DNA from: Candidatus Omnitrophota bacterium
Lineage (GTDB): Bacteria; Omnitrophota; Gorgyraeia; Zapsychrales; Fredricksoniimonadaceae
Assembly (NCBI GenBank): GCA_031386565.1
Contig: JANNCL010000267.1
Location: forward strand, 1-35,642
Length of the DNA stretch: 35,642 nt
Direction: 5' to 3'
Shown: in pieces, positions 1 through 35,642 of the stretch
Layout of the letters: every line of letters starts with the position of its first letter
How positions within the stretch are numbered: position 1 is the stretch's first letter
Position numbers and translations under genes: made by a program
The notes under the pieces: generated by a model
The model's database searches: none
Told to the model about the DNA's origin: nothing
Seen by the model: only the letters and a program-made list of their open reading frames with translations

Positions 1-2
1 TT

Positions 3-497
3 TTATCCATTGCATCACAGCCCGACGCGGATGCCTATGTTACCCATCAAAAGAATTTGCCGATCGCCATACGTACGGCGGATTGCGTGCCGGTTTTTAT
101 TTATGATCCTATTAAGAAGGTCATTGGTTTAGCTCACGCTGGATGGAAGGGGACGCACAAAGCCATTGCCCGGAAAACGGTAGAAAGAATGCAGGACGTT
201 TACGGCTGTCAATGGCATGATATTGGGGTGTATTTAGGGCCGTCGATCCGATCCTGCTGTTATACGGTGGGTCACGAATTCAAAGCCTATTTCCCGCAGG
301 ATATCACCGATCATGACGACGGCACGATCAGCGTGGACTTAATCGGGGCAAATCGCCGGCAATTGTTACAAATGGGATTGAACCCGGCACAGGTCATAGA
401 CAGCGGGGAATGCACCTGTTGTAATAATAAATATTTTTCATTTAGACGGGACAAAGAAAAGGCGGGGCGCATGATATCCCTGATGATGCTGGTATGA
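3..497 (+). CDS. pgeF: PgeF/YfiH-family (DUF152) peptidoglycan editing factor / laccase-domain protein; 5' end cut by window edge
   Basis: The frame stays open from nt 3 (..DADAYVTHQKNLPIAIRTADCVPV..), so the ORF-track ATG at 57 is internal. Family motifs: TADCVPV, GLAHAGWKGT, GPSIRSCCY, ECTCC..YFSFRRD. The stop overlaps the next start (ATGA, 494-497). Confidence 0.8.
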   Translation, partial: LSIASQPDADAYVTHQKNLPIAIRTADCVPVFIYDPIKKVIGLAHAGWKGTHKAIARKTVERMQDVYGCQWHDIGVYLGPSIRSCCYTVGHEFKAYFPQDITDHDDGTISVDLIGANRRQLLQMGLNPAQVIDSGECTCCNNKYFSFRRDKEKAGRMISLMMLV

Positions 498-814
498 AAA
501 ATGAATTCATTATTGTTTTAGTGACTGCGAAAGACCGCACGCAAGGCAAGCGTATCGCTAAGGGATTATTGAAAGACAAGCTGATCGCTTGCGCGAACAT
601 TGTCGGCGGGATCGAGTCTATATTTCTCTGGAAGGGCAAGATCGATAGCGCCAAAGAAGTGTTGTTGATCTTAAAAACAAAAAAGAGTTTGTTCAATAGG
701 GTGGCGGATAAGGTAAAATCCTTGCATAGCTATGAAACCCCGGAGATCATTGCCATGCCGATCCTCGCGGGTGAACAAAAATATCTGCAGTGGATAAAGG
801 AGAGTGTATGTTAA
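494..814 (+). CDS. cutA: Divalent-cation tolerance protein CutA
   Basis: 106 aa with CutA1-family motifs: IVLVT, LIACANI, ESIFLWKGKI, LILKT, HSYETPEII. Confidence 0.85.
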   Translation: MKNEFIIVLVTAKDRTQGKRIAKGLLKDKLIACANIVGGIESIFLWKGKIDSAKEVLLILKTKKSLFNRVADKVKSLHSYETPEIIAMPILAGEQKYLQWIKESVC

Positions 815-1326
815 AGAGATACAAGATCGCGGTATTGATCGCGGCGTTATTGCTGCCGGTGGCCGTTTTTGCCATGGGACAACGCCCAGAAAAGCCCGGT
901 CCTATGGTCGGGAAAGCTGCGCCGGAATTTGTGTTGGACACGCTTTATAATGGGACGAAAAAATTATCCGATGCCCGCGGGGATAAAAAAGCGGTGTTAT
1001 TCTTTTGGGCCACATGGTGTCCGCATTGCCATGAGCAATTGATCAGGCTTAATAACAGCATTGAATCATTGAAACGCCGGGGCTTTGTGGTGATCTTAGT
1101 CGACTTGGGGGAAAGCCCCAATGATGTTAAAGCGTTCCTGAAATTCAATACGATCTTTTTGGATTCCTTTGTAGATCCCGACAGCAGCCTGCAGGACATT
1201 TACCAGGACGTTGGAGTTCCTACTATCTATTATCTGGATGAGAATGGTGTGATTGTTTCCGAACAGCATGAGTTCGAAGGGAATATTGATGCGTTGTTTG
1301 GCGGATCGGATAAGAAGAAAAAGTAA
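808..1326 (+). CDS. Secreted TlpA/ResA-like thiol-disulfide oxidoreductase (thioredoxin fold)
   Basis: Signal peptide KIAVLIAALLLPVAVFA and the WCPHC active site inside FWATWCPHC. AGGAG lies just upstream of ATG 808, so the ORF-track start at 790 is less likely. Confidence 0.85.
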   Translation: MLKRYKIAVLIAALLLPVAVFAMGQRPEKPGPMVGKAAPEFVLDTLYNGTKKLSDARGDKKAVLFFWATWCPHCHEQLIRLNNSIESLKRRGFVVILVDLGESPNDVKAFLKFNTIFLDSFVDPDSSLQDIYQDVGVPTIYYLDENGVIVSEQHEFEGNIDALFGGSDKKKK

Positions 1327-1330
1327 AAAA

Positions 1331-1368
1331 AGCAGGGTTCTTAAGATTTTCTGAACCCTGCTTTTTTA
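1331..1368. terminator. Bidirectional rho-independent terminator between convergent genes
   Basis: Perfect 10-bp stem AGCAGGGTTC (1331-1340) / GAACCCTGCT (1353-1362). An A-run precedes it and a T-run follows it. It sits between the thioredoxin stop and the ppiD stop. Confidence 0.75.
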
Positions 1369-1371
1369 TTA

Positions 1372-2841
1372 TTAGCGGTAACTGATCTTATTTTTTAAGT
1401 CTGGCTGTACATTCGCTTCGAATTTCAATTTGGTGATGAACGCGCCGATCTTTTCATTGCGTTTTTGGGCGCTGACCATGTTCTTGAAATCTTCCTTGTC
1501 CATATCGAATTTCTTTTCATCAATGGCTTCTTTGCTGCTTAAATAAGCGATCGCCGGCCCTTGGCTGGTCTCGATCACGCCGCTTAATTTATTGGCATCA
1601 TTGATGGAGTAGCTGTCCTGCTGGAATTCCGCGATGATGCCTGGCGCATTGATATATTCGCCGCGGGCAAATGATGTTGTCTCATCAAGCTTCAGGCTGA
1701 GTTCTGTGGCAATTGTCTTGAAGTCTTTGGTCTTTAAACCCTCTTTGATGGTGTTAAGCGTTGTTTCGGCTTTGGCTTTTGCAGCGGCATAGCCTTTATC
1801 ATTAAGGGCGGCATCTTTTACTTTCGCGCTGATGCTAGCAAATTCAGGGATGCCGCTTGCTTTCTTTTCTTTGATCTTCACGATCTGCCAGCCGTCCGGT
1901 GCTTCCATCGGGCTTGTGACCTCGCCTGTTTTTAAGGCAAAGATCTTATCGACGAATTCCGGTGACCAGGCGAAGGTAAGTAAGGGTTGTTCTTGGGCAA
2001 AAAAGCCGCTTTCTTTAAGGGCTTGCTGATGCTTGGCCGCGATGGCCGCAAAGTCTGCTTTGGGTGTTAATTCATGCGCGATGGCAACCGCGGTATCTTT
2101 GATGGCTTGTTTCTGTTTAGCATCTGCTTTTTCAGGATACAAAATATGCACATACTGCACATTCACCATGGGCGGTTCCCGGAAGGATTCTTTATGTTGT
2201 GCGAAGAATTTTGTGACGTCGTCGTCCGTAATAGTGGCGTCTTTGGAAAAATCGGCAGGCGTAAAAAGCACGTAGCTTAATTTTATCTTTTCATTGCGTT
2301 TAATATATTCCTGTTTTAGCTCTGCATCGGTAAAAGTGATATTGCCACCGACTTGATCAAGCAATTTACGGACGATGATGGAACGTCTGGCGCCTGCTTC
2401 GAAATCTTTGACCTTGCGGTCGAATATCCCCTGGGATTGGACGATATTCTCATAAATACTCTGGTCGAATTTACCGGCGCTTTGGAAGAAGGGCAATTGC
2501 GCGATATAATCCACGACTTCTTTGTCGGTAGCCGTGATATTACGTTTTTGAGCTTCGCGGCTGAGGATAATGCGGGTCCAAGCTTCACGTTCTAAGTCCA
2601 GTTGCTGTCCCATCTTAAAGAAACGGTCGCCATAGGAGATGATGGCTTGATCGCGGCTGTCTAAATAGGCGCGTTCAAACTCACGCAGCGGGACGGATTT
2701 TCCATACACTTTGCCAGCGGTGTTGATATTATTATCCAGGCGGTAGGCGGTCCCAAAGACCCCGAACGATAAAATATCAATGATCGCGACAGCCCATAAA
2801 ATTTTACGAGATACCCCTTTGTGGCGCAGAATGCTTAGCAT
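1372..2841 (-). CDS. ppiD: PpiD-like membrane-anchored periplasmic chaperone / parvulin-type PPIase
   Basis: N-terminal TM anchor (ILWAVAIIDILSFGVFG), a SurA-N-like region, then a degenerate parvulin-like region (PPMVNVQYVHIL...GWQIVKI). Length and architecture fit PpiD. Confidence 0.7.
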   Translation of the reverse strand: MLSILRHKGVSRKILWAVAIIDILSFGVFGTAYRLDNNINTAGKVYGKSVPLREFERAYLDSRDQAIISYGDRFFKMGQQLDLEREAWTRIILSREAQKRNITATDKEVVDYIAQLPFFQSAGKFDQSIYENIVQSQGIFDRKVKDFEAGARRSIIVRKLLDQVGGNITFTDAELKQEYIKRNEKIKLSYVLFTPADFSKDATITDDDVTKFFAQHKESFREPPMVNVQYVHILYPEKADAKQKQAIKDTAVAIAHELTPKADFAAIAAKHQQALKESGFFAQEQPLLTFAWSPEFVDKIFALKTGEVTSPMEAPDGWQIVKIKEKKASGIPEFASISAKVKDAALNDKGYAAAKAKAETTLNTIKEGLKTKDFKTIATELSLKLDETTSFARGEYINAPGIIAEFQQDSYSINDANKLSGVIETSQGPAIAYLSSKEAIDEKKFDMDKEDFKNMVSAQKRNEKIGAFITKLKFEANVQPDLKNKISYR

Positions 2842-2902
2842 GGAATTTCCTTTGCAATGATTGTTGTAAGAAGATGTGCAATTATAAAGTAATGTGACTA
2901 TT

Positions 2903-2931
2903 TTGACAAGGGGGAAGTTTGCAACTATATA
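2903..2931 (+). promoter_or_regulatory. Putative sigma70-type promoter of giant paralog 1
   Basis: TTGACA (2903-2908), 17-nt spacer, TATATA (2926-2931). The ~22-nt leader to ATG 2954 has no recognisable Shine-Dalgarno. Confidence 0.4.
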
Positions 2932-2953
2932 GATAATATGTTATCTTTACCTT

Positions 2954-5900
2954 ATGCTTCGGAAGCTAGGGTGCCTCTTTTTAACTTTTTTACTATTGCC
3001 ATTTTCCCAACTACAAGCGGATCAAATAGTTCTGCCTGTCCCCGGAACCATGGTACGGCTAAGCCCTGCCTATGAGCCTCCGTTATTAAAAGGTATTAAG
3101 GTCCATCCTGAGAATCCGTTTCGTTTCGAATTCGTTTTGGATCGTGGCGATCAAAAATCTACCGTAGGGGCGGATCGTGATCCGCCCTTTTTAAAAGAAG
3201 AATCCAAAAAATTGATCAAATATTTCCTAGCCGCCTTAACCACCCCCGAAAAAGATCTCTGGGTCAACTTAAGCCCCTACGAAAAAGACCGCATCGTGCC
3301 GGAGAGTTTTGGCCAGACTGAGATGGGCCGCGACCTTTTAGCGCAAGACTATATTTTAAAGCAAATTACGGCAAGTTTGGTTTATCCTGAAGGGGATATT
3401 GGTAAAAGGTTTTGGAAAAAGGTATATGAGTCAGCCGGGAATAAAAATGTTCCTGTTAATACGTTCAATAAAGTATGGATCATGCCTGATAAGGCGGAGG
3501 TGTATGAGAATACAAAGACCGGCACGGCGTATATTGTGCGGTCCAGTCTAAAAGTATTGACTGAGCAAGACTATCTTGCCACCAACAAAAACACAACCGT
3601 AGGGGCCGATCTTGTGTCGGCCCGCCATGCCGGGCGGACACAAGGTCCGCCCCTACGAAATACCGATAATTCCAAGATCATACGTGACCTCGTCATCCCA
3701 GAATTAACCAAAGAAATAAACCAAGGCCAAAACTTCGCCCAATTACGTCAAGTTTACAACAGCCTGATACTTGCCACCTGGTACAAAAAGAAGATCAAAG
3801 ACAGCATCCTCTCACAAGTATATGCCGATAAGAACAAGATCAAAGGCACAGAATACGATCAAAGCATTATTTCCCCTCCCCTTGTGGGAGGGGCCAGGGG
3901 AGGGGTACGATCCCAAGGACAAAAAGACGAGTCCCCCCTCCCTAACCCTCCCCACGATGGGGGAGGGAAGAATGACGTCGAAGCCATCTACGCCCGCTAT
4001 TTACAAGCCTTCAAAAAAGGCGCCTACAATTATATCAAAGATACTGACTTGCCTAACGGCCGGACAGTACCTACGAAATATTTCTCCGGCGGGGCGCGAT
4101 TTGATATGGCGATGATGACGACAACGGAAGAGTTAAGTGATCTACATCTTAGCCAAGCGGTGATCGTTCAGGCAAATATGGAACAAGCCATTTTTAAGGA
4201 ACCTGATGCTGCCATGTCGCATGACGAATCAATGCATAAATTACTTCTTGAGGCTATGTTATGGTATATGAACAGAGATCCTGAGCTGTCTCAACAAATG
4301 GTGGTTGCTCATCATGAGGAAGATCTTGTAAGAAAGTTTTTTCTTGGCAGAAAGGTTTTAAATGTTGCGCCGGAAGAAATTTCTTTTTCGGATATTCTAT
4401 TGGAGCAGAATATCATGACGGATATGAGGCAAAAAGGTATCGATGCAAGGGCTCTAGCTCCCGTAAACAAGCATCCACTTTGGGAAAAAGAAAGTTTCTA
4501 TCAAGGAGTGGTGGAAGATATGCATATGATCAATGCTGACACATTTGATGATATTGTCATTGCTAGATTATTTGATCCTGATTATTGGGAAACTACTGTA
4601 GGGAAGCAATTAGGCCAGACGGTAGAACAAAGAAGGGCTCTTTATCCCAGGATCGCAAAAGAATTAAAACGGGTACTTAGAGATAAAGGCAGGCTTTTTA
4701 TGCTTTCTATGGACGGCAATCCGTATTTATTCGAAGCTTTAAGGCACGAAGGGTTTAAGGTTTTTTCTTTAAAGTTAGATAAGAACAATCAGTTATTTGG
4801 CACGCTTTTAATTAACGACAAAACCATTATAGAATACGGAAATGGTGTTGGAAGAACAGACTTCGGCAGTAATCAAGCCATGCTTTCGCTTGCGGACAGT
4901 ATGGCATGGGGGGATGCGAAGGAAGATGCGGGGGTATATTTCAGGCTTAAGGCATTTTTGGATAAGGATGATCTTAAAGATCTGCAGCAATATGATCCGC
5001 AACAGCGCGCGCAATTGATCGCGCTTTGGTTGAAGGTGCGTTGGGCGAAAGCATTTCCTACGGATCATTGGCGATTATTAGAATCCGTCAGAAGCATCAT
5101 CGTAAATTATTTGTTAAAGAATACGTTATTGACGCACAGGGAACGCAATGAGGGGGCGATAGGGGAATTCGCTAAGTTTGGGATGCCCCGCTTTCAAGCG
5201 GAGATGCTGCTGCATTGGGCAGAGGATGTATTTAATGGCAAGTCGGATGCTCGATTCACGTTCCATCAATGGGCGGTGGCGTCCCATGTAGGGGATGCGC
5301 AAAATGCCGTGGATAAATTTGGTGTCATTGTTGGGCTTAATGAAGAGCAGAAAAATGAATTGATCCAGTATCTTTTAGGACAGAGTGAAAGGCTGTACCG
5401 TGATGCCGAAGAACAACAAAAGTTCGACGCTATTTGGCTGGCAGTCAAGTACAAATGGTCCGAGGATTCTTTTAAGCGGTTCATGAATGAACATATGATG
5501 ACGCATATCGATCCCGAAGCGCGTCAGATCTTAAGGCAGGAGGCTTTGGAAGATCTCCCGATGCAGGGACGGGAGAGGTTATATACCCGTCAACAGATCG
5601 CGGACATGGCCAATGATGCGGGCGTGCTTTGGAATCGTTGGGAGTGGATTAAGGCCAGGCAGCCTGCGATCGAGCGGATGGCGGCGCCGTTTAATGGTGT
5701 TGAAGCAAGAAAACGGGCCATTATTTTTGGAAGATTGCTGGAGCTTAATCTAGCACAACAGAAAGACGTAGAGAGTTATCTTTTAGGCGCCCTCGAAAGG
5801 GTATTTGTTGACAATACAGAGCAGCAAAAATTTGATGCTGTTTGGCTGGCAGTGAAATATGGATGGACAGGAGAATCGCTGGTTCGGTTCGTTCAAAATA

Positions 5901-8900
5901 AAATAATTTTCCACATCGATCCAAAGGCTGCGGGATTCTTAAGGAGGGAAGTCCCAGATCACCTTAGGATCTTCCGTTCTGAGAAGTCTGGCGGCTTCTC
6001 TGATGGGGAGATCTTCGCTATGGCTCATGATGCCGGGTTACTTTATGAAACGCGTTGGGAGGTAAAGCATATTAATCAGGAGTCTCAACACGTGATGCAG
6101 GTCATTGAAGAGAAGCTGGCCAAATCTGTCCCGTTAACCCGCGCGCCTAAGATCGAACCGGAGGTCACACAAAGGATCCAGCAGGCCGAGCAAAAGGCCG
6201 ACCTGTTTTTCGAAGATTTGCATGCGTTAAGCACCCTGCCTCCGGCGCAGTTCGTAGAAGAGTTATTGCAGAAGATGGTTATCCAAGAGCCTAATTTTGA
6301 GCGTATCCTTTCAGGGCAGGCGGCCTTGCCGGATAATTGGCAGGACGATGTTGCTGCGTTCGCGAAACGTCTGGATCAACGCTGGCAAGCGTGGGGTGCA
6401 GATGGGATATCCATGCAGCAAAGATTTGGCTCGATCTATTCAGTGATGGCCTTGAGGATCGGAGCCGATTTATTTGCTACTTACGAGCAGGCGGTATTGA
6501 CACACGCATGGTTTTTTGCTTTTGTTTCAGCTGCTCCTCCGGAGGCTATGGTTGAAGCATTGCACATGATCACATCCTCGCATATCATCCATTTAAGGCT
6601 TCATGGGATGCATCCATATTCAGATAAGTTGTTTGAAAGGCCAGTGAGTTTAGATGTTGATACTCTTTATGGAAGAAAGGGCAGGAGTGTTGGTGTTTTA
6701 AGAAATTACTTGGAAGCATTCAAGCCCCTAAGGTCAAAGGTATTTGACCAACGTTTTGAATATGATTTTTTATGGGGTCTGGTGATGGGATCAGACCCAT
6801 CCCCACTTGATCCCAGATATGCGGAGAATCATTCTAACGATCAGGTTAATGTTCTTAAGCAGGGCAAGTCTGATGATGAATTCTTTAGGAATTCATTAAG
6901 AGAAGCTGTCGAACAGCTCGACATTGATCCGCGAGAGTTTGAATTGTTGTTATTGGAAGCGTTAGCTATTTCAGATCAAGAATGGGAAGCGATGGGCTAT
7001 GTTTCTCCTTATAAAATTAAGATGGGACATGAAATCAGTGATTTTTACATTGCTGCCGCGCAGAAAAAACATGTTCTACCCACTGGGCCTGTATCCTTAA
7101 TGAGCCCAGATCCTGGATTGCTTGAATTCAGAGGGGTCTTTTTAAAGAACTACAATAAGGTTTTCGAAGGAAGGGAAAGTTTAAGGGACTACTACATAGA
7201 ATCCTGGTCCGCGCTGTACCCCAGTCTGGCGGGAATAAAAGATCGTGCTCAGACTGCCGACGATAAGGCGGTTTCTGAGAGTTCATGGTTGGATCAGATC
7301 ATTAAGGATCCCAAGATTGACAAGATCAGTGAAGGTGTTCATGTGCGTCGGATCACTTTTTTGAATACGGCTTTGGTTATGGAAATATGGTTATCCGATA
7401 CACGGCAACATGGGATAGACGCTGTTGTTGTCAATGAAGGATTCCCATCTGCTAAAAAGAAAGAATTCAGGAATATCCCTAGACGCTTGGTTTTTGACAA
7501 TAGCGCTGGTATTGAAAAGCGAAAAAGCATGGTGTATACGCTTATGGATTTCTTAGCCGGTGAAATTCTTGTGCAGCGCATCGCGGCCAATCACAAAGCT
7601 TCCAGAGAACTAGAGATCCAGCATAAGGATGAGTATTTGGATGAGAAAGTAAGTGCGGATCTTCAAGGACTTATTGGATTTGGGAAGTTTATTAAGACGA
7701 TTGTTTATATGATTTTTGGCAAAACAGGTTTAATGTACGAGAATCTTTTAAATACAAAATCGAGGTTTTTAAAAGCGGTTTTACGCTTAAATGATACGGA
7801 TTTTTTAAAACAGAAGCCGCAGCTGGGACGAACTTATCAGGTTGTATTTCGTGAGCAGTATTATGGCAAGATATCTATTTCGATGGATGATCGAGATCAG
7901 TTTTATGTTGTTTTGATAGAACAAATGTACGGTCGACCATTATGGAGGCGTATCCCCATAGCACAATATGATCATTTATCGGATATTATAAAAGTTACCC
8001 TTGATTCTATAGAGCAAGAGATCGGGCAGACAGCGGTTCCAGGACAGGGGGTAGATCGGGCTATGGTACAAGGTCAGGGGGCCGACCGTATTAGAAGAGG
8101 ATTGTTGGTGAGTATTGCTTCATCACTATCGTTTTCTCCCCAAGCGGCTGTGATCGAATTTCCTACATATGATGAAGAAAGGGTTACGGGGCAAGTTCCC
8201 GGTTATGTACAAAGCGTGATCGGCAGATGGTTCCCCAGGTATAAAATTATCCTTACACAGGGTGGGGATCAGATTTTATGGGATGAAAGAACCAAAACGC
8301 TGCGTTTTAACAGGGAGCGTTTTGAGGGAATGAACGATGATCAGCTATTTGCGGCCTTGGCTGCAGATACGGCATATTATGGAGTGAAACTTTTTGCTAA
8401 AGATAATGACGCGCTGATGCAAATGGGTTTTATAGGTGCGGAGACGATCGCGCGGGCAAAGAAAATGCTTGTTTTTGACCATCTAGTGTCAGATGGCAAG
8501 ATACCTGTTACTTCAACAATGCAGGAGGAGCAGCTGCTTAGCAAGGCTTTTCTGGCCTTGATCGAACAGCGTCATAAGCTGGTGGATTTTGAAGGGTACA
8601 GCCTTGAAAAGGCCACGCTTGAAAAACCGCTTGTGGATAATAACGGTTTTTTGCAGCAGAGGGTTGTAAGCATTGCTCTGGAAAACTTGAATACGCGCTT
8701 AAAGAAACGCGTTTTAGCAAAGGTTGTCATGGATCTTCAGAGCGGAAAGAATAAAGTTACTTTCATGCCGATGGAAGATAGTGCTCAAATCAGTTCCATT
8801 GACTCAAAGCGCGGGGGTATTGATCTTACTAGTGACAAGATGGATTTAAAGCTTAAAAGCGATGGTGGGGCTATCCGGTTCAAGATGGATCCGGCTCAAT

Positions 8901-9019
8901 TAAAAGCGTTGCAAGAAGCTCCGGGTTTGATCCCTTCTATTGTTAACATGCGCACTTTGCCCGCAGGACAGGAAGGCATCAACATCTTAAAGTTGTTTTT
9001 AGGGGTTCAGGCTCCTTAG
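2954..9019 (+). CDS. Giant secreted modular protein, paralog 1 (2021 aa): conserved N-module + orphan ~1500-aa cargo + conserved C-terminal tail; function unknown
   Basis: Uninterrupted 6066-nt ORF with signal peptide MLRKLGCLFLTFLLLPFSQLQA. The N-module aligns with 11889-14906 (45/58 identical over KYFLAALT..YPE) and with 35400-35642 (36/39 identical over LPVPGTMV..LD+G). The tail GGIDLTSDKMDLKLK..GLIPSIV aligns with the paralog 2 tail. Confidence 0.9.
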   Translation: MLRKLGCLFLTFLLLPFSQLQADQIVLPVPGTMVRLSPAYEPPLLKGIKVHPENPFRFEFVLDRGDQKSTVGADRDPPFLKEESKKLIKYFLAALTTPEKDLWVNLSPYEKDRIVPESFGQTEMGRDLLAQDYILKQITASLVYPEGDIGKRFWKKVYESAGNKNVPVNTFNKVWIMPDKAEVYENTKTGTAYIVRSSLKVLTEQDYLATNKNTTVGADLVSARHAGRTQGPPLRNTDNSKIIRDLVIPELTKEINQGQNFAQLRQVYNSLILATWYKKKIKDSILSQVYADKNKIKGTEYDQSIISPPLVGGARGGVRSQGQKDESPLPNPPHDGGGKNDVEAIYARYLQAFKKGAYNYIKDTDLPNGRTVPTKYFSGGARFDMAMMTTTEELSDLHLSQAVIVQANMEQAIFKEPDAAMSHDESMHKLLLEAMLWYMNRDPELSQQMVVAHHEEDLVRKFFLGRKVLNVAPEEISFSDILLEQNIMTDMRQKGIDARALAPVNKHPLWEKESFYQGVVEDMHMINADTFDDIVIARLFDPDYWETTVGKQLGQTVEQRRALYPRIAKELKRVLRDKGRLFMLSMDGNPYLFEALRHEGFKVFSLKLDKNNQLFGTLLINDKTIIEYGNGVGRTDFGSNQAMLSLADSMAWGDAKEDAGVYFRLKAFLDKDDLKDLQQYDPQQRAQLIALWLKVRWAKAFPTDHWRLLESVRSIIVNYLLKNTLLTHRERNEGAIGEFAKFGMPRFQAEMLLHWAEDVFNGKSDARFTFHQWAVASHVGDAQNAVDKFGVIVGLNEEQKNELIQYLLGQSERLYRDAEEQQKFDAIWLAVKYKWSEDSFKRFMNEHMMTHIDPEARQILRQEALEDLPMQGRERLYTRQQIADMANDAGVLWNRWEWIKARQPAIERMAAPFNGVEARKRAIIFGRLLELNLAQQKDVESYLLGALERVFVDNTEQQKFDAVWLAVKYGWTGESLVRFVQNKIIFHIDPKAAGFLRREVPDHLRIFRSEKSGGFSDGEIFAMAHDAGLLYETRWEVKHINQESQHVMQVIEEKLAKSVPLTRAPKIEPEVTQRIQQAEQKADLFFEDLHALSTLPPAQFVEELLQKMVIQEPNFERILSGQAALPDNWQDDVAAFAKRLDQRWQAWGADGISMQQRFGSIYSVMALRIGADLFATYEQAVLTHAWFFAFVSAAPPEAMVEALHMITSSHIIHLRLHGMHPYSDKLFERPVSLDVDTLYGRKGRSVGVLRNYLEAFKPLRSKVFDQRFEYDFLWGLVMGSDPSPLDPRYAENHSNDQVNVLKQGKSDDEFFRNSLREAVEQLDIDPREFELLLLEALAISDQEWEAMGYVSPYKIKMGHEISDFYIAAAQKKHVLPTGPVSLMSPDPGLLEFRGVFLKNYNKVFEGRESLRDYYIESWSALYPSLAGIKDRAQTADDKAVSESSWLDQIIKDPKIDKISEGVHVRRITFLNTALVMEIWLSDTRQHGIDAVVVNEGFPSAKKKEFRNIPRRLVFDNSAGIEKRKSMVYTLMDFLAGEILVQRIAANHKASRELEIQHKDEYLDEKVSADLQGLIGFGKFIKTIVYMIFGKTGLMYENLLNTKSRFLKAVLRLNDTDFLKQKPQLGRTYQVVFREQYYGKISISMDDRDQFYVVLIEQMYGRPLWRRIPIAQYDHLSDIIKVTLDSIEQEIGQTAVPGQGVDRAMVQGQGADRIRRGLLVSIASSLSFSPQAAVIEFPTYDEERVTGQVPGYVQSVIGRWFPRYKIILTQGGDQILWDERTKTLRFNRERFEGMNDDQLFAALAADTAYYGVKLFAKDNDALMQMGFIGAETIARAKKMLVFDHLVSDGKIPVTSTMQEEQLLSKAFLALIEQRHKLVDFEGYSLEKATLEKPLVDNNGFLQQRVVSIALENLNTRLKKRVLAKVVMDLQSGKNKVTFMPMEDSAQISSIDSKRGGIDLTSDKMDLKLKSDGGAIRFKMDPAQLKALQEAPGLIPSIVNMRTLPAGQEGINILKLFLGVQAP
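3164..3187 (+). repeat. Single REP-like unit (GTAG + 8-bp hairpin) inside the paralog 1 CDS
   Basis: GTAG GGGCGGAT CGTG ATCCGCCC: perfect 8-bp stem with a 4-nt loop. It is translated as TVGADRDPP. Confidence 0.7.
3599..3656 (+). repeat. 58-nt REPIN-like inverted doublet (two hairpins) read in frame inside the paralog 1 N-module
   Basis: GTAG GGGCCGAT CTTGT GTCGGCCC GCCATGCC GGGCGGAC ACAAG GTCCGCCC CTAC. The outer ends are GTAG/CTAC and the two loops are complementary. It encodes VGADLVSARHAGRTQGPPL. Confidence 0.85.
3873..3967 (+). repeat. C-tract/G-tract triple-hairpin cluster inserted in frame in paralog 1 only
   Basis: Three arm pairs: CCCCTCCC (3873-3880) / GGGAGGGG (3886-3893) with loop CTTGT; GGGAGGGG (3898-3905) / CCCCTCCC (3935-3942); CCCTCCCC (3946-3953) / GGGGAGGG (3960-3967). 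It encodes SPPLVGGARGGVRSQGQKDESPLPNPPHDGGG. Paralog 2 is 24 codons shorter here. Confidence 0.8.
5336..6070 (+). repeat. Internal tandem duplication (~136-aa unit, 2 copies) within the paralog 1 cargo
   Basis: Unit 1 starts at LNEEQKNELIQYLLG (5336) and unit 2 at LNLAQQKDVESYLLG (5744). 22/37 residues are identical over EQQKFDA[IV]WLAVKY..HIDP.A, and both units end with DAG[VL]L...RWE[WV]K. Confidence 0.8.
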
Positions 9020-9078
9020 GGACATAATCTTGACTATTAATAATGGTCATGATAAGCTTGGTTGAGGAGGATCTATAT

Positions 9079-9306
9079 ATGATCATTGCCGCGGGAAAAT
9101 TTAAAGCACAATGTTTAAAGATCATGGATGAAGTGCACAATCATCATCGGGAAGTGATTGTTACGAAATATGGAAAGCCTTTTGTCAAATTGACGGGGAT
9201 AAAATCAACGCCTAAAAAATCGTTATTTGGTTTAATGAAGGGGTCTGTGACCATCCATGAGGATATCATAGGGCCGTCCGGGGATAAGTGGGATGCCGAA
9301 AAGTAA
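9079..9306 (+). CDS. Phd/YefM-family antitoxin (VapB-like)
   Basis: MIIAAGKFKAQCLKIMDEVHNHHREVIVTKYGKPFVKL is a typical Phd/YefM N-terminus. GAGGAGG lies 7-8 nt upstream of ATG 9079, so the ORF-track start at 9043 is unlikely. It overlaps the PIN gene by 14 nt. Confidence 0.8.
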   Translation: MIIAAGKFKAQCLKIMDEVHNHHREVIVTKYGKPFVKLTGIKSTPKKSLFGLMKGSVTIHEDIIGPSGDKWDAEK

Positions 9307-9730
9307 TGGATCACAAGCGAAAACATTGCTTTTAGATACGCATGTTTGGCTTTGGCTGATCAATGATAGCGATCAGCTTAAGGGGGCCCGAATAGTCGGC
9401 CACATTGAAGAGTACGCGCAACACAACGGATTAAGGGTTTCCGCGATCTCTGTGTGGGAGATCGGGATGCTGGTTGCGAAGAAAAAGATCACGCTCTCTA
9501 AAGATGTTTTTTTATGGGTAAAAGAGTCGCTTAAAGAAAACGGGTTGACTGTTGAGCCTTTGAGCAATGAGATCTTATTAGAAAGCAATCTTTTAGATGT
9601 TCACGGCGATCCTGCGGACCGGATGATAATAGCTACAGCAAAATTAACGCACGCGGCGATAATGACCGCAGATAAAGCCATCATTCAGTTCTGCCGTAAG
9701 CATGATATGGAAGTTGTGCCGGTAAGCTAA
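9293..9730 (+). CDS. vapC: PIN-domain toxin VapC
   Basis: LLLDTHVWLWL (first acidic Asp), SVWEIGML, DPADRMIIATA and MTADKAI match the PIN acidic residues. It overlaps the upstream antitoxin. Confidence 0.85.
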   Translation: MPKSNGSQAKTLLLDTHVWLWLINDSDQLKGARIVGHIEEYAQHNGLRVSAISVWEIGMLVAKKKITLSKDVFLWVKESLKENGLTVEPLSNEILLESNLLDVHGDPADRMIIATAKLTHAAIMTADKAIIQFCRKHDMEVVPVS

Positions 9731-9819
9731 AATCATGGAACGCAAGAATAGGGCTTTACATTCTGTGTGCTGATATATATAATGCGCCCTACTAAACGAA
9801 GGAAAATGAAAGATAAGAT

Positions 9820-10707
9820 ATGTCTAAAACAGGAACAAAACTAAAATTAGGTATTCCCAAAGGCAGTTTGCAGGACGCCACGGTCGCTTTGTTCGAGAAA
9901 GCAGGATTTAAAGTGGTTGTTTCCTCGCGTTCGTATTTTCCGCAAATTGATGATGCCGAGATCGATCCGGTGTTATTGCGTGCCCAGGAAATGTCGCGCT
10001 ACGTTGAGGATGAAACGCTTGATTGCGGGATCACCGGTAATGACTGGATTATGGAGAATCATTCCGATGTGGTGCGTTTAAGCGAATTGCTGTACTCGAA
10101 AGCGACCACCAATAAGGTGCGCTGGGTTCTGGCTGTTCCGGAATCCTCTAATATTAAATCTGTTAAAGATCTCGAAGGCAAAAAGATCGCGACCGAAGTC
10201 GTGAATGTGGCTAAACAATATTTAGCGAAGAATAAGGTTAAGGCTGATGTTGAATTCTCATGGGGGGCGACCGAAGCTAAAGTTGCCACGGGTTTAGTCG
10301 ATGCCATTGTAGAATTAACCGAGACGGGATCGTCGCTGCGGGCCAATAAACTGCGCATTGTTGATACGTTATGTGAGTCAACAACACAGTTCATTGCCAA
10401 CAAGAAAGCATCCAAAGACCCCTGGAAACGCAAAAAGATGGAGCAGATCATCATGCTTTTGCATGGGGCATTGGCGGCCAATAATATGGTTGGCTTGAAG
10501 ATGAACGTCAACCGTAAGCATTTGGATGATGTGCTGAATATTTTAACCTCGCTAAGAAATCCGACGGTGTCGCCCTTGACCAAGGACGGCTGGGTTGCGC
10601 TGGAAATAGTTATTGATGAAGGTACGGTGCGTCAGATCATTCCCGCGCTTAAAGACGCCGGGGCTGAAGGCATCATTGAATATAGTTTAAACAAATTGAT
10701 CTACTAA
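9820..10707 (+). CDS. hisG: ATP phosphoribosyltransferase, long form
   Basis: [34 protein letters not shown], plus a C-terminal regulatory domain (PTVSPL..WVALEIV). Confidence 0.9.
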
Positions 10708-10723
10708 CAACAGAAAGGGTTCT

Positions 10724-10825
10724 ATGCCTTGCGGTAAGAAAAGAAAGCGCATTAAGATCCGTACGCACAAACGTAAGAAATTACGTAAAGCGTTACGTCA
10801 TCTCAAGAAACGCGCAACCCGTTAA
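10724..10825 (+). CDS. 33-aa highly basic protein, bS22 / AURKAIP1-COX24-like small ribosomal protein candidate (absent from the ORF track)
   Basis: ATG 10724 to TAA 10823-10825 gives MPCGKKRKRIKIRTHKRKKLRKALRHLKKRATR. The KKRKR-x-K-x-R/K-x-HKRKKL pattern resembles small basic bS22-type proteins. It fills the otherwise empty hisG-TPR spacer. Confidence 0.5.
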   Translation: MPCGKKRKRIKIRTHKRKKLRKALRHLKKRATR

Positions 10826-10839
10826 TTTAAGGGAAAAAG

Positions 10840-11820
10840 ATGTTGAAATTAGTAGTTTCAGTCATAGCTTTTGCGTATGTCTGTGCCTTAAGCGTCTATG
10901 CCGGGGATGAGTATGTACAGACGCGGTCTAAGGCATTGGCGCATTTTATCATGGCTGAGATACACGATTTTAACGGCAACAGCACCGATGCGATCACGGA
11001 GTACGAACGGTCTTCTGCCTTAGACAGGGCGCAACCTTTACCTCATTTGCATCTTGCCTCTTATTATGCCCGGGCCGGGCTTTTGACGAAAGCCCAGGAA
11101 CAGTTAAAAGATGTAGCGGCCATCGAACCAAACAATGCCCAAGCGCATTATCTGATGGCGTTGGTATATTCTTCCCAAAAAAAATATGATCTGGCGGCCA
11201 AAGAATACGAGCTAATCATTTCCTCTAAGCTTGATAGTACTCCTGAGAATCTTGATATCCATACTAATTTGGCCCAGCTGTATTTTTCCCAGAAAAAGTA
11301 TTCCAAAGCCATCGAAGAGTTCCAGCAAATTGTGATCATTGAGCCGAATAATACTTCTGCCTATTATTTAATGGGCTCTTCGTTCTTAGAGATCAATGAT
11401 CAGCAAAATGCCAAGGAACAATTTAAGAAAGTTCTGAAATTAGAACCGGGCAATGACGGGGCGCTTAATTCTCTGGCGTATATTTATTCCCAATTAGGCG
11501 AAAATCTAGATGAAGCGTTGGTACTGGCCAAGAAAGCCGTTGAGATCGATGCAACCAACGGCGCTTATTATGACACCTTGGGTTGGGTGCTGCATCAAAA
11601 AGGGTTGCAGACGGACAGTTTATTAGCGTTACAAAAAGCAGAAATGTATATCAAAGACCCGGTATTGTATGACCATATGGGTGATGTTTATAAGTCCATC
11701 GGCGAATTCGCTCTGGCGCGTAAATATTGGCGTAAATCCATTGAGCTTGATCCTAAGCAAAGCAGTGTTCAGGAAAAGATCAGTAGTTTAGAAAAGATCC
11801 AAGCCTTAAAAGAGCAGTAA
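10840..11820 (+). CDS. Secreted tetratricopeptide-repeat (TPR) protein
   Basis: Signal peptide (LVVSVIAFAYVCALSVYA) followed by repeated A..Y..LA.aY...g.y..A...f.kal.l.P.n units. Confidence 0.8.
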   Translation: MLKLVVSVIAFAYVCALSVYAGDEYVQTRSKALAHFIMAEIHDFNGNSTDAITEYERSSALDRAQPLPHLHLASYYARAGLLTKAQEQLKDVAAIEPNNAQAHYLMALVYSSQKKYDLAAKEYELIISSKLDSTPENLDIHTNLAQLYFSQKKYSKAIEEFQQIVIIEPNNTSAYYLMGSSFLEINDQQNAKEQFKKVLKLEPGNDGALNSLAYIYSQLGENLDEALVLAKKAVEIDATNGAYYDTLGWVLHQKGLQTDSLLALQKAEMYIKDPVLYDHMGDVYKSIGEFALARKYWRKSIELDPKQSSVQEKISSLEKIQALKEQ

Positions 11821-11850
11821 GTTCACCTCCGGTTTTTTAGCCTCCCCAAC

Positions 11851-11880
11851 TTGATTTTGGCTCTCCTGTATGTATATACT
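11851..11880 (+). promoter_or_regulatory. Putative promoter of paralog 2
   Basis: TTGATT (11851-11856), 18-nt spacer, TATACT (11875-11880). Only 8 nt separate it from ATG 11889 and there is no SD. Confidence 0.35.
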
Positions 11881-11888
11881 ATTGCGTC

Positions 11889-14800
11889 ATGCGGAAAACG
11901 ATATTTAGCCTAGTTTTGGTCAGCTTCTTGATCAGTAACATCAATATTCCTTTGCTTAGGGCAGGGGAAGTTGTTGTGCCCATCATGCCCAAGCCGGGCA
12001 CCATGGTTTCTTTAAGTCCTATCTTTACCCCGGCTTATCTTAAAGGGATTGTTATTCATCCCGACAATGCCCTGCAATTCGACTTTTTGATCAACAAAGG
12101 CGATGGAAATTTAAACACTCAAGAAAAGAATCAGGAATATACTAAACTAGTCAAATACTTCCTGGCGGCACTCACCGTCCCGGATCAAGACCAATGGGTG
12201 AACTTAAGCCCGTATGAAAAAGACCGCATTATTAAAGATGACTTCGGCAAGACCGAAATGGGCCGCGACCTTTTGGGTCAAGATTATTTGTTAAAGCAGA
12301 TCACCTCATCTTTAATGTATCCCGAATCTGGTTTAGGCAAAAATTTCTGGGATAAAGTCTATGCCAAAGCCCAAGAAGAATTTGGCAACACCAATATCCC
12401 CGTCAACACATTCAACAAAGTCTGGATCGTGCCAGATCAAGCCATTGTTTATGAAAGCGGCAATATTGCGTATGTAGGGCGCAGTCATTTGAAAGTGATG
12501 TTGGAAGAAGATTATCTTGCCATCAACAAAAATAAATCCGTAGGGGAGGACCTTGTGTCCTCCCGCCATGCCGGGCCGATACAAGATCGGCCCCTACAAA
12601 ATACCGATCAAGCACAAATAATCCGTGAACTCATCCTCCCCGAATTAGAAAAAGAAGTCAACCAAGGCAAAAATTTCGCCCAATTACGCCAAGTTTTTAG
12701 CGGCATGATCCTAGCCACTTGGTATAAAAAAGCATTGAAAGAATCTTTGTTAGCCAAAATTTACGCAGATAAAAATAAAACTAAAGGAACGGGATATACA
12801 AAAAGCATTCTCAACCGAAGCCAACCTGGGAAACAACCAAACGACATCGAGCTTGTGTACCAGCAATACCTCCAAGCCTTTAAGAAAGGCGTATACAACT
12901 ATATTAAAGAGGACACAGACAAATACACACATCAACCCATTCCCAGAAAATATTTTGCGGGTGGGGTGAATGGCATTCCAAAAAATGTTCTAGAAGTACG
13001 CCAAGGCACAAGCCCGGCAATGACGGCGGAAGTAAACACCCTTGATGCCGCGCAAGTTAGTTTAGATAGTAAAAAAGCAGATGCGGCGATGAATATTCAA
13101 GAAATACAATCTTACAGCCAATGGGTAGTTCGGATATTGACGACCGGTGTACCGTTGACATTTACAACTGTTTCAGCTCAGGCAGCACAATTTCAAGAAT
13201 TTGTATCAACATATCCTTGGTTAGCAACGGGTTCTGCAATAGGGCTGACGGCTGCAACATGGTTTGGGTATTATTTGTGGAGTATGTTTCATACGTTAAA
13301 GGGAATGGGGCGTGCTTATGACCAGAAAATAGTGAGCAAGGAACAATTTCGTGCGTGGCTAGATGAATATCTTCCCACACAAAGCGACGCAATATTGATT
13401 GGCTTATTGAACCACCGACAGATGGCAGTTCGGGAAAAATCTGCGGAAATATTAGTGCGTTTGAAAACTAGAAGGGCTTCTCAAGAAGAGGTGATCCAAG
13501 CATTGTTGGGAAGACTTGGCGATTATGATCCTGTTCATCAGAGGGCATTATTAGGATTGAAGGAATTAGGAGTAAGCCAAGAACTCCTATTGAGCGAATA
13601 TCATGTCATTGTCTGGAATGCAGATAACTCAACATTTATGCGCTTGGGAGGAGACTCCGAACGCTCCTCTTTTGAGTCTGTTAACAAAGCCATCAAATTT
13701 TTTAGTGAAATAGGTGAACAAGGCAGGGATGAATTAGTTGCTATAGGTAAAAATCATCCAAGTGAAGGTGTTCGAAAGCGAGCGGGAGAAATTGTATCCA
13801 GGATAGTATGGGATTATGGGACATGGGGTTCAACTTATACTTTGGATGATGTCGAAATGGCAATAAAAATGTTAGGAAGAATGGGGTCGGTAGGGTTGTA
13901 TGAATTATCCAGAATAAAAGGGGAAGATCTTGACCGCAGGGTTATTGAAATGGCGAAAAATCAAATAGACGCGGCGATGGGGGAGAATTTGAGTTATAAG
14001 GGCAAGGACTTTGAAATCAGCTCGCAAGGACTATTGATTGGCACAATATATTCAATTTATTTTCTTTTACGTGAAAGGGCTATTGCTTCGAAGCATCCAA
14101 CGATTGCATTTGACCTAGATGGAACGATTGCTTTTTGGAACGGGAGTGAATATCTGATAAGACCCGGAATCGAAGAACAAATCCGTAAGCTTAAACAAAG
14201 GGGTTTTCGTATAGTTTTATGGACGTCAGCACCAAGAGAGCATGTTCGTGTTAACTTTATTGAAAAGAATTCTGCAATTGCTAATTTTTTTGATTTAGTT
14301 ATTTCCAGAGAAAGTTTCAGCCCTTTAATAGAAAATGAGCAAGCAATGAAAGGCGTTTATGCAAGATTTATGAAGATTCCAGTAAGTGATTTTATGGAAA
14401 GAATTCATAGAACATATTTTGCGACTAACAATGATTGGGGATTTAAGGATTTTTTGTTGCTGGGATACAAGTTCTTAGTTGATGATACACCGCTCAAGAT
14501 TTTAAAAGGTCAGCCTTATCCTCTAATCCAAGAGTACAAGATGAGGTACATGCAGGCGGGATTTTTCTACACTAATTCTCAAGGAGTGAGTCTGGGTGAC
14601 GATTATCCGATAGGAAATCTAGCTGATACGATTCAAGAAAAAATTGAGCAAGCTGACAAATCATTTGGTGGTGGTACTGATGTTGATGTGGCTGGAAATG
14701 TATTAGATGCGGCGATGAAAGATCCCGGCGGTATTGACATGAACTCCGCTAATTTGGATTTGCAGATTAAGCGTGATGGTAAAGGGGTGCCTTTGCCGCT

Positions 14801-14906
14801 TTCTCAGCAAGATATGGCGCTGTTGTCTCGTATTGAAGGATTTGTTCCGCGTATCATTGCAATCAAACCTGCCTCTTCATTGCCGATCTTTAGTAAAATA
14901 CAGTAA
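11889..14906 (+). CDS. Secreted modular protein, paralog 2 (1005 aa): conserved N-module + TM segment + HEAT-like repeats + HAD-superfamily phosphatase domain + conserved tail
   Basis: Signal peptide, then an N-module homologous to paralog 1. Hydrophobic helix WLATGSAIGLTAATWFGYYLW. HEAT-like units (HRQMAVREKSAEILVRL, HPSEGVRKRAGEIVSRI). HAD motifs: FDLDGT (14109-14126), LWTSA, VDDTP (~14478-14492). Tail: GGIDMNSANLDLQIK..GFVPRII. Confidence 0.9.
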   Translation: MRKTIFSLVLVSFLISNINIPLLRAGEVVVPIMPKPGTMVSLSPIFTPAYLKGIVIHPDNALQFDFLINKGDGNLNTQEKNQEYTKLVKYFLAALTVPDQDQWVNLSPYEKDRIIKDDFGKTEMGRDLLGQDYLLKQITSSLMYPESGLGKNFWDKVYAKAQEEFGNTNIPVNTFNKVWIVPDQAIVYESGNIAYVGRSHLKVMLEEDYLAINKNKSVGEDLVSSRHAGPIQDRPLQNTDQAQIIRELILPELEKEVNQGKNFAQLRQVFSGMILATWYKKALKESLLAKIYADKNKTKGTGYTKSILNRSQPGKQPNDIELVYQQYLQAFKKGVYNYIKEDTDKYTHQPIPRKYFAGGVNGIPKNVLEVRQGTSPAMTAEVNTLDAAQVSLDSKKADAAMNIQEIQSYSQWVVRILTTGVPLTFTTVSAQAAQFQEFVSTYPWLATGSAIGLTAATWFGYYLWSMFHTLKGMGRAYDQKIVSKEQFRAWLDEYLPTQSDAILIGLLNHRQMAVREKSAEILVRLKTRRASQEEVIQALLGRLGDYDPVHQRALLGLKELGVSQELLLSEYHVIVWNADNSTFMRLGGDSERSSFESVNKAIKFFSEIGEQGRDELVAIGKNHPSEGVRKRAGEIVSRIVWDYGTWGSTYTLDDVEMAIKMLGRMGSVGLYELSRIKGEDLDRRVIEMAKNQIDAAMGENLSYKGKDFEISSQGLLIGTIYSIYFLLRERAIASKHPTIAFDLDGTIAFWNGSEYLIRPGIEEQIRKLKQRGFRIVLWTSAPREHVRVNFIEKNSAIANFFDLVISRESFSPLIENEQAMKGVYARFMKIPVSDFMERIHRTYFATNNDWGFKDFLLLGYKFLVDDTPLKILKGQPYPLIQEYKMRYMQAGFFYTNSQGVSLGDDYPIGNLADTIQEKIEQADKSFGGGTDVDVAGNVLDAAMKDPGGIDMNSANLDLQIKRDGKGVPLPLSQQDMALLSRIEGFVPRIIAIKPASSLPIFSKIQ
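12540..12597 (+). repeat. 58-nt REPIN-like inverted doublet read in frame inside the paralog 2 N-module (same site as 3599-3656)
   Basis: GTAG GGGAGGAC CTTGT GTCCTCCC GCCATGCC GGGCCGAT ACAAG ATCGGCCC CTAC. Both stems are perfect. It encodes VGEDLVSSRHAGPIQDRPL. Confidence 0.85.
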
Positions 14907-15005
14907 ATTTCTTCCCCGTTTGGAAATAATTGTTTCAGAACACATTTTTATTGACAATGATCTTGTTATATAGTAACCTTGGTTACAGTAACGGGGGTTG
15001 CAATT

Positions 15006-16346
15006 ATGAAATTTTATGATCGACAACAGGAATTGGCCGAACTTAACACCTTGATGGGACAGGCTAAGGGTGGATCGCGTATGGCGGTCCTGACTGGTCG
15101 CAGGCGCGTGGGAAAGACGCTGCTTTCCCTGGAGTTCGCCAGGGACAAAAAGCATCTTTATCTTTTTGTAGCTAAGAAGTCCGAGGCCCTGCTTTGCGAA
15201 GAATACGTTGCAGAGATAAAACGGATGTACCCTGATGCACCCGTTATTGGGAATATTCGTTCCTTTGCGAATGTCTTTCAACTTTTACTGCGGATCGCCG
15301 TGGATGAACCACTTACGGTTATCATTGACGAGTTCCAGGAGTTTTACAACATCAACCCCTCTGTTTATTCCGAGATACAAAAACTTTGGGACTTGAAAAA
15401 GGCCAAAAGCAAGCTGAACGTCATTTGCGTTGGGTCGGTGTATTCGCTGATGCACAAGATCTTCGAGGGTTCCAAGGAGCCCTTGTTTAATCGTGCGGAT
15501 CGGATGTTTATGATCAAGCCGTTTTTGATTGGAACCATGGCCGGCATCCTAGAGGACTATAAGGTAAAGAATGCGACGGAACTCTTTAATTACTATCTCT
15601 TTACCGGTGGAAGCCCGAAGTATATTGATCAGCTAGTTGAGAACCAGGCGTTTACGTTTGAGAAGATCCTGAACTTTGCGGTTGAGGCCAACTCGCCATT
15701 CTTAAACGAAGGCAGGAACCTTCTGATCGAGGAGTTCGGGAAAGAGTATGGGACGTATTTCTCCATACTTGAGCTGATCTCGGTTGGGAAGACGGGCCGT
15801 TCGGAGATCCAGTCTATTCTGGAGTCGGATGTCGGCGGATACCTCGACCGGCTGGAGAGGGATTACGCTGTCATCGAGAGATATAAGCCGGTGAACGCGA
15901 AGCCAAACTCAAAAGCGCAAAAGTACCGGATCGCGGATAATTTCCTGGCCTTCTGGTTCCGGTTTATTTATCGCAACCGGGCTGCAGTCGAAACCGGGAA
16001 CTATGAGTACATCAGGGATATAATCAGGCGTGACTATTCAACGTATGCTGGCCGCATTCTGGAGCGGTTCTTCCAGTCTCTGTTTGCCGAGACCGGAGAG
16101 TATAACCGTATCGGCTCGTATTGGGAGAAGGATGGCCACAACGAGATCGACCTGGTGGCAATGAACGATATTAAGAAGATCATGGTCATTGCCGAGGTCA
16201 AGATGAACAAGGATAGGATCGACCTAGCCGGGTTAAAGCTCAAGTCCAAGGCGTTGATCGCCAGTTATCCAAAGTACAAAGTCGAGTGGCAGGCGCTCGG
16301 ACTTGAGGATGTTGAGCGTTTGATCAATCGGTCAGGCGGTGTCTGA
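15006..16346 (+). CDS. AAA-type ATP-binding protein (Arch_ATPase/ATPase_2-like N-domain + DUF234-like C-terminal domain)
   Basis: FYDRQQEL..GRRRVGKT (Walker A) and IIDEFQ (Walker B). The C-terminal IGSYWEKDGHNEIDLVA...AEVK resembles a PD-(D/E)xK motif. GGGGG lies upstream of ATG 15006. GC is visibly higher than in neighbours. Confidence 0.8.
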   Translation: MKFYDRQQELAELNTLMGQAKGGSRMAVLTGRRRVGKTLLSLEFARDKKHLYLFVAKKSEALLCEEYVAEIKRMYPDAPVIGNIRSFANVFQLLLRIAVDEPLTVIIDEFQEFYNINPSVYSEIQKLWDLKKAKSKLNVICVGSVYSLMHKIFEGSKEPLFNRADRMFMIKPFLIGTMAGILEDYKVKNATELFNYYLFTGGSPKYIDQLVENQAFTFEKILNFAVEANSPFLNEGRNLLIEEFGKEYGTYFSILELISVGKTGRSEIQSILESDVGGYLDRLERDYAVIERYKPVNAKPNSKAQKYRIADNFLAFWFRFIYRNRAAVETGNYEYIRDIIRRDYSTYAGRILERFFQSLFAETGEYNRIGSYWEKDGHNEIDLVAMNDIKKIMVIAEVKMNKDRIDLAGLKLKSKALIASYPKYKVEWQALGLEDVERLINRSGGV

Positions 16347-16350
16347 TAAA

Positions 16351-16504
16351 CCCGCATTTAGCAAAGGCAAAATGCGCCTTCAGGGGCGATTGTCGCAACT
16401 TGTTGCGATATGAGCGGTTATCCAGACAAGCGAACAAACCGTTGCTTGCAACAAATTGTGCTAACGTCATCGACGCTAGGACAGTTTCTATTGCAAAATG
16501 CGGG
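16351..16504. repeat. 154-nt segment bracketed by 14-nt inverted repeats with internal palindromes (MITE-like or structured leader)
   Basis: CCCGCATTTAGCAA (16351-16364) versus TTGCAAAATGCGGG (16491-16504), 13/14 complementary. Internal palindromes: TCGCAACTTGTTGCGA (16393-16408) and GTTGCTTGCAAC (16441-16452). A proximal partner AAATGCG lies at 16370-16376. Confidence 0.4.
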
Positions 16505-16538
16505 ACAAATCAACAAATATTTAAGGTTAGGTTCTTTT

Positions 16539-17420
16539 ATGAAGCATATTACAATAAAATCTCCCGCTAAATTGAATTTGGTTTTAGATATATTAGGTAA
16601 GCGTCAGGATGGTTTCCATGAATTGCGGACCATCTTTGAGCGTATCGATCTGCATGATTCTATCACGTTAAAAAACCGGGCGGACGGGAAGGTCAAGGTA
16701 ATCTGTGCGCACCCGCATGTGCCTAAGGGGCCTACTAATTTGGTGGTTAAAGTCGCACAAAGACTCCGGCAGGAGTTTGGGATCACTCAAGGGGTCACCA
16801 TTGAGATCCAAAAACGCATCCCGGTTGCGGCAGGTCTGGCCGGAGGGTCAAGCAATGCGGCTTCCGTTTTGATGGGGCTAAACTGCTTGTGGCAGTTGAA
16901 GTTATCGCAAGAGCAACTCGTTTTGCACGCTTCCGCGATTGGTTCGGATGTGGCGTTCTTTATTCACGATACCCCCTATGCTTTAGGCACCGGCCGGGGT
17001 GAGCAGATCAAGGTTTTAGGGATCCGCACCAAACTATGGCATGTGCTTGTGACCCCGAAGGTTAAGGTGTTGACTAAGGATGTTTTTAAGGCCTTAAATG
17101 CTAAACCGACAGGGGGTAAAAAGCGGTTGACATATAATAGGGATAATGTTAGTATTTTGCTTCCCTTTTTGAGGGAGTGTAAGCTTGTCCAGATCGGGCA
17201 GTCTTTGGCCAATGATCTGGAGCCGGCCATTTTGTCTTTGCGGCCAGATTTTATTTTGCTAAAGGAAAAATTAAAAGGGGGGAATCCTCTTGGTGTATGT
17301 TTTTCCGGAAGCGGTCCGTCGGTATATGCGTTGGCAAGTTCCAAAGCGCATGCACTGGCGATCAAAGCAAAATTTGATAAGCGTTACGTTCAGGTTTTTG
17401 TTGTTGGAACATTACTGTAG
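16539..17420 (+). CDS. ispE: 4-diphosphocytidyl-2-C-methyl-D-erythritol kinase
   Basis: IKSPAKLNL, the GHMP-kinase motif PVAAGLAGGSSNAA and GSGPSVYAL. The track start at 16410 adds 43 non-homologous residues, so ATG 16539 is preferred. Confidence 0.9.
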   Translation: MKHITIKSPAKLNLVLDILGKRQDGFHELRTIFERIDLHDSITLKNRADGKVKVICAHPHVPKGPTNLVVKVAQRLRQEFGITQGVTIEIQKRIPVAAGLAGGSSNAASVLMGLNCLWQLKLSQEQLVLHASAIGSDVAFFIHDTPYALGTGRGEQIKVLGIRTKLWHVLVTPKVKVLTKDVFKALNAKPTGGKKRLTYNRDNVSILLPFLRECKLVQIGQSLANDLEPAILSLRPDFILLKEKLKGGNPLGVCFSGSGPSVYALASSKAHALAIKAKFDKRYVQVFVVGTLL

Positions 17421-17423
17421 TAT

Positions 17424-17454
17424 CATGGCGGGACGACACAAGGTCGTCCCCTAC
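17424..17454 (+). repeat. Intergenic single REP-like unit (half of the 58-nt element)
   Basis: CATGGC GGGACGAC ACAAG GTCGTCCC CTAC. It has the same spacer fragment, the same ACAAG loop and the same CTAC end as the right half of the in-CDS doublets, with a different but self-complementary stem. Confidence 0.8.
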
Positions 17455-17493
17455 ATATCGTATTTAAATAATTTGTTTGTGAGATTTAAATAC

Positions 17494-17567
17494 TGCCCGG
17501 TGGTGTAAAGGTAGCACACGAGAATTTGGATCTCGTTGTCAAGGTTCGAATCCTTGCTGGGCAACCA
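17494..17567 (+). tRNA. tRNA-Gln (anticodon UUG), CCA encoded
   Basis: Manual cloverleaf. Acceptor TGCCCGG/CTGGGCA. D-arm GTGT-AAAGGTA-GCAC. Anticodon arm CGAGA-ATTTGGA-TCTCG (TTG at positions 34-36). 4-nt variable loop. T-arm CAAGG-TTCGAAT-CCTTG. Discriminator A, then CCA. Confidence 0.9.
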
Positions 17568-17640
17568 AATTTTCTGTAGAAAATTTGGTAGAGCAATAGA
17601 GCAATTGAACAATAGATATTGAAGCAAGACAGGATAGCTG

Positions 17641-18888
17641 ATGTCAGAAACGCGGGCGATCATTTTAGCGGCAGGAAAAGGGACACGGCTTAAGTCCGAT
17701 ATCCCTAAAGTCCTGCACCACGTGTGCGGTAAACCGGTCTTAAGTTATATTATTGAGCTTGTTCGTTCTTTGAAAACGTATGTTGTGGTCGGTTTCGGTG
17801 CCCGGGAAGTGCAGCAGGTCATTGGCAACGGGGTTGAATATGTTGTGCAGGATCAATTGCTGGGTACCGGAGATGCGGTGCGGCGGGTCGAGAAGCATTT
17901 AAAAAATTTTAATGGCAATGTCGTCGTGCTTTGTGGTGATACTCCGTTATTAGAAAAGGCAGTGGTCGCACGATTGTTGGCAACGCACCGCAAAAGTAAT
18001 GCCAGCGCGACCATCCTAAGCGCTCGAGTGGGTAATCCGCATGGTTATGGGCGCATGATCCGCGATGAACGGGGTCAGGTAAGCGCGATCCGGGAACAAA
18101 GAGATCTGGCGGCAAGCGAAATTGGGATCAATGAGATCAATGTGGGGATGTATTGTTTTAAAGCGAAAGATCTATTTGAAGCGTTGCGCGGCGTGAAATT
18201 ATCGCCTACGAAGAAAGAATATTATTTGACGGATGTGATCGCGATCCTAATAGCTGCGGGCAAAAAAATTTCATCGGTCATTAGTGACGACCCTAATGTG
18301 GCATTTGGTATTAACACCCGGCAGGATGTGGCGCAGGCGGAAGGCATCATGCGGGGCAGGATCTTAGATAAGTTGATGACGGCGGGTGTGGGTATCGTTG
18401 ATCCCGCGACGACTTTTGTTGATAGCGGGGCTAAGATCGGGCAGGATACGATCATTTATCCTTGTACCATGATCGCCGGTGATGTGGTTATCGGTAAAAA
18501 TTGTAAGATCGGTCCTTTTGCGCGTATTCGACCGGGGACAAGGATCGCGGACCATAGCGAGATCGGTAATTTTGCGGAAGTTTCCAGGACTTCGATCGGG
18601 AAGCGCGTAATGATGAAACATTTTTCGTTCCTAGGTGATGCGGCGGTTGGGAATGATGTGAATATCGGTGCCGGGACCATTACCGCGAATTATGACGGTA
18701 AAGAAAAGCACCGGACAAATATTGCGGATGGCGCCTTCATCGGGTCCGATGCGATCTTAGTAGCACCAGTCACGGTCGGACGTAAAGCGATGGTAGGGGC
18801 TGGTAGTGTTGTTCCCAAGGGGACAACGGTAAAGCCAGGAAGCGTTGTGGTGGGAGTGCCGGCACGTATGATAAGGAAAATTGGATGA
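17641..18888 (+). CDS. glmU: Bifunctional GlcNAc-1-P uridyltransferase / GlcN-1-P acetyltransferase (shorter than typical, 415 aa)
   Basis: AIILAAGKGTRLKSDIPKVLH, and a left-handed beta-helix hexapeptide region (IGKNCKIGPFARIRPGTRI..IGNFAEV). Confidence 0.9.
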   Translation: MSETRAIILAAGKGTRLKSDIPKVLHHVCGKPVLSYIIELVRSLKTYVVVGFGAREVQQVIGNGVEYVVQDQLLGTGDAVRRVEKHLKNFNGNVVVLCGDTPLLEKAVVARLLATHRKSNASATILSARVGNPHGYGRMIRDERGQVSAIREQRDLAASEIGINEINVGMYCFKAKDLFEALRGVKLSPTKKEYYLTDVIAILIAAGKKISSVISDDPNVAFGINTRQDVAQAEGIMRGRILDKLMTAGVGIVDPATTFVDSGAKIGQDTIIYPCTMIAGDVVIGKNCKIGPFARIRPGTRIADHSEIGNFAEVSRTSIGKRVMMKHFSFLGDAAVGNDVNIGAGTITANYDGKEKHRTNIADGAFIGSDAILVAPVTVGRKAMVGAGSVVPKGTTVKPGSVVVGVPARMIRKIG

Positions 18889-19838
18889 ACAAGAAAATTG
18901 CGATCTTAGGCGGTAATGCCAACACGGCGTTAACAAAAGAAATTTGTGATTGTTTGAAGGTCAAGCAGACGGAAGTTTTTGTCGGTCAGTTCAGCGAAGG
19001 CGAGATCCGGGTGCATGTGAAGGAGAATATCCGCGGTAAAGACGTGTTCATCGTCCAGCCGACATGTCCGCCGGTCAATGATAATCTGATGGAGCTGTTG
19101 ATCATGATCGACGCGGTGCGCCGTGCTTCAGGGGACCGTATCACGGCTGTATTGCCGTATTATGGGTATGCCCGTCAGGACCGTAAAGATCAGCCGCGCG
19201 TGCCGATCACGGCGAAATTGGTCGCGAATATTATTGTGGCGGCGGGAGCGAATCGTGTCTTGACCATGGACCTGCATGCGAATCAGGTGCAGGGGTTTTT
19301 TGATATACCGGTGGACCATTTATATGCCATCAATGTTCTTTCTGAATATTTTAAAGAGAAGCAATTAAAAGACGTGGTCGTGGTGTCGCCCGATGTCGGC
19401 GGTATCAAGATGGCCCGCGCGTACGCGAAACGTTTAGGCGCGGCCCTGGCGATCGTCGATAAACGCCGCATGTCCCCGGAAAAAACGGAAGTCATGCACA
19501 TTTTAGGGGATGTGAAGGATAAGAATGTTATCATGATCGACGATATCATCGCCACGGCGAGTTCTTTGGTCGAGGCGGCGAATGCTTTGAAGGGTTTTGG
19601 CGCCAAAGGTATTTACGCGGCGGCATCGCATGGGGTATTATCAGGACCGGCGAAAGAACGCATCGCCAATTGCAATAATTTGCTGGAAGTGGTCATCACA
19701 AATAGTATACCTTTGGTCAATCCGCAGGATTGTCCGAAGATAAAACAATTATCGATCGCTCCGTTGCTGGCGGAAGCTATCGCACGTACACACAACGAAG
19801 AATCGATCAGCAGTTTATTTGAAGAAATACGCAATTGA
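18885..19838 (+). CDS. prs: Ribose-phosphate pyrophosphokinase
   Basis: YYGYARQDRK, VVSPDVGG, MIDDIIATASS (PRPP-binding loop). Confidence 0.95.
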   Translation: MNKKIAILGGNANTALTKEICDCLKVKQTEVFVGQFSEGEIRVHVKENIRGKDVFIVQPTCPPVNDNLMELLIMIDAVRRASGDRITAVLPYYGYARQDRKDQPRVPITAKLVANIIVAAGANRVLTMDLHANQVQGFFDIPVDHLYAINVLSEYFKEKQLKDVVVVSPDVGGIKMARAYAKRLGAALAIVDKRRMSPEKTEVMHILGDVKDKNVIMIDDIIATASSLVEAANALKGFGAKGIYAAASHGVLSGPAKERIANCNNLLEVVITNSIPLVNPQDCPKIKQLSIAPLLAEAIARTHNEESISSLFEEIRN

Positions 19839-19890
19839 CCCTGGTGATGAATACCGGGGGCTTAACGAAAGAGAAAAGGGTGGTAATCAA

Positions 19891-20595
19891 ATGGAACAGA
19901 TCAACTTAGACGTTCAATTAAGAAAACAATCCGGATCAGCTTTTGTGCGCAAATTACGCCGCACGAATGTGATCCCTGCCATTATTTATGGTGGTGATGA
20001 AAAGCCGACAATGATCCAGGCTGACCGTAAGACGTATGACCGTATTCATCGTCAACACGCGGGTGAGAGTTTGATCTATCACTTGAATGTTGTGGATGGT
20101 GATAAGAAGGTTGCGGATTTTCCTGCTATTATCAAAGATGTGCAATGGCATCCGGTGAGCGATCAGGTCGTTCATTTGGATTTCAACCGCATTTCGTTGG
20201 ACAAAGAGATCGAGATCAATGTGAAGATCGTTACCAAGGGTGAAGCGATCGGTATCAAACGTGACGGCGGTACTCTTGACCACTCCATGTGGGAATTGGA
20301 TATTATCTGTTTACCGACGAATATTCCTCATCACATCGAAGTTGATATTTCTAATTTAGGTATTCATGATGCGATCCATGTGAAGGACTTGGTTCTTTCT
20401 AAAGGTGTGCGTACCAAGCACGATCCTGATTCAGTCGTTGTTTCCGTTGTTGGTTCTATGCGTGAAGAAGTTGCCGGCGCCGCTGAAGGCGAAGCTGCAG
20501 CGACAGAACCGGAAGTAACCAAGGAAAAGAAGAAGGAAGAACCTGCGGCTGGTGATGCAAAGAAGGACGCTGGTAAAAAAGACGATAAGAAATAG
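19891..20595 (+). CDS. rplY: 50S ribosomal protein L25 / general stress protein Ctc, with Lys/Glu-rich C-terminal tail
   Basis: RKLRRTNVIPAIIYG, VQWHPVSDQVVHLDF. Start ATG 19891 is preferred because the track start at 19819 overlaps prs. Confidence 0.9.
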   Translation: MEQINLDVQLRKQSGSAFVRKLRRTNVIPAIIYGGDEKPTMIQADRKTYDRIHRQHAGESLIYHLNVVDGDKKVADFPAIIKDVQWHPVSDQVVHLDFNRISLDKEIEINVKIVTKGEAIGIKRDGGTLDHSMWELDIICLPTNIPHHIEVDISNLGIHDAIHVKDLVLSKGVRTKHDPDSVVVSVVGSMREEVAGAAEGEAAATEPEVTKEKKKEEPAAGDAKKDAGKKDDKK

Positions 20596-20603
20596 TTCTA
20601 ATT

Positions 20604-21185
20604 ATGAAATTGATCGTTGGACTTGGGAACCCGGGGAAAGCATATACGTATACCCGTCACAATATCGGGTTTCTGGTCGTCGAACGATTAGCAGAAGAGA
20701 AAAAGGGACGTTTTCATAAAGCCTGCGATGGGTTGATGGCGCAGGTTGACATAGATGGGCAGCAATGTTCTTTGTTAATGCCGCAGACCATGATGAATAA
20801 TTCAGGGTTTGCGGTTAGAAAAGCAGCAGCAAAATTAGGTGTGGCCATAAACGATGTGCTCATTGTTTATGATGATATGACACTCGGTTTTGAAGCATTA
20901 CGGATCCGTCCGATCGGTTCCGCTGGAGGGCATAACGGGATCAAATCCATCATCGCGCATTTAGGGACGCAGGATTTTGCGCGATTAAGATTAGGCGTCA
21001 GTAAGCCTCCGTTGGGTGTTGATGCCGCGGATCATGTGTTAGCAAAATTTACGTCGGGCGAACAAAAAAGTTTGCCGGACTTTATCAATCAAGCCTCTTT
21101 GGCGGTTCATTGCTGGGTGACGCAAGGGGTGGAAGCGGCCATGAATGAGTATAACGGTAACAAAAAAACAAAGGAAAATGCATGA
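20604..21185 (+). CDS. pth: Peptidyl-tRNA hydrolase
   Basis: LIVGLGNPG..Y..TRHNIGF, GSAGGHNGIKSI. Confidence 0.95.
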   Translation: MKLIVGLGNPGKAYTYTRHNIGFLVVERLAEEKKGRFHKACDGLMAQVDIDGQQCSLLMPQTMMNNSGFAVRKAAAKLGVAINDVLIVYDDMTLGFEALRIRPIGSAGGHNGIKSIIAHLGTQDFARLRLGVSKPPLGVDAADHVLAKFTSGEQKSLPDFINQASLAVHCWVTQGVEAAMNEYNGNKKTKENA

Positions 21186-21481
21186 ATAAGTATGAACTAG
21201 TCTATATCGTCGACGCGCATGCGACACAGACCGTCAAAGATGATATTGCCAAGCAGGTCAATGAAGCGATCGCCAAATCGAACATCAAGGTCTTAAACAC
21301 CCAGGTTTGGATAGAGCGTCACAAAATGAGTTTTGCCATCAATAAGGTCTGGGAAGGTACGTATTACATGTTGAATTTAGAAGCGCCTGCTGCGGCATTG
21401 TCGAAGTTGCACGGGCTGCTTCGCATCAATGAACAGATTTTGCGTTCTTTGACCATCAAGGTAGAGAATACCAGCGCATAA
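21182..21481 (+). CDS. rpsF: 30S ribosomal protein S6
   Basis: YELVYIV..., W..RHKMSFAINK..EGTYY. It holds the conserved rpsF-ssb-rpsR-rplI position. Confidence 0.9.
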   Translation: MNKYELVYIVDAHATQTVKDDIAKQVNEAIAKSNIKVLNTQVWIERHKMSFAINKVWEGTYYMLNLEAPAAALSKLHGLLRINEQILRSLTIKVENTSA

Positions 21482-21509
21482 ATTACGCAATGTGTGGAGG
21501 GCAAAGAAG

Positions 21510-21941
21510 ATGGCAAGTTTAAATAAAGTGTTATTGATCGGTAATTTGACCAAAGATCCGGAATTGCGTTATACTCCTAACGGAACAGCGGTGACCAACC
21601 TGCGCATCGCGGTCAACCGCAAGTTCAAGGACCGTAGCGGAGAGCTCAAAGAAGATACTTGCTTTGTGACCGTGACGGCGTGGGATAAGCAAGCGGAAAT
21701 TTGTAATCAGCACTTGCAAAAAGGCCGTGCCGTATTCGTGGAGGGTATTTTACAAAGCCGTTCCTGGGAAACTAGCGACGGACAGAAACGCAGCACCATT
21801 GATGTGCGCGCTGAGCGCATTCAATTCTTGAACGGCACTGCAAAAACAGAAGGTGCTAATACCGGTAACACCGATAACAATAAAGATGTTGAACCTCAGG
21901 ATGAAGTCATTTCACCTGAAGATATCGCTTGGGAGGAATAA
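21510..21941 (+). CDS. ssb: Single-stranded DNA-binding protein
   Basis: MASLNKVLLIGNLTKDPELRYTPNGTAVTNLRIAVNR (OB fold). GGAGGG lies upstream of ATG 21510. The C-terminal tail is acidic. Confidence 0.9.
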   Translation: MASLNKVLLIGNLTKDPELRYTPNGTAVTNLRIAVNRKFKDRSGELKEDTCFVTVTAWDKQAEICNQHLQKGRAVFVEGILQSRSWETSDGQKRSTIDVRAERIQFLNGTAKTEGANTGNTDNNKDVEPQDEVISPEDIAWEE

Positions 21942-21944
21942 ATC

Positions 21945-22256
21945 ATGGAAGAACGCAGCAGATCAAGATTCAATAAAGATGACCGTAGTAAGTCCGGTGG
22001 CAAAAGAGACAGTGAAGGCGGCAACCGTCGCGGTAGCAGTAGCGCGCATCGCACGCCCAGAGTGAGCATTCCTAAGGGTACCGAGATCAGCTATAAAAAT
22101 TTACCGTTGTTACAAAAATGCTTAACGGAACGCGGCAAGTTATTGTCCCGCCGTTTGACGAGCAGTTCCGCCAAACAGCAGCGTTTGTTGAGCGTTGCAG
22201 TCAAGCGTGCCCGTTTCTTAGGGTTATTGCCGTCAGGTTCATCAACACATAAATAG
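21945..22256 (+). CDS. rpsR: 30S ribosomal protein S18 with ~40-aa basic N-terminal extension
   Basis: [49 protein letters not shown] is the S18 core. Confidence 0.9.
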
Positions 22257-22272
22257 GCGTAAGGGAAGGTTC

Positions 22273-22302
22273 TCCGCCTAAGGCGGATCCGCCTTTGGTG
22301 GA
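22273..22302 (+). repeat. Tandem short hairpins in the rpsR-rplI spacer, arms related to the REP-like units
   Basis: TCCGCC TAA GGCGGA TCCGCC TTT GGTGGA. The central GGCGGATCCGCC is a perfect 12-nt palindrome. Its arms (GGCGGATC/GATCCGCC) match those of the unit at 3164-3187. Confidence 0.55.
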
Positions 22303-22334
22303 TAAACCGTCCCGAACAATAAAGAGGGGTTTTT

Positions 22335-22778
22335 ATGCAAGTAATTCTAATGAATAATGTGGAACATTTAGGAAAAGTCGGCGACGTGGTCAAGGTAAAA
22401 GACGGCTATGGCCGTAATTACTTGCTACCGCGGGAAATAGCCGTGGAGGCCACGGCAGGGAATATGAAACGCATTGAGAAAGAAAAGGTCAAGCGTTTAG
22501 CGCAATACGAAGAACAGCGTAAAGCCGCCCAAGCAAAGGCGGAAGTGATCAGCAAGGTGTCATTGACGATCGCAGTGGAAGTCAACGATCAGGAAAAATT
22601 ATACGGGGCTATTTCCGAGACCGAGATCATTAAGGCCTTTGAAGCCGAAGGCCAAAAGATCGATAAGAAATCCTTAAGTATTGAAAAAGCGATCGAGGAT
22701 CTGGGCATCTTTGAAGTGGGTGTCAAATTACATCCGGAAGTGATCGCCAAAGTCCGTTTATGGGTAACGAAGAAATAA
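22335..22778 (+). CDS. rplI: 50S ribosomal protein L9
   Basis: MQVILMNNVEHLGKVGDVVKVKDGYGRNYLLP. Confidence 0.9.
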   Translation: MQVILMNNVEHLGKVGDVVKVKDGYGRNYLLPREIAVEATAGNMKRIEKEKVKRLAQYEEQRKAAQAKAEVISKVSLTIAVEVNDQEKLYGAISETEIIKAFEAEGQKIDKKSLSIEKAIEDLGIFEVGVKLHPEVIAKVRLWVTKK

Positions 22779-24097
22779 GGATCCCGCCCCAGAACATCGA
22801 GGCTGAGAAAGCCGTTTTGGGAGCGATGATGTTAAGCGATGAAGCTATCGGGACTGCTCTAGAGCATCTCGATAGCTTTTATTTTTATGAGACCCGCCAT
22901 CAAAAGATCTTCGAGGCGATGCGCGAGCTTTATACAGAGCGTCGTCAGGTCGATCTGATCACCTTGACCGATCATTTAAAGAATAAAGCCATCTTTGATG
23001 CCGTGGGCGGCAAGAACTATGTGATGGAGATTGCCGATTTTGTCCCCACCGCGGCGAACGTCAAATACTACATCGATATCATTAAGGAAAAAGGCATACA
23101 GCGTCAGCTTATTAAGAATTCGACGGAGATCATTGCCAAGAGTTACGGGACGGATGTCAATGTTGATGAATTGGTCGATGCCGCGGAACAATTGATCTTT
23201 GAGATCGCCACCTCCAAACAAAAGCAGCAGGCGGTGCCGGTCAAAGATTTGGTGAAGGCCGCGATCGAGACCATCGACAGTTTGTATCAGCGCAAGCAGG
23301 CCATAACCGGGGTGCCTACCGGTTTCATCGATTTCGATAAAATGACCTCAGGTCTGCAGAAGTCCGATCTGATCATCATTGCCGGTCGCCCGTCCATGGG
23401 GAAAAGCGCGTTCGCGGTCAGTATCGGTGAGAATGCCGCTATCGATCATAAGGTGCCGGTGGCCATTTTTTCTCTGGAAATGTCTAAAGAGCAATTAGTG
23501 CAGCGCATGTTATGTTCCCAGGCAATGGTCGATGCGAACAAGGTGCGCACCGGTATGTTATCCCCTTCGGATTGGCCGCATCTGACCAAAGCTGCGGGCA
23601 AGCTTTCCAGTGTCCCTATTTTCATTGATGATACGCCGGCCATTTCCGTGCTTGAATTACGTGCCAAAGCCCGCCGGTTAAAGGCCGCGCATAATATCGG
23701 TCTCATCATTGTGGATTATTTACAGCTGATGGTATCATCGGCCAGGGCGGAGAGCCGCCAACAAGAAATTTCCGAAATCTCTAGATCCTTAAAGGCTTTA
23801 GCGCGTGAATTAAGAGTCCCATTGATCGCGATCAGCCAGTTATCTCGCGCCGTTGAAAGCCGCCAGGACCATCGCCCGCAATTATCCGATCTACGTGAAT
23901 CCGGCGCCATCGAACAGGACGCGGATGTGGTGGTCATGCTCATGCGTGAAGAATATTATACCCCCACCGAAGAAAACCGCGGCATCGCGGAGGCCATCAT
24001 CGGCAAACAACGTAACGGCCCTGTCGGTTCCGTCAAAATGAAATTCTTTAAAGAGTACGTCAAATTCGCGAATTTAGAAACAGCGCACGGGCAGTAA
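22760..24097 (+). CDS. dnaB: Replicative DNA helicase DnaB
   Basis: PPQNIEAEKAVLGAMML, Walker A GRPSMGKS, IIVDYLQLM, LSDLRESGAIEQDADVV. Confidence 0.95.
   Translation: MGNEEIRIPPQNIEAEKAVLGAMMLSDEAIGTALEHLDSFYFYETRHQKIFEAMRELYTERRQVDLITLTDHLKNKAIFDAVGGKNYVMEIADFVPTAANVKYYIDIIKEKGIQRQLIKNSTEIIAKSYGTDVNVDELVDAAEQLIFEIATSKQKQQAVPVKDLVKAAIETIDSLYQRKQAITGVPTGFIDFDKMTSGLQKSDLIIIAGRPSMGKSAFAVSIGENAAIDHKVPVAIFSLEMSKEQLVQRMLCSQAMVDANKVRTGMLSPSDWPHLTKAAGKLSSVPIFIDDTPAISVLELRAKARRLKAAHNIGLIIVDYLQLMVSSARAESRQQEISEISRSLKALARELRVPLIAISQLSRAVESRQDHRPQLSDLRESGAIEQDADVVVMLMREEYYTPTEENRGIAEAIIGKQRNGPVGSVKMKFFKEYVKFANLETAHGQ
24041..24079 (+). repeat. Direct repeat copy A (functional dnaB 3' end)
   Basis: AAATTCTTTAAAGAGTACGTCAAATTCGCGAATTTAGAA matches 24700-24738 at 35/39 positions. 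Confidence 0.85.
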
Positions 24098-24174
24098 TCG
24101 GTGAATCTTTAGTCTCATCTTAGTCGCCTTGACGATGACATCATTACATGATAAATTTATAAAACGAAGGAGGA

Positions 24175-24414
24175 GTGGTGCCTACAATTTTAGTTGTTGG
24201 ATCCTATAGGTTCTTCTTTTACTCAAGTGATGCGCAAGAACCAATTCATGTGCATGTTCAGTCTGGCGTTTGTTCGGCAAAATTTTGGATAAATCCTACT
24301 CGTTTGCAATCATCGAAAGGGTTTAATCATCGGCAGATAACTGAGATCATGAAACTTGTAGAGAAGAACTCTGGGCTTTTTGAAAGGAAATGGCATGAAT
24401 ACTTTAACTCTTGA
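24175..24414 (+). CDS. DUF4160-family small protein
   Basis: FFFYSSDAQEPIHVHVQSG..AKFWINP...W.EYF is the DUF4160 pattern. GTG start (24175 or 24178) follows GAAGGAGGA. Confidence 0.75.
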   Translation: MVPTILVVGSYRFFFYSSDAQEPIHVHVQSGVCSAKFWINPTRLQSSKGFNHRQITEIMKLVEKNSGLFERKWHEYFNS

Positions 24415-24694
24415 ACACACAAGTGTCGCGACCAAGCTGACGTTTTCTGATGATTCTTTTACGGTTTATTTAGATGACGGAAGGAATATCAATATCCCAT
24501 TAGCATGGTACCCCAGGCTTTTGTCAGGGAATAAGAAAGAGCGTGAACAGTATGAATTTATTGGCGGAGGCGAAGGTGTGCATTGGCCGAAGCTTAATGA
24601 AGACATTCAAGTAGAAGGTCTTTTAGCCGGACGGGCATCTCAAGAAAGTCAAAGCTCCCTAAAGAAATGGTTTCAAAAACGGAACAAGAAATAA
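24395..24694 (+). CDS. DUF2442-family small protein
   Basis: LDDGRNINIPLAWYPRL...EFIGGGEGVHWPKLNEDIQVEGLL is the DUF2442 pattern. It overlaps the DUF4160 gene. ATG 24395 is preferred over 24380. Confidence 0.7.
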   Translation: MNTLTLEHTSVATKLTFSDDSFTVYLDDGRNINIPLAWYPRLLSGNKKEREQYEFIGGGEGVHWPKLNEDIQVEGLLAGRASQESQSSLKKWFQKRNKK

Positions 24695-24699
24695 TCAAA

Positions 24700-24783
24700 A
24701 AATTCTTCAAAGATTACGTCAAATTCGTGAATTTGGAAGGATCTTCGGTCAATAAATCTTTCTCCACGCATATTACAAATTGA
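24700..24783 (+). pseudogene. Orphaned alternative dnaB 3' end (direct repeat copy B plus its own 14-codon tail and stop)
   Basis: Reads KFFKDYVKFVNLEGSSVNKSFSTHITN*, compared with the dnaB end KFFKEYVKFANLETAHGQ*. There is no start codon or upstream helicase sequence. Confidence 0.6.
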
Positions 24784-24832
24784 TGGGAATAGAAGGTGAC
24801 AGTTGAGATAAAAAGAGTGGTGGAAGATCGTA

Positions 24833-25171
24833 TTAGTTTATAGCGGTATTTTCTTGAATGGTTTTATATAAAGCTAGTAATAATTTTGCGCTATTAAAGC
24901 TTTTCTTATTCAATAGTTTTCTGAGTTGTTGTAAAGATTCTGCTTCCTCGGTTCCTTCAGGTGCTTTTTTAACGAGCTCACATAATTCAATCTCTAAAAC
25001 TTTTGCTATGCGGTTAAGCGTATGCAAAGACGGCTGTTTTAAGCCCCTTTCAATCAACCCAATATAGTTATCGCTAAGCTCTGTTTTTTCTGCTAATTGG
25101 GCTTGAGTTAATCCACACTGCTCTCTATAAGAGCGAACTCTTTTGCCAACCTGTTGGTAAGGATTTTCCAT
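24833..25171 (-). CDS. XRE-family helix-turn-helix transcriptional regulator
   Basis: GKRVRSYREQCGLTQAQLAEKTELSDNYIGLIERG..PSLHTLNRIAKVLEI (HTH_3). GGAGG lies 7 nt upstream of the ATG at 25171 (minus strand). Confidence 0.85.
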   Translation of the reverse strand: MENPYQQVGKRVRSYREQCGLTQAQLAEKTELSDNYIGLIERGLKQPSLHTLNRIAKVLEIELCELVKKAPEGTEEAESLQQLRKLLNKKSFNSAKLLLALYKTIQENTAIN

Positions 25172-25319
25172 TAAAAACCTCCATGACGGATATATTAATT
25201 GCATTTAATGGCGCCTTCCAGATACCAATGGTTGTTATTTTATGTTGAAATAATAACTATCAGTGTGTATTATGATTTTGATCTATCTGATAAATATTTT
25301 ATTCTGGGAATATCAACAT

Positions 25320-25925
25320 ATGTCTATGAGGCTTAACTTAGGGTGTGGGACAAAAAAGCGTGAGGGCTGGATCAATATTGATTCTGCTAAAGAATGTGAT
25401 CCAGATGTCCTGCATGATTTAACTGAGCCATTACCTTTTGAAGACCAATCCGTGGATGAAATAATGGTTGATGCGGTTTTAGAGCATTTTGATAAATATG
25501 CACGCTATTTTATCTTGTACGATTGGGTAAGAGTTCTGAAGACGGGCGGTTGTATTTCGATTGGGGTTCCAAATTTTCAGAAGATTTTGTTTCGTTATTT
25601 CAAGTGGGGATTTGATGATCTTGTTGACACTATCTTTGGTGAGACTATGTGGGAGTCAAAATATTACATTGGTCATTTCGGAAGTCATAAATGGGGGTAT
25701 TCGGATAAAAGTTTAAAGAGTTTTCTGGAATGTTTTGGTATAAGTCGTATTGAAGTTCAAAAACATGGCCTTATCCTCACCGCTAAAGGAATAAAATCGA
25801 GGCATATCTCTTATCAAGATTTGAAAAATTCTCGGATTTACTCTCCCAATAATGCCTGTGGCACAGGAAGGGCATTTATGACTTTAGATGAAGTTAAAGA
25901 AGTTGCTAATTTTAAGGTTAGGTAA
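25320..25925 (+). CDS. Class I SAM-dependent methyltransferase (Methyltransf_11/23-like)
   Basis: LNLGCGTKKREGWINID (motif I), VDEIMVDAVLEHF, RVLKTGGCISIGVPN. The ORF-track GTG at 25263 adds an implausible hydrophobic leader. Confidence 0.7.
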   Translation: MSMRLNLGCGTKKREGWINIDSAKECDPDVLHDLTEPLPFEDQSVDEIMVDAVLEHFDKYARYFILYDWVRVLKTGGCISIGVPNFQKILFRYFKWGFDDLVDTIFGETMWESKYYIGHFGSHKWGYSDKSLKSFLECFGISRIEVQKHGLILTAKGIKSRHISYQDLKNSRIYSPNNACGTGRAFMTLDEVKEVANFKVR

Positions 25926-25930
25926 AATGC

Positions 25931-26707
25931 ATGGCAGTTAAGATTTCCATTGTCATTCCCGTAAAGAACGAGGAATTGCGCATCAGGCGATGTTTGGATT
26001 CGCTTAAAGGATGGGTAGATGAAATTATTATTTTAGACGATAATTCAGATGATCGAACTGCTGTCATTGCGTGTGAAGAATATGGGGCTGTTGTAATAAA
26101 GCAGTCACTAGAGAAAGATTGGTCAAAACAAAGAAACAGGGGCGCATTAGCTAGTCGCAATGACTGGATATTACAATTGGATGCTGATGAAGTTGTTCCT
26201 AGACAAACAGCACGAATCATTGAGAATGTTCTTAATAAGGATGTAAAAGAAAAGGCCTTTTCTTTAACAAGGGTCAATGTTTTGGCGAATAAGCCCTTGT
26301 TGCATTGTGGCGCTGGAGAATATGTCAGATTGTATGACCGTAGGTCAGCAGCATGGGAAGGGGAAGTTCACGAGCAATTGCGCGTTCAAGGTTGTGTGGC
26401 TAAAATCGATGGGTGTATTGAACATTATCCTGTTGATTCCATGGAATATTTTCTAGGAAAGAATCTCTTTTACGCCAGAATATCAGCAGGACAATTTGTT
26501 AGTAAAGTTGCGTCTTTAGAAGCAAGAGAGATCCGTTCTCGACTAACAGTTAAGGTATTGAAATTATTCTGGAAGAGTTATGTGAGAAAGAAAGGTTATA
26601 GGGATGGGATGCAAGGGTTGATATGGTGTGTTTTAAACATCATGACATCCCAAATGTATTGGCTTATGGTCTGGGAGAAAGCCAGTAACAGCGGGAAGCT
26701 TAAGTAA
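25931..26707 (+). CDS. Family 2 glycosyltransferase
   Basis: ISIVIPVKNEE...CLDSL..WVDEIIILDDNSDDRT and LQLDADEVV (DxD-type motif). Confidence 0.85.
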   Translation: MAVKISIVIPVKNEELRIRRCLDSLKGWVDEIIILDDNSDDRTAVIACEEYGAVVIKQSLEKDWSKQRNRGALASRNDWILQLDADEVVPRQTARIIENVLNKDVKEKAFSLTRVNVLANKPLLHCGAGEYVRLYDRRSAAWEGEVHEQLRVQGCVAKIDGCIEHYPVDSMEYFLGKNLFYARISAGQFVSKVASLEAREIRSRLTVKVLKLFWKSYVRKKGYRDGMQGLIWCVLNIMTSQMYWLMVWEKASNSGKLK

Positions 26708-27552
26708 TGAAAATCAGTGGCTGTACCATTGTCCGGAATGGAATTAGACTACAATACCCTATTGTTGAATCCATATGCTCGATTTTGCCGATCTGTGATG
26801 AGTTTATTGTCAATGTAGGGGACAGTGATGATGGGACGCTTGCCTTAATCCAAAGCATTGGGTCGCCCAAACTGAAAATAATCGAAACTGTATGGGATTT
26901 TACTAATAAAGAGAAAGTTTTATCCCAGCAGACAAATGTTGCGATCGGCCATTGTACGGGAGACTGGATTTTTTATCTACAAACAGATGAGGTTGTACAC
27001 GAATCGGATTTACTAAAGATAAAAAGATGTATGGAAGACAATTTAAGAAACTGCGCGGTTGATGCGCTGCGTTTTAGATGGTTTCATTTCTTTGGAAGTC
27101 ATTTTCGTTATCGTATTGACAGGGGCTGGTATCAAAAACAGGATCGGATTATTCGCAATGATGGGGGCATTGAATCTTACGATGATGCTTTTTCTTTTCG
27201 ACGCAAGAATGGACAATCGTTGCGCATAAAAAGCACAGGTTGCTTTATTTATCATTATGGCTGGGTCTTTACTCCTGAGGAAATGGCAAAACGTCGGATA
27301 AATTCTGGTAAAATATGGGGCGATGACCGTTCACGGGAGGAAAAGACCGGCAGGTATGAGTTTGGGAATTTGAAGCGTTTTCCTATTTATTTTGGAACGC
27401 ATCCTAGTGTTATGAGGGATTTGATCGCAAAACATGAAGTTAGTCGGAAGGATTGGAGTCAAATACGCAGTTGGTATTTCTGGAATCCTATTCTTTGGAT
27501 GCGTCTGAGGTATAAAACAGGATATCGAGTAAAGCATCGGATAGAAGATTGA
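26707..27552 (+). CDS. Glycosyltransferase family 2-like protein
   Basis: ISGCTIVRNG...CDEFIVNVGDSDDGT and FYLQTDEVVHE. Its start overlaps the preceding stop. Confidence 0.65.
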   Translation: MKISGCTIVRNGIRLQYPIVESICSILPICDEFIVNVGDSDDGTLALIQSIGSPKLKIIETVWDFTNKEKVLSQQTNVAIGHCTGDWIFYLQTDEVVHESDLLKIKRCMEDNLRNCAVDALRFRWFHFFGSHFRYRIDRGWYQKQDRIIRNDGGIESYDDAFSFRRKNGQSLRIKSTGCFIYHYGWVFTPEEMAKRRINSGKIWGDDRSREEKTGRYEFGNLKRFPIYFGTHPSVMRDLIAKHEVSRKDWSQIRSWYFWNPILWMRLRYKTGYRVKHRIED

Positions 27553-27581
27553 ATGTAAAATTTGCCTGAGATAGAGTGTAA

Positions 27582-28304
27582 ATGAAAATATATAGGAATA
27601 TATATCTCGCTGAGCACATTGAAGGTTTCTTGACCACGCGAGAAGGACAATTATTGTATTCTATGGCGCGGGCATGCCATGGTTTAGGGGTAATCGTAGA
27701 GATCGGATCCTGGAAAGGAAGATCCACTATATGGCTTGCTTCTGGTTTACAAGATGGCTCTTCTAAATCCATTCTTTATGCAATTGATCCTCACACTGGT
27801 TCTCCTGAGCATCAGGGAGAAAATAGTGTTTGGACATTTGATCAGTTCCAATCGAATATAACGGCAGCCGGATTGCAACATGTTATAAAGCCATTAATCA
27901 AAACTTCCGTTGAAGCGATAAGTCACATCAATGATAAGATAGAATTGCTTTTTATTGATGGGGCACATGAATATGAGGCTGTCCGGCTGGATTATGAGCT
28001 TTTTCGTCCGTTGGTGACTAATGGGGGATTTATAGCTTTTCATGATTCTTCTTGGCCTGGCGTTGATCGGCTACTAAATGAAGTTCTGATCAAAGATGGA
28101 TTTAAAGATGTCTATTTTACTGACACACTGTTTTTCGGAATAAAGATACCCCAAGCAACACGCAAAGATCGATTAAAGAATATTATTATGTTGTCGCTTA
28201 ATCGGCAATTTTATAGCACTTGTCGCTCTAAGTTTCCCAAGGCTATTCGCTCATTGCAGAAGAATTTGATCAAGTTGTGCAGAGAAATAATTTATCGTTC
28301 TTAA
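27582..28304 (+). CDS. Class I SAM-dependent methyltransferase (Methyltransf_24 / CmcI-like)
   Basis: VIVEIGSWKGRSTIWLA, LLFIDGAHEYEAVRLDYE, GGFIAFHD. Confidence 0.65.
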   Translation: MKIYRNIYLAEHIEGFLTTREGQLLYSMARACHGLGVIVEIGSWKGRSTIWLASGLQDGSSKSILYAIDPHTGSPEHQGENSVWTFDQFQSNITAAGLQHVIKPLIKTSVEAISHINDKIELLFIDGAHEYEAVRLDYELFRPLVTNGGFIAFHDSSWPGVDRLLNEVLIKDGFKDVYFTDTLFFGIKIPQATRKDRLKNIIMLSLNRQFYSTCRSKFPKAIRSLQKNLIKLCREIIYRS

Positions 28305-28391
28305 AATAGTTTAAAATTGATTGTTTGATTTCATTCTTCTTAACATCCCTAAAAAATTCGTTAATCTAGGTATAAATATTTTTTTTGTCAA

Positions 28392-28420
28392 TTGACATGA
28401 CAAACCCCAGCCCTTATAAT
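28392..28420 (+). promoter_or_regulatory. Consensus sigma70 promoter directly abutting the bamA start codon
   Basis: TTGACA (28392-28397), exactly 17 nt, TATAAT (28415-28420). ATG 28427 lies 6 nt after the -10 box and there is no SD. Confidence 0.6.
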
Positions 28421-28426
28421 TCCACC

Positions 28427-30904
28427 ATGCCTAAAAAATCACTCACATACCTATTTATTTTATTGTCCATTTTAATTCTAACTGACGCTAAAACCTCATT
28501 GGCGCAAGAGGTTGCGGCGGAGGCAACGGCGACGCAGGATAATGCGGCCGCAGTGCCGGCGGATACAACTCCGACACAAGATAACGCTCAAAAACCTGCC
28601 TCGGATATGCCGACCATGGAGCTTAAACAGGAAGCCCCATCAGCAGCGGTAAGCATGCCTTCCGAAACAGCACCGATGGCTAAAACAGTCAAGTCGATCG
28701 ATATCATCGGCAATAAATCAATTGGTATCACACAAATTCTAGCTAAGATCAAAACCCGTGTGGGGCAAGATTATGTGGAGAATATCGTCAGCGATGATTT
28801 AAAACGTCTATATAACACCGGTCATTTCTCTGATGTGCAGATCGATCACGAAGATCTTGACGGCGGTTATAAGGTGATCGTGAAACTGAAGGAAAAACCG
28901 ATCATCGAGGAAGTAACGTTCTCGAAATTGAAGTATTACAATAAAAAATTCATCGAAAGCAAGATCAAGACCCGTAAAGACAAGTTCCTGGATAATAAGA
29001 CGTTAAAAGATGATATTAATATCATCGAAGATCTTTATAAGAAAAAGGGTTTGACGCAGGTGAAAGTGGATGTGGAAACGTTCATGGATGATACCACCAA
29101 TAAAGCCAGTTTGCATTTTATCATCCGCGAAGGATTTCGCATGAAGATCAAGCGCATTAATGTCTACGGAAATACTGCGTACCGTGACAACAAGATCATA
29201 AAGACCATGAAATCCCGTCCGGCTTGGTTGTTCAATTCGGGGTTCTTGAAGGAAGAAGACCTTGAAGAGGACATGACCAAGATCCAGGCATTCTATGAAC
29301 AAAATGGTTATATCGATGCCAAAGCGTCATATAAGGTCGATTCGTTGTATAAGGGGTTGGTCAACGTTGATGTGACGGTCGAGGAAGGCAAACGCTATTA
29401 CGTGGGTGTTTTGGCGATGGAAGGTAATGCTATTCTTTCAGAGCTGGATATCAAATCAAAGATCAAGAATTTACGCGAAGGTAATGTTTTTAGCCGGGAG
29501 AAATTACAGGATGATGTCAGCGCGGTACGCGATGCATATTTCGATCATGGGTATATCTCCGCATCCGTGGTCGATGCGACATCCTTTAATGCTGAATCCG
29601 GCCGTGTGGATGTAAAGCTTACCATTAAGGAAGGTAAATTAGCCTATATTGATAAGATCAAGATACAGGGGAATGCGAATACCCGTGATATTGTTATCCG
29701 CCGGGAATTACGTATGTACCCTGGGGATCAATTCGATGGGGCGAAATTACGTAAATCCAAGGAACGCTTGCGTAATTTAGGCTATTTTGAAGATGTGGGT
29801 TATGATATCGAAGACACCGATCAAGAAGACCAAAAAGACTTAGTCGTTCAAGTGAAAGAAGCCAAAACGGGTAGTTTCTCTTTCGGCGGCGGTTATAGTA
29901 CGGTTGATAAATTGGTCGGCTTTATCGAATTGGAACAGAAGAATTTCGATATCGCTAACTGGCCATCCTTTACCGGCGGCGGACAGGATTTACGTATTCG
30001 CGGCGAGATCGGTTCTTCCCGTCAGAACGCGGAATTGAGTTTTACCGAACCTTGGGTGTTTGATTATCCTGTTTCAGCTGGGTTCGACCTGTTCGTGACC
30101 AGTTTAACGAAGGATAGTTCTACCGGTTATGCCTATGATGAGCGTCGTACCGGCGGAGATCTTCGTTTAGGGAAGAGTTTCAACGATAATTTCAATATGG
30201 GCAGTTATTATCGCTTAGAGCAGATCAAGATCAATAACGTTGCTTCCAATGTTTCTGCTGATCTGGCCGCGGAAGAAGGGACCAATGTGGTCAGTTCCAT
30301 CGGCGTGTCTAGCACGAATGATTACCGTGATAGTCCTTTGGCTACGACGAAGGGATTTACTTGGCATAATAGCGCTGATCTGGCCGGCGGTGTTCTTGGC
30401 GGCGATAAGGATTTTTACCGATTGCAAACAGAGGGCAGTTATTATGCTCCTTTTAAATTCAATGAGCTGGTGACCGTCCTTGAAGTTAGTGGAAAAACAG
30501 GCATGGTCAAAGCATACAATAAAACAGCTCGCGTGCCGATCTTTGAACGTTACTTTGCTGGTGGTGCCAATACTATCCGTGGGTACAATGAACGTAAAGT
30601 AGGTCCGCTCGATAGGAATACCAATGATCCTATCGGGGGTGAAGCGATCTTGGTCGGTAGTATGGAATATACCGTTCCGATCATCGAGGTGCTAAAAGCG
30701 GCGGTTTTCTTTGATGCCGGTAACGTGTGGTCGAAGGCCAGCGATTATGCCAGCGGCGGAATCAAGTCCGGAACAGGTTTGGGCCTGCGGGTCAAAACCC
30801 CGATCGGTCCTCTAAAGCTTGATTATGGTATTCCTCTAAGCAAAGAACCAGGTGAAAATAAGAAGAGCGGCAAGTTCTATTTCAGTGTAAGCCGAGGGTT
30901 TTAA
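28427..30904 (+). CDS. bamA: Outer membrane protein assembly factor BamA (Omp85), with Ala/Thr/Pro/Gln-rich linker after the signal peptide
   Basis: Signal peptide MPKKSLTYLFILLSILILTDAKTSLA, POTRA-like repeats (IKSIDIIGN.., IKRINVYGN.., IDKIKIQGN..), and a C-terminal barrel ending ..GKFYFSVSRGF (terminal aromatic residue). Confidence 0.9.
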   Translation: MPKKSLTYLFILLSILILTDAKTSLAQEVAAEATATQDNAAAVPADTTPTQDNAQKPASDMPTMELKQEAPSAAVSMPSETAPMAKTVKSIDIIGNKSIGITQILAKIKTRVGQDYVENIVSDDLKRLYNTGHFSDVQIDHEDLDGGYKVIVKLKEKPIIEEVTFSKLKYYNKKFIESKIKTRKDKFLDNKTLKDDINIIEDLYKKKGLTQVKVDVETFMDDTTNKASLHFIIREGFRMKIKRINVYGNTAYRDNKIIKTMKSRPAWLFNSGFLKEEDLEEDMTKIQAFYEQNGYIDAKASYKVDSLYKGLVNVDVTVEEGKRYYVGVLAMEGNAILSELDIKSKIKNLREGNVFSREKLQDDVSAVRDAYFDHGYISASVVDATSFNAESGRVDVKLTIKEGKLAYIDKIKIQGNANTRDIVIRRELRMYPGDQFDGAKLRKSKERLRNLGYFEDVGYDIEDTDQEDQKDLVVQVKEAKTGSFSFGGGYSTVDKLVGFIELEQKNFDIANWPSFTGGGQDLRIRGEIGSSRQNAELSFTEPWVFDYPVSAGFDLFVTSLTKDSSTGYAYDERRTGGDLRLGKSFNDNFNMGSYYRLEQIKINNVASNVSADLAAEEGTNVVSSIGVSSTNDYRDSPLATTKGFTWHNSADLAGGVLGGDKDFYRLQTEGSYYAPFKFNELVTVLEVSGKTGMVKAYNKTARVPIFERYFAGGANTIRGYNERKVGPLDRNTNDPIGGEAILVGSMEYTVPIIEVLKAAVFFDAGNVWSKASDYASGGIKSGTGLGLRVKTPIGPLKLDYGIPLSKEPGENKKSGKFYFSVSRGF

Positions 30905-30948
30905 ACTTTTTAAGATTTATTTGGGTTAATCAAACAAGGGAGGATAGT

Positions 30949-31452
30949 ATGAAGTTCGCACGTATTCTTAGCATCATGGTTTTAGGAGTCATGTTATCGT
31001 CATCCGCATTTGCTAAAGAATTGAAGGTCGGTTATGTGGACTTAAGCCGCCTGTTCGATAATTACCAAAAAACAAAAGAGTTTGATGCGGCTTTGCAAAA
31101 ACAAGGGGAGTCATTTACGAAAGACCGTGATGGGATGATCGCCAAGATCCGGGATGCTCAAGGAAAATTGGCTTTACTCAAGGAAGAAGAGAAGAATAAA
31201 TTGGGCGAAAGCATCGAGAAGCAAAAGACGGATCTGATCGAATACGATAAACAAAAACGCACGGAATTGGCCAAGCAACGCGATGAAAAAGTGCGCGAGA
31301 TCCTTTTGGAGATCGAAAAGATCGTTAGCGATCTGGCTAAAAAAGAAGGTTATGATTATATCCTGAATGACCGCGTTCTGGTTTACGGTGATCAAACACA
31401 GAATATCACGGACAGGGTGCTCAAGATATTAAACGATAGTTATAAGAAATAA
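30949..31452 (+). CDS. skp: OmpH/Skp periplasmic chaperone
   Basis: Signal peptide, KVGYVDLSRLFDNYQKTKE, and a coiled-coil Lys/Glu-rich body. It holds the conserved position between bamA and lpxD. Confidence 0.85.
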   Translation: MKFARILSIMVLGVMLSSSAFAKELKVGYVDLSRLFDNYQKTKEFDAALQKQGESFTKDRDGMIAKIRDAQGKLALLKEEEKNKLGESIEKQKTDLIEYDKQKRTELAKQRDEKVREILLEIEKIVSDLAKKEGYDYILNDRVLVYGDQTQNITDRVLKILNDSYKK

Positions 31453-31454
31453 TA

Positions 31455-32489
31455 ATGACGAACATAACCGTTGCCGAAATTGCCAGGTTTACGAATGGTG
31501 AGCTCGTCGGTGATGGGAGTATCGAGATCCAGGCCTGCTCTGGGATATATGAAGCCAAGAACGGTCAGATAACATTCGTGATCGGTGATGCTTACAAAGA
31601 GCAGGCGTTAAAAAGTGAAGCTTCGGCAGTGATCATTCCCCGACAGATGTCCTTGCCGGGGAAAACTGTTATTAGGGTCGATAATCCTTCGCACGCGTTC
31701 ACGCGGCTTTTAAAATATTTTTTAAAAGACCGTCCCTCCGTGCATCCTGTCGGCATTCACCCTACTGCTATAGTCGCGTCCACCGCACGGATAGGAGCGC
31801 GTGTGGCCATCGGTCCGTATGTTGTCATTGACAATGATGCTGTTATTGGGGATGATACGGTCATTTATGCGCATGGGTATGTCGGAGCTAAGGTGCATGT
31901 TGGCAAAGAATGCGTGCTCTATGCGCATGTGAGCATACGCGAGGAAGTGATCATTGGTGACCGGGTTATCATACAAAACGGGGCGGTTATAGGCAGCGAT
32001 GGTTACGGATATGTGATGGTCGATGGCAAACATGAGAAGATCCCGCAAATTGGTACAGTGATCATTGAAGATGATGTTGAGATCGGGGCCAATACCGCTA
32101 TTGACCGGGCGCGTTTTGAAAAGACAATTATCGGAGAAGGTACCAAGATCGATAATCTGGTCCATATCGCACACAATGTGATCACCGGCAAGCATTGCTT
32201 GATCATAGCGCAGGCCGGTGTTTCAGGGAGTGCTAGATTAGGTAATTATGTCATATTAGCCGGTCAAGTCGGGGTGGTAGGTCACTTAACCATCGGCGAC
32301 GGGGCGATCGTGACCGCGCAATCGGGGGTGAGCAAATCTCTTAAGGCGGGAGAGCAGGTATTTGGTTCGCCGGCACAGCCGATCAAAAAAGCGTTCATCA
32401 CCAATGCGCATATCCAGCGTCTTGATCATTATGCGAACACTATCAAAGATCTAAAGAAACGCATTGAAGTATTAGAAAATAAACAATGA
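31455..32489 (+). CDS. lpxD: UDP-3-O-acylglucosamine N-acyltransferase
   Basis: The N-terminal domain is followed by hexapeptide repeats (IHPTAIV..ARIGARVAIGPYVVI..) and a C-terminal helix. Confidence 0.95.
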   Translation: MTNITVAEIARFTNGELVGDGSIEIQACSGIYEAKNGQITFVIGDAYKEQALKSEASAVIIPRQMSLPGKTVIRVDNPSHAFTRLLKYFLKDRPSVHPVGIHPTAIVASTARIGARVAIGPYVVIDNDAVIGDDTVIYAHGYVGAKVHVGKECVLYAHVSIREEVIIGDRVIIQNGAVIGSDGYGYVMVDGKHEKIPQIGTVIIEDDVEIGANTAIDRARFEKTIIGEGTKIDNLVHIAHNVITGKHCLIIAQAGVSGSARLGNYVILAGQVGVVGHLTIGDGAIVTAQSGVSKSLKAGEQVFGSPAQPIKKAFITNAHIQRLDHYANTIKDLKKRIEVLENKQ

Positions 32490-33772
32490 AACAACACACG
32501 ATACGATCATCCGTCAAACTTTCTGGCATCGGTCTGCATACAGGTAAGAAGGCTTCTATAACAATAAAACCTGCGCCTATTGGCCAGGGTATTTCTTTTT
32601 TGCGCATTGACCTGGTGAACCCGGTGAGCATACCGCTTACACCTCAAAGTGCGGTCATGGATGAGAATATTACCCGCTGTACGGCGATCAGGGCCAACGG
32701 GGCCAGCGTTTTTACTATCGAACATTTATTGGCCGCTTTCCATGCGCTGGGGATCGATAACGCGGTTGTTGAGATCGATGCGGATGAAGTGCCGGGCATG
32801 GATGGGAGTAGTCTTGAGTTCACCAATGCACTCGCTAAGGCAGGTATTGTCGAACAGGATGCCGCCCGGGAGTTCATAAAGGTCACTAAGCCTATTACCA
32901 TTACTAAAGGGGCGGCTACACTTACCATTTTACCTGCGGACGATTTTAAGGTATCATATACCTTGGACTATGCCCACCCGGCTTTACCGTTGCAGACGTA
33001 TGAAACTATGGTAACGGCGGCAACATTCGCAAAAGATGTTGCCCCGGCGCGGACTTTTTGTTTAAAAGAAGAGATCGAACTTATACGCGGCAAGGGTTTG
33101 GGTAAGGGCGCGAATGAACAGAACACGCTGGTGATGGGTATAGATGGGCCGGTCGGGAATCGTTTGCGTTTTCCGGATGAATGCGCCCGTCACAAGGCCT
33201 TGGATATCGTCGGAGATCTTTTTTTATTGGGGAAGCCTCTGTGCGGGCATGTGGTTGGTGTCAAAAGCGGGCATGCGTTAAATCGTTTATTGGTCGCGAA
33301 GATCATGGAGCAGAATATGAAGACAAAAGTTTATGACATTAACGATATCATGAAGATCTTGCCCCACCGTTATCCTTTTTTATTGGTAGATCGCGTGACG
33401 ATCACGGAAGCGGGGAAAAAGGGTGTCGGACTTAAGAATGTGACGATCAATGATGGGTTTTTTGCCGGACATTTTCCCCAGCGCCCGGTCATGCCGGGGG
33501 TTTTGATGGTGGAAGCTTTGGCCCAAACCGCCGGCGTTGTCGTGTTAACTGGCGGCGCGCATCAGGATAAGGTGGCATTGTTCATGTCGATCGACAGCGT
33601 GAAATTCCGTAAGGTTGTTTCTCCCGGAGATCAATTGATGCTCGAGGTTGAGATCCTGCGTGACCGCGAACGTACCGCGCAAGTTAAAGGTGTGGGCAAG
33701 GTCGATGGAGAAGTGGTGGTGGAGGCGGAAATGATATTTTCTTATACGGACATGGCGTACTTGAATAAATAA
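32486..33772 (+). CDS. lpxC/fabZ: Bifunctional UDP-3-O-acyl-GlcNAc deacetylase / 3-hydroxyacyl-ACP dehydratase (LpxC-FabZ fusion)
   Basis: LpxC part: SGIGLHTGK, TIEHLLAA, HKALDIVGDL, GHALN. FabZ part: ILPHRYPFLLVDRV, GHFPQRPVMPGVLMVEALAQ. Confidence 0.95.
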   Translation: MKQHTIRSSVKLSGIGLHTGKKASITIKPAPIGQGISFLRIDLVNPVSIPLTPQSAVMDENITRCTAIRANGASVFTIEHLLAAFHALGIDNAVVEIDADEVPGMDGSSLEFTNALAKAGIVEQDAAREFIKVTKPITITKGAATLTILPADDFKVSYTLDYAHPALPLQTYETMVTAATFAKDVAPARTFCLKEEIELIRGKGLGKGANEQNTLVMGIDGPVGNRLRFPDECARHKALDIVGDLFLLGKPLCGHVVGVKSGHALNRLLVAKIMEQNMKTKVYDINDIMKILPHRYPFLLVDRVTITEAGKKGVGLKNVTINDGFFAGHFPQRPVMPGVLMVEALAQTAGVVVLTGGAHQDKVALFMSIDSVKFRKVVSPGDQLMLEVEILRDRERTAQVKGVGKVDGEVVVEAEMIFSYTDMAYLNK

Positions 33773-33774
33773 AT

Positions 33775-34560
33775 ATGATGACAACTCAACAAATACATCC
33801 AACAGCGATCATCAGCGATGATGTCACCTTAGGTAAGAATGTCGTGATCGGACCTTATACGATCATCAATGGCCCGGTCATCCTAGGAGACGATGTTTCC
33901 ATCGGAGCGCACTGTGTCATTGAGGGCTGGACAACCATCGGCCGCGGCTGTCAGCTTTATACAGGTGCGGTGATCGGCAGCCCTCCGCAAGATAAAAAGC
34001 ATGATCGCAAGGATAAGGTGTTCCTGAAGATAGGCGATGATAATATTTTTCGTGAATATGTGACGGTTAATCCAGGGACCATCGACGGTGGCGGAGAAAC
34101 CACGATCGGTAATGGGAATTTATTCATGGCCTGTTCTCATGTGGCGCATGACTGCCATGTGGGGAGTCATTGCATCATGGCCAATTATGTGGGATTGTCC
34201 GGCCACGTGACCATCGAAGACCGTGCGGTCATCGGCGGGCTTTCCGGTGTCCATCAGCATGCGCGTGTTGGTTTTTTGTCCATTATCGGCGGATGTTCTA
34301 AAGTCAATCAGGATGTGCCGCCTTACTGCATGGTGGATGGTAACCCAGCTACGTTGCGTACGCTAAATGTGGTCGGTTTAAAACGTGCTAATATTTCCTC
34401 TCAAACAAGTTTGGCGTTGCGCCGAACGATAAAGATCCTTTTCAATTCCGGTTTGGCGCGCAGCAATGCCTTAACGCAGGTCAAAGAGCAAATGGGCACT
34501 ATCCCGGAAGTTAAACGCCTGATCGATTTCGTTGAGAGTTCTAAGCGTGGGATCTCCTAA
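33775..34560 (+). CDS. lpxA: Acyl-ACP--UDP-GlcNAc O-acyltransferase
   Basis: IHPTAIISDDVTLGKNVVIGPYTII hexapeptide repeats, HVAHDC, GLKRA. Confidence 0.95.
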   Translation: MMTTQQIHPTAIISDDVTLGKNVVIGPYTIINGPVILGDDVSIGAHCVIEGWTTIGRGCQLYTGAVIGSPPQDKKHDRKDKVFLKIGDDNIFREYVTVNPGTIDGGGETTIGNGNLFMACSHVAHDCHVGSHCIMANYVGLSGHVTIEDRAVIGGLSGVHQHARVGFLSIIGGCSKVNQDVPPYCMVDGNPATLRTLNVVGLKRANISSQTSLALRRTIKILFNSGLARSNALTQVKEQMGTIPEVKRLIDFVESSKRGIS

Positions 34561-35362
34561 AAAAATTATTGGTTTAATTGCCGGTAACAATCAATTCCCT
34601 TTCCTGTTCGCGCGAGCGGCGAAGGATCAGGGATACCGCATCATTGCTGCTGGAGTTATCGGTGATACATCACCGTTCTTATTCTTTTCCGTTGATCACT
34701 TTAAATATTTTAAAGTCGGTGAATTAGCAAAGTTGTTCAAATATTTCCGCCTGCATGGAGTCAGTGAAGTGATCATGGCGGGGCAGGTCAATCCGGACAA
34801 CTTATTCAATCCGTCGGTAAGATTGGATGAAGAGTTTCAGACGATCGCCGATGCCTTGCGCGATCGTAAGACTGACACGATATTTGGCGCTGTGGCGGAC
34901 CGGTTGGGAAAAGAAGGTATGACTTTATTGGATTCAACGTTTTTGTTAAAGAAATATCTGGCTCCTAAAGGCACGTTGACAAAACGCGGACCAACCAAGG
35001 TTGAGCTTGAAGATATTGATTTTGGTTTTGGGTTAGCCAAATTCATGGGCGGCATTGATGTGGGGCAGACCGTGGTGGTAAAGGCAAAAGCCATTGTTGC
35101 CATCGAAGCCATGGAAGGTACGGATAAAGCGATCCGACGTGGCGGAAGCATTGCCCGTAGCGGTGCGGTAATCGTGAAGACCTCAAAACCAAAACAAGAC
35201 AGTCGCTTTGATGTCCCGGTCATTGGCCCCAGAACCATTGAGAATATGATCAAATGCCAGGCTGCCTGCTTGTGCATAGAAGCAAATAAAACCCTCATCA
35301 TTGATTATGATAAAGTTTTAAAACTCGCCAACGAAAATAATATCTGCATCGTCGCTGCCTGA
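34532..35362 (+). CDS. lpxI: UDP-2,3-diacylglucosamine diphosphatase LpxI (DUF1009)
   Basis: IGLIAGNNQFP, VGQTVVVK..IVAIEAMEGTD..IRRGG, KP.QD.RFDVPVIGP.TI. The start is uncertain: TTG 34532 or in-frame GTG 34547. Confidence 0.8.
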   Translation: MRVLSVGSPKKIIGLIAGNNQFPFLFARAAKDQGYRIIAAGVIGDTSPFLFFSVDHFKYFKVGELAKLFKYFRLHGVSEVIMAGQVNPDNLFNPSVRLDEEFQTIADALRDRKTDTIFGAVADRLGKEGMTLLDSTFLLKKYLAPKGTLTKRGPTKVELEDIDFGFGLAKFMGGIDVGQTVVVKAKAIVAIEAMEGTDKAIRRGGSIARSGAVIVKTSKPKQDSRFDVPVIGPRTIENMIKCQAACLCIEANKTLIIDYDKVLKLANENNICIVAA

Positions 35363-35399
35363 AGTGGCACATATATAAATAATATGCTAAACTTTGGGC

Positions 35400-35642
35400 A
35401 TGCCTCGAAGATTTTTAAGTTTAATCCTATCTATATGTTTATTGCCTTTGCCGCAAGTCTATGCAGCAGAAGGACTTTTAAGCTTGCCTGTGCCTGGGAC
35501 TATGGTACGGCTAAGCCCTGCTTATGAACCGCCACTATTAAAAGGCATTAAAGTTCATCCTGATAATCCGTTTCGTTTCGAGTTCATTTTAGATAAAGGA
35601 AACGAAACGCCCGCCGTAGCCAAAGGCGAAAGCACTTTGGCG
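35400..35642 (+). CDS. Secreted modular protein, paralog 3 (first 81 codons only; runs off the window; absent from the ORF track)
   Basis: My translation from ATG 35400 is MPRRFLSLILSICLLPLPQVYAAEGLLSLPVPGTMVRLSPAYEPPLLKGIKVHPDNPFRFEFILDKGNETPAVAKGESTLA. 36/39 residues are identical to paralog 1 after the signal peptide. The nucleotide differences I checked are mostly synonymous. Confidence 0.85.
   Translation, partial: MPRRFLSLILSICLLPLPQVYAAEGLLSLPVPGTMVRLSPAYEPPLLKGIKVHPDNPFRFEFILDKGNETPAVAKGESTLA

Follow-up and report, generated by a model that had tools for sequence, protein, structure and literature searches.

We interpreted the 2,021-aa protein encoded at 2954..9019 (+ strand) of the window, i.e. 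the whole 35,642-nt stretch of DNA that was analysed, as belonging to a family of exported 'frame' proteins that spans the phylum Omnitrophota. These proteins would act as extracytoplasmic carriers that export, and probably deliver, swappable modules, with the motif D-x-A-M as a processing or docking site. Taken as a whole, this reading has about an even chance of being right. The architecture is well supported, whereas the mechanism, including the final location, the delivery, the cleavage of the signal and the reader of D-x-A-M, is what we infer. The frame consists of a predicted cleavable Sec signal, a head of ~355 aa ending in KYFSGG, and a tail of ~65 aa starting from GGIDL.

The gene is complete. 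Signal peptide, head, cargo and tail follow one another in one reading frame up to the stop codon, and the stretches of head and tail homology, separated by 6 kb, share this frame. The uninterrupted ORF with a signal peptide of the original prediction was thus found intact, with a Sec-type signal by its sequence features. On the other hand, the description of the protein as the largest of a three-copy family was a local view. The family numbers thousands, and its members range from 0.7 to > 3.7 thousand aa. The 2,021-aa protein (the 'giant') falls in the upper part of this range; 9 of the 122 complete representatives are at least as long, and several members, some of them at locus ends, exceed 3,700 aa.

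The first 22 residues (MLRKLGCLFLTFLLLPFSQLQA, with the predicted cut before DQ; 2954..3019, + strand) fit the family-wide pattern of a predicted Sec/SPase-I signal peptide. Signal peptides and transmembrane (TM) segments were called by simple hydropathy rules and sequence features. In the family, the pre-sequences run from a positively charged n-region through a short hydrophobic stretch to the pattern AQA/QDF (the slash marks the predicted cut), which gives them the look of classical cleaved signals. This pattern sits just upstream of the LP.PG.MV.LSP box throughout the family, and a small-x-small site was found at most 9 aa upstream of the box in 109 of 114 members. Twin-arginine motifs (2/114) and lipoboxes (1/114) were rare. 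We infer that the pre-sequences are of the Sec type and not the Tat type, with predicted cleavage. The earlier placement of the box right after the cleavage site agrees with the AxA-type signal-peptidase site predicted before it.

The head (aa 23-380; 3020..4093, + strand), which contains the LPVPGTMVRLSP box (nt 3032-3067) and has KYFSGG at its end, was delimited by homology to a paralogue and to the family. As in the family generally, it lies directly after the signal sequence, and it was N-terminal in all 150 proteins among the matches listed in the profile search. The paralogue is a second family member of 1,005 aa (11889..14906, + strand), recognised by homology, with its head at aa 26-360 and its tail from nt 14727. 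In BLASTP, aa 5-381 of the giant aligned with aa 6-360 of the paralogue (206/387 identical, 53%; E=1e-122), and aa 1954-2000 aligned with aa 947-993 (30% identical, E=3e-5). Outside head and tail no further alignment was obtained. The same head segment, aa 5-381, is 53-58% identical to family members. A third member (35400..35642, + strand) is cut off by the end of the contig, and of its sequence just the signal peptide and the first part of the head remain (40/59 identical, E=1e-25). The shared ends proposed earlier were therefore recovered as a ~355-aa head and a ~65-aa tail common to the two long ORFs, with the head also at 35400, and the counts of 45/58 identical residues over KYFLAALT..YPE and 36/39 over LPVPG..LDRG were reproduced exactly.

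The tail (aa 1954-2021, GGIDLTSDKMDLKLKSDGGAIRFKMDPAQLKALQEAPGLIPSIVNM...; 8813..9016, + strand) was identified by BLASTP and family matches, and it matches tails in > 40 other members. A total of 451 proteins bear it. It lies at most 24 aa from the C-terminus in 122 of 140 new head-bearing representatives, and the giant shares the family feature of a GGIDL tail within ~25 aa of the C-terminus. Neither head nor tail matched an entry in Pfam, NCBIfam or PDB, in line with the earlier statement that neither end is a known trafficking domain. In the AF2 model of a minimal member (P0095), residues ~40-340 were confident and the box packed into the head domain (pLDDT 83-97), and the head had no fold match in PDB.

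The head family comprises at least 8,355 representative clusters at E<=1e-3, of which 6,750 remain at E<=1e-30. At least 582 copies were confirmed in species-representative genomes, and the best 80 of these all came from Omnitrophota MAGs. Genomes carry multiple copies, often in tandem, with up to 8 among the best-80 loci. For 53 of 76 copies, the nearest copy was in another genome and not in its own. Where a genome locus showed an ORF with a head alone or a tail alone, it was in every case truncated at the edge of its contig or interrupted by a stop or frameshift; the two ends are obligately coupled. Conserved ends around a variable middle are general in the family, as the tail in 122 of the 140 head-bearing representatives shows, and both ends are present in related genomes, against the possibility of a mere local duplication.

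The cargo, in contrast to the ends, varies independently of the frame. When loci members with heads at least 75% identical were compared in ordered pairs, the cargos of 47 of the 51 pairs had less than 10% detectable similarity in common. In two copies from the same genome (L031 and L050), the sequences are 82% identical up to KYFSGG, unrelated thereafter, and similar again at GGIDL. These two points are the cargo breakpoints. Between the double-glycine points, members carry strings of one to ten or more modules, mainly enzymes and regulators of cytoplasmic type or modules without a known domain.

The cargo of the giant (aa 381-1953; 4094..8812, + strand) is such a string, and is an orphan with no assigned role. 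No Pfam or NCBIfam match was found at E<=1, and no sequence relative in PDB, as expected from the earlier report of a middle without an assignable motif. It did not match the cargos of other family members, and among 5.8e9 proteins its relatives were only the giant itself and, in part, P0242. The matching piece, module M1 (aa 418-640; 4205..4873, + strand), is the sole piece of this cargo with a relative; it occurs twice in P0242, at 38-39% identity, and had no PDB relative in a profile search. An internal tandem repeat (5318..6061, + strand) consists of aa 789-897 (nt 5318-5644) and aa 925-1036 (nt 5726-6061), which are 44% identical over 112 aa (E about 1e-25).

The alignment of M1 to both P0242 copies begins at the motif D418 AAM (4205..4216), the second D-x-A-M of the giant, and the duplicated modules in P0242 likewise begin at D-x-A-M. 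The first motif, D384 MAM (4103..4114), lies 4 aa past KYFSGG. A variant, N640 QAM (4871..4882), marks the end of M1; N-x-A-M is 6-fold enriched in the family. The fourth, D1701 RAM (8054..8065), opens the last cargo module, and a degenerate form, D1942 SAQ (8777..8788), was read 12 aa before GGIDL, a position at which the family usually has D-x-A-M. All five are on the + strand, and with them the giant follows the family in having this motif at module boundaries. The paralogue has it at aa 398, 694 and 940 (nt 13080-13091, 13968-13979 and 14706-14717, + strand).

In the 122 complete members, D-x-A-M was observed 329 times against 12.5 expected (26-fold), making it the top-enriched gapped 4-mer, and 111 of them had at least one. 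Pfam domains fall between consecutive motifs. The motif was absent from the family heads, and other proteins of the same genomes showed no enrichment (10 observed, 16.2 expected). No nucleotide-level or Shine-Dalgarno signal was found around it. D-x-A-M thus heads each module, is family-specific and is selected at the protein level, and it is newly recognised here. It is not essential to the frame, since 13 of 61 loci members lack it. The first account of this DNA contained neither the internal module structure nor the junction motif.

The cargo census of the family included methyltransferases, radical SAM, HATPase_c, glutamate and alanine dehydrogenases, PPDK, GGDEF, NUDIX and HAD, and further HD, kinase, receiver, HTH, DnaJ, GNAT, HEAT and TPR. 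The paralogue had a weak HEAT match and a weak HAD-like match (aa 739-809). Many of these domains recur in giant 'multi-enzyme' proteins, 10,000-147,000 aa long, that have been described from Omnitrophota (West-Roberts et al. 2023, bioRxiv 10.1101/2023.11.21.568195; Nielsen and Lui 2026, bioRxiv 10.64898/2026.06.07.730766). In these accounts, methyltransferase, HATPase_c, GNAT, HAD, HD, radical SAM, PPDK_N, HEAT and TPR domains are listed, signal peptides precede cytoplasm-type domains, and the sequence is mostly unique and without known domains, all as in the present family. The published giants are, however, proteins of at least 10,000 aa (or ORFs of > 20 kb) with many TM helices and SecA-DEAD and/or C39 domains, whereas the present family is far shorter and mostly lacks these elements; the 2,021-aa protein, whose cargo has no clean TM segment and in which Pfam found neither of the two domains, is not one of them. 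Word searches of the two papers found no junction or cleavage motif and no description of a shared head or tail, and one of the two accounts states that cleavage points are unknown.

The cytoplasmic character of this repertoire is also what would be expected if the proteins worked inside their producer. Head and N-terminal helix would then sit in or at the inner membrane, the cargo would form tethered multi-enzyme assemblies in the cell's own cytoplasm, and the prediction of export would be wrong. Candidate TM segments, at least one in 44 of 184 members (about a quarter of the cargos have one), including one at aa 448-466 of the paralogue, speak for this, as does the published prediction that nearly half of the giants of at least 10,000 aa are TM-only with cytoplasmic domains. 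With such a segment, the modules after it and the tail would remain in the cytoplasm of the producer, and this fits poorly with one common topology. We nevertheless consider a function inside the producer improbable. The pre-sequences resemble classical cleaved signals, the other 140 cargos (76%), that of the giant included, lack a clean TM segment by which the chain might re-enter the cytoplasm, and the homologous domain in Streptomyces is extracytoplasmic.

This domain was found in secreted Streptomyces proteins, to which the head core (aa 91-280) is homologous (33% identity, E=7e-32, head-profile positions ~82-346). The examples WP_121549542.1 and WP_251091514.1 are hypothetical surface proteins on large plasmids, and the homologues had no Pfam match. 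In these proteins, a signal peptide and a variable head region precede the GGID element and the core; a second GGVD motif and a stalk come after the core, and an LAxTG sortase-type signal or TM anchor closes the chain, so that a GGxD motif flanks the core on both sides. They share with the family a signal peptide, GG[IV]D motifs and a conserved core with a variable partner region attached. Unlike the family, they have the variable region first and a wall or membrane anchor at the end, and they lack D-x-A-M, the C-terminal GGIDL tail and long module strings. The anchored homologues suggest an extracytoplasmic or surface role, which upholds that part of the earlier proposal of a surface or cell-cell role; delivery into another cell would be a further step of interpretation.

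The same homologues bear on a different arrangement, in which the protein remains periplasmic or at the surface of the producing cell as an envelope scaffold or coat. Head and tail would bind each other in cis, making the cargo a giant loop, or in trans, making a head-to-tail polymer, and the modules would be structural or binding units and not delivered enzymes. The wall or membrane anchors of the Streptomyces relatives would suit such a coat. So would the tail, whose first half, with its GGID hairpin, resembles the GGID element directly adjoining the Streptomyces core (hhalign probability 69%, E=4e-5), and which by itself formed no fold in AF2 (pLDDT 58, helices only) despite a 122-sequence alignment. 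Most cargos are without recognisable domains or are repeat scaffolds (HEAT, TPR), and the cultured relative is called a 'coated coccus' in the literature. In the AF2 model of P0095, however, the tail was not docked on the head. Among the modules are many genuine cofactor enzymes and DNA-binding domains, for which the envelope offers no obvious use, and the very fast turnover of cargo fits conflict or host interaction better. We therefore regard a resident coat as possible but rather unlikely.

The family was compared with polymorphic toxin systems (CdiA, Rhs, MafB, LXG), in which a constant trafficking part is followed by a demarcation motif (VENN or PxxxxDPxGL) and a variable part. KYFSGG, D-x-A-M and GGIDL correspond to such motifs, and near-identical frames carry unrelated cargo. 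A classical system of this kind, serving interbacterial competition through exchangeable toxic tips that each have a cognate immunity gene, would account for the conserved frame, the sharp breakpoints, and the multiple copies in tandem arrays. One 'orphan' ORF, with 77 unique aa plus the tail, was seen just downstream of a complete family gene, and it too is compatible with such a system. The variable part of the family is, however, internal and multi-modular, with a conserved tail behind it, and the cargos are general enzymes and regulators and not recognised toxins. No secretion, protease or immunity gene was linked to the family, and no neighbour, including any conserved small downstream gene, recurred across 79 loci. 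Downstream of the giant itself lie a PIN gene of the VapC type, identified by Pfam, and an ORF resembling a Phd/YefM-type antitoxin by eye, an ordinary pair. It had no TPS, FHA, RHS/YD, LXG or PAAR domain (Pfam/NCBIfam, E<=1); the N-terminal trafficking domain, the C-terminal toxin domain and the downstream immunity gene that define these systems were all missing. With no immunity-type partner or secretion gene linked, the family falls outside polymorphic toxin systems strictly defined, and we hold that explanation to be very improbable. Of the earlier likeness to polymorphic effector or adhesin logic, the frame with swappable cargo stands.

MARTX toxins (multifunctional autoprocessing RTX toxins, Vibrio and relatives) have conserved N- and C-terminal regions that frame a swappable effector array, with modules shuffled between loci and defined inter-module sites. 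Their type-1 secretion signal is C-terminal, they lack an N-terminal signal peptide, both ends carry RTX/GD-rich repeats, and a cysteine protease domain is present. The family shares the fixed ends, the swappable array, the shuffling of modules between loci and the defined inter-module sites, cleavage at D-x-A-M being putative. It differs in its N-terminal Sec signal, non-homologous ends and many copies per genome, and Pfam detected neither RTX or glycine-rich repeats nor a cysteine protease domain in it. The giant, with its Sec-type signal and neither of these elements, is not a MARTX toxin.

Cargo proteins of type IX secretion resemble the family in layout: a signal peptide is followed by a functional part that varies, and a conserved element of 60-80 aa (CTD) forms the C-terminus. 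The family tail, however, had no CTD profile match and, as modelled, no beta-sandwich, which sets the giant apart from them. The tail was never found without the family head and is thus not a general sorting tag. The C-terminus of a sortase-type surface protein (LPXTG-like motif, hydrophobic stretch, basic tail) was absent from the proteins of the window; such a signal occurs only in the Streptomyces relatives.

Under the carrier reading, a family protein would cross the inner membrane unfolded via Sec. The head, perhaps with the tail, would hold or route it in the envelope or at the surface, and D-x-A-M would be the site at which modules are cut apart or docked. Once outside the cytoplasm, the modules would most likely be displayed to a host or prey cell or enter it, since the majority of those that can be recognised depend on cytoplasmic cofactors or DNA. 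Metabolic enzymes such as glutamate dehydrogenase are unusual as effectors, and this counts against delivery. The carrier reading is also weakened by the AF2 results for the tail, by the candidate TM segments, by the members lacking D-x-A-M and by the finding of no linked secretion, protease or immunity gene. Omnitrophota are described as host-dependent or predatory. For these bacteria, the family is a probable route for exporting or delivering varied tools outside the cell.

The 2,021-aa giant was encoded by a single unbroken ORF (2954..9019, + strand). Two other copies were present in the window: a 1,005-aa paralogue (11889..14906, + strand), and a third copy beginning at 35400 and truncated by the contig end. 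In BLASTP, aa 5-381 of the giant aligned with aa 6-360 of the paralogue at 53% identity (E=1e-122), and aa 1954-2000 with aa 947-993 at 30% identity (E=3e-5). Nothing aligned outside these two end regions. The third copy had its first ~75 aa in common with the giant (40/59 identical, E=1e-25). The single reading frame and the BLASTP alignments of both ends confirmed the original prediction of an uninterrupted ORF with common ends, and its hand counts of 45/58 and 36/39 identical residues proved exact on recount. The conserved N-terminal region, ending in KYFSGG, is designated the head, the conserved C-terminal region, from GGIDL, the tail, and everything between them the cargo.

Two variable loops were seen in the head of the giant. 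One (aa 308-340, window 3875-3973) contained a Gly/Pro-rich low-complexity insertion, SPPLVGGARGGVRSQGQKDESPLPNPPHDGGGKN, that was absent from the paralogue. The other (aa ~214-240) contained the segment VGADLVSARHAG, common to the paralogue and partly to P0095, the minimal member of the family (438 aa), which consists of head, a 17-aa linker and tail.

The protein homology search listed matches only up to ~1.75-1.85 times the query length: 680 aa was the maximum with a query of 390 aa, and 149 aa with one of 81 aa. Because of this apparent limit of about 1.8-fold, the first homologue lists consisted of gene fragments only, and full-length members came into view through the profile search and the genome scan described next. 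With the head as query, the word-indexed protein search gave 1,385 proteins. An exhaustive comparison of the head profile with 1.84 billion representatives gave 8,355 matches at E<=1e-3 and 6,750 at E<=1e-30, and the head was N-terminal in all the matches listed. A scan of one genome per species yielded at least 582 confirmed copies of the head, of which the best 80 were all from MAGs of Omnitrophota; some of these MAGs carried the label 'uncultured Planctomycetales'. Those close relatives of the head that had a name were likewise annotated Candidatus Omnitrophica or Omnitrophota, with one exception, a partial sequence labelled Minisyncoccia. Complete representatives ranged from 687 to 2,915 aa (median 1,290), nine of 122 being at least 2,021 aa long, and at least five genes in the loci exceeded 3,600 aa, reaching the locus edge.

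Up to eight copies per genome were found among the best 80 loci, and tandem arrays were common (four to five consecutive genes in locus L025). Copies of one genome are old, with a median head identity of 62%. For 53 of 76 copies, including both complete copies of the window, the nearest copy lay in a different genome and not in their own. This ruled out local duplication, the alternative raised with the original prediction. The exact sequence of the giant had no record on other contigs in an exact look-up.

The two ends went together. In 79 loci, 96 ORFs carried a head, 75 a tail and 61 both; the head-only and tail-only ORFs were all either truncated at a contig end or interrupted by a stop or frameshift, the missing half lying next to them. 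In 122 of 140 further representatives, the tail lay 0-24 residues from the C-terminus. The coupling of head and tail is therefore obligate, and the tail does not serve as a general sorting tag. A single in-frame stop separated the head-bearing from the tail-bearing part in two loci of other genomes (L032, 9959-13972; L049, 2412-7232); these interrupted genes could be pseudogenes, assembly errors or read-through.

The cargo did not follow the head. Among loci members with heads at least 75% identical, 47 of 51 ordered pairs had <10% detectable cargo similarity. The same uncoupling was seen in a larger representative set, which was, however, biased by clustering. Two members from the same genome (loci L031 and L050) were 82% identical up to RKYFSGG and not at all beyond it, and the similarity came back within a few residues of GGIDL. 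The unit of exchange is thus bounded by two double-glycine points.

A cargo census, combining three Pfam surveys with precomputed domains of homologues, detected many enzymes: methyltransferases, radical SAM, HATPase_c, Glu/Leu and Ala dehydrogenases, pyruvate-phosphate/glucan-water dikinase, GGDEF, NUDIX, HAD, HD, protein kinase, histidine phosphatase, GNAT, GDSL lipase and glycosyltransferases. Regulatory and DNA-related domains (receiver, XRE-type HTH, DnaJ J-domain, RNA polymerase alpha C-terminal domain) and repeat scaffolds (HEAT, TPR) were also present. The majority of the cargos had no Pfam match at all. In the giant, Pfam and NCBIfam found nothing at E<=1, in keeping with the original prediction that its middle held no assignable motif. 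Its cargo (aa 381-1953) was an orphan, matching among 5.8 billion proteins only itself and one family member, P0242, in which the stretch aa 418-605 was present twice. An internal repeat was also found (aa 789-897 versus 925-1036, 44% identical). A profile search gave no PDB sequence relative for this cargo or for its module M1 (aa 418-640). The idea, formed by eye, that M1 is a degenerate class-I methyltransferase was dropped for lack of profile support.

A four-residue motif, D-x-A-M, was first seen as recurrent when homologues were read. Downstream of KYFSGG it was observed 86 times versus 2.7 expected; inside the heads it was observed 0 times versus 2.1 expected. Among 122 complete members forming an independent set, no gapped tetrapeptide was more enriched than D-x-A-M (329 observed versus 12.5 expected, 26-fold); N.AM came second (6-fold). 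At least one motif was present in 111 of these members, the first at a median of 18.5 residues past the head. Other proteins of the same genomes showed no enrichment (10 observed versus 16.2 expected). The motif was absent in 13 of 61 loci members, whose tails diverge. It thus marks a large subgroup and not the whole family.

The flanks of D-x-A-M had no residue conservation, its ATG was not preceded by nucleotide conservation or a ribosome-binding signal, and the codon bias of its Ala was that of other Ala-Met pairs. We rejected an internal translation start and a DNA-level recombination site on these grounds, namely the lack of Shine-Dalgarno-like or nucleotide conservation and the ordinary Ala codon bias. 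Selection on the motif is accordingly at the protein level.

Pfam domains sat between consecutive motifs. In family member P0258, a receiver (1689-1772) lay between motifs at 1667 and 1824, and an HTH (2348-2407) between 2250 and 2426. In P0316, DnaJ (521-580) lay between motifs at 354 and 595, and HATPase_c (1655-1753) between 1570 and 1763. P0242 consisted of about ten units, each headed by D-x-A-M, and its duplicated units started at the motif. In the paralogue, motifs at aa 398, 694 and 940 divided the head from a TM-plus-HEAT part, this from a HAD-like part, and the latter from the tail. Three motifs were present in the giant (aa 384, 418 and 1701), together with a variant, NQAM, at aa 640; its pre-tail site, 12 aa ahead of the tail, was a degenerate DSAQ. 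The D-x-A-M motif is family-specific and marks the boundaries of modules. The family is very large, unannotated and modular, with a fixed exported head, a fixed tail and an exchangeable string of modules between the double-glycine points.

In the giant, Q replaces the consensus M both in the pre-tail DSAQ (window 8777-8788) and in the in-tail DPAQ (window 8927-8938). The two changes may be correlated.

The N-terminus of the giant, MLRKLGCLFLTFLLLPFSQLQA|DQIVLPVPGTMVRLSP, began with basic residues and continued with a hydrophobic stretch of 13 residues and a small-x-small site; the conserved LPxPG box came next. In 109 of 114 members such a site, typically AQA|QDF, lay at most 9 aa from the box. 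Judged by sequence, the pre-sequences are Sec/SPase-I-like. Tat export and a lipoprotein signal were rejected, as twin arginines occurred in only 2 of the 114 and a lipobox in only one. For TM segments, a Kyte-Doolittle scan was too strict and a lenient Wimley-White scan too noisy, and a stricter rule (19 uncharged residues, octanol-scale free energy <= -5), with no false positives in 184 heads, was adopted instead. By this rule, the cargos of the 184 members contained no TM segment in 140 cases, one in 37 and two in six; the giant had none and the paralogue one (aa 448-466). From the 140 cargos free of TM segments, most members would be exported whole and unfolded.

Export sits oddly with the radical SAM, dehydrogenase, GGDEF, HTH and J-domain modules, unless these act in the cytoplasm of another cell. 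Alternatively, the modules might form tethered assemblies in the producer's own cytoplasm. We considered such assemblies improbable.

The head was modeled by AF2 on P0095 with a 75-sequence alignment. The model was confident over residues ~40-340 (pTM 0.71) and showed two beta-hairpins and several long helices. In this model the LPxPG box was packed within the domain (pLDDT 83-97); it thus belongs to the fold itself and does not act as a free signal. Foldseek found nothing in the PDB at E<=1e-3 (best E=0.08, TM-scores <=0.19), and its weak matches to NheA, MakE and colicin Ia were treated as noise. A profile search of PDB sequences also found no relative of the head. The tail was poorly modeled within P0095. 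Modeled alone with 122 sequences (pLDDT 58, pTM 0.29), it showed a longer helix at DPAQLKALQ and a second, short helix near the end. The models suggest that the tail needs a partner.

Six Streptomyces proteins (~760-820 aa by annotation) related to the core of the head emerged from a translated search of plasmid records. The giant (aa 91-280) was 33% identical to aa 426-597 of one of them (E=7e-32), and the head profile matched all six over positions ~82-346 (E 4e-40 to 6e-21). They had no Pfam match, and Pfam and NCBIfam searches of the giant, the paralogue, the minimal member and these relatives gave nothing for head, tail or giant cargo. All six had a signal peptide, and their first ~380 aa fell into at least three unrelated groups. 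This variable region was followed by a PGG[IV]DFTTLELRY element ~50 aa before the core, the core, and a second motif, GGVD[FL]S, exactly where the Omnitrophota head ends in KYFSGG. Three of the six ended in a Pro/Thr-rich stalk and an LAxTG sortase-type signal, and the others in a shorter spacer and a TM-plus-basic anchor. We infer from these anchored, signal-bearing relatives that the core domain has an extracytoplasmic role and is combined there with a variable partner. In the protein of locus L080 (4726-7047, Streptomyces fungicidicus plasmid p1), the variable region had no Pfam match and contained an HSE...(35 aa)...FCTRC pattern, which by eye recalls a nucleotide deaminase signature.

In hhalign, the Omnitrophota tail matched the Streptomyces pre-core element over 40 columns (probability 69%, E=4e-5), and the two Streptomyces GG[IV]D elements matched each other (probability 83%). 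The tail was rejected as the counterpart of the post-core GGVD segment, with which only seven columns aligned. The LPxPG box was rejected as a degenerate GGID element, since it matched neither Streptomyces element (probabilities 0.1-1.6%). The relationship of the tail to a strand element that adjoins the core in Streptomyces suggested that the tail may dock on the head, either of its own chain or of another. Through such docking the proteins could build a resident coat or scaffold, a reading that we regarded as rather unlikely.

We gave about an even chance to an extracytoplasmic carrier, which would export variable modules and present or deliver them to a host or prey, with D-x-A-M as a processing or docking site. 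This reading is based on Sec signals preceding cytoplasm-type modules, the fast turnover of the cargo and the surface-anchored Streptomyces relatives. The localisation, cleavage and delivery in this reading are inferred. The carrier also fits the lifestyle described for the phylum, whose members are widespread, very small, host-dependent or predatory bacteria.

The window is ordinary chromosome of a two-membrane bacterium, and probably an entire contig, as the giant was on record on one of exactly its length. It contained housekeeping genes (PpiD, HisG, IspE, GlmU, PrsA, L25, Pth, SSB, DnaB), a BamA-Skp-LpxD-LpxC/FabZ-LpxA-LpxI cluster, and a single detected RNA gene, tRNA-Gln(TTG) (17494-17567). 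The three family copies were on the same strand, interspersed with housekeeping genes. A DUF234/ATPase_2 family ATPase (14979-16346) was directly downstream of the paralogue. From 24000 to 28300, directly upstream of bamA-skp-lpxD-lpxC/fabZ-lpxA-lpxI, the GC content was low (0.38-0.40 versus 0.44-0.50 elsewhere). This stretch contained two family-2 glycosyltransferases and a Methyltransf_24 gene, and looks like an acquired island modifying envelope glycans. A phage origin of the family was rejected, with no match in the phage collection.

Directly 3' of the giant was a toxin-antitoxin pair (window 9043-9730), comprising an 87-aa ORF (9043..9306), Phd/YefM-type antitoxin-like by eye, and a VapC-type PIN gene (9293..9730) whose start it overlapped by 14 nt. 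In locus L086 (4900-9444, JADFXH010000003.1), a complete family gene, bearing both head and tail, was followed 200 nt on by a 147-aa ORF, P0172, with 77 unique residues and a full tail and no head. This single case is like the orphan tips found near cdiA and rhs genes. Across the 79 family loci, no neighbouring gene was recurrent, be it for secretion, a protease or immunity; the top-ranked 'neighbour' clusters were opposite-strand ORFs over the head coordinates, which we took as antisense shadow ORFs. The family is alike in logic to polymorphic toxins and to MARTX toxins but fails the defining features of both, and is therefore a member of neither. A classical polymorphic toxin/immunity system was considered very improbable.

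Huge, nearly unannotated proteins of Omnitrophota are a standing puzzle. Giants of at least 10,000 aa or >20 kb have been reported, with signal peptides and a domain repertoire essentially that of the family cargos, and one of the papers calls the cleavage points unknown (10.1101/2023.11.21.568195; 10.64898/2026.06.07.730766). Neither a junction or cleavage motif nor any passage on a common head domain or C-terminal tail turned up in word searches of these two papers, and a literature text search with the tail motif gave nothing relevant. An unlikely reading is that D-x-A-M is the processing code of an unrecognised polyprotein delivery system, which also organises the giants of 10,000-147,000 aa. 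Head and tail would jointly act as a self-contained device for export and translocation, strings of cytoplasm-type modules exported by Sec would pass into host or prey cells, and the delivered strings would be cut at D-x-A-M into separate working proteins. If this were true for the giants, the motif would supply the 'cleavage points' that earlier work called missing.

The family, of at least 8,355 clusters, is defined by three searchable features: head, tail and a four-residue junction motif. 'Dark' giant ORFs become parsable strings of units, with specific sites to seek in proteomic data. The paradox of Sec-exported proteins composed of cytoplasm-type enzymes and DNA-binding domains is thereby sharpened and made testable. 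Delivery of the modules to other cells would make them a major, so far unrecognised set of effectors in an uncultured phylum; without such delivery, the family would represent a new way to build an envelope or coat.

Follow-up and report, generated by a model that had tools for sequence, protein, structure and literature searches.

An in-frame GTAG-tagged REP doublet in a hypervariable loop of an Omnitrophota protein module

Background

Rickettsia palindromic elements (RPE), as Ogata et al. are said to have reported in 2000, insert in frame in protein-coding genes. They are not known outside Rickettsia-like alphaproteobacteria, where they occupy many unrelated genes, and RPE-1 is a longer palindromic insertion. 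These elements are also cited in two other papers (PMC3733652 and PMC10969869). Intragenic REP dimers with a GTAG tag that encode 20-30 aa, such as GTAG-17, -18 and -19 of Opitutus terrae, were described by Di Nocera, De Gregorio and Rocco in 2013 (PMC3733652). REPIN-RAYT systems are represented by Pseudomonas fluorescens (Bertels and Rainey 2011, PMC3116915) and by the E. coli REP/BIME elements with TnpA-REP (PMC3479197, PMC8266576). Classical REPINs are extragenic, usually have longer spacers than the present element and are described as lineage-specific and vertically inherited.

The window analysed here is a 35,642-nt (35-kb) stretch of DNA from a Candidatus Omnitrophota bacterium. Omnitrophota, like O. 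terrae, are placed in the PVC superphylum. The window contains an in-frame doublet of REP units that is similar to the O. terrae dimers in having a GTAG tag by a GC-rich stem-loop, inverted paired units and an in-frame reading of ~15-30 aa rich in G, P, A and R (PMC3733652). In both cases paralogues are struck at the same position (in O. terrae, ASPIC/UnbV proteins) and the remaining copies lie just downstream of ORFs. The stem and loop sequences differ from those of O. terrae, and Omnitrophota fall outside that survey. None of six peptide fragments of the translated frames is present in the supplementary files of PMC3733652, and the family is therefore probably not among the intragenic REPs listed there. 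Whereas the O. terrae insertions are scattered over many unrelated genes, those described here gather in three loops of one protein family, phylum-wide and with many repeat families. The initial annotation of this element held that REPs are extragenic by definition; this overstated the novelty, as intragenic GTAG- and CGTC-tagged REPs, mostly dimers encoding 20-30 aa, are documented and show an extragenic location to be typical of REPs but not absolute (PMC3733652).

The element shares with the REPIN-RAYT systems its inverted units, short spacer and GTAG at the hairpin foot. Unlike a classical REPIN, the unit is nearly identical across many phyla. The likeness to RPEs lies in a palindromic repeat that is in frame, is predicted to be translated and has a position sparing the protein fold; RPE-4 and RPE-6, which are intragenic in R. 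conorii, are CGTC-tagged (PMC3733652), whereas the tag here is GTAG.

Results and discussion

Sequence, fold and reading of the element

The element and its host gene are as follows.

3599-3656, no strand assigned: REP doublet, copy 1, recognized from its letters, fold, inverted repeat and pattern matches
3599-3629, plus strand: copy 1, unit a, GTAGGGGCCGATCTTGTGTCGGCCCGCCATG
3626-3656, minus strand: copy 1, unit b, GTAGGGGCGGACCTTGTGTCCGCCCGGCATG
2954-9019, plus strand: host gene 1, 2021 aa, with a signal-peptide-like N terminus, an N-module, a long variable part and a C-terminal GGIDL motif

Copy 1 reads GTAG-GGGCCGAT-CTTGT-GTCGGCCC-GCCATGCC-GGGCGGAC-ACAAG-GTCCGCCC-CTAC, in exact agreement with the anatomy initially given for it (an outer GTAG/CTAC with CTTGT and ACAAG loops). 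As also described, it is 58 nt long and lies in frame, without a stop, inside the 2021-aa ORF. It would be translated together with this ORF, giving the predicted peptide VGADLVSARHAGRTQGPPL. A central CATG is common to units a and b. In each unit a GC-rich stem of 8 bp closes a loop of 5 nt, as expected of a short (20-40 nt) imperfect palindrome. For the 26-nt unit pattern with ≤3 mismatches, 0 chance matches are expected in the window.

No inverted repeat in the window is longer than copy 1, whose gapless 30-nt arms (3598-3627 and 3628-3657) are 87% complementary. In RNA folding, which refines the double hairpin proposed initially, copy 1 forms one long hairpin with an MFE of -46.8 kcal/mol. 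The mean of 200 dinucleotide shuffles is -22.2 (SD 3.0; z = -8.25), and 0/200 are equally stable. The CTTGT and ACAAG loops are mutually complementary, as had been noted, because each of the two small hairpins makes up one half of a near-perfect 58-nt palindrome; alternative folds, either two 8-bp hairpins or one long hairpin, are therefore available. The element is stop-free in two of three frames in either orientation, and when the C and G on its two sides are counted, the palindrome is 60 nt long, which corresponds to 20 codons. The element can therefore be read through as a stretch of ~20 aa in which Gly, Pro, Arg and Ala are abundant.

Two other kinds of element were considered and do not fit. 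An intrinsic (rho-independent) terminator would have a U-run, which is found neither 3' of copy 1, where GAAATACCGAT stands instead, nor after the intergenic unit described below, where the next sequence is ATATCGTATTT. A MITE derived from an insertion sequence would have terminal inverted repeats and a target-site duplication, but there are no direct repeats at the edges of either doublet: no target-site duplication surrounds copy 1 (...ACAACC/GTAG...CTAC/GAAATA) or copy 2 (...AAATCC/GTAG...CTAC/AAAATA). In an Rfam search of the whole window, a tRNA was the sole match and no family was found for the hairpin.

Other copies in the window

Four other features of the window carry related or comparable hairpins.

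12540-12597, no strand assigned: REP doublet, copy 2, at the same loop position in the paralogous module of ORF 11889-14906
17424-17454, minus strand: single REP unit of the same family as the copies, GTAGGGGACGACCTTGTGTCGTCCCGCCATG, intergenic
3164-3187, plus strand: single GTAG-tagged hairpin of variant sequence, GTAG GGGCGGATC gt GATCCGCCC, lying in frame within loop 1 of the gene 1 module
3868-3975, plus strand: C-run/G-run hairpins belonging to another repeat family, lying in frame within loop 3 of the gene 1 module

Copy 2 has the predicted peptide VGEDLVSSRHAGPIQDRPL and a spacer, GCCATGCC, identical to that of copy 1. Both doublets have outward-facing GTAG and inverted units with the central GCCATGCC in common, as in a REPIN doublet. 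The stop codon of ORF 16410-17420 comes 4 nt before the single unit, which in turn is 40 nt upstream of a tRNA-Gln gene (17494-17567). The variant encodes (T)VGADRDPP and the hairpins at 3868-3975 read PPLVGGARGG...PLPNPPHDGGG; both are missing from ORF 11889-14906, and the sequence type of 3868-3975 is also found in loops of two other loci (L162 and L127).

In total, the 35-kb window has 5 units and 1 variant at 4 sites (3 separate regions), with GTAG at the hairpin foot in the variant and in 5/5 units. Only 17424-17454 is extragenic, both doublets and the variant being inside long conserved ORFs. Further copies, intergenic ones included, had been sought on the strength of the initial annotation, and they exist as the second doublet, the intergenic single unit and the variant.

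The unit and its transposases across bacteria

The unit consensus GTAG-GGGNNGAY-CTTGT-RTCNNCCC-G is present at >118 loci in many phyla. A contig database was scanned with the pattern GTAGGGGNNGAYCTTGTRTCNNCCCG, for which ~0.3 matches are expected by chance (estimated from the information content of the pattern and the database size). The matches listed include the isolates Sedimentibacter saalensis, Microbulbifer zhoushanensis and Ca. Uabimicrobium amorphum as well as Omnitrophica MAGs. All 132 units in other genomes among these matches have the GTAG, which the search pattern required. In the window and the matches listed, the free stem dinucleotides are complementary in 135/137 units (7 pair types), and this stem covariation is family-wide, with intergenic copies in other phyla included. 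Among the matches listed, 62% of units lie in stop-to-stop frames of <150 codons, compared to 15% of random positions, and the unit family is therefore mostly extragenic. The sampled loci from Omnitrophica MAGs have the unit either between genes, just past ORF ends, or in the N-module loop that holds copy 1; it was seen in no other gene there. One locus, L054, was rejected as a module match; what it has is a cluster of REPs flanked by a rhodanese-like ORF and a TPR ORF.

As in REPIN-RAYT systems, where a Y1/HUH gene is bracketed by the unit, RAYT-like ORFs adjoin a unit or sit between two inverted units at L001, L042, L051, L076 and L079 (among the matches listed). The L042, L051 and L079 proteins were scanned: all three are above the Pfam Y1_Tnp cut-off and match the NCBIfam model 'REP-associated tyrosine transposase' (E-values: 2e-16 to 2e-29), with L079 above the cut-off of that model as well. 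L001 and L076 were assigned by homology to these three proteins. The HUH motif and one Tyr are invariant in the four aligned RAYTs (L051, L042, L001 and L079). RAYT-flanking loci belong to Chloroflexia, Atribacterota and Microbulbifer. The largest gene cluster common to REP-bearing loci was rejected as a transposase candidate, as it consists of UvrA/ABC ATPases.

Unlike in classical REPIN systems, no RAYT was found in the 35-kb window or in ~550 kb of Omnitrophota-type contigs. This search (phmmer and tblastn) covered the window, 80 metagenomic module loci and the loci from Omnitrophica MAGs, with the three RAYTs recovered here and an IS200 TnpA sequence as queries. When the RAYT alignment was used as a profile, 5373 matches were obtained, and the best 120 of 5373 include none named Omnitrophota. 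By analogy with the other bacteria, the element may have been mobilized by a RAYT in this lineage. The initial identification of the element as a GTAG-tagged REP doublet with REPIN architecture is backed by its anatomy, its further copies and the RAYT adjacency in other bacteria.

Host genes and the insertion loop

The second host gene is as follows.

11889-14906, plus strand: host gene 2, 1005 aa, with a distantly paralogous N-module (~11889-13000) and a C-terminal motif as in gene 1

The N-module of gene 1 (~2954-4100) is conserved in Omnitrophota and has three hypervariable loops. It is found throughout the phylum (1326 homologues; best protein match 59% identical) and the C-terminal region attached to it varies greatly from protein to protein. 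A Pfam scan of the 2021-aa ORF gave no family, and the module model had no Foldseek match in the PDB at E ≤ 0.001. In the AlphaFold2 model, the insert coincides with the segment 189-211, which has pLDDT <50 and lies between well-modelled helices and strands. Both an alignment of 26 homologues and 102 loop extractions show the loop to be hypervariable. The insert thus keeps the frame at a structurally permissive position (open frame, low-pLDDT segment and hypervariable alignment region).

The peptide at the insert position is unconserved among homologues. The initial annotation would have been contradicted by an element without other copies whose peptide was conserved and whose stem pairing was not; here, copies exist, the stems are kept and the peptide is not. 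Many homologues have a plain loop or a repeat unrelated to this one at the position. A plain loop of ~21-22 aa is present in about a quarter to a third of homologues and folds weakly (MFE per nt about -0.06 to -0.2; control mean -0.17). In other homologues, this loop and the two others hold in-frame palindromic repeats of ~10 families. The frame of the REP family in L007, L111 and L153 differs from that of the window copies, and both open frames and both unit arrangements are in use across lineages. There is no conserved target motif at the insertion point. No pair of filled and empty modules was found for the element; the closest pairs (86-90% identical) are already wholly different in the loop.

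Origin of the second copy

Copies 1 and 2 differ at 9 positions, all in the stems and all pair-preserving (4 compensatory double changes and one G-T to G-C change). The N-modules of genes 1 and 2 are 61% identical over 310 conserved columns and are distant paralogues: when 176 relatives of ORF1 are ordered by closeness, ORF2 comes 151st. An ancient common origin of the two copies was rejected, because the 150 homologues that outrank ORF2 come from other genomes and the element is absent from the nearest 15 among the matches listed. A tract of raised synonymous likeness surrounds the element.

3548-3790, matched by 12489-12731, plus strand: tract of raised third-codon-position identity, candidate gene-conversion tract

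Third-position identity between the paralogues is 0.85 in the element, 0.62 in 61 flanking codons and 0.38 in the rest of the module (Fisher p = 8e-4, with the bounds of the tract picked after viewing the identity profile). This tract is a candidate for a gene conversion that would have brought the element from one paralogue to the other. Because its flanks are only ~80% identical, such an event was not recent. Copy 2 most likely has its origin in this genome, where either a short gene-conversion tract or another insertion into the same site could have produced it.

The identity of the two copies is 53/58 in inverted alignment and 49/58 in direct alignment. An inversion of the element between the copies was considered; the identical asymmetric spacer favours the direct alignment.

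Hairpin density and alternative explanations

In a survey of 77 module loci picked regardless of hairpins (449 kb), 17/31 strong-hairpin peaks are inside the three loops (22.5 kb; 0.4-1.0 per kb), compared to 0.01 per kb for the conserved module together with the remainder of these ORFs; the figure is 0.06 per kb elsewhere. The loop density is ~40-100x that of the remaining 231 kb of the same ORFs and ~7-17x that of the rest of the loci, with counts that are inflated from few events by paralogue spread within a genome (the window; L007/L111; L050/L112). Where the module meets the variable C-terminal part, strong hairpins are absent, and the 159 kb of ORF sequence further downstream has 0-2 peaks.

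Copy 1 is a member of a dispersed GTAG-tagged REP family, probably a selfish, non-autonomous DNA that landed in a tolerant loop. Tolerance alone does not easily explain the loop excess of strong hairpins, and the three loops could instead be preferred landing pads, through targeting or positive selection, in which hairpins serve as in-frame cassettes that vary exposed loops of a large family of secreted or surface proteins. Besides the excess itself, this idea draws on the ~10 unlike palindrome families that occupy the loops, on modules 86-89% identical in scaffold that hold unrelated loop contents, on the absence of the REP family from any other gene in the sampled Omnitrophica MAG loci, and on the use of both frames and both unit arrangements in different lineages. 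However, exposure is argued from low pLDDT alone, the insertion point has no conserved motif, paralogue spread swells the counts, plain loops are common in homologues, and the O. terrae REPs enter many unrelated genes with no evident function (PMC3733652). Adaptive diversification of the loops is thus a possibility that we regard as doubtful. The same caution is due to its wider form, in which the loops would be hotspots where REP-type palindromes (GTAG-tagged, (C/T)GTCAT-tagged and others) are repeatedly inserted, swapped between paralogues and replaced, through host exploitation, or at least strongly site-biased capture, and not neutral hitch-hiking.

It is very improbable that the element is kept as a functional nucleic-acid structure, whether a pause site, an RNase site, an internal terminator or attenuator, or a hotspot for N-module shuffling. 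Such a structure would fit the very stable fold, the compensatory changes that keep the stems between copies 1 and 2, and the attachment of the N-module to very different C-terminal regions. It is at odds with the lack of conservation at the position, where many homologues have a plain, weakly folding loop and others an unrelated palindrome; the missing U-run and Rfam match also count against it, and the stem covariation extends to intergenic copies of other phyla. The host roles suggested in the initial annotation (pausing, RNase processing, module shuffling and domestication) are left unsupported by this variability, and no strong hairpins mark the place where the module gives way to the variable C-terminal part. 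That the element is a chance palindrome, a sequence selected at the protein level or part of a pseudogene or artefactual ORF has practically no likelihood, as nothing speaks for it beyond stop-free translation. No shuffle folds equally well, identical units are intergenic and occur in many phyla, the peptide is unconserved and another frame is used in some homologues, and the ORF is intact with a module that has over a thousand homologues. Together the shuffles, the intergenic unit, the cross-phylum matches and the variable loop effectively refute this reading.

Conclusions

The proposed model for the selfish REP doublet is as follows. Two units, head-out and inverted around a common CATG, have the architecture of a REPIN. 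The 26-nt unit brackets RAYT genes (HUH/Y1) in other bacteria, and RAYTs are thought to mobilize such hairpins as single-stranded DNA. The doublet probably landed in a hypervariable loop, modelled with low confidence by AlphaFold2, of the N-module of giant proteins that are presumably secreted, where a read-through stretch of ~20 aa would be tolerated by the protein. The hairpin DNA, and not the peptide, is maintained by compensatory changes or by exchange with other REP copies. Nothing in the sequence comparisons points to a role in the host, for example in pausing, RNA processing or module shuffling, and the element appears to have none.

The element is an in-frame REP insertion of a known type, to which this family and an Omnitrophota host are added. 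For annotation, this means that Gly/Pro/Arg/Ala-rich stretches of ~20 aa in Omnitrophota proteins can be translated REPs and not protein features, and that hairpin-rich 'hypervariable loops' deserve recognition as REP insertions. For mobile-element biology, one REP unit and its RAYT are nearly invariant across many phyla, and one protein family takes up palindromic repeats at three fixed loops far above other coding DNA. If the loop bias does reflect targeting or selection, these proteins would be a natural case of mobile hairpins generating protein variability and a tractable site for studying REP insertion.

REP doublets in the window

The sequence given for 3599-3656 in the initial annotation was an exact match on re-reading. 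This doublet (copy 1) is translated in frame as VGADLVSARHAGRTQGPPL within the 2021-aa ORF 2954-9019 (ORF1), and it is the longest inverted repeat of the window, with 30-nt arms (3598-3627 and 3628-3657) of 87% complementarity. Its RNA has a minimum free energy (MFE) of -46.8 kcal/mol, as opposed to -22.2 kcal/mol (sd 3.0) for shuffled sequences (z = -8.25; 0/200 shuffles folded as well). Two 8-bp hairpins are possible, as the earlier description of a double hairpin implied, but the element is actually a single near-perfect palindrome that can alternatively form one long hairpin. The unit consensus is GTAG GGGNNGAY CTTGT RTCNNCCC GSCATG, and two of the three frames of the doublet are open in whichever orientation.

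Further copies, predicted if the element belonged to a repeat family, are present in the window: a second doublet (copy 2), an intergenic single unit and a variant unit. Copy 2 occupies the same position in the paralogous N-terminal module of ORF2 as copy 1 does in its own module.

Repeats in the window other than copy 1
12540-12597: REP doublet, copy 2, inside ORF 11889-14906 (ORF2); spacer identical to that of copy 1, GCCATGCC
17424-17454, minus strand: single REP unit, 4 nt past the stop of ORF 16410-17420; upstream of tRNA-Gln
3164-3187: variant REP unit, GTAG-GGGCGGATC-gt-GATCCGCCC, in a different loop of ORF1 from copy 1
3868-3975: C-run/G-run repeat, CCCCTCCCCTTGTGGGAGGGG..., in loop 3 of ORF1; a different repeat from copy 1

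The loop-3 repeat (MFE -58.6 kcal/mol over 108 nt) is translated as PPLVGGARGG...PLPNPPHDGGG, and L162 and L127 have loops filled with similar sequences (L numbers denote DNA loci from other genomes or metagenomes). Between the convergent ORFs 790-1326 (plus strand) and 1372-2841 (minus strand) there is a perfect 15-bp inverted repeat (1326-1367; AAAAAAGCAGGGTTC ... GAACCCTGCTTTTTT), flanked by A- and T-runs, that resembles a bidirectional intrinsic terminator.

The host module and its loops

The N-terminal ~370 aa of ORF1 form a module with 1326 homologues, of which those named by taxon are mostly Candidatus Omnitrophica/Omnitrophota. Its best database match has only 59% identity, and it matches no Pfam family and no PDB structure. 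The alignment consists of a very conserved scaffold and three hypervariable loops, with copy 1 in loop 2. In an AlphaFold2 model (mean pLDDT 68), residues 189-211 (the REP insert), 45-49 (loop 1) and 285-315 (loop 3) have pLDDT <50, and the helices and strands beside them are well modelled.

Conserved regions of the two paralogues
2954-4100 (ORF1) and 11889-13000 (ORF2): conserved modules
8813-8953 (ORF1) and 14727-14867 (ORF2): C-terminal motif regions

Both proteins have a signal-peptide-like N terminus, the ~370-aa conserved module, a very diverse middle and a common C-terminal motif, GGID[LM]... (BLASTP E = 1e-7). In the database protein P0091 this motif directly follows the module. The layout of signal-like N terminus, module, diverse middle and C-terminal motif suggests an architecture for secretion or sorting.

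Loop 2 was surveyed in 102 database homologues and 80 metagenomic loci, and is of two kinds: plain, of ~21-22 aa (EKHEGIQSxQxQxKDTNQLGSQ), or longer and made of translated palindromic repeats. The GTAG REP family of copy 1 recurs in loop 2 of P0016, P0034, P0112 and L153; many homologues have plain or unrelated loops. Further families are GTAG-tagged (VGVGSKPT..RAGLEPAPT, VGARHAVPL, VGAGLAPAL, VGAQFIAPT) or (C/T)GTCAT-tagged (VIASEAKQS, VILSEAKDL..DSSATPQND, VIPAKAGIQ, SFPNASVGNP); the remainder are PGDMALAVSP and C-run/G-run hairpins. Loops 1 and 3 have the same pattern. Mean folding energy is -0.33 kcal/mol per nt for loops of ≥24 aa and -0.15 for short loops, with -0.17 (sd 0.047) for control 90-nt windows of the conserved module; 38 of 80 loops lie under the control 5th percentile. 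Loop inserts match non-ORF sites and other loops elsewhere (90-100% identity over 25-41 nt) and are therefore dispersed repeats. Modules with 86-89% scaffold identity have unrelated loop contents. At the DNA level, the plain loop 2 of L182, L192 and L186 (GGTATTCAATCCAAAAAAGCACAAACTCAAGATAC) aligns to the GTCATTCCCGCGAAAGCGGGAATCCAGGACAC hairpin unit of their close relatives L183, L158 and L129; plain loops might themselves descend from an ancient REP that has decayed.

Strong hairpins (windows with a folding energy of -30 kcal/mol or lower) were counted in 77 module loci (449 kb) chosen by conserved peptides alone, and 17 of the 31 found lie inside the three loops.

Density of strong hairpins in module loci
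Three loops (22.5 kb): 0.4-1.0 per kb
Conserved module and rest of the same ORFs (231 kb): 0.01 per kb
Rest of loci (196 kb): 0.06 per kb

The GTAG REP family and RAYTs

A scan with the pattern GTAGGGGNNGAYCTTGTRTCNNCCCG, one genome per species, returned at least 118 loci. The matches listed come from Chloroflexia, Planctomycetales, Firmicutes (including the isolate Sedimentibacter saalensis), Atribacterota, Opitutia, Bacteroidota, Actinomycetota, Gammaproteobacteria (Microbulbifer zhoushanensis), Ca. Uabimicrobium amorphum and three Omnitrophica MAGs. Among them, the two pattern-free stem positions are complementary in 135 of 137 units (seven pair types), and 62% of units are in stop-to-stop frames <150 codons vs 15% of random positions; units of this family are mostly extragenic. 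The 26-nt unit is nearly invariant among genomes of many phyla.

Among the same matches, the unit lies in module loop 2 in the Omnitrophica MAG loci L009, L050 and L112, and also in L007 and L111; it is intergenic, just beyond ORF ends, in L053, L067, L072, L074, L083, L084 and L115. No unit was found within any other gene of the Omnitrophica MAG loci listed. The doublet of L007 and L111 is read in the other open frame and has a different spacer from the window copies, and the units of L112, L009 and L050 are ~25 nt apart with GTAG inward; these loop insertions are separate events.

At L054:1396-1480, this GTAG unit and a CGTCATTGCGAGG-type unit are clustered in a stop-free frame that links a rhodanese-like ORF to a TPR ORF; REPs may have mediated fusion of the two genes, or the arrangement may be an artefact of read-through. 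In two MAG loci (L102:1002-3867, Atribacteria; L060:89-2936, unclassified bacterium), the unit is within ~3 nt of the end of a UvrA-like ORF, resembling a published link of REPs to uvrA and to repair genes (PMC3733652).

The GTAG tetranucleotide had been tied to REP-associated tyrosine transposases (RAYTs). In five loci among the matches listed, a RAYT-type ORF adjoins the unit or sits between two inverted units.

RAYT-type ORFs with a REP unit
L001:7234-7841: assigned by homology to the scanned three
L042:5207-5992: scanned, Pfam Y1_Tnp and NCBIfam
L051:232-908: scanned, Pfam Y1_Tnp and NCBIfam
L076:2774-3201: assigned by homology to the scanned three
L079:3121-4090: scanned, Pfam Y1_Tnp and NCBIfam

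All three scanned ORFs exceed the Y1_Tnp cut-off and match NCBIfam 'REP-associated tyrosine transposase' (E-values from 2e-16 to 2e-29). The HUH motif and one Tyr are invariant in the four RAYTs aligned, and the RAYT genes of the five loci are mutually just ~25-58% identical. REPIN-RAYT pairs are usually pictured as lineage-specific and vertically inherited, a view with which the cross-phylum constancy of the unit is hard to square. RAYT searches of the window and of the available Omnitrophota-type contigs were negative. A profile made from the RAYT alignment gave 5373 hits, and none of the top 120 carries an Omnitrophota name.

Origin of the doublets

The ORF1 and ORF2 modules are only 61% identical (310 conserved columns), ORF2 is more distant from ORF1 than 150 of 176 homologues are, and the doublet is absent from the 15 closest ORF1 homologues among the matches listed; the two copies are therefore not an old common inheritance. 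Third-codon-position identity between the ORFs is 0.38 across most of the module, 0.62 in 61 flanking codons (3548-3598 and 3657-3790) and 0.85 inside the doublet (Fisher p = 8e-4 for a tract picked after the profile was seen). This profile suggests that a ~240-nt patch was transferred between the paralogues; alternatively, the same site may have been hit by two insertions. Nine of the 58 positions differ between the copies, and every one is a stem position (four compensatory double changes and one G-T to G-C). Judged from these substitutions, the kept feature is the DNA or RNA hairpin and not the encoded peptide.

The proposed model, which we consider the most likely and probably correct, is as follows. 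A selfish REP doublet, from a family associated with RAYTs, would have inserted in a module loop. It would have been tolerated because it is a stop-free, 60-nt palindrome (20 codons, flanking C and G included) in a hypervariable, low-confidence loop, and would subsequently have been copied from paralogue to paralogue in the same genome. A more interesting but rather unlikely explanation treats the loops as genuine hotspots or as sites of diversifying selection, the host using hairpins as loop cassettes. The functions first suggested for the hairpin, such as translational pausing or RNase processing, are not supported: many homologues lack it or have something else in its place, it is not followed by a U-run, there are no strong hairpins where the module meets the variable part, and it has no Rfam family match.

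Di Nocera et al. 2013 (PMC3733652) described GTAG- and CGTC-tagged REP super-families from >80 species and documented intragenic members, mostly dimers encoding 20-30 aa; numbers were highest in Opitutus terrae (PVC superphylum) and Rickettsia conorii (RPE). In their table, REPs from three families occupy one and the same position in paralogous ASPIC/UnbV proteins of O. terrae, much as copies 1 and 2 do in the paralogues ORF1 and ORF2. The window doublet thus belongs to an already described kind of intragenic REP; no report of such repeats in Omnitrophota was found. Three features go beyond that description: the clustering of numerous repeat families at three fixed loops within one phylum-wide protein family, how large the loop-hairpin excess over other coding DNA is, and the near-identity of the GTAG unit across phyla.

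Follow-up and report, generated by a model that had tools for sequence, protein, structure and literature searches.

The hairpins in the N-modules of this Omnitrophota gene family are likely in-frame copies of dispersed palindromic repeats of the REP class, lodged in a disordered loop of the N-module of an expanded family. The REP-class repeats concerned are small DNA stem-loops that lie mostly between genes and are probably mobile. The window analyzed here, the whole 35,642-nucleotide contig JANNCL010000267.1 of a Candidatus Omnitrophota bacterium, carries parts or all of three paralogs of the family (Table 1). The hairpins of paralogs 1 and 3 belong to two unrelated repeat families, and the loop considered in the original prediction (hereinafter site 1) is one of three such loops. 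In-frame REPs were already known; a recurrent loop hot spot for them appears to be undescribed.

Table 1. Genes, loops and repeat elements located in the window.
Feature	Position	Strand	Remarks
Paralog 1, 2021 aa	2954..9019	+	ORF list and translation
Site-1 loop of paralog 1, codons 64-80	3143..3193	+	Between FVLDRGD strand and KKLIKYFLAAL helix
Hairpin 1, 24-nt GTAG-tagged REP-type stem-loop, GTAG-GGGCGGATC-GT-GATCCGCCC	3164..3187	+	
Site 2, inverted pair of GTAG REPs (REPIN-like doublet)	3599..3656	+	In frame as VGADLVSARHAGRTQGPPL
Site 3, C-tract/G-tract palindromic element, family E2	3869..3973	+	In frame
Paralog 2, 1005 aa	11889..14906	+	Site 1 empty (about 12078-12125); REP doublet at site 2 (12540-12597)
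REP copy outside any gene, GTAG-GGGACGAC-CTTGT-GTCGTCCC	17424..17454	-	Adjoins tRNA gene 17494-17564
Paralog 3, 5' end, cut by contig end	35400..35642	+	Continues very probably on C196 (103-nt exact overlap)
R1-family element of paralog 3, cut by contig end	35609..35642	+	

In paralog 1, a signal-peptide-like start is followed by a conserved N-module of ~400 aa, a middle part that is unique, and a tail that is again conserved. N-module matches were identified in 71 ORF fragments of the genome, of which about 48 were near-complete. The family has roughly 50-70 genes. Judging from the signal-peptide-like start, these hugely expanded Omnitrophota proteins are apparently secreted. Paralog 1 had no match in Pfam, and a Foldseek search of the N-module against the PDB returned nothing below E = 0.09. 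In an attempt to date hairpin 1, the cargo of paralog 1 was searched for in 25 relatives; no orthologue was found, only weak partial matches.

Hairpin 1 begins with GTAG at positions 3164-3167, directly abutting a stem of 78% GC that pairs perfectly over 9 bp with a 2-nt loop or, equally, over 8 bp with the loop CGTG. Folded as DNA, it scored z = -3.17, and 2 of 200 shuffled sequences folded equally well. It is translated in frame as T-VGADRDPP-F, 3 codons past FVLDRGD. The paralog 1 hairpin of the original prediction is real and in frame, and its stem has the additional 9-bp pairing. The motif GGATCGTG is present in the adjoining DRGD box, too. As in the REP superfamily, hairpin 1 is a short GC-rich stem-loop (20-40 bp) with GTAG immediately 5' of the stem; being a single stem-loop, it is not a REPIN, which is an inverted REP doublet. 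The doublet at 3599-3656 is a separate element.

Within the window, no further match to hairpin 1 was found at up to 3 mismatches (0 expected). Exact copies occurred in only two paralogs, all inside the family: paralog 1 and the paralog on C115, which has the identical copy at the same codon position. In addition, a partial copy (C180) and a variant (C197) were detected. Since exact copies are limited to these two paralogs, the placement of hairpin 1 in a dispersed family rests on related, non-identical intergenic copies elsewhere. Two same-order genomes (G031 and G039) harbored hairpin-1 variants between genes, of the form GTAG-GGGCAGATC-AT-GATCTGCCC-CTAC, with 3 mismatches and with paired changes that preserve the stems. 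C310 and C253 carried GTAG hairpins of similar build (9-bp stem, 2-nt loop) outside open frames, though with different stem sequences.

The hairpin of paralog 3 was also confirmed. It occupies positions 35619-35641 (GCCAAAGGC GAAA GCaCTTTGGC), is preceded by GTA at 35616-35618, is translated as AVAKGESTL and folds better than shuffled sequence (z = -2.95). The final 103 nt of the window, which is a whole contig, exactly match the end of C196; paralog 3 therefore very probably runs on into that contig. The window contains the outer 5' arm GCCCGCC, GTA and the inner hairpin GCCAAAGGC-GAAA-GCaCTTTGGC, and the remaining 3' part (GAA and GGAGGGC) was located on C196. Continuation of the hairpin past the window had been set beforehand as a check, and the full element on C196 gained the outer stem GCCCGCC/GGAGGGC, which brought the score to z = -3.77 with 0 of 200 shuffles equal. 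The assembly break at this contig end is caused by the repeat.

The paralog 3 hairpin forms the core of R1, a two-stem element of ~43 nt. A covariance model of R1 yielded 25 matches in this genome, including positions 35619-35642 of the window; 17 of these matches were outside long frames, and 7 genes had one at site 1. Matches were found in 29 of the 41 genomes searched, with a maximum of 51 per genome. In six stem pairs both partners had changed; 0 of 500 shuffles had as many. With its many copies, mostly outside genes, and its compensatory stem changes, R1 is a dispersed REP-like repeat in the broad sense. The original prediction had described both palindromes as GTAG-flanked, which held for hairpin 1 and failed for paralog 3: the R1 consensus at the tag position is CGAAGC (tag GAAG), so the GTAG of paralog 3 is a variant. 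GTA was present at this position in 5 of 7 in-gene copies, whereas of the 17 copies outside long frames only about 3 had it. Assignment of the paralog 3 hairpin to the GTAG REPs was accordingly rejected, the consensus being GAAG and GTA being in the minority outside genes.

Site 1 has taken up palindromes of different kinds, as the original prediction had suggested. Of the roughly 50-70 genes in the family, about 20 had a palindrome there, of at least 5 types, and the same was seen in other Omnitrophota. Palindromes at this place in other family members had been set as a check, and they were found. The site-1 segment differs in length among paralogs. Relative to the empty state on C168, paralog 1 and the paralog on C115 have +24 nt (the length of hairpin 1), those on C12, C72, and C139 have +30 nt, and the one on C152 and others have +36 nt. 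Insert lengths in intact genes were always multiples of 3, which they must be in intact genes anyway, and these inserts were free of stop codons; one copy on C9 has a 2-nt indel within an insert and is frame-shifted. Most elements were 24-60 nt long, and the longest reached about 100-130 nt. Paralog 2, which had been described as unstructured at this point and 6 codons shorter than paralog 1, was indeed so: the segment at 12078-12125 scored z = -1.0 and encodes 19 residues instead of 25.

In the AlphaFold model, all three sites are predicted to be low-confidence loops between secondary-structure elements. Site 1 is placed between a strand (residues 54-63) and a helix (78-96), with pLDDT below 50 at residues 70-75, which agrees with a loop position for the palindromes; pLDDT was also below 50 at residues 215-230 (site 2) and 296-339 (site 3). 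The E2 element at site 3 of paralog 1 is translated as SPPLVGGARGG...PLPNPPHDGGG. Among 31 E2 loci in the genome, 11 were in N-modules (sites 1, 2, and 3) and 16 had no open frame. Element types were shared between non-homologous sites: E2 was found at all three, E4 at the first two, and the REP doublet at the last two. Of 33 GC-rich perfect hairpins in 65 kb of N-modules, 30 were located at the three sites; the rest of the same genes (146 kb) contained 9, none element-like.

Repeats of this class were also present outside genes, within the window itself, as represented by the REP copy next to the tRNA gene (Table 1). A perfect hairpin of at least 7 bp followed GTAG at 7.3 per 1000 sites, most tetramers having rates of 0.6-2.5; this enrichment is not unique to GTAG, since CTAG (6.5 per 1000) and TAGG (5.2 per 1000) also often precede hairpins. 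The GTAG-hairpin matches formed families, each with a constant loop and stems that varied, and most of the matches were outside open frames. Against Rfam, the window and 8 loci with copies gave only tRNAs and a far-sub-threshold chance match to mir-492. The repeat elements also include the E1 REP and a GTAGAGACGCGAT palindrome.

In other Omnitrophota, site-1 inserts were identified in 59 of 108 paralog-1-like proteins, and the underlying DNA was palindromic in 7/7 of those checked. G004, a genome of the same genus, had 19 copies of one GTAG palindrome, and 13 of these were in sites 1 and 2, which across 39 paralogs make up about 0.2% of that genome; the unit GTAGAGACGCGATTTATCGCGTCT + CAAACAACAA was found at site 1 and site 2 alike.

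Four Y1_Tnp matches were identified in the genome, with REP-associated tyrosine transposase (RAYT-like) as the best family, all scoring under the NCBIfam curated cut-off. The one on C20 has inverted GTAG REPs on either side (GTAG-GGGCCGAC-TTTAT-GTCGGCCC), not hairpin-1 sequence, and its 98-aa frame is N-terminally truncated. The other three genes, on C304, C124, and C187, are flanked by different inverted repeats, and no cognate RAYT flanked by hairpin-1 sequence was found among the four RAYT-like genes.

Under the preferred reading, in which the hairpins are copies of dispersed repeats, the inserts would originate from transposase-mediated insertion, from the copying of other repeats, or from both, and short-patch gene conversion would then pass them between paralogs. 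Tolerance of the loops for 8-40 additional disordered residues may account for their persistence, and the encoded peptides would be by-products without a function of their own. Simple tolerance cannot account for the number of inserts; it must be supplemented by some form of recruitment, which may be targeted insertion or inter-paralog conversion. The concentration of the G004 palindrome in sites 1 and 2 points to such recruitment. In this genome the density of R1 in the loops was roughly 7 times that in the ~171 kb outside long frames, but such enrichment factors overstate the number of insertions because in-gene copies are non-independent and can be multiplied by duplication and conversion. 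Between paralog 1 and the paralog on C115, the hairpin-1 region was 100% identical, whereas its flanks were 81-86% identical, and identity between paralogs peaked around the site-1 insert (97-100%). The nearest neighbor of a paralog shifted from segment to segment; the differences amounted to just a few percent, so recombination breakpoints at the loops are not claimed.

The hot spot might instead be caused by a sequence or DNA-structure target in the loops that is recognized by the Y1 transposases mobilizing REPs, which we consider possible on a tentative basis. This explanation overlaps with the preferred one, from which it departs solely in what causes the hot spot. It predicts a fixed orientation and register, as for IS200/IS605-type insertion 3' of a short one-strand target. 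The 13 in-gene GTAG palindromes of G004 share orientation and frame (GTA GAG ACG = VETRFIAS), although four of the six frames are open; their offsets are near-constant (124-127 nt into the query at site 1, mostly +20 nt after at site 2), and ACC or TCC precedes most of them. In the genome studied here, all GTAG hairpins at the three sites have one and the same codon phase. Identical elements occur in paralogs with N-modules that differ by 20-45% in protein sequence. On the other hand, the entry points of the various element types at site 1 differ over a span of about 15 nt, R1 occurs at two sites in two reading frames, E2 is found in both orientations, and no target-site duplication or target motif was definable at these sites. 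The longer shared 3' flank at site 2 of G004 fits conversion between paralogs equally well. The wider proposal that the loops are dedicated landing pads, through Y1 targeting or through selection for a cis-acting role as translational pause or recombination breakpoints, is doubtful.

The stronger conservation of the hairpins than of the flanking codons could alternatively reflect selection on structure. Hairpins might be kept for an action on mRNA or DNA, such as a translation pause ~70 codons in, shortly after emergence of the signal peptide, attenuation or stabilization of the transcript, or recombination hot spots that shuffle segments of the N-module between paralogs. Besides the contrast in conservation described above, the stems are preserved by paired changes that are both non-synonymous (e.g., in the outer stem of R1 copies, CCC/GGC, encoding Pro and Gly, vs. 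TCC/GAC, encoding Ser and Asp), and the site-1 and site-2 elements are paired reticulately (hairpin 1 with E1/E3, R1 with E2/E3, type c with E1/E2). TTTTT directly follows hairpin 1 on its 3' side, but the terminator scan did not list this hairpin, perhaps owing to the 2-nt loop. Selection on structure is nevertheless unlikely: inserts are missing altogether from about 40 paralogs in this genome and from 49 of the 108 paralog-1-like proteins of other genomes, the whole paralog-2-like subfamily lacks the site-1 insert in 111 of 111 cases, and the insert types are interchangeable and match the intergenic repeats of each genome. A selected peptide is unlikely as well, given the two reading frames of R1, the two orientations of E2 and the low confidence of the inserts in the model.

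It is very improbable that chance or in-situ template switching produced the palindromes in a hypervariable loop, independently of dispersed repeats: the confinement of exact hairpin-1 copies to the family and the motif shared with the DRGD box would suit this origin, but it is contradicted by the copies outside genes (including hairpin-1-like ones in G031 and G039), by the same element families at other loops, by shuffle z-scores of -3 to -3.8, by the wide distribution of R1 among genomes, and by the many paralogs with the loop in an unstructured state.

The preferred reading, repeat copies in tolerant loops, has partial precedents. REP hairpins occur as singletons or inverted doublets, and REPINs are described as extragenic; REPIN/RAYT systems were reportedly treated by Bertels and Rainey in 2011, and RAYT reportedly in PMC2817692. 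The present genome resembles these systems in its single and inverted-doublet REP hairpins and in the REP-flanked Y1 gene on C20, and differs in that hairpin 1 is an intragenic singleton and the REP-flanked transposase frame is truncated. Intragenic GTAG-tagged REPs were surveyed previously (Di Nocera et al., 2013, BMC Genomics 14:522; PMC3733652), and the insertions were dispersed over genes unrelated to one another, with many DNA-repair genes among them; a RAYT flanked by its own REP was not obligatory for every REP family (PMC3733652). Shared features are an in-frame, short GC-rich stem-loop with GTAG 5' of the stem, the few residues added, the coexistence of singletons and inverted dimers, and RAYT-type Y1 transposases in the genome. 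In contrast to that survey, a single gene family of roughly 50-70 genes per genome has several repeat families here at the same three loops, in many genomes of a phylum outside the survey, and the R1 consensus lacks the GTAG tag.

Rickettsia palindromic elements, first described as ~150-bp repeats and now comprising ten Rickettsia-specific families, are inserted in many unrelated metabolic genes, about one insertion each (reviewed in PMC10969869). They too are in-frame palindromic repeats in coding genes, translated and fold-compatible at the surface (PMC10969869). By description, they are set apart from the hairpins reported here, which are 24-43 nt long, belong to REP-like families, occur in another host phylum and are found again and again at particular loops of paralogs.

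Until now, REPs inserted in frame were regarded as rare curiosities dispersed among unrelated genes; here, the same three loops were hit repeatedly. With empty and filled sites side by side, the family provides a natural system for REP target choice and movement, and it also bears on the share of REPs in the evolution of protein loops and on palindrome-driven gene conversion in paralog families. In practical terms, the repeats break Omnitrophota assemblies, as at the end of this contig, and yield odd peptides in predicted proteins (VIPAKAGIQ / VGADLVSA / PLPNPPHKGGG). If the loops were dedicated landing pads or the hairpins had a cis-acting role, selfish palindromes and a host gene family of roughly 40-70 genes per genome would be co-evolving across Omnitrophota; if the hairpins acted as recombination breakpoints, they would diversify a large, apparently secreted protein family.

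The hairpins described in the original prediction at one loop (site 1) of the N-module, the conserved ~400-aa N-terminal module of a large, apparently secreted protein family, were recovered in paralogs 1 and 3. In paralog 1, hairpin 1 (GTAG-GGGCGGATC-GT-GATCCGCCC; z = -3.17 for DNA folding) was read in frame as VGADRDPP, three codons downstream of FVLDRGD, and had no second match within the window at up to three mismatches. In paralog 3, the sequence GCCAAAGGC-GAAA-GCaCTTTGGC also folded (z = -2.95), and the equivalent stretch of paralog 2, six codons shorter, was unstructured (z = -1.0). A TTTTT run directly after hairpin 1, inside the gene at codon ~79, looked terminator-like by eye; the terminator scan did not list the pair.

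Paralog 3 very probably extends onto contig C196, whose end exactly overlapped the final 103 nt of the window. On C196, its hairpin persisted beyond the window and formed the inner of two stems in a ~43-nt element (GCCCGCC-GTA-inner hairpin-GAA-GGAGGGC), gaining the outer stem GCCCGCC/GGAGGGC (z = -3.77; 0 of 200 shuffles as good). This element was built into a covariance model and named R1. The window contig breaks within R1, and the C46 and C34 paralogs also contained nearly the same ~95 nt; given this and the C196 overlap, the repeat and its conserved flank probably caused the assembly break. At the position of the paralog 3 GTAG, the R1 consensus was CGAAGC; the tag of paralog 3 is therefore a variant, and, of the two hairpins, the description as GTAG-flanked held for hairpin 1 only.

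Coordinates of features in the window and on other contigs of the source genome
Feature	Location	Strand	Remark
Paralog 1	window 2954-9019		2021 aa
Paralog 2	window 11889-14906		1005 aa
Paralog 3	window, start 35400		truncated by contig end
Hairpin 1	window 3164-3187		paralog 1
TTTTT run	window 3188-3192		after hairpin 1
Paralog 3 hairpin	window 35619-35641		inner stem of R1
Overlap with C196 (contig ends in R1)	window 35540-35642
REP-type hairpin	window 17424-17454	-	tRNA at 17494-17564
REP-type hairpin	C313:4331-4379		beside tRNA gene
REP-type hairpin	C245:160-208		beside tRNA gene
GTAGCCAAAGG, exact 11-mer	window 30335	-	within ORF 28385-30904
RRQPGDMMLTPQGEASCPQAGCQ...APQGN segment	C196:14917-15036		site 2
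RRQPGDMMLTPQGEASCPQAGCQ...APQGN segment	C115:13223-13341		site 2
Frame-shifted family member	C9:2400-2680		within site-2 insert
Y1 gene	C304:535-1254		own long inverted repeats, not GTAG REPs
Y1 gene	C124:4981-5319	-	own long inverted repeats, not GTAG REPs
Y1 gene	C187:2233-2832		own long inverted repeats, not GTAG REPs

The source genome (2.40 Mb, 344 contigs, 44.8% GC, estimated completeness 90%) is fragmented, and several family members in it are partial; the window is the whole of one of its contigs, C209 (35.6 kb). With the N-module as query, tblastn recovered 71 ORF fragments, ~48 of them near-complete, which were spread across numerous contigs and frequently lay at their ends. Homologues of the paralog proteins were labelled Candidatus Omnitrophica/Omnitrophota. 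The N-module had no model in Pfam, and Foldseek of its predicted structure returned no PDB fold.

Site 1 was a non-folding segment of 15-21 residues in ~40 family members. A paralog-1-like sub-clade had inserts in its place, and nearly all were strong hairpins. The claim that one loop holds different palindromes was borne out by the following types: (a) hairpin 1 (paralog 1, C115, C180; GGGGCGATC variant in C197); (b) the two-stem element (paralog 3/C196, C46, C34, C241, C152, C276, C5); (c) CCCTCCC-ACCTGTG-GGGAGGG... (C12, C72, C139); (d) GTAG-AGACGCGAT-TG-ATCGCGTCT (C197, C32); (e) a distinct hairpin (C333); and (f) a 40-residue element (C221, C94, C265, C312). Relative to a close paralog with an empty site (C168), inserts added 24, 36 or 30 nt, the 24 nt corresponding precisely to hairpin 1, and the entry points of different types differed, all within about 15 nt.

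Two further loops, site 2 (after EEDYLAxxKN, paralog 1 residues 213-237) and site 3 (residues ~296-339), behaved like site 1. A C-tract/G-tract element (E2) was found at all three sites, another element type (E4) at sites 1 and 2, and an inverted GTAG REP doublet at site 2 in paralogs 1 and 2, C12 and C180 and at site 3 in C12. The N-modules (65 kb) contained 33 GC-rich perfect hairpins, 30 of them at sites 1-3; the remaining 146 kb of these genes contained nine, none element-like. In an AlphaFold model of moderate quality from 46 paralogs (mean pLDDT 72, pTM 0.68), each of the three sites falls between predicted secondary-structure elements, and residues 70-75, 215-230 and 296-339 have pLDDT values under 50. 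A hairpin-forming segment encoding RRQPGDMMLTPQGEASCPQAGCQ...APQGN occupied site 2 of 12 paralogs; it was family-only in the source genome (12/12 loci), and other Omnitrophota genomes encode related peptides at site 2. The family member on C9 was frame-shifted by two extra C in the C-run of E4, its old frame stopping at the element's own G-TAG; it represents a pseudogene or else an error of assembly.

GTAG was followed by a perfect stem of at least 7 bp in 7.3 per 1000 occurrences, against 0.6-2.5 for most tetramers; CTAG (6.5) and TAGG (5.2) were also high. The GTAG-hairpin matches grouped into families with fixed loops and variable stems, most outside open frames. The site-1 hairpins are dispersed repeats rather than local oddities, hairpin 1 being a probable case. 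R1 had 25 matches in the source genome. It occupied site 1 in seven genes, and 17 copies fell outside long frames, including two that adjoined tRNA genes. In its stems, 6 of 16 pairs were changed on both sides, a level reached in 0 of 500 shuffles. A search of 41 genomes, the source genome among them, found R1 in 29; the maximum was 51 matches per genome, and copies were often clustered in alternating orientations. Hairpin-1-like stems (GTAG-GGGCAGATC-AT-GATCTGCCC-C(C)TAC) lay between genes in two genomes of the same order. Rfam gave no match for any of these elements. In three places a REP-type hairpin was the immediate neighbour of a tRNA gene, with a possible role as a terminator or processing site. 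The exact GTAGCCAAAGG 11-mer is probably a chance match.

Pfam Y1_Tnp matched four frames of the source genome above cut-off; their best NCBIfam model was REP-associated tyrosine transposase (RAYT), all under its curated cut-off. The frame on C20 was truncated and lay between inverted GTAG-GGGCCGAC-TTTAT-GTCGGCCC repeats. The other three lay inside their own inverted repeats (for example AAATAGGGGTCAACTCCCTATTT / GGAGTTGACCCCTATTTT), resembling the 'TIRYT' arrangement (PMC3733652).

Among paralog-1-like proteins of other genomes, from many metagenomes, 49 of 108 had a site 1 of 13-19 residues, typically DKGDSQLSNDALKDESS, and 59 carried inserts, such as VIPAKAGIQ, VIARSEATKQS, RHPERSEGS, SLPLVGRAREG, SPSLVKEGDRGS, SSPNASVGDP and SAEAKRESxLAKEDY. 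At eight such loci, all seven inserts were palindromic at the DNA level (L013 and L014 weakly folding), one being an R1 copy, and the empty site did not fold. In paralog-2-like proteins, site 1 had 13-15 residues (111/111) and site 2 was hypervariable. A genome of the same genus (G004; 20 contigs, 39 N-modules) held 19 copies of AGACGCGAT-NN-ATCGCGTCT at up to two mismatches. Thirteen were in loops of N-modules, with five copies at site 1 and eight at site 2, and all 13 had the frame GTA GAG ACG (VETRFIAS-like); many in-loop copies at both sites shared the 3' tail CAAACAACAA. The source genome had eight copies, two at site 1. In G004, nearly all N-module genes of the 1.34-Mb contig C1 were on the plus strand and all those of C2 and C3 on the minus strand, a strong strand bias that perhaps reflects co-orientation with replication.

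Only about 0.2-0.4% of a genome consists of these loops, but 25-68% of all copies in several repeat families lie there, with enrichment factors that are upper bounds on insertion number since in-gene copies are not independent events; about 7% of the source genome lies outside long frames. Tolerance alone is therefore insufficient. Gene duplication also fails to explain the excess, as the elements resemble one another much more closely than their carrier genes do: paralog 1 and C115 were 100% identical over hairpin 1 and 81-86% in the flanks, identity among paralog 3, C46 and C34 peaked at 97-100% around the insert against 75-85% elsewhere, and G004 carried identical palindromes in paralogs with 52-80% protein identity to the query. 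Two explanations remain: oriented, targeted insertion into the loops, favoured by the GTAG elements keeping a constant orientation and frame, and short-patch conversion between paralogs, favoured by the longer flanks that site-2 copies share in G004. The hairpin itself may be under selection for a function, as its stems are kept by paired non-synonymous changes, but this is unnecessary to explain the data and many family members lack inserts. Selection for the encoded peptides is disfavoured because R1 occurs in two reading frames and E2 in either orientation.

In-gene palindromes have precedents in intragenic GTAG REPs (PMC3733652) and Rickettsia palindromic elements (PMC10969869). On the best-supported interpretation, repeats of the REP class would have entered permissive loops of the N-module repeatedly and would be translated as disordered extensions.

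Follow-up and report, generated by a model that had tools for sequence, protein, structure and literature searches.

A probable copy of a dispersed, triplex-type palindromic repeat carried in frame in a predicted disordered loop of an Omnitrophota protein

The segment at 3871-3969 of the window (the whole stretch of DNA analysed, 35,642 nt from an Omnitrophota genome) is, with a probability that we put at roughly 0.8, a copy of a palindromic repeat that is non-coding and dispersed through the genome. The repeat consists of two BoxC/PIT/TM-type units in inverted orientation, and this copy would occupy a loop, permissive and disordered, in a secreted modular protein. The segment would have been retained because it is 99 nt long, is free of stops in the frame used and adds only a flexible Pro/Gly-rich peptide of 33 residues. 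Here we present the structure of the segment, its relatives in the genome and the gene that carries it, together with a nuclease cassette that has the same ends.

Read directly, the segment is a 99-nt imperfect palindrome with the ends TT and AA and six arms. A preliminary description of this DNA had arranged six arms in three pairings, and its coordinates were exactly borne out: an outer left pair (CCCCTCCC at 3873-3880 and GGGAGGGG at 3886-3893, loop CTTGT), a middle pair (GGGAGGGG at 3898-3905 and CCCCTCCC at 3935-3942) and a right pair (CCCTCCCC at 3946-3953 and GGGGAGGG at 3960-3967). The pattern CCCCTCCC-N3-8-GGGAGGGG occurs once in the window, the expectation being 0.00. The minimum-energy fold of the segment as single-stranded DNA consists of precisely these three hairpins (-28.5 kcal/mol, z -2.9). 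For RNA, the predicted fold is one long hairpin spanning the whole segment (-58.5 kcal/mol, z -3.4), and the true unit is therefore the imperfect palindrome as a whole. Arms 3 and 4, described earlier as a middle hairpin, make more sense as the inner arms belonging to two three-block units in inverted orientation (coordinates in Table 1). The left unit reads CCCCTCCCC-TTGT-GGGAGGGG-CCA-GGGGAGGGG, and its G-blocks (3886-3893 and 3897-3905) are mirror repeats of each other. The spacer between the units begins with TACGATCC, and the same start is present in the other genic copies. Regarding known RNA families, an Rfam search of the segment yielded only sub-threshold generic hairpin (miRNA) models, which were discarded as meaningless because their scores were far below gathering.

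Table 1. Positions of the repeat, its parts, the host gene and related loops in the window
Feature	Positions	Strand	Composition or remark	Basis
Host gene P0001	2954..9019	+	2021-aa ORF, one of 57 genomic paralogs	ORF reading, paralog comparison
Single REP-like hairpin at loop site C	3163..3179	+	In frame, TVGADRDPP	
GTAG-type REP hairpin doublet at loop site A of the P0001 N-module	3598..3657	+	Distinct repeat, in frame, TVGADLVSARHAGRTQGPPL	
Whole element	3871..3969	+	Inverted pair of three-block C/G-tract units, TT...AA ends	nhmmer 71.3 bits, model positions 1-87; folds
Left unit	3873..3905	+	Pyrimidine-purine-purine: C-block 3873-3881, loop TTGT, G-block 3886-3893, loop CCA, G-block 3897-3905	
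Variable spacer separating both units	3906..3932	+	TACGATCCCAAGGACAAAAAGACGAGT	Comparison of copies
Right unit, inverted left unit	3933..3967	+	Pyrimidine-pyrimidine-purine: C-block 3933-3942, TAA, C-block 3946-3953, loop ACGAT, G-block 3959-3967	
Site B of paralog 2, homologous element-free loop	12801..12842	+	KSILNRSQPGKQPN	BLASTP, paralog alignment

Copies of the repeat occur genome-wide as a family whose TT...AA ends are fixed. The 2.4-Mb Omnitrophota MAG, which is in 344 contigs with many copies of the element at contig ends, holds 25 occurrences of the hairpin and none of the reversed control, and an nhmmer search over the genome located 44 loci (23 full and 21 partial). Sixteen of the 23 full loci are intergenic and seven lie in frame within genes. 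Copies measure 79-108 nt and have terminal inverted repeats of about 35 nt; TT precedes all 47 of the 47 unit ends (AA on the opposite side), and the flanks are A/T-rich. No duplicated word that would represent a target-site duplication was found among the 47 tabulated ends and one filled/empty pair, a pair that is only 70% identical and does not fix the junction. The window copy is 80-89% identical to the genic copies and 54-77% identical to the intergenic ones, and is a member of a genic sub-lineage of the repeat. The preliminary description had interpreted the segment as belonging to a second family of palindromic repeats, inserted in frame into a conserved module, and had suggested a genome search for the arm pattern; the hairpin sites recovered by that search, the full and partial loci and some 50 paralogs with an empty site uphold this interpretation.

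The host, P0001, is a secreted modular protein. Its start resembles a signal peptide, the N-module (~385 aa) and the C-terminal tail are conserved, and the middle part is unique. The claim of an in-frame Pro/Gly-rich translation was confirmed within its ORF, which is uninterrupted and in which the segment is read as ISPPLVGGARGGVRSQGQKDESPLPNPPHDGGGK (aa 306-339). A shortfall of 24 codons in paralog 2 had also been reported, and BLASTP against that protein (11889-14906) gives 24 gap positions at this place. Paralogs 1 and 2 have the flank words AAAGCATT and AACGAC.TCGA of this loop (site B) in common; about 50 of the 53 aligned paralogs have an empty site, and the nearest paralog (C12) has a REP doublet there in place of the element. 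The description of the insertion as unique to paralog 1 is correct for site B among the 57 paralogs of this genome, but not beyond it, as six other paralogs carry the element in frame at another loop and two other Omnitrophota assemblies carry it at site B. In the latter, P0004 (NCBI GCA_037142055.1) has a full element pair and P0011 (JGI 3300014839) a single unit, both with junctions displaced by 1-3 codons; other Omnitrophota have thus had an insertion at the same loop too.

An AlphaFold2 model (27 sequences, pTM 0.59) shows residues 298-339 as coil with pLDDT <50, flanked by confidently predicted helices at 259-297 and 340-354. The two further insertion sites, at 68-74 and 213-235, coincide with the remaining coils of low confidence. 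The element is thereby predicted to sit in a permissive, disordered surface loop compatible with the fold. Pfam gave no match to P0001, and only HAD and HEAT matches, each below cut-off, to P0002. Matches to P0001 among 30 relatives and in a search of 5.8 billion proteins are confined to the N-module; no orthologue of the unique middle was found in either set (best match 37% identity), and the protein of the upstream neighbor gene has no record elsewhere. A search of metagenome contigs for strain variants, made with an exact 21-mer from the left flank, gave no match.

All seven full genic copies lie within the one family of 57 paralogs and are read in the same frame. Six of them are at site A, with lengths of 87, 96 or 99 nt; each of the seven has a length divisible by three, leaves the host reading frame intact and contains no stop in it, and length differences between copies fall in the spacer, as multiples of three. 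Element copies are 91.5% identical (arms 95%, third codon positions included), whereas the 150-nt host flanks are 67% identical, and the copies therefore arrived or were homogenized after the paralogs diverged. When the insert columns are left out of the tree, six changes of the element label are needed for six rows, and well-supported branches force at least four of these. Descent of the site-A copies from one inherited insertion was rejected, the label being scattered on the tree and the copies being far younger than their hosts.

Such a distribution bears on how the copy came to site B. It is possible, although on the whole we doubt it, that the element is a passive cassette, shuffled like other loop cassettes of the family and brought to P0001 by ectopic recombination or gene conversion from loop A of another paralog. 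The window copy is closest to the six other genic copies and agrees with them in frame and orientation; since the genic copies share one frame and the spacer motif, recombination among paralogs fits at least as well as repeated transposition, and the right flank NHEM[AT]SQI common to five site-A copies points the same way. The loop cassettes PGDMMLTPQGEASCPQAGCQ and SQTILPSHHQSPRGVA are likewise confined to the family, one of them occupying two different loops, and the neighboring paralogs 1 and 2 have loop sequences in common yet stand apart on the tree. Against a transplant, sites A and B have no flank homology to guide recombination, the exact TT...AA ends are kept at both, site B is occupied in other Omnitrophota with displaced junctions, and the intergenic copies, together with the empty site of the nuclease cassette in a congener (see below), show that the family reaches new, unrelated places. 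Under the preferred reading, a dispersed inverted-pair element would have lodged in the disordered loop of the N-module, reaching site B either by its own movement or from a copy in a different paralog through ectopic recombination, and would have been tolerated as an in-frame, stop-free addition of merely flexible residues. The insert is probably near-neutral at the protein level and may promote recombination among paralogs at the DNA level.

The only canonical G4 motifs of the window lie in the segment, at 3886-3905 (+; G4Hunter 2.16) and 3933-3953 (-; G4Hunter -2.32), so that the prediction of G-quadruplexes, which had been recommended, places both within the element; the earlier suggestion of G-quadruplex or i-motif structures stands at the level of sequence. 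The structure in print for this repeat class is an intrastrand triplex, seen in vitro and undetected in vivo, and local genomic instability has been linked to repeats of the class (PMC4666352). That such structures, with slippage in the C/G runs, make the segment a contingency locus which toggles the reading frame of the giant gene is nevertheless very unlikely. The longest homopolymers of the segment are C6 and G5, below typical slippage tracts; the genic copies are all in frame and differ in length by multiples of three in the spacer only, and the 57 paralog ORFs are all free of internal stops. The claim of phase-variation potential is accordingly not maintained.

We give still less credence to an ordinary Pro/Gly-rich linker, evolved in place under selection on the protein with an incidental DNA palindrome. 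The loop is predicted to be disordered and every genic copy encodes a similar peptide, but the same DNA with the same ends is found at 16 intergenic full-length loci and around the nuclease gene, the arms exceed the host flanks in identity even at third codon positions, and about 50 paralogs lack any counterpart; moreover, the flanks of the intergenic copies show that these are not pseudogene fragments of the paralog family. Least probable of all is a repeat-induced chimeric join that placed the element inside the gene during assembly, since, for all the fragmentation of the MAG and the many copies at contig ends, the same conserved N-module continues in the same frame on both sides, the insert is exactly 99 nt between helices that are adjacent in all paralogs, and independent assemblies of other Omnitrophota have a similar insert at site B.

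Among described repeats, the units resemble the intrastrand triplex motifs BoxC/PIT/TM (TMECO) (Holder et al. 2015 and earlier work cited there; PMC4666352). Both have the order C-tract, N3-6, G-tract, N3, G-tract with mirror-repeated purine blocks (scheme in PMC4666352), are G/C-rich with a single interrupting T or A, number tens of copies per genome, occur in 'palindromic' paired forms and occupy sites that differ among related genomes. The three-block architecture with loops of N3-6 and N3 is present at 3873-3905 and, inversely, at 3933-3967, and the 47 unit ends and 25 outer hairpins (0 in the reversed control) represent many near-identical copies, as in BoxC/PIT/TM. The strict TMECO consensus, CCCTCNCCC-N3-6-GGGNGAGGG-N3-GGGNGAGGG, is absent: the block here is CCCCTCCC(C) with T as its ninth base, so that the T has moved one position along and the 9-nt consensus is missed by a single position. 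Judged by its letters, the unit is a variant of the G/C-rich class and not the E. coli sequence (CCCTCNCCC/GGGNGAGGG in E. coli, CCCCTCCC(C)/GGGAGGGG here). In addition, the E. coli motif was reported to be always intergenic and without a link to mobile elements, whereas seven copies are translated in frame here and the ends bracket a nuclease gene.

The genic copies recall the Rickettsia palindromic elements (RPEs; Ogata et al. 2000, as reviewed in PMC10969869), which are short palindromic repeats situated in frame in protein genes and kept as a fold-compatible extra peptide, and which are also found between genes. Like these, the segment has a length that is a multiple of three and a stop-free host frame, and leaves the 2021-aa ORF intact. 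There is no sequence relation to RPEs, however, and the present elements are shorter (~80-100 nt, versus ~150 nt), have genic insertions limited to the disordered loops of one expanded gene family, and are accompanied by a candidate partner gene.

This gene belongs to a cassette at C320:11157-11561 that reads left end, DUF559 ORF (11197-11565), right end, with the ends and topology of the short element (ends 88-96% alike). It is the sole DUF559 gene of the genome (PF04480, 126 bits), matches only PF04480 (DUF559) and MTES_1575, and encodes a predicted Vsr-like PD-(D/E)XK nuclease. The flanks of the cassette are contiguous at the syntenic site of congener G004, where the site is therefore empty. 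Within the 61 genomes of the family, 11 of 14 full DUF559 genes are bracketed in the same way, two of the 11 by arms of a different sequence that still match each other; across phyla, flanking inverted repeats stand well above shuffles at 57 of 79 DUF559 loci. Within the genus, hairpin counts are 25 and 6 in genomes with DUF559, versus 0, 0, 0 and 1 in genomes without it. One short copy (C220:20645-20752) keeps about 15 codons resembling the DUF559 N-terminus. The 99-nt segment is most likely a miniature relative of the nuclease cassette, and we infer that the short elements are internal-deletion derivatives of it.

As regards miniature inverted-repeat elements (MITEs), the likeness extends to the terminal inverted repeats of about 35 nt, a length of <110 nt, many copies that have no coding capacity of their own, a longer, one-ORF element sharing these ends (the cassette) and an apparent deletion intermediate. 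The ORF of that longer element, however, is a DUF559 gene and not a recognized transposase, and a target-site duplication was not found at the ends and pair compared. REPIN-RAYT systems (Nunvar 2010; Bertels & Rainey 2011, PMC3116915; survey in PMC3733652) are alike in architecture only, with dispersed inverted hairpin doublets separated by a short spacer, one single-copy gene per genome between two inverted units, and a patchy occurrence of gene and repeats among close relatives. They differ in that the flanked gene here encodes a DUF559 PD-(D/E)XK nuclease instead of a Y1 (HUH) transposase, in that the units have the ends TT-CCCC without a GTAG or CGTC tag and consist of three blocks instead of a simple hairpin, and in that the link between enzyme and repeat is putative here. 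Finally, a DUF559 profile built in this study matches the Vsr-like (EDxHD) homing endonuclease I-Bth0305I (PDB 3r3p, annotated 'Mobile intron protein'; E 7e-4), so that the fold is able to serve a mobile element. The genes of homing endonucleases sit in introns or inteins without terminal inverted repeats or miniature derivatives. The cassette has terminal inverted repeats and probable miniature derivatives, and we know of no homing site for it.

By analogy with the role of RAYT for REPINs, the DUF559 nuclease might recognize the units and drive their spread or maintenance, a proposal that we make tentatively and consider rather unlikely to hold. The repeat is present without a detectable DUF559 gene in several genomes (G062, with 25 hairpins and 78% complete; G054; G068; G070), so that the nuclease could instead be a passenger that tends to reside between such repeats; in G007 the cassette is present and dispersed copies are absent. 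Among papers mentioning DUF559, no description of flanking repeats was found, and no paper was found that combines triplex or BoxC terms with DUF559 or ycjD. In its widest form the proposal is more speculative still, and we regard it as improbable: DUF559 proteins would be the long-missing partner enzymes of BoxC/PIT/TM, forming a second system of the RAYT/REPIN kind on an unrelated nuclease, and in Omnitrophota the miniature elements would insert time and again into three disordered loops of a very large family of exported proteins, supplying both new loop sequence and recombination points that diversify it.

G/C repeats of the triplex type (BoxC/PIT/TM) have been on record since the 1990s and, to our knowledge, have no known origin, partner or function. 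The present data indicate that such repeats are able to live in frame inside genes in the manner of Rickettsia palindromic elements, that within one phylum they are concentrated in flexible loops of an exported-protein family that has expanded massively, and that their ends are also those of a small nuclease cassette, which is present in some close relatives and missing from others. If the link to the nuclease is true, a very large 'domain of unknown function' family gains a role and an orphan class of repeats gains a mechanism. For annotation, Pro/Gly-rich peptides of the type 'SPPLVGGARGG...PLPNPPHKGGG' are to be read as translated repeat DNA and not as a protein motif.

As stated in the preliminary description, the C-tract/G-tract element is read in frame; it encodes ISPPLVGGARGGVRSQGQKDESPLPNPPHDGGGK (residues 306-339) within the uninterrupted 2021-aa ORF of P0001, the host protein of paralog 1. 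Its six arms pair at exactly the coordinates first assigned to them, and the minimum-energy fold under DNA parameters consists of these three hairpins (-28.5 kcal/mol, z -2.9), whereas the RNA fold is a single long end-to-end hairpin (-58.5 kcal/mol, z -3.4). The arms and this long hairpin together show that the true unit is an imperfect palindrome of 99 nt that starts with TT and ends with AA. Each half comprises a C-block, a short loop, a G-block, a three-base loop and a second G-block, the G-blocks forming a mirror repeat. The element is two such units inverted with the third arms pointing inward, and the originally described 'middle hairpin' is the pairing of these two inner (third) arms. 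The window has a single match to the outer hairpin pattern (0.00 expected), and an Rfam search of the element returned generic hairpin models only, all sub-threshold. The only canonical G-quadruplex motifs in the 35.6-kb window are the two in the inner arms; at the level of sequence the proposed G-quadruplex potential is thus real. The idea of phase variation is unsupported: homopolymers do not exceed C6/G5, the genic copies and paralogs are all in frame, and spacer length changes in steps of three.

The genome (2.40-Mb assembly, 344 contigs, 44.8% G+C; the window is contig C209) contains the hairpin CCCCTCCC-N3-8-GGGAGGGG 25 times, compared with 0 for the reversed control. A search with a profile built on full copies yielded 44 loci, namely 23 of full length (79-99 nt) and 21 partial. 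Together with the many paralogs that are empty at this position, these figures bear out the earlier proposal of an in-frame insertion from a second family of palindromic repeats. TT precedes the unit end in 47 of 47 cases and the flanks of these ends are A/T-rich; neither a conserved flanking word nor a target duplication was seen at them. Sixteen full-length copies are intergenic, several adjoining start codons. Many intergenic copies stop a few bases short of the start codon, with the terminal GGAGG tract at Shine-Dalgarno distance, and the TTG start of the DUF559 gene described below lies a few nucleotides past the inner G-block of the adjoining unit; the repeats may provide or mask ribosome-binding sites.

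Coordinates of the element, its copies and associated features (C, contig; window positions on C209)
Feature	Location	Remark
Element	C209:3871-3969	site B of P0001
Paired arms	C209:3873-3880/3886-3893, 3898-3905/3935-3942, 3946-3953/3960-3967	direct reading
G-quadruplex motifs	C209:3886-3905 (+), 3933-3953 (-)	inner arms
N-module genes in window	C209:2954-9019, 11889-14906, 35394-35642	P0001, paralog 2, third member
Site-A REP doublets	C209:3596-3657, 12539-12597	paralogs 1 and 2
Shared site-B flanking words	C209:3861-3980, 12801-12860	paralogs 1 and 2
Site-B REP doublet	C12:~5812-5889	nearest paralog
Collapsed hairpin	C46:~1862-1884	site A
Intergenic copies ending near start codon	C125:2196-2290, C152:20919-21002, C279:9843-9927, C178:3236-3278, C314:704-782, C320:11157-11200	
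DUF559 gene	C320:11197-11565	PF04480
Copy with DUF559-like start	C220:20645-20752	
Left-flank word	C209:3861-3872, C320:11147-11158	site B, cassette
In-frame DUF559 locus L040	G056:C41:1737-2057	related genome
Loop cassettes, site A	C115, C34, C221, C196, C312, C5, C340, C279, C217	
Loop cassettes	C336, C249, C9 (site A); C221, C312, C265, C94 (site C)	

Judged by sequence, the units are a variant of the G/C-rich BoxC/PIT/'TM' class of intrastrand triplex motifs. They have in common with it the block-loop architecture with mirror-repeat G-blocks, and they are a variant because the interrupting T is at another position and the strict E. coli sequence, CCCTCNCCC-N3-6-GGGNGAGGG-N3-GGGNGAGGG (Holder et al. 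2015, PMC4666352), is not matched. TM motifs formed triplexes in vitro, but none were detected in vivo; in E. coli they are intergenic without exception, with no link found to mobile elements, and their loci show unusually high variability among strains (PMC4666352). The situation of a repeat in frame within genes is known from the Rickettsia RPEs (reviewed in PMC10969869), but is not in print for the BoxC/PIT/TM class.

Regarding the host gene family, 57 paralogs of the conserved N-terminal part (N-module) with at least 200 matched residues were found in ORFs of 222-4252 aa, none with an internal stop. These at least 57 paralogs occupy roughly 8% of the coding capacity of the genome. The family is comparably expanded in related genomes and across the taxonomic family. 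Named homologues of the host protein belong to Candidatus Omnitrophota; for the middle part unique to P0001, no orthologue turned up in related genomes or by protein search. Paralog 2 is 53% identical over the N-module (~385 aa) and, as previously noted, shorter by 24 residues, precisely at the element. The paralog alignment contains three hypervariable insertion sites (A, B and C). Residues 1-400 were modelled with AlphaFold2 from a 27-sequence alignment (pTM 0.59, moderate confidence); together the three sites correspond to the low-confidence coils 68-74, 213-235 and 300-336 of the model, site B lying between helices 259-297 and 340-354; since all three fall in such coils, this model would place the inserts where the fold tolerates them.

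Site B is empty in about 50 paralogs, and within the genome only P0001 carries the C/G-tract element there. The supposed uniqueness to paralog 1 thus holds for site B among the paralogs of this genome but not for the element as such, which also occupies site A (after EEDYLAxxKN) in six others. One further paralog has a collapsed single hairpin at site A, and others have a REP doublet (a different, GTAG-type hairpin repeat) or one of two further cassettes. The nearest paralog of P0001 (contig C12, 68% identical) carries a REP doublet at site B; therefore, two unrelated repeat families share one loop in sister genes. The C12 doublet is in frame, with a 26-nt spacer, in the same loop as the window element. 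The two further cassettes, PGDMMLTPQGEASCPQAGCQ... and ...SQTILPSHHQSPRGVA..., were found only within the host gene family, without intergenic copies, the second at two different N-module loops; they resemble mobile or recombined segments internal to the family. Among the protein-search homologues, site B is occupied in P0004 (NCBI GCA_037142055.1) by a full 84-nt pair and in P0011 (JGI 3300014839, ENA ERZ27248448) by a single unit, both in the same frame with junctions displaced by 1-3 codons, and four more proteins have the element at site A.

The seven full genic copies have one orientation and one frame, although four of the six frames are open, and their lengths (87, 96 or 99 nt) are all divisible by three. 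They are 91.5% identical among themselves (arms 95%), whereas identity is only 67% in the 150-nt host flanks around the six site-A copies; an N-module tree computed with the insert columns removed requires six changes to account for the six carriers at site A, and well-supported branches force at least four of these changes. Arrival or homogenisation of the genic copies therefore postdates the divergence of the paralogs. The window copy is 80-89% identical to genic copies versus 54-77% to intergenic ones and has the spacer start TACGATCC in common with the former; the genic copies are therefore a lineage of their own. The right flank NHEM[AT]SQI, common to five site-A copies, points to recombination between paralogs as having moved at least some of them, and the step between sites A and B may have been a transposition or an illegitimate recombination. 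Two collapsed in-frame forms, a 24-nt hairpin TTCCCCTCCCCTTGTGGGAGGGAA read as SPPLVGGN (site A, contig C46) and the single three-block unit of P0011 (locus L139), suggest internal deletions in frame between repeated arms. Paralogs 1 and 2, 3 kb apart, both have a site-A REP doublet and share site-B flanking words, yet belong to different well-supported groups of the tree, which suggests local gene conversion between these neighbours.

The sole DUF559 gene in the genome (126 bits) is directly preceded by TTCCCCTCCCCTTGTGGGAGGGGCTAGGGGAGGGGG and followed by CCCCCCTCCCTTACCCTCCCCACTGGGGGGAGGGAA, into which it partly reads. These flanks are the two ends of the element with unchanged topology (BLAST identity to the window arms 96% left, 88% right). 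In the congener G004 the two genes flanking this cassette are contiguous, so the site is empty there. Of the 14 full-length DUF559 genes in 61 genomes of the taxonomic family, 11 show the same bracketing, in two cases by arms of other sequence that nevertheless match each other. A cross-phylum survey (80 loci from many phyla, 79 testable) found flanking inverted repeats of the element architecture at 57 of the 79, well above shuffled controls. Among genomes of the genus, a DUF559 gene is present in those with 25 and 6 hairpins, and those with 0, 0, 0 and 1 have no full copy. The copy on contig C220 encloses an ATG and about 15 codons (…ILYKAKKLRSN) resembling the DUF559 N-terminus and reads like a deletion intermediate. 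Among PDB entries, the DUF559 profile matches 3hrl at 7e-32 and, at 7e-4, 3r3p, which bears the annotation 'Mobile intron protein'. Several observations speak against a causal role: repeats occur without a detectable DUF559 gene in several incomplete genomes (including G062 with 25 hairpins), the cassette of G007 is not accompanied by dispersed copies, neither a duplication nor a cut site was found at the element ends, and the only studied DUF559 protein is a proposed mismatch-repair nickase (PMC12907096). The gene is a candidate partner of the element, an actual role as partner enzyme being rated as clearly less likely than not; no description of a pairing of DUF559 with triplex-type repeats was found in the literature.

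On the left side of the element, site B of the window and the cassette carry the identical 9-10 bases, AAAGCATTAT, and similar words, AAAGCATT and AAATGCTT, stand at the same place in paralog 2 and the C12 paralog, which lack the element; the identity could be due to chance, target preference or shared history. At locus L040 a DUF559 reading frame lies within a 700-aa open frame, flanked by three-block units of reversed topology (third arms outward), and may be an in-frame nuclease cassette within a larger gene.

Follow-up and report, generated by a model that had tools for sequence, protein, structure and literature searches.

What is the function of a C-terminal tail of about 60 residues that two long proteins, ORF A and ORF B, share in a 35,642-nucleotide stretch of Candidatus Omnitrophota DNA (contig JANNCL010000267.1; the window hereafter)? 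The preliminary description had taken it for a sorting, secretion or anchoring signal carried by otherwise unrelated cargos. We tentatively favor another reading, in which the tail is the invariant end module of an exported Omnitrophota protein family and forms, with a conserved N-terminal domain (N-domain), a two-part frame around a variable cargo. The Omnitrophota are uncultured, ultra-small bacteria that probably rely on other cells or prey on them. The features of the window that bear on the question are:

2954..9019 (+): ORF A, family member of 2021 aa with a divergent (subtype 2) tail, by sequence comparison
2954..3019 (+): ORF A signal-peptide-like leader, MLRKLGCLFLTFLLLPFSQLQA followed by DQ, from the sequence and a family-wide heuristic
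3020..4102 (+): ORF A conserved N-terminal domain, ending in the invariant YFSGG, from identity with ORF B and invariant columns
4205..4216 (+): ORF A D-x-A-M border motif (D418AAM), by motif search
4103-4114 and 8054-8065 (+): further ORF A copies of this motif (DMAM and DRAM, respectively), by motif search
8813..9016 (+): ORF A C-terminal tail, subtype GGIDL..IxF.MDPAQL..LQ.APG[LF].P.I, from translation, BLASTP and profile
11889..14906 (+): ORF B, family member of 1005 aa with a canonical (subtype 1) tail, by sequence comparison
11889..11963 (+): ORF B signal-peptide-like leader, MRKTIFSLVLVSFLISNINIPLLRA followed by GE, from the sequence and the heuristic
11964..12965 (+): ORF B conserved N-terminal domain, ending in the invariant YFAGG, from comparison and AlphaFold (pLDDT about 70-92)
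13041..13070 (+): ORF B conserved strand after the N-domain (LDAAQVSLDS, aa 385-394; consensus D.A.V.L), from AlphaFold
13080..13091 (+): ORF B D-x-A-M border motif (D398AAM), by motif search
13968-13979 and 14706-14717 (+): further ORF B copies (D694AAM and D940AAM, respectively, the latter 7 residues before GGID), by motif search
14100..14354 (+): weak HAD-phosphatase-like module in the variable middle of ORF B, from matches below curated cut-offs
14727..14903 (+): ORF B C-terminal tail, canonical consensus GGIDLNSANLxLQIKRDGKGVPLPLxQQDMAQLxxIxGFxPxIIxIxPAxxLP, from translation and profile
35400..35642 (+): 5' end of a third family member (leader and N-domain start), running off the window

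Translation confirmed the C-terminal position reported for both tails: 8813-9016 (+) gives GGIDLTSDKMDLKLKSDGGAIRFKMDPAQLKALQEAPGLIPSIVNMRTLPAGQEGINILKLFLGVQAP, the last 68 codons of ORF A, and 14727-14903 (+) gives GGIDMNSANLDLQIKRDGKGVPLPLSQQDMALLSRIEGFVPRIIAIKPASSLPIFSKIQ, the last 59 codons of ORF B. The two also align as claimed, over 47 residues with 30% identity (E 3e-5, two-sequence BLASTP), and both are found by a canonical tail profile built from 58 external tails without the window sequences. ORF B scores 108 bits against this profile and ORF A 24 bits, the match of the latter being exactly C-terminal, with a domain E of 2.3e-9 in a two-sequence search that becomes about 1 at whole-library scale. 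Judged by its sequence, the tail of ORF A is a divergent subtype, which has relatives of its own at 42-48% identity, e.g., GGIDLTPANMNLQTQNAGEGIKFHMDPAQLAQLQNAPGFVPVIISIKPMTDLALFLGL.

That the residues preceding the tails are unrelated holds for the middles of ORF A and ORF B, between which no significant similarity was found, but not for the proteins as a whole, which share 53% identity over their first ~380 residues (E 1e-122). Both have in one frame a signal peptide, an N-domain ending in YF[SA]GG and a GGID tail, the features that define what we call the bracket family. The third copy in the window shows its leader and the first part of its N-domain before the window ends.

Nor is the tail confined to this window. 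The profile matches 4,665 representative clusters (50% identity) at E<=1e-3, of which 2,054 representatives still match at E<=1e-10, and in 80/80 genome loci and the best 150 of the 4,665 representatives the match stops 0-25 residues short of the C-terminus. All 80 family-bearing loci are in Omnitrophota MAGs, and in the genomes sampled the family is restricted to this phylum. Several copies are found per genome (at least 8 loci in the CAZACW01 assembly), in many loci as tandem arrays on the same strand. A phage origin was considered and dropped, there being no relative on IMG/VR contigs, as were free-standing tail genes, since the short matches are either fragments at contig edges or the terminal pieces of long genes broken by frameshifts. 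Searches of Pfam and NCBIfam gave no match to either end module; against PDB sequences the HMMs found nothing below E 0.2, and Foldseek against PDB and BFVD folds found nothing at E<=1e-3 (query-normalized TM-scores 0.10 or less). In a literature search on Omnitrophota and the string GGIDL no description of the bracket family was found, and an exact look-up of ORF B in public assemblies gave no record. The tail family is very large and undescribed; counting no fewer than 4,665 clusters, with several genes in each small genome, the bracket family is among the largest protein families of the Omnitrophota.

One line of evidence for our reading is the coupling of the tail to one N-domain. Among tail proteins of at least 550 aa, 127/145 contain the N-domain, and 83/85 proteins selected through the N-domain contain the tail. 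Six of the 18 tail proteins of this size that lack an N-domain are visibly cut at a contig end; two of the other twelve were examined in detail, each lying in frame behind an N-domain ORF with a single TAA between them. Three tail-only small ORFs, also examined, are the last pieces of frameshifted or contig-truncated family genes. No carrier outside a signal peptide/N-domain context was found among these apparent exceptions, and a real class of proteins with the tail and without the N-domain was rejected, the two examined being single-TAA interruptions and six others contig-cut. Conversely, the tail profile missed seven N-domain ORFs in the loci. Six of these end in a divergent tail that follows the same pattern, and one (L080, 10358-12709) has no recognizable tail. 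Distances between N-domains correlate with those between tails (Mantel r 0.44; maximum 0.26 in 500 permutations), a co-divergence that simple co-inheritance would produce as well, since the ends cannot be recombined across non-homologous middles. Direct-coupling analysis of 194 sequences, underpowered at an effective number of 171, showed no enrichment of N-domain-to-tail pairs (11 in the top 60; about a quarter expected by chance). The approximately 1:1 coupling argues against a generic, transferable sorting tag, and the idea of a free tag on unrelated cargos was given up, the examined carriers having one conserved N-domain.

What lies between the ends varies from 190 to more than 2,500 aa, and a detectable middle segment is common to 110/19,306 protein pairs (0.6%). 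The domains seen in the middles are Response_reg, DnaJ, cNMP-binding, HATPase_c, PP2C, PrmA, HEAT, PP-binding, LysM and HAD, some being of cytoplasmic type; in ORF B, aa 501-557 match HEAT_2 weakly, below the curated cut-off. The association of the tail with exported proteins was borne out: by a heuristic call, 150 of the 161 testable members have a signal-peptide-like leader with an A-x-A site. A type I membrane protein with a cytoplasmic middle, prompted by a hydrophobic helix in ORF B, was rejected, as 154/183 members have no transmembrane segment between N-domain and tail. The order is fixed: signal peptide, N-domain (~350 aa, ending in YF[SA]GG), short conserved strand, variable middle with modules separated by D-x-A-M, GGID and the ~55-aa tail. 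The GG dipeptides flanking the middle (YFSGG, GGID) are invariant. D-x-A-M was observed 571 times in family proteins versus 25 expected (23-fold) and 18 times in neighboring genes versus 20 expected, and 35% of similarity segments start at most 10 aa from a D-x-A-M, versus 8% at random; by these counts, D-x-A-M and GG are the apparent marks of module borders, D-x-A-M being family-specific.

In the AlphaFold model of full-length ORF B the tail forms within about 55 aa two strands (957-962 and 985-994; pLDDT about 70-92) and two short helices. Predicted alone with its own alignment, it has no strands (pLDDT 68.7, pTM 0.26), the alignments of the full-length and isolated predictions being 85 and 34 rows deep, respectively. 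That the strands form only in the full-length protein suggests docking onto the N-terminal module, a contact to which strand formation and confidence are the pointers. The conserved strand at 385-394 of ORF B lies in a block between low-confidence, disordered linkers, whose 10 residues 381-390 have a mean pLDDT of 93, the highest of the mature protein and equaled only by the signal-peptide helix. We propose, from the pairing of the tail with one conserved N-domain around a near-unique middle, that it is half of a frame rather than a free sorting tag. The tail would be non-autonomous and work jointly with the N-domain, its two beta-strands most likely joining the N-terminal module, such that the conserved ends would form a single unit from which the variable middle protrudes. 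After Sec export this unit would probably carry the function common to all members: a single envelope partner may recognize it and retain it at the surface or secrete it onward, or it may deliver the middle, often signaling or enzyme domains of cytoplasmic type, to another cell.

The C-terminal signals that could have explained the tail were each compared with it, and the early impression that it resembles no familiar signal of this kind was upheld: T9SS CTD, PEP-CTERM, LPXTG, RTX, beta-signal and dockerin gave no profile match and have the wrong anatomy. Like T9SS cargo, bracket proteins combine a Sec signal peptide with an extreme C-terminal module of tens of residues, and occur as many paralogues per genome with unrelated passengers in diderm hosts. 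A T9SS CTD folds autonomously into a beta-sandwich of about 70-100 aa and is found on many N-terminal architectures in genomes with PorU/PorV/Sov, whereas the bracket tail, of two strands and two short helices, has no predicted fold when isolated, is coupled to one N-terminal domain and belongs to another phylum. The CTD models TIGR04183 (type A) and TIGR04131 (type B) were unmatched in ORF A and ORF B (NCBIfam, E<=1), no CTD model is among the 25 most frequent of 115 NCBIfam families in 51 relatives, and no PorU/PorV-type gene was found near family genes (81 loci). PEP-CTERM, LPXTG and GlyGly-CTERM signals consist of a short motif, a hydrophobic transmembrane helix and a basic cluster at the very C-terminus; the tails have no 19-aa hydrophobic stretch, end in polar variable residues and match no such NCBIfam model. 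T1SS/RTX proteins have no N-terminal Sec leader and carry tandem GGxGxDxUx repeats upstream of the signal, but here Sec-type leaders are found in 150/161, there is a single GG rather than a nonapeptide array, and no RTX Pfam model matched. An outer-membrane beta-signal is the C-terminal strand of a beta-barrel with an aromatic last residue; the tails end in ...FSKIQ, ...GVQAP or longer polar extensions, and no barrel is predicted. Dockerins, which dock onto a common partner, fold alone and contain a duplicated Ca-binding motif, are likewise about 60-70 aa, usually C-terminal and present on many different exported proteins; the bracket tail differs in that it lacks the Ca-binding duplication, has no dockerin match in Pfam and is tied to one N-domain.

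Two further systems resemble the whole architecture. MARTX toxins are T1SS-exported without a Sec leader; their arms are long, glycine-rich A/B/C repeat regions, and they carry a cysteine protease domain that inositol hexakisphosphate activates. With the bracket family they share conserved ends around a mosaic of unrelated modules of cytoplasmic type and short recurrent border motifs as possible processing sites; the likeness is one of architecture only, MARTX arms and cysteine protease being unmatched in ORF A and ORF B (Pfam, NCBIfam) and in 51 relatives (Pfam E<=1e-4). Polymorphic toxin/TPS/CdiA-type exoproteins likewise belong to expanded gene families, often in tandem, and place variable modules behind a conserved N-terminal domain for export or recognition, but their C-terminal tip is variable and, unlike in the bracket family, not capped by a conserved module; a search for TPS domains, immunity genes and TpsB partners in ORF A, ORF B and the neighbors of family genes (81 loci) found none.

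That the tail alone is recognized after Sec export by a dedicated Omnitrophota machinery for crossing of or attachment to the outer membrane, the role of the N-domain being separate, is possible but rather unlikely. Of the original proposal of a sorting, secretion or anchoring signal, the strict C-terminal position and the leaders stand, and thousands of carriers with unrelated middles, several per genome, fit it too, as does the diderm envelope, the window encoding BamA and the organism thus having an outer membrane. Known sorting domains occur on many architectures, however, whereas the bracket tail goes with one N-domain, no examined intact carrier is without it, and AlphaFold predicts no autonomous fold. 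Models for T9SS, PEP-CTERM, LPXTG or related signals do not match, and the transporter or protease gene expected to co-occur did not turn up: across 81 loci there is no recurrent transporter, sortase or protease neighbor, the commonest neighbor cluster is present in 8/81, and no sorting machinery was identified near family genes. A more far-reaching version of the two-part frame, which we regard as improbable, makes N-domain and tail a phylum-specific delivery frame that would bring hundreds of different cytoplasmic-type modules (receiver, DnaJ, kinase-like, phosphatase, methyltransferase) from the Omnitrophota cell into or onto host or prey cells, with GG and D-x-A-M as processing sites for their release.

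Cleavage at GG and/or D-x-A-M is also central to the quite improbable reading of the proteins as precursors or polyproteins, whose tail, as pro-peptide or intramolecular chaperone, would be removed upon release of the middle modules. The invariant GG at both borders of the variable region, the enrichment of D-x-A-M and its coincidence with module borders are in its favor, as are the C39 double-glycine peptidase domains and the proposed cleavage of giant Omnitrophota proteins reported in bioRxiv 10.1101/2023.11.21.568195; yet no peptidase domain was found in ORF A or ORF B (Pfam, NCBIfam) or as a consistent neighbor, and both motifs could be purely structural (turns, strand starts). Tandem same-strand arrays, three copies in the window and extremely diverse middles between conserved ends would suit ends that serve as homology arms for the exchange or acquisition of middle cassettes by paralogues, diversifying a surface repertoire like antigenic variation. 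We consider this highly improbable, since conservation is at the protein level: the tails of ORF A and ORF B are only 30% identical, many synonymous changes separate the closest pair of N-domains in the window, and invariant residues such as GG, W, Y and D speak for a function of the protein. A chance similarity or low-complexity artefact, which the low score of the ORF A tail might suggest, is already refuted by the 2,054 strong matches, the family of the ORF A subtype and the same position throughout.

A fixed, two-ended frame around near-unique middles is the expected look of a general display or delivery system for diverse cargo. If the delivery reading were true, a new effector-export system would underlie the episymbiotic or predatory lifestyle of the phylum. 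The order YFSGG ... D-x-A-M ... GGID tail is a simple sequence handle with which to list the whole repertoire, and the frame also offers sites for proteomics and localization in the Velamenicoccus enrichment culture.

As to the DNA under the tails, no RNA feature was found there, a tRNA being the sole Rfam match in the window, and there is no ORF of at least 80 aa on the opposite strand of 8813-9016. A doubtful minus-strand ORF at 14877 overlaps the tail region of ORF B by 27 nt.

Two peptides quoted in the preliminary description as a shared tail of about 60 residues were found at 8813-9016 and 14727-14903 (+), where they form the C-terminal ends of the long reading frames ORF A and ORF B. 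In a sequence comparison of ORF A with ORF B the tails align over 47 residues with 30% identity (E 3e-5). The two proteins had been described as otherwise unrelated, which holds for the middles, the variable regions in front of the tails, for which no significant alignment was obtained, but not for the whole proteins, whose first ~380 residues are 53% identical (E 1e-122). Since the ends are shared and the middles differ, ORF A and ORF B are paralogues. A third copy begins at the edge of the window; the start of its N-domain (the conserved domain of about 350 residues behind the leader) is close to that of ORF A, but with many synonymous differences.

2954-9019, + strand: ORF A, 2021 aa, ending with the tail peptide
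11889-14906, + strand: ORF B, 1005 aa, ending with the tail peptide
35400-35642, + strand: 5' part of a third family copy, beginning MPRRFLSLILSICLLPLPQVYA, then AEGLLSLPVPGTMVRLSP..., and running off the window

A profile of the two window tails retrieved 59 database proteins, and one of 60 tail sequences, run exhaustively against 1.84 billion representatives, retrieved 4,665 at E<=1e-3, with 2,054 of them passing E<=1e-10; the match was at the extreme C-terminus in each of the best 150 of these 4,665 proteins. The canonical consensus is GGIDLNSANLxLQIKRDGKGVPLPLxQQDMAQLxxIxGFxPxIIxIxPAxxLP. With a tail profile free of window sequences the ORF B tail scored 108 bits and the ORF A tail 24 bits; the latter represents a divergent subtype, GGIDL...IxF.[LM]DPAQL..LQNAPGF.PVII.I.P...L..FLG, for which separate relatives with 42-48% identity exist. 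A GTDB scan with one genome per species yielded 250 confirmed tail sites. Without exception the best 80 come from MAGs whose label is Candidatus Omnitrophota/Omnitrophica or, for third-party MAGs, 'uncultured Planctomycetales'; some assemblies contribute several loci (e.g. eight in CAZACW01). Family genes are frequently in tandem on the same strand, and no family relative was found in the IMG/VR viral contigs.

When the reading frames were extended around the 80 genome matches, the resulting proteins measured from 600 to over 3,400 aa; in them the tail lies 0-21 residues before the stop (33 and 43 in two cases) and the N-terminus resembles a Sec signal peptide followed by [LM]P.PG.MV.LSP. A leader (preceding K/R, hydrophobic core, A-x-A-type site), as judged by a heuristic rather than SignalP, is present in 150 of the 161 testable members, and between the two ends 154 of 183 members lack any transmembrane-like segment. 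The N-domain was found in 127 of the 145 tail proteins of at least 550 aa; of the 18 without it, six are clearly truncated by a contig end, and the two inspected closely (P0145 and P0180) are each preceded in frame by an N-domain ORF, with one TAA between. Conversely, 83 of the 85 proteins retrieved via the N-domain carry the tail, and six of the seven N-domain ORFs that the canonical tail profile missed in the sampled loci have divergent tails of the same pattern; in the seventh (locus L080, 10358-12709) no tail was recognisable. We conclude that the tail is the conserved extreme-C-terminal module of an exported, phylum-restricted, multi-copy family and that it is tied to one N-domain across unrelated middles. 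We regard it as a terminal module by which a family of modular, exported proteins is defined. In the papers searched, recent Omnitrophota genome studies among them, neither the N-domain nor the tail is described, nor is the D-x-A-M punctuation considered below.

Single in-frame TAA codons were seen at L081 2739-2741 and L082 5863-5865 (the same gene in L083), loci from different samples. They separate the N-domain part from the remainder in a frame that is otherwise open; these genes could be pseudogenes, sequencing errors or cases of read-through. Stand-alone tail genes were considered and rejected: where small 'tail-only' ORFs occur on long contigs, they represent the 3' remnants of long genes broken by frameshifts or truncation.

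Full-length ORF B was modelled with AlphaFold2 on an 85-row family alignment. The N-domain (pLDDT about 70-92) shows two beta-hairpins and long helices, and a short conserved strand (385-394; block mean pLDDT 93) has disordered linkers on either side; the middle is poorly modelled. The tail (pLDDT about 70-92) forms a strand (957-962), a helix (976-981), a second strand (985-994) and a second helix (999-1004), whereas by itself, on its own alignment of 34 rows as against 85 for the full-length protein, it gave a pLDDT of 68.7, a pTM of 0.26 and zero strands. Because the tail strands form in the full-length model but not alone, we infer that the tail contacts the N-terminal module. Direct-coupling analysis was underpowered on 194 sequences (effective number 171) and found N-domain-to-tail pairs not enriched. 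The distances of N-domains and tails correlate (Mantel r 0.44, against at most 0.26 in 500 permutations), as both co-adaptation and simple co-inheritance predict. Foldseek against PDB and BFVD found no structural relative, profile searches against PDB sequences no relative, and Pfam and NCBIfam contain no model for the N-domain or the tail.

We propose that N-domain and tail act as one unit, probably via strand addition, which would give all members a common fate after Sec export, be it retention on the envelope, further secretion or transport of the middle to a different cell. The preliminary description took the tail for a sorting, secretion or anchoring signal. Such a role may still hold, as neither observation named there as refuting it was made: the motif is not confined to the two proteins, and the apparent exceptions examined included no carrier outside the leader and N-domain context. 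A generic transferable tag is less likely than a two-part frame because the tail is paired 1:1 with the N-domain, has no autonomous predicted fold, and has no linked machinery, none being recurrent beside family genes in 81 loci. Among known systems the tail comes closest to a T9SS-type C-terminal domain or to a dockerin, in that it is a module at the end of many exported passengers. The protein as a whole recalls MARTX toxins, with conserved arms flanking variable modules of effector type. The testable defining features of these systems are absent.

The variable region is bordered by two kinds of marks.

4088-4102, + strand: KYFSGG, end of the ORF A N-domain
8813-8824, + strand: GGID, start of the ORF A tail
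12951-12965 and 14727-14738, + strand: GG borders of ORF B (N-domain end; tail start)
4103-4114, 4205-4216 and 8054-8065, + strand: D-x-A-M in ORF A
13080-13091, 13968-13979 and 14706-14717, + strand: D-x-A-M in ORF B (D398, D694, D940)

An invariant GG closes the N-domain (KYF[SA]GG) and opens the tail (GGID) throughout the 85-118 aligned members. In 216 family proteins 571 copies of D-x-A-M were counted as against 25 in shuffles; 472 neighbouring non-family ORFs show no enrichment (18 versus 20 expected). Its positions are soon after the N-domain, at the joints between modules, and 5-30 residues ahead of GGID. A lesser rival to the two-part frame is cleavage at GG or D-x-A-M. The flanking GG dipeptides recall double-glycine processing sites, but no peptidase was identified. 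D-x-A-M might serve for cleavage, as a docking strand or as a structural cap. Another subordinate explanation is that the conserved ends serve cassette exchange. Where middles are similar, the similarity begins within 10 residues of a D-x-A-M in 35% of cases (8% for random points), and a middle segment is common to only 110 of 19,306 protein pairs (E<1e-8). Frame, sorting signal, cleavage and cassette exchange are mutually compatible.

Most middles have no Pfam match. Response_reg was found in those of 5 of 51 relatives; other domains are DnaJ, cNMP-binding, HATPase_c, PP2C, PrmA, HEAT, PP-binding and LysM. All these domains usually act in the cytoplasm, which makes them surprising behind export leaders. 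We consider it improbable that the family constitutes a novel system delivering effector-like cargo. In the ORF B middle, HEAT and HAD-phosphatase matches are weak and do not reach the cut-offs. Within the sample, just one middle is related to that of a window protein: the middle of L006, 28% identical to ORF A aa 1131-1353. By eye, the ORF A middle shows an internal duplication at 5300-6100 (aa ~790-1040), where the pattern EQQKFDA[IV]WLAVKY.W...S..RF...... HIDP.A is present twice.

Housekeeping genes mark the window as chromosomal; among them are a PpiD/SurA-like chaperone, HisG, IspE-like and GlmU-like ORFs (named from sequence only), DnaB and BamA. The presence of BamA indicates that the organism has an outer membrane (diderm envelope).

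1372-2841, - strand: PpiD/SurA-like periplasmic chaperone (SurA_N and rotamase), divergent, just upstream of ORF A
9043-9730, + strand: antitoxin (Phd/YefM type) and toxin (PIN domain), a gene pair immediately behind ORF A
17494-17564, + strand: tRNA gene, the sole Rfam match in the window
28385-35362, + strand: BamA (Omp85, five POTRA domains), then several same-strand ORFs up to the third family copy

A Rotamase_2 protein has been reported near giant Omnitrophota genes (bioRxiv 10.1101/2023.11.21.568195); the PpiD/SurA-like chaperone did not recur beside family genes in the 81 loci. An antitoxin/toxin pair similar to that behind ORF A adjoins a family gene on an unrelated contig (L082, 3875-4498).

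Follow-up and report, generated by a model that had tools for sequence, protein, structure and literature searches.

The reading frame at positions 11889 to 14906 of the window, by which we mean the whole 35,642-nucleotide stretch of Candidatus Omnitrophota DNA analyzed here (GCA_031386565.1 JANNCL010000267.1:1-35642), raises the question of what is done by a protein in which an N-terminal module and a C-terminal tail shared with a second gene enclose a middle of its own that includes a phosphatase signature. The original prediction held that the two genes match at these ends and are unrelated between them. BLASTP against the second reading frame (2954..9019) bears this out: aa 23–360 are 55% identical (E 2e-122) and aa 947–993 are 30% identical (E 3e-5), and no match to that reading frame was found outside the N-module and the tail. 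From N- to C-terminus, the gene encodes a signal peptide, the N-module, a helical cassette, a HAD cassette and the tail.

Gene layout and the Omnitrophota family

The modules of the query and the other family members in the window are as follows.

11889..14906 (+): whole reading frame, the 'paralog 2' family member; 1005 aa plus stop
11889..11963 (+): Sec-type signal peptide, aa 1–25; Kyte-Doolittle 2.11, cleavage site placed by eye
11964..12965 (+): conserved N-module, aa 26–359, ending KYFAGG; 55% identity to paralog 1
13296..13967 (+): all-helical cassette, aa 470–693, with weak HEAT-like similarity; Pfam match at aa 501–557
13980..14705 (+): HAD phosphatase cassette, aa 698–939, including an N-terminal extension (YKGKDF...FLLRERAIAS); profile and fold matches
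14727..14903 (+): conserved C-terminal tail, aa 947–1005, GGIDMN...GFVPRIIAIKPASSLPIF; found in homologs
2954..9019 (+): paralog 1, 2021 aa, with an N1-type N-module, unrelated cargo and a T1-type tail; DxAM at aa 384, 418 and 1701
35400..35642 (+): beginning of a third family member, from its signal peptide through the initial ~60 aa of an N-module of N1 type; tblastn E 2.5e-11 and translation

The third member is interrupted by the end of the window. For the query, a scan for promoters and terminators gave no signal exceeding chance, and no clear Shine-Dalgarno sequence precedes the ATG.

By inspection, the signal peptide consists of MRK, then TIFSLVLVSFLISNINIPLL, then RA before the cleavage site and GE after it, and has the features of a signal peptidase I substrate (a positive n-region, a hydrophobic h-region, and small residues at −3/−1). 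The n/h/c-region pattern is kept in ~100 of 108 family members, the exact residues varying, as a K/R n-region, a hydrophobic core, and a c-region of (A/V)Q(A) before the cut and GE after it. On these features, we infer that the protein is exported by the Sec pathway and that the signal peptide is then removed. Since the family as a whole keeps a cleavable signal peptide of Sec type, the earlier label of 'exported enzyme or effector' appears reasonable.

The N-module is 55–73% identical to 71 homologs, with ~60 invariant residues, and its AlphaFold2 (AF2) model has a pLDDT of 71.9 and a pTM of 0.73. It has no Pfam, NCBIfam or PDB match, and Foldseek searches of the PDB and profile-versus-PDB searches were likewise without a meaningful match. 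The tail lies 54–79 aa from the C-terminus in ~117 of the 120 top homologs. It too has no match in the PDB, Pfam or NCBIfam, its profile against the PDB returned nothing, and a tail profile search retrieves solely fragments of at most 123 aa, mostly on short contigs.

The query belongs to a very large family that is restricted to Omnitrophota and occurs in multiple copies. More than 4,325 database matches cover the N-module part of the query alone and carry varied cargo, and at least 582 family loci are dispersed in Omnitrophota species genomes, many per genome. The two-paralog framing of the original prediction thus stands as regards the modules shared with paralog 1 but not as regards scale, the query being one copy in a phylum-wide family of thousands. 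The family plan is a Sec-type signal peptide, an N-module of ~335 aa, at least one domain-sized cassette and a tail of ~60 aa, with the motif [D/N]xAM between cassettes. N-module subtype agrees with tail subtype in 163 of 167 proteins. The cassettes of relatives include REC, cNMP-binding, HATPase, PP2C and DnaJ domains, and the receiver domains among them keep all phospho-acceptor residues. The surroundings of 80 family loci show no conserved neighbor such as a gene for a transporter, a protease or immunity.

The HAD phosphatase cassette

Profile matches and a predicted fold assign the second cassette (~240 aa) to the capless phosphatases of the HAD superfamily, of the same kind as NIF/FCP1 and baculovirus 38K, and its four catalytic motifs are intact.

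14109..14126 (+): motif I, FDLDGT, aa 741–746, with D742 and D744; both Asp invariant in a 29-sequence alignment
14217..14231 (+): motif II, LWTSA, aa 777–781, with T779; from the alignment
14445..14447 (+): motif III, Lys853 in FKDF; invariant Lys in the alignment
14478..14492 (+): motif IV, VDDTP, aa 864–868, with D865 and D866; from the alignment

The complete HAD signature claimed at the outset is therefore in place (D742/D744, T779, K853 and D865/D866); following general knowledge of the superfamily, we take D742 to be the nucleophile and D744 the acid/base. In a profile search, the catalytic residues align with those of baculovirus 38K (PDB 8i8b) over motifs I–IV at an E-value of 3.5e-12. 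The full-length protein scores 24.3 bits against PF00702, just under the Pfam cut-off of 26.4, and the isolated domain scores 27.4 bits, above it. The library contains 76 HAD relatives, and the D-x-D and the Lys are invariant in the alignment of 29 sequences. Pfam NIF matches 18 of these 29 relatives (E ≤ 0.01) and DUF705 matches 13, and P0122, a family member with an N-module, passes PF03031 (26 vs 21.8 bits). The query itself has no match to PF03031 (NIF) at E ≤ 1 and reaches 24.9 bits against TIGR01684, whose cut-off is 134, which is short of the equivalog level. At the level of sequence profiles, the PF03031 matches among the relatives show an affinity to the NIF clade and not membership of the query, and 38K is, by the same measure, the nearest solved relative and no more than that.

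The structural comparison points the same way. The AF2 model of the cassette is confident, with pLDDT above 90 across aa 700–920, and its best fold matches are capless HAD phosphatases. Foldseek matches include Pnkp1, the T4 PNKP phosphatase, 38K, MDP-1, TIM50 and lipin; the best 50 listed are nearly all of the HAD fold, with target TM-scores up to 0.55–0.58, and the viral matches are headed by 38K and by CTD-like NIF phosphatases of giant viruses. The likeness to FCP1/NIF phosphatases that had been noticed from the motifs hence holds at the level of the domain family, given the NIF matches among relatives, 38K as best solved relative and the viral fold matches.

With the NIF/FCP1/SCP enzymes (PF03031) and 38K/AC98 (PF05152, TIGR01684), the query shares the capless HAD fold and motifs I (DxDxT), II ((L/I)VLWT(S/A)), III (Lys) and IV (DDxP). 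It differs from them in scoring below the NIF and TIGR01684 thresholds, in an N-terminal extension of its own (YKGKDFxI...FIxxERxxS), in a helical insertion that separates motif II from motif III, and in being an internal cassette of a signal-peptide protein. A second hydrophobic stretch, at aa 714–727 directly ahead of the HAD core, was rejected as a transmembrane helix because this segment aligns to the conserved, mostly polar N-terminal extension of the HAD relatives.

The chemistry expected of the cassette is Mg2+-dependent hydrolysis of phosphomonoesters, in which D742 would carry the aspartyl-phosphate intermediate. A macromolecule, most likely a phosphoprotein, is the probable substrate, since the nearest relatives are all capless HADs of such kind. 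About one quarter of the HAD relatives lack the second Asp of motif I (e.g., FDLNGT, FDLSGT, FDLQQT), and activity is therefore not universal in the clade. These substitutions, together with the presence among the fold matches of TIM50 and the Nir2 LNS2 domain, which are non-catalytic or lipid-binding HAD folds, would suit a pseudo-enzyme that binds phosphate or another ligand, but the query retains every catalytic residue, and we regard this alternative as improbable.

Cassette junctions and proposed exchange

The cassettes are bounded by short linkers that carry the [D/N]xAM motif.

12966..13091 (+): linker, aa 360–401, DAAQVSL plus the first DAAM; low pLDDT, family consensus DxAxVxL...DxAM
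13080..13091 (+): [D/N]xAM junction motif 1, DAAM, aa 398–401; module border
13968..13979 (+): [D/N]xAM junction motif 2, DAAM, aa 694–697; module border
14706..14717 (+): [D/N]xAM junction motif 3, DAAM, aa 940–943; module border

The motif is present at all three module borders of the query and is enriched 23-fold. D.AM occurs 334 times in whole family proteins (14 expected) and 173 times in cargo interiors (7.5 expected), where it ranks first among all 8,000 a.bc patterns and where the contexts of the 173 sites are all distinct. Its sites are spaced at domain size (median 163 aa) and fall in low-confidence linkers. Use of the DxAM Met as an internal start codon was considered and rejected, as none of the three sites has a ribosome-binding sequence ahead of it.

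In other members, of both N-module subtypes, the HAD cassette is also flanked by [D/N]xAM. The same HAD domain is found within unrelated giant proteins as well, and the motif is absent from these non-family proteins. The cassettes may be exchangeable payloads, shuffled between paralogs via recombination, and the [D/N]xAM linkers may be flexible junctions and candidate sites for proteolytic release of cassettes.

Base composition lends support to cassette mobility: GC3 is 48% for the N-module but falls to 32% for the HAD cassette. The cargo DNA had been proposed to be AT-rich on spot counts. This is true of the HAD part, which has 36.7% GC against 42.5% for the N-module (GC3 47.8%) and ranks in the lowest 2% among 675-nt windows, but not of the helical part, which at 41.9% GC is no lower than the N-module. 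The DNA of the HAD cassette is compositionally unlike the remainder of the gene.

The first cassette, of ~290 aa, is all-helical and bears a faint resemblance to HEAT repeats. AF2 predicts ~11 helices at low confidence (pLDDT 40–80). For the HEAT-like units called initially, Pfam HEAT_2 (PF13646) at aa 501–557 scores 21.5 bits (E 2.8e-4), under its cut-off of 27.7. One library match is to a true HEAT protein, P0179 (E 5.9e-6), and the cassette taken whole has no homolog in an exhaustive representative search. It may serve as a binding scaffold.

Function and known systems

The function that we consider most likely, with moderate confidence, is that of a Sec-exported carrier of exchangeable enzyme cassettes, in which the N-module and tail would be the constant handling or addressing parts. 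The two co-vary in matched subtypes and presumably serve one common partner or location, be it the envelope, the cell surface or a host cell. A handling role for the N-module is suggested by its conservation and not by a recognizable fold or catalytic signature, of which it has none. Against the carrier function stand the reading of the export signal from sequence features, the cytoplasmic type of some relatives' cassettes (REC, DnaJ), which would make little sense in the periplasm, the lack of a conserved neighbor gene at the 80 loci, the position of the query under the NIF and TIGR01684 thresholds, and the HAD relatives without the second Asp of motif I.

A more far-reaching possibility, which we put forward tentatively, is a phylum-wide cargo-delivery family: an N-module of novel fold and its matched tail would jointly form an addressing or translocation device, [D/N]xAM would be a processing site, and the cassettes, among them intact receiver domains, DnaJ and NIF/38K-like phosphatases like that of the query, would be set free as effectors inside prey or host cells. 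The query could then be a small MARTX-like multi-effector toxin, likewise a tentative proposal, whose ends deliver the cassettes, whose [D/N]xAM sites are cut by a protease and whose HAD domain acts on host phosphoproteins. The constant ends around variable, shuffled enzyme and signaling cassettes of cytoplasmic type, the highly enriched junction motif in low-confidence linkers of domain-sized spacing, and the many dispersed paralogs in each genome are consistent with such delivery. So is the description of Omnitrophota as ultra-small and host-dependent or predatory (PMC10066038; bioRxiv 10.1101/2023.11.21.568195). However, Pfam and NCBIfam reveal neither a protease domain nor RTX repeats nor a pore-forming segment, the neighborhoods of 80 loci yielded no secretion or immunity genes, the N-module is only ~335 aa long and without a known fold, and cleavage at [D/N]xAM is purely putative.

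A membrane topology would place the cassettes elsewhere, and two stretches between the N-module and the helical cassette bear on it.

13122..13178 (+): weakly hydrophobic stretch WVVRILTTGVPLTFTTVSA, then QA, aa 412–430; Kyte-Doolittle 1.15
13218..13280 (+): the 'TM helix' of the original prediction, WLATGSAIGLTAATWFGYYLW, aa 444–464; uncharged, rich in aromatic and small residues, mildly hydrophobic

The latter segment had been called strongly hydrophobic and, in combination with the signal peptide, taken to predict a split topology. Its mean Kyte-Doolittle value is ~0.8, and the top 19-aa window in aa 405–475 scores 1.15, so that the usual membrane-helix threshold of ~1.6 (for segments of ~19–21 residues) is reached nowhere in this region; by comparison, the signal peptide of the same protein attains 2.11, and soluble enzymes encoded in the same DNA window reach 1.2–1.57. 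AF2 models aa 450–478 as a single long helix (pLDDT 55–70). By these measures, a membrane span at aa 444–464 is unproven, and the split topology loses the segment on which it was built.

It is accordingly unlikely that the protein is a receptor-like type I membrane protein with a periplasmic sensor N-module, a span of the inner membrane by aa 444–464 (perhaps with aa 412–430), and helical, HAD and tail outputs in the cytoplasm. The 33 residues without charge at aa 438–470 and their K/R-rich C-terminal flank (KGMGRAYDQKIVSK) do fit the positive-inside rule for an N-out/C-in span after an exported domain, REC, cNMP-binding, HATPase and PP2C are typical cytoplasmic signaling outputs, and in ~15% of members a clearly hydrophobic stretch lies 25–85 aa past the N-module. 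Yet the values of 0.8–1.15 are in the range of soluble proteins from the same window, AF2 gives no clean isolated helix at aa 444–464, and ~85% of members, REC-bearing ones included, lack a segment of Kyte-Doolittle ≥ 1.6 in the 160 aa after the N-module, so that a receptor would have its conserved tail on differing sides of the membrane among paralogs. That the protein is not exported at all, its N-terminal segment being no working signal peptide and the N-module and tail tethering assorted enzymes together or to some structure in the cytoplasm, would suit REC and DnaJ cassettes that keep their functional residues, but is very doubtful given the full signal-peptide pattern in ~100 of 108 members.

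Omnitrophota are abundant, uncultured and ultra-small and are thought to live on or prey upon cells, and the family, with its thousands of members, dozens of copies per genome and payloads that include intact signaling and phosphatase domains, offers a handle on how they act on hosts. The N-module, the tail and [D/N]xAM are three new sequence features, without a description in Pfam, NCBIfam, the PDB or the literature searched, and are usable as annotation models. Questions of cleavage, localization and substrate become testable via existing metaproteomes and recombinant domains. To the HAD field, the family contributes capless NIF/38K-like phosphatases that form a bacterial clade and would spread as a mobile cassette.

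Within the phylum, the nearest comparison is with the giant proteins, whose domain lists, in the passages found, include HAD_2 and HEAT_2 and in which signal peptides are common (bioRxiv 10.1101/2023.11.21.568195; 10.64898/2026.06.07.730766). The same HAD domain type occurs inside these proteins of 2–6 kaa, which are without the N-module, the tail and the [D/N]xAM punctuation of the query; those passages do not describe the family, and no account of it was found in the literature searched, which covered giant proteins of the phylum, sorting signals and the proteome of V. archaeovorus. Cargo of the type IX secretion system (T9SS) resembles the query in combining an N-terminal Sec signal peptide, functional domains and a C-terminal domain of ~60–80 aa common to unrelated proteins. 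The query family has an additional 335-aa N-module and belongs to Omnitrophota rather than Bacteroidota, and the tail has no NCBIfam match to the T9SS CTD (TIGR04183, TIGR04131).

The functional counterpart of the delivery proposal would be a miniature, Sec-dependent version of MARTX or polymorphic toxins. In polymorphic toxins such as CdiA, with its VENN junction, and Rhs, with DPxGL, a constant trafficking region and a short junction motif likewise precede swappable cargo, and there are many paralogs and cargo types. Their variable toxin lies at the extreme C-terminus beside an immunity gene, whereas the cargo of the query family lies inside the protein, ahead of a conserved tail, consists of signaling and enzyme domains and not of recognized toxins, and has no adjacent immunity gene at the 80 loci. 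MARTX toxins have conserved N- and C-terminal regions around a variable, recombining effector array whose short linkers are processing sites. In the query family, Pfam and NCBIfam detect no RTX/glycine-rich repeats, cysteine protease domain or type I secretion domain; a Sec signal peptide replaces type I secretion, the proteins measure ~1–2 kaa against 3.5–5 kaa, the phylum is another, and linker processing, known in MARTX, is putative at [D/N]xAM. What the two have in common is the plan of constant ends that frame variable cassettes joined by short linkers.

A conserved frame around variable cargo

The 1005-residue paralog 2 (11889–14906, + strand) and the 2021-residue paralog 1 (2954–9019, + strand) match each other in BLASTP at their two ends only, with unrelated middles: residues 23–360 of paralog 2 align at 55% identity (E 2e-122) and residues 947–993 at 30% identity (E 3e-5). 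The same N-module and tail thus enclose different cargo in the two proteins, as originally noted, and that observation on paralog 2 is real and mostly described correctly. A full-length search with paralog 2 gave over 4,325 proteins; in each case about 36–46% of the query is covered, which corresponds to the N-module (residues 26–359), and the few that bear a name are named Candidatus Omnitrophota or Omnitrophica. The tail (GGID...GFxPxIIxIxP) is also found in about 117 of the best 120 homologs, 54–79 residues from the C-terminus. Scanning one genome per species located at least 582 family loci, all in Omnitrophota MAGs (some labelled "uncultured Planctomycetales"), and several genomes contribute 5–8 loci each to the best 80 loci alone. 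Three copies lie within the window, the third being:

35400–35642, + strand: family member beginning MPRRFLSLILSICLLPLPQVYA/AEGLLSLPVPGTMVRLSPAYEPPLLKGIKVHPDNPFRFEFILDKG..., with an N1-type N-module like that of paralog 1; truncated by the contig end

The signal-peptide pattern is consistent across family N-termini, whose c-region resembles AQA/GE. Some 60 positions of the N-module are invariant, and none of these is His or Cys. Searches of Pfam, NCBIfam and the PDB, the last by both sequence and fold, gave no match to the N-module, although its predicted model is reasonable (pLDDT 72, pTM 0.73). The tail likewise had no match in NCBIfam or the PDB. Each of these parts occurs in two main subtypes, exemplified by paralogs 1 (N1/T1) and 2 (N2/T2), and the subtypes are concordant in 163 of 167 complete family proteins though the cargo in between differs, a pairing that could reflect functional coupling or merely shared descent. 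The portions of the Omnitrophota literature searched contained no description of such proteins. The combination of signal peptide, N-module, cassettes separated by a [D/N]xAM motif, and tail defines an undescribed family that our searches recovered from Omnitrophota only, and this frame is of greater interest than the phosphatase it surrounds.

No conserved neighbouring gene was found around 80 family loci. The genes flanking paralogs 1 and 2 in the window include:

1372–2841, − strand: SurA-like chaperone/PPIase with a Rotamase_2 domain, divergent and upstream of paralog 1
9043–9306, + strand: putative antitoxin ORF of a toxin–antitoxin pair directly downstream of paralog 1, overlapping the toxin gene start
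9293–9730, + strand: PIN-domain (VapC-like) toxin gene of the same pair
10840–11820, + strand: signal-peptide TPR protein, stopping 69 nt before paralog 2

From its sequence, read by eye, we take the 87-residue antitoxin to be of Phd/YefM type. Neither the SurA-like nor the TPR gene is conserved across the 80 loci; a Rotamase_2 isomerase is reported to belong to a secretion locus that is conserved close to the giant genes of Omnitrophota (bioRxiv 10.1101/2023.11.21.568195). Elsewhere in the window, genes for a methyltransferase-like protein and two family-2 glycosyltransferases lie in a low-GC island (~24400–28300; GC 36–40%, GC3 33–38%) immediately upstream of BamA (28385–30904); the island is possibly a surface-polysaccharide cluster gained by horizontal transfer.

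The phosphatase and helical cassettes

The HAD signature of paralog 2 is complete, as had been claimed: FDLDGT (residues 741–746), LWTSA (777–781), Lys853 and VDDTP (864–868) are in place, and all catalytic residues are kept. Scanned at full length, the protein matches HAD models below threshold (PF00702, 24.3 bits; TIGR01681, E 6e-5; TIGR01684 "viral phosphatase", E 1e-5), and the isolated domain exceeds the PF00702 cut-off (27.4 vs 26.4 bits). An exhaustive search of 1.84 billion representatives for relatives of the cargo (E ≤ 1e-3) yielded 76, nearly all aligning to residues ~700–920 alone. Across an alignment of 29 HAD sequences, motif I keeps both Asp residues and motif III its Lys without exception, and motifs II (LVLWT) and IV (LVDD) are strongly conserved; about a quarter of HAD relatives have lost the second motif I Asp, which paralog 2 retains.

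The profile of these 29 domains matches baculovirus 38K/AC98 (PDB 8i8b) from motif I to motif IV (E 3.5e-12), and scanned singly the 29 relatives match Pfam NIF (18), DUF705, the 38K family (13), and PF00702 (19). AlphaFold, given 32 sequences, models the HAD domain with pLDDT >90 throughout. Foldseek retrieves Pnkp1, T4 polynucleotide kinase-phosphatase, 38K, MDP-1, HisB-N, lipin/Pah, Nir2 LNS2 and TIM50 from the PDB, and 38K together with giant-virus CTD-like NIF phosphatases as the first matches among viral models. These fold matches are HAD proteins not known to carry a large cap domain, most of which act on macromolecules or lipids. The suggested FCP1/NIF affinity is accordingly right for the clade, but paralog 2 itself falls below the NIF and 38K thresholds and is therefore placed in neither family. 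Its phosphatase adds a member to an established superfamily and is probably a Mg2+-dependent phosphomonoesterase with a macromolecular substrate.

Among relatives (P0125, P0131, P0142, P0147, P0158, P0162 and others), this type of HAD domain, with its FIxxERxxS extension, also occurs inside proteins of 2,000–6,000 residues and as stand-alone proteins of 150–360 residues. The hydrophobic segment GLLIGTIYSIYFLL (residues 714–727) was considered as a membrane helix and rejected: it aligns to a conserved, mostly polar xFLxGxIFDxxFIxxERxxS element preceding the HAD core in relatives, and by this alignment belongs to the HAD domain.

The helical cassette (residues 402–693) had no homolog as a whole unit in word and exhaustive representative searches. 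Pfam HEAT_2 scores 21.5 bits on residues 501–557 (E 2.8e-4; cut-off 27.7), the sole library match to the region is a genuine HEAT/NACHT protein (E 5.9e-6), and AlphaFold gives about 11 helices at low confidence; the label "HEAT-like" is plausible but unproven.

The [D/N]xAM junction motif and probable cassette exchange

In paralog 2 the tetrapeptide DAAM recurs at residues 398, 694 and 940, the borders between N-module, helical cassette, HAD cassette and tail; two of its three sites have identical DNA, GATGCGGCGATG:

13080–13091, + strand: DAAM, N-module/helical cassette border
13968–13979, + strand: DAAM, helical/HAD cassette border
14706–14717, + strand: DAAM, HAD cassette/tail border
Paralog 1, residues 384, 418 and 1701: motif sites

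Among the best 120 homologs, D.AM was observed 334 times against 14 expected. Within cargo interiors it is the strongest of 8,000 a.bc patterns (173 observed, 7.5 expected; 23-fold), followed by N.AM, and all 173 sites differ in sequence context. At least one copy is present in 111 of the 120 proteins and at least three in 63, with a median spacing of 163 residues, about the size of a domain. The motif falls in low-confidence linkers of both AlphaFold models; it lies on both sides of the HAD cassette in four other family members (P0140, P0172, P0150, P0122) and after it in three others (P0121, P0137, P0135), and is absent from non-family giant proteins bearing the same HAD domain. It may act as a flexible junction and possibly as a cleavage site. 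Internal translation starting at the DAAM Met is unlikely, since no ribosome-binding sequence precedes any of the three sites.

Cargo had been suggested to be AT-rich. This holds for the HAD part (GC 36.7%, GC3 32%, which ranks it among the lowest 2% of windows of 675 nt) relative to the N-module (42.5%, GC3 47.8%) and the window (44.8%), but not for the helical part, which at 41.9% GC is not below the N-module. The nearest HAD relatives have N1/T1 ends, whereas the ends of paralog 2 are N2/T2; together with the compositionally foreign HAD DNA, these sequence comparisons point to internal cassettes having been exchanged between stable frames. A Pfam scan of 49 members found no domain in 43, receiver domains in 5 and DnaJ in 1, and precomputed annotations add cNMP-binding, HATPase, PP2C, PrmA, LysM, PP-binding and HEAT domains. 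The receiver cassettes retain the phospho-acceptor Asp together with the acidic pocket, as well as the conserved Thr and Lys. Those of family members P0065, P0042 and P0098 each begin directly after a DxAM.

Proposed export and the possible fate of the cassettes

We rank first, with a slight leaning in its favour, plain export to an unspecified destination. Export would proceed via Sec, the N-module and tail would serve as constant handling or addressing parts, and the cassettes would be exchangeable payloads. The main puzzle is that a signal peptide precedes intact cytoplasm-type domains, an arrangement that delivery, a receptor topology or a lack of export could each explain; intact receiver cassettes in that position would be odd outside the cytoplasm.

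Delivery of the cassettes into another cell, a more specific version of plain export, would fit the proposed predatory lifestyle and is possible, if on the unlikely side. A membrane-receptor topology in some members is doubtful. Its candidate span in paralog 2, WLATGSAIGLTAATWFGYYLW (residues 444–464), lies inside a 33-residue uncharged stretch and is followed by a K/R-rich flank, two points in favour of a span, but is only mildly hydrophobic (mean Kyte-Doolittle ~0.8). The top 19-residue window within residues 405–475 reaches 1.15 at a separate position (residues 412–430), against 2.11 for the signal peptide and up to 1.2–1.57 for soluble enzymes encoded in the window; the "strongly hydrophobic" helix described originally does not bear out. 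AlphaFold places residues 450–478 in a single long helix (pLDDT 55–70) rather than a clean isolated one. Moreover, about 85% of the family has no segment of Kyte-Doolittle ≥1.6 within 160 residues after the N-module, so that the tail would face opposite membrane sides in different paralogs. An internal membrane helix in paralog 2 is not established. That family proteins are not exported at all, which would account for the cytoplasm-type domains at the expense of the family-wide signal peptide, is improbable.

About 15% of members carry an Ala/Gly/Leu-rich hydrophobic stretch 25–85 residues past the N-module (P0005, P0020, P0026, P0048, P0050, P0052, P0070 and others; residues 412–430 in paralog 2), some resembling signal peptides or lipoboxes, e.g., LVQALVLAAALCSSGC. 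These may be remnants of secreted proteins that were captured, or true membrane spans in a subset.

Plain export remains our preferred reading. The family has the defining features of none of the modular effector toxins, which are nonetheless its closest functional analogues; were the cassettes delivered into another cell, the delivery plan would be like that of MARTX and polymorphic toxins.

Follow-up and report, generated by a model that had tools for sequence, protein, structure and literature searches.

Two paralogous genes in one Omnitrophota genome carry, at the same codon position, a pair of hairpins whose loops are identical and whose stems differ but remain paired. This raises the question of whether selection maintains a nucleic-acid structure inside a protein-coding gene, as an earlier note on this DNA had proposed, or whether the hairpins have another origin. 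We find that the doublet is a tidy example of a known phenomenon and not a new structured nucleic acid. The account set out below, in which REP heterodimers occupy a permissive linker, a segment of that linker was shared between the paralogs and individual units were replaced, is, taken as a whole, likely to be correct. The features discussed are located in Table 1; the window is the whole stretch of DNA analysed (35,642 nt).

Table 1. Host genes, repeat units and candidate shared tract in the window.
Feature	Position	Strand	Basis or details
Host gene, paralog 1 (2021 aa)	2954..9019	+	ORF, alignment
Variant GTAG unit, in frame in paralog 1	3164..3189	+	GTAG GGGCGGAT CGTG ATCCGCCC
Head-to-head REP heterodimer, paralog 1	3599..3656	.	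Sequence, fold, in-frame translation
Left unit, paralog 1 doublet	3599-3623	+	Core CCGAT, one G-T wobble
Right unit, paralog 1 doublet	3632-3656	-	Core CGGAC; preceded by spacer GCCATGCC
Host gene, paralog 2 (1005 aa)	11889..14906	+	ORF, domain matches
Candidate gene-conversion or younger tract, shared with paralog 1 (3527-3766)	12468..12705	+	Third-position identity peak, doublet excluded
Head-to-head REP heterodimer, paralog 2	12540..12597	.	Sequence, fold, in-frame translation
Left unit, paralog 2 doublet	12540-12564	+	Core AGGAC
Spacer GCCATGCC, paralog 2 doublet	12565-12572
Right unit, paralog 2 doublet	12573-12597	-	Core CCGAT
Single intergenic unit with GCCATG tail	17424..17454 (unit 17430-17454)	-	Pattern match, fold

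Both doublets are inverted pairs of one kind of hairpin unit. A single unit comprises GTAG, an 8-bp G+C-rich stem, a 5-nt CTTGT loop and a GSCATG tail, and measures 25 nt without the tail; in the doublets, two inverted units overlap at the palindromic CATG. The doublet of paralog 2 reads GTAG GGGAGGAC CTTGT GTCCTCCC GCCATGCC GGGCCGAT ACAAG ATCGGCCC CTAC, with the predicted in-frame translation VGEDLVSSRHAGPIQDRPL, and that of paralog 1 reads GTAG GGGCCGAT CTTGT GTCGGCCC GCCATGCC GGGCGGAC ACAAG GTCCGCCC CTAC. The scaffold (GTAG, GGG/CCC stem ends, both loops, spacer and CTAC) is the same in 38 of 38 bases. The stem cores differ at 9 of 20 bases, yet all stems of both doublets are paired, with the sole exception of one G-T wobble in the left stem of paralog 1. 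Read on its opposite strand, the right unit of paralog 2 equals the left unit of paralog 1 except at this wobble base. Both doublets lie in the same column of the protein alignment, sharing the aligned codon, and the flanking alignment is gap-free. Direct reading thus bears out what the earlier note had described: the layout of the element, its invariant scaffold with differing but paired cores, the reversed stem, the homologous codon position and the divergent peptides.

A chance origin of the unit matches is excluded, with five matches to the canonical pattern in the window against 0.01 expected, a number that none of 100 shuffles reached. Folding z-scores as DNA range from -4.5 to -7 over the units tested, and from -4.9 to -7.0 for the doublets as single strands. 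The paralog 1 doublet is predicted to form one long REPIN-like hairpin as both DNA and RNA, a two-hairpin form also being possible. For the paralog 2 doublet, the prediction is a pair of separate hairpins in DNA and one long hairpin with a bulge in RNA. A search of the window against Rfam at gathering thresholds gave no match to the doublets, its sole match being a tRNA-Gln.

Although real, the covariation is a property of a widespread family of mobile repeats rather than of the gene. A search with the unit pattern, which set no requirement for core pairing, gave matches at 43 loci in genomes of many phyla, so that one scaffold, GTAG-GGG-N5-CTTGT-N5'-CCC, is common to their genomes. Full pairing at all five core positions is seen in 70 of the 93 units from these loci and the window. 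Across 38 distinct units, paired cells make up 96.4%, compared with 73% in shuffles, and in all five free pairs both sides change. A covariation analysis of these 38 units gave a score of 0.58 against 0.14 in shuffles and approximately 0.1 in slid controls; none of 500 shuffles reached 0.58. Hence the proposal of selection on structure stands insofar as covariation keeps the structure, independently of protein coding, but it does not stand as selection at this codon position, since the units recur between genes and across phyla. What appeared to be covariation within a coding sequence can be traced to a mobile repeat family.

The metagenome loci contain at least 133 head-to-head dimers, of which 91 are heterodimers. 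The exact doublet architecture with a GSCATGSC spacer had no match in the metagenome contigs; with the spacer relaxed to 0-30 nt, at least 120 metagenome loci were found. In the retrieved loci, GTAG is present on 323 of 328 GGG...CCC hairpins with a 5-nt CTTGT loop, a proportion biased by the retrieval of loci with GTAG in the pattern, and lies directly 5' of the stem in all five canonical window units.

Sequence comparison identifies the element as a BIME/REPIN-like heterodimer in which two GTAG-tagged REP units, small repeats of a kind known from bacteria, lie head to head inside a gene. As in the GTAG REP superfamily (Di Nocera et al. 2013, PMC3733652; Bertels and Rainey 2011, PMC3116915), to which BIMEs, SMAG elements and REPINs belong, GTAG adjoins a short perfect palindrome that is rich in G+C and has a stem of 6-9 bp. 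Units in both are single or form inverted head-to-head dimers, including heterodimers with different stems; tail-to-tail and head-to-tail arrangements, as homo- or heterodimers, are known in the superfamily as well (PMC3733652). Likewise, subfamilies differ by complementary stem changes, G-T pairs occur and single units lie just past stop codons. Alternative complementary stem residues, and intragenic dimers encoding 20-30 amino acids, have both been described for GTAG REPs (PMC3733652). With an 8-bp stem and a 5-nt loop, the window units agree with the definition of a short (20-40 bp) G+C-rich stem-loop with a 6-9 bp stem, and inverted dimers are present as the two head-to-head heterodimers of the window and, with tags facing inward, as the units at locus L028.

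There are also differences from the GTAG REPs surveyed so far. The host belongs to Omnitrophota, a group outside that survey (PMC3733652), the units have a GSCATG tail and the dimers overlap at CATG. In place of the mostly extragenic distribution, often 3' of a gene, two of the three window loci (doublets and single unit) lie inside genes; intragenic copies are documented exceptions in the superfamily (PMC3733652). In the REPIN form the arms pair into one long hairpin, a form that heterodimers (91 of 133) weaken. With this element, GTAG-tagged REPs and their in-frame intragenic form extend to Omnitrophota. A full-text literature search with the unit sequence and typical peptides returned no relevant paper. 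Rickettsia palindromic elements (RPE) and other in-frame palindromic inserts are similar in being selfish repeats translated within coding genes, in tolerant loops. RPE-1-type elements, however, are longer (>100 bp) and unrelated in sequence, and none has the GTAG unit architecture; RPE-4 and RPE-6 have been assigned to the CGTC, not the GTAG, REP type (PMC3733652). An identity as a MITE, which is defined by terminal inverted repeats and a target-site duplication, was rejected: reading the sequences by eye, we found no flanking direct repeat around the copies in the window or at loci L164, L165 and L028.

The pattern of conservation fits the determinants measured with perfect palindromes for RAYT/TnpA_REP enzymes of group 3 (PMC8266576; Messing et al. 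2012, PMC3479197). For group 3 enzymes, recognition depends strongly on the loop sequence (Corneloup et al. 2021, PMC8266576), stem mismatches strongly reduce cleavage and the GTAG tag matters for cleavage, while exchanging the whole stem for its complement has little or only moderate effect (PMC8266576). The enzymes cut at CT or CA beside the hairpin; in the units described here, the CATG tail supplies a CA on both strands. For the CTTGT-type units, the link to these enzymes is inferred from pattern. In other bacteria, GTAG units behave as single-strand DNA elements that are non-autonomous and are acted on by REP-associated tyrosine (Y1/HUH) transposases, and by analogy the units described here may have propagated in the same way. 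Such enzyme determinants would account for an invariant tag and loop, and for stem cores that vary freely yet must pair. Correction during replication, with the palindrome as template, could further favour pairing.

No Y1_Tnp match was found among the 28 window ORFs scanned. A motif scan for Y1 transposases in the window and 163 loci gave one match, at L018, which Pfam confirmed. This gene is flanked by a different GTAG repeat and is therefore uninformative as a candidate for the enzyme of CTTGT-type units. Separately, a published Roseiflexus Y1-like protein reads GRPQGVAPT at its N-terminus, a near relative of the unit; its catalytic residues look degenerate.

Structure predictions and alignments indicate that the host site is a hypervariable, disordered and permissive linker of a secreted Omnitrophota protein family. 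In paralog 2, the N-terminus is predicted to be signal-peptide-like, the N-module is conserved and specific to Omnitrophota, and the middle of the protein gives weak HEAT and HAD matches. Paralog 1, of a different subfamily, shares both this N-module and the C-terminal GGIDL module. A fold search of the N-module against the PDB gave no significant match. In paralog 2, the doublet lies in a loop between predicted helices 206-221 and 239-259; AlphaFold pLDDT is 50-59 at residues 221-240 and at least 90 in the adjoining blocks on both sides. Among 120 homologs, the linker ranges from 8 to 60 amino acids and is unalignable, and many of these linkers look like translations of other kinds of palindromic repeat, which we confirmed at the DNA level for L167 and L168. 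The earlier note had named, as observations that would count against its reading, stem positions varying without covariation or an ordinary low-complexity linker. The second is partly the case for the host site, a hypervariable linker, but the hairpins within it covary.

Related units occupy this linker in at least five genomes, in different arrangements. Among other Omnitrophota, L164 has a single CCGAT unit, L165 a head-to-head dimer of AGGAC-like and CGGAC units, L028 CGGAC and AGGAC units, and L166 a decayed AGGAC unit. One protein linker has been a repeated landing site for palindromic repeats, and it offers a small natural experiment on repeat turnover inside genes.

These occurrences bear on whether the doublet is a functional nucleic-acid structure specific to this locus, for instance one that pauses translation, affects mRNA stability or acts in regulation, kept by compensatory mutation since the paralogs split. 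Both doublets are predicted to be very stable as RNA (minimum free energies of -32 and -47 kcal/mol; z-scores of -4.6 and -8.3), their scaffold is the same although their peptides differ, and effects of REPs on mRNA stability and termination are known from other settings (PMC3733652). We nevertheless consider such a function very unlikely. Such units are also found in intergenic DNA and, across phyla, in unrelated contexts, and no Rfam family matches them. Arrangement varies among orthologs (single unit, head-to-head dimer, tags inward), and the nearest relatives of each paralog mostly have unrelated linkers without the doublet. The CCGAT core also recurs at another position and on the other strand, pointing to exchange of units.

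Selection on the encoded peptide, with a conserved linker motif VGxDLVSxRHAG... and incidental hairpins, is hardly credible, even though 13 of 20 aligned codons (the 19-residue insert plus the codon straddling its 3' end) specify the same residue. Eleven of these 13 codons are identical in nucleotides, compared with 44% elsewhere in the N-module, and the differing residues map exactly to the stem cores. Moreover, the right unit of L165 is read in another frame (RADIKSAPT versus GRTQGPPL), and the region is predicted to be disordered. In-frame copies would instead pass selection and be read, by predicted translation, as approximately 19 neutral residues; their survival is eased because two of the three reading frames of the doublet are stop-free in either orientation.

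The two paralogs are approximately 70% identical in the N-module, while each is 80-83% identical to other proteins. They are not mutual closest relatives, and the nearest relatives mostly have no doublet. We find that third-codon-position identity is 0.63 in the flanks of the doublet compared with 0.39 elsewhere, and that synonymous identity is raised for approximately 100 nt on each side. In a position-free scan, the best window is centred on the doublet, with permutation p values of approximately 0.01-0.02 at two window sizes and no significance at two others; the gene-conversion signal is thus modest. The scaffold has no differences in 38 bases, against flanks that are 67-77% identical. The linker flanks are alike in both paralogs (NKNxx before and xNTD after the doublet). 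Subfamily-specific residues that persist near the doublet count against conversion. On balance, these comparisons suggest that a linker segment including the doublet was probably shared between the distant paralogs, most plausibly by gene conversion.

The same data make it rather unlikely that the doublets arose from independent insertions into each paralog, at a preferred or the only tolerated target, with no exchange between the genes. Depending on the genome, the linker does carry one or another of several unrelated repeat families, the two paralogs combine different units, and different REPs are found at about the same recB site in two Xanthomonas species (PMC3733652). Independent insertion would, however, have to hit the exact same aligned codon with an identical 8-nt spacer, and between immediate flanks that are alike in a linker otherwise unalignable across the family; the raised synonymous identity on both sides also speaks against it.

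Vertical inheritance of an ancestral doublet since the paralog duplication, with the scaffold kept by purifying selection, is less probable again and would be a surprise. AGGAC- and CGGAC-type units are present in the same linker of four other Omnitrophota genomes (45-54% G+C), the decayed L166 copy looks vertically inherited alongside L028, and the QNMTQ 3' of the L165 doublet resembles the window flank QNTDQ. Yet most members of both subfamilies have unrelated linkers, requiring very many independent losses, and the raised synonymous identity around the doublet would be left unexplained.

Following gene conversion of the linker segment, a lineage-specific subtype with the core CCGAT would have taken the place of whole units, the left one in paralog 1 and the right one in paralog 2. 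The CCGAT unit is forward in paralog 1 and reversed in paralog 2, and its occurrence on opposite sides and strands makes independent point mutation implausible. Aligned in reverse, the doublets differ at 5 of 58 bases, against 9 when aligned directly. Inversion of the whole doublet as the sole event was rejected, because the asymmetric spacer has the same orientation in both doublets. The apparent compensatory differences would then be swaps between ready-made, already paired family subtypes, and it is unlikely that compensatory changes accumulated stepwise in place. Replacement of elements at a fixed site, which the earlier note had offered as its alternative, comes closer to the evidence, but it needs the addition of a permissive linker and of segment sharing between paralogs.

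A stronger version of this history would make the REP doublet an active recombination hot spot, where a tyrosine transposase nicks the hairpins and starts short gene-conversion tracts between distant paralogs, driving unit swaps and continually diversifying the linker. The rise in synonymous identity over a tract centred on the doublet, the different placement of CCGAT and the occupied linkers of at least five genomes are compatible with this, but we regard it as improbable. If true, this would turn a single exposed linker, in a large and multi-copy family of Omnitrophota surface proteins, into a site of continual diversification.

When hypothetical proteins are annotated, peptides such as VGxDLVSxRH or GRxQGxPL should be treated as the translation of repeats, not as protein motifs.

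In total, the window holds five canonical units and one variant at four sites. The only extragenic unit, GTAG GGGACGAC CTTGT GTCGTCCC followed by its tail, begins 4 nt past the stop codon of a GHMP-kinase ORF (16410-17420) and lies 40 nt before the tRNA-Gln; the two doublets and the variant are inside long ORFs. The earlier note had passed over both this intergenic unit and the variant. The variant lies in another variable loop of paralog 1 (TVGADRDPPF), at a position where paralog 2 is gapped.

The doublet is an intragenic GTAG REP heterodimer, a well-documented new example of a repeat of an already-described kind. In a global protein alignment, the inserts of paralogs 1 and 2 occupy the same columns, with ungapped flanks. 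The scaffold (GTAG, GGG/CCC stem ends, both loops, spacer and CTAC) is the same at 38/38 bases, while the stem cores, the five variable bases of each stem, differ at 9 of 20 bases. Pairing is nevertheless kept in 4/4 stems, with one G-T wobble in the left stem of paralog 1. The pattern GTAGGGGN5CTTGTN5CCC occurs five times in the window, where 0.01 occurrences would be expected: the two doublets account for four (two opposite-strand units each), and a single unit is the fifth. The earlier note's description, of a constant scaffold at a homologous position with differing yet paired cores, is therefore accurate and far beyond chance; its interpretation is partly supported.

Features of the window and of loci fetched from other genomes (L numbers)
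Feature	Coordinates	Strand	Sequence	Context
Paralog 2 doublet	12540-12597		GTAG GGGAGGAC CTTGT GTCCTCCC GCCATGCC GGGCCGAT ACAAG ATCGGCCC CTAC	within ORF 11889-14906
Paralog 1 doublet	3599-3656		GTAG GGGCCGAT CTTGT GTCGGCCC GCCATGCC GGGCGGAC ACAAG GTCCGCCC CTAC	within ORF 2954-9019
Paralog 2 gene	11889-14906			host family; 1005 aa
Paralog 1 gene	2954-9019			host family; 2021 aa
Further host family member	L028 140-2842
Single unit	17430-17454	minus	match to unit pattern	extragenic
Variant GTAG unit	3164-3189		GTAG GGGCGGAT CGTG ATCCGCCC; 4-nt loop	in frame in paralog 1
Nested palindrome	3873-3965		CCCCTCCC-CTTGT-GGGAGGGG, then GGGGAGGGG ... CCCCCCTCCC, then CCCTCCCC-ACGAT-GGGGGAGGG	paralog 1
Inverted repeat	1326-1367		AAAAAAGCAGGGTTC ... 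GAACCCTGCTTTTTT	between redoxin (790-1326) and SurA-like (1372-2841, minus strand) genes
CTTGT-type unit arrays	L027 2258-2734; L020 5023-5386; L001 1-134; L024 5386-5550
REPtron	L018 1455-2700			Y1_Tnp gene 1682-2281
GTAG repeat copies	L018 1593, 2297, 1455, 2678	+, -, -, +	GTAG GCCGGGTC TTTA GACCCGGC	first two bracket Y1_Tnp gene

Each unit consists of GTAG, an 8-bp stem (GGG plus five variable bases), a CTTGT loop and the complementary arm. Units in this window carry a GSCATG tail, including the single unit, which starts 4 nt past a GHMP-kinase stop codon and lies 40 nt ahead of tRNA-Gln. In the doublet, two inverted units overlap at the palindromic CATG, with their GTAG tags outermost. Folded as single-stranded DNA, the paralog 2 doublet forms two hairpins and the paralog 1 doublet one long bulged hairpin; RNA folding favours the long form for both. 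Direct reading of the sequence finds no fixed stop in the frames from GTA and from the tag's final base (its second G), and the one closed frame is that reading TAG. Since the reverse complement keeps the same scaffold, open and closed frames are alike in both orientations. The variant unit encodes TVGADRDPPF and lies in a paralog 1 loop opposite a gap in paralog 2.

All features of the doublet finding are covered by the description of the GTAG-tagged REP superfamily, known from >80 species in 8 phyla (Di Nocera et al., PMC3733652). Stems there are 6-9 bp and include G-T pairs, dimers are head-to-head, tail-to-tail or head-to-tail and include homodimers and heterodimers, and GTAG ends supply stop codons for adjoining genes. 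More than half of intragenic GTAG REPs, commonest in Opitutus terrae, are dimers or groups encoding 20-30 aa, and in one case, recB of two Xanthomonas species, different REPs occupy about the same site (PMC3733652).

The conservation pattern of the doublet units (tag, loop, pairing) matches the requirements of group 3 REP transposases, as measured on perfect palindromes (Corneloup et al., PMC8266576). GTAG matters for cleavage, loop sequence is critical for the enzymes tested and a stem mismatch strongly lowers cleavage, while a complete exchange of the stem for its complement matters only moderately (PMC8266576). These enzymes cleave at a CT or CA adjoining the hairpin (PMC8266576), and the doublet's central CATG gives CA on both strands. 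By this analogy, we infer that a REP transposase of this kind may act on the doublet units. Among the 28 window ORFs scanned, none matched Y1_Tnp. The sole Y1_Tnp gene among the fetched loci has a different GTAG repeat on its flanks: in L018, from a Solibacteraceae MAG, an IS200-like gene is bracketed by inverted copies, forming a textbook REPtron, with a CTTGT-type unit 1.6 kb off.

Structural constraint does act on the hairpin, but it belongs to a repeat family. The earlier note had read the preserved pairing as selection on structure; pairing and covariation across family loci bear this out in part, since they assign the constraint to the family. Searching species-representative genomes for unit plus tail, with core pairing not required, we found 43 loci spanning Chloroflexota, Acidobacteriota, Bacteroidota (Hymenobacter, Tannerella), Kiritimatiellia, Verrucomicrobiota, Omnitrophota, Gemmatimonadota, Planctomycetota, Thermodesulfobacteriota and Proteobacteria. 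All five core pairs are Watson-Crick in 70 of 93 units (43 loci plus the window), and 13 further units have one G-T pair. A covariation analysis of 38 distinct units shows both-sided changes at 5/5 free pairs, pairing in 96.4% of cells (73% in shuffles) and a covariation score of 0.58, against 0.14 in shuffles (0/500 reach 0.58) and ~0.1 in slid controls. Across all fetched loci and the window, including metagenome contigs scanned with spacers of 0-30 nt, there are at least 133 head-to-head dimers, at least 91 of which pair two different units. Some genomes hold CTTGT-type units in regular arrays that resemble the clustered REP blocks of the literature, such as five to six heterodimers ~96 nt apart in a gammaproteobacterial MAG.

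The host family is large, and among its named members almost all come from Omnitrophota. Its N-module has 781 matches at E <= 1e-5, no Pfam domain and no significant PDB fold match. Members have a signal-peptide-like start, followed by the conserved ~360-aa N-module, a variable middle (where paralog 2 gives weak matches to HEAT and HAD hydrolase) and, at the C-terminus, a further conserved block of ~60 aa opening GGID(L/M). Across 120 aligned homologs, the place of the doublet corresponds to an unalignable linker of 8-60 aa, bounded by the conserved blocks LKVMLEEDYLAL.K and SQIVREI.IPELEKEVNEG. Many of these linkers resemble translated palindromic repeats of other kinds (VIPAKAGIQ..., VILSAAKDL..., VGVGSKP...RAGLEPAPT, PNVLVGD...). 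Linker DNA holds a GTAG head-to-head dimer of another stem and loop type in L167, and a long unrelated palindrome in L168. AlphaFold, run on residues 1-450 (mean pLDDT 77), places residues 221-240 in a coil that joins helices 206-221 and 239-259, at pLDDT 50-59; the blocks on either side reach at least 90. The doublet sits in a loop that is permissive and probably disordered.

Compensatory stem change is not the best account of the difference between the two doublets. With flanks only 67-77% identical, 38 unchanged scaffold bases cannot be neutral (chance well below 1e-3 by simple multiplication). Because 23/93 family units are imperfectly Watson-Crick, such change, or palindrome-templated correction, operates over family history. 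Within this pair, paralog 1 has the CCGAT core in its left unit, which is forward, and paralog 2 in its right unit, which is reverse; reaching this core twice by point mutation needs 4 and 6 substitutions. Replacement by, or conversion from, a CCGAT-type unit circulating in the lineage is by far the more economical account, in line with the note's alternative of element replacement. The closest homolog of paralog 2 (L164) has a single forward CCGAT unit; the same linker holds AGGAC and CGGAC units in L028, AGGAC-like and CGGAC units head-to-head in L165, and a decayed AGGAC unit with GCAG replacing GTAG in L166. AGGAC and CGGAC units also occur in unrelated genomes.

The L164 homolog (P0001, 71% identity; 9708-11646) is annotated as three short genes in a row, of 95, 254 and 295 aa, reflecting a broken gene or assembly frame errors. 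Compared with window 12540-12610, L165 3387-3450 has a spacer of 6 nt, not 8, so that the right unit is read in another frame, and 2 added bases after CTAC; the downstream frame and QN..Q flank are restored, which looks like paired indels keeping the gene open.

Sequence comparison suggests, without proving it, that a stretch of ~200-250 bp with the doublet in it was copied between the paralogs. The paralogs are only distantly related: identity is 70% in the conserved block ahead of the linker and 68% in the one behind it. Identity to the homologs P0001, P0040, P0003 and others is 80-83% for paralog 2, and paralog 1 reaches 78-81% with P0056, P0091, P0063 and others. These nearer relatives mostly have unrelated linkers, so inheritance of the doublet since duplication would need many losses. 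In codon alignment, third-position identity is 0.63 in flanks 12465-12704 (doublet excluded) against 0.39 over the conserved N-module, and conserved residues share the same codon in 68% against 44% of cases. As these flanks were picked after a sliding window, we also ran a position-free permutation scan: the top 40-codon (12507-12684, p = 0.02) and 60-codon (12468-12705, p = 0.009) windows stand out, and 30- and 80-codon windows are not significant. That the doublet itself sets off recombination in the linker seems quite improbable.

The window holds other palindromes. Paralog 1, but not paralog 2, has a second, different G+C-rich nested palindrome, adding ~24 residues in frame within SPPLVGGARGGVRSQGQKDESPLPNPPHDGGGK; it has the CTTGT loop in common with the units but lacks the GTAG tag, and its RNA fold reaches -60.9 kcal/mol (z-score -3.8). 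A perfect 15-bp inverted repeat with flanking A and T runs lies between the convergent redoxin and SurA-like genes, and looks like a bidirectional intrinsic terminator.
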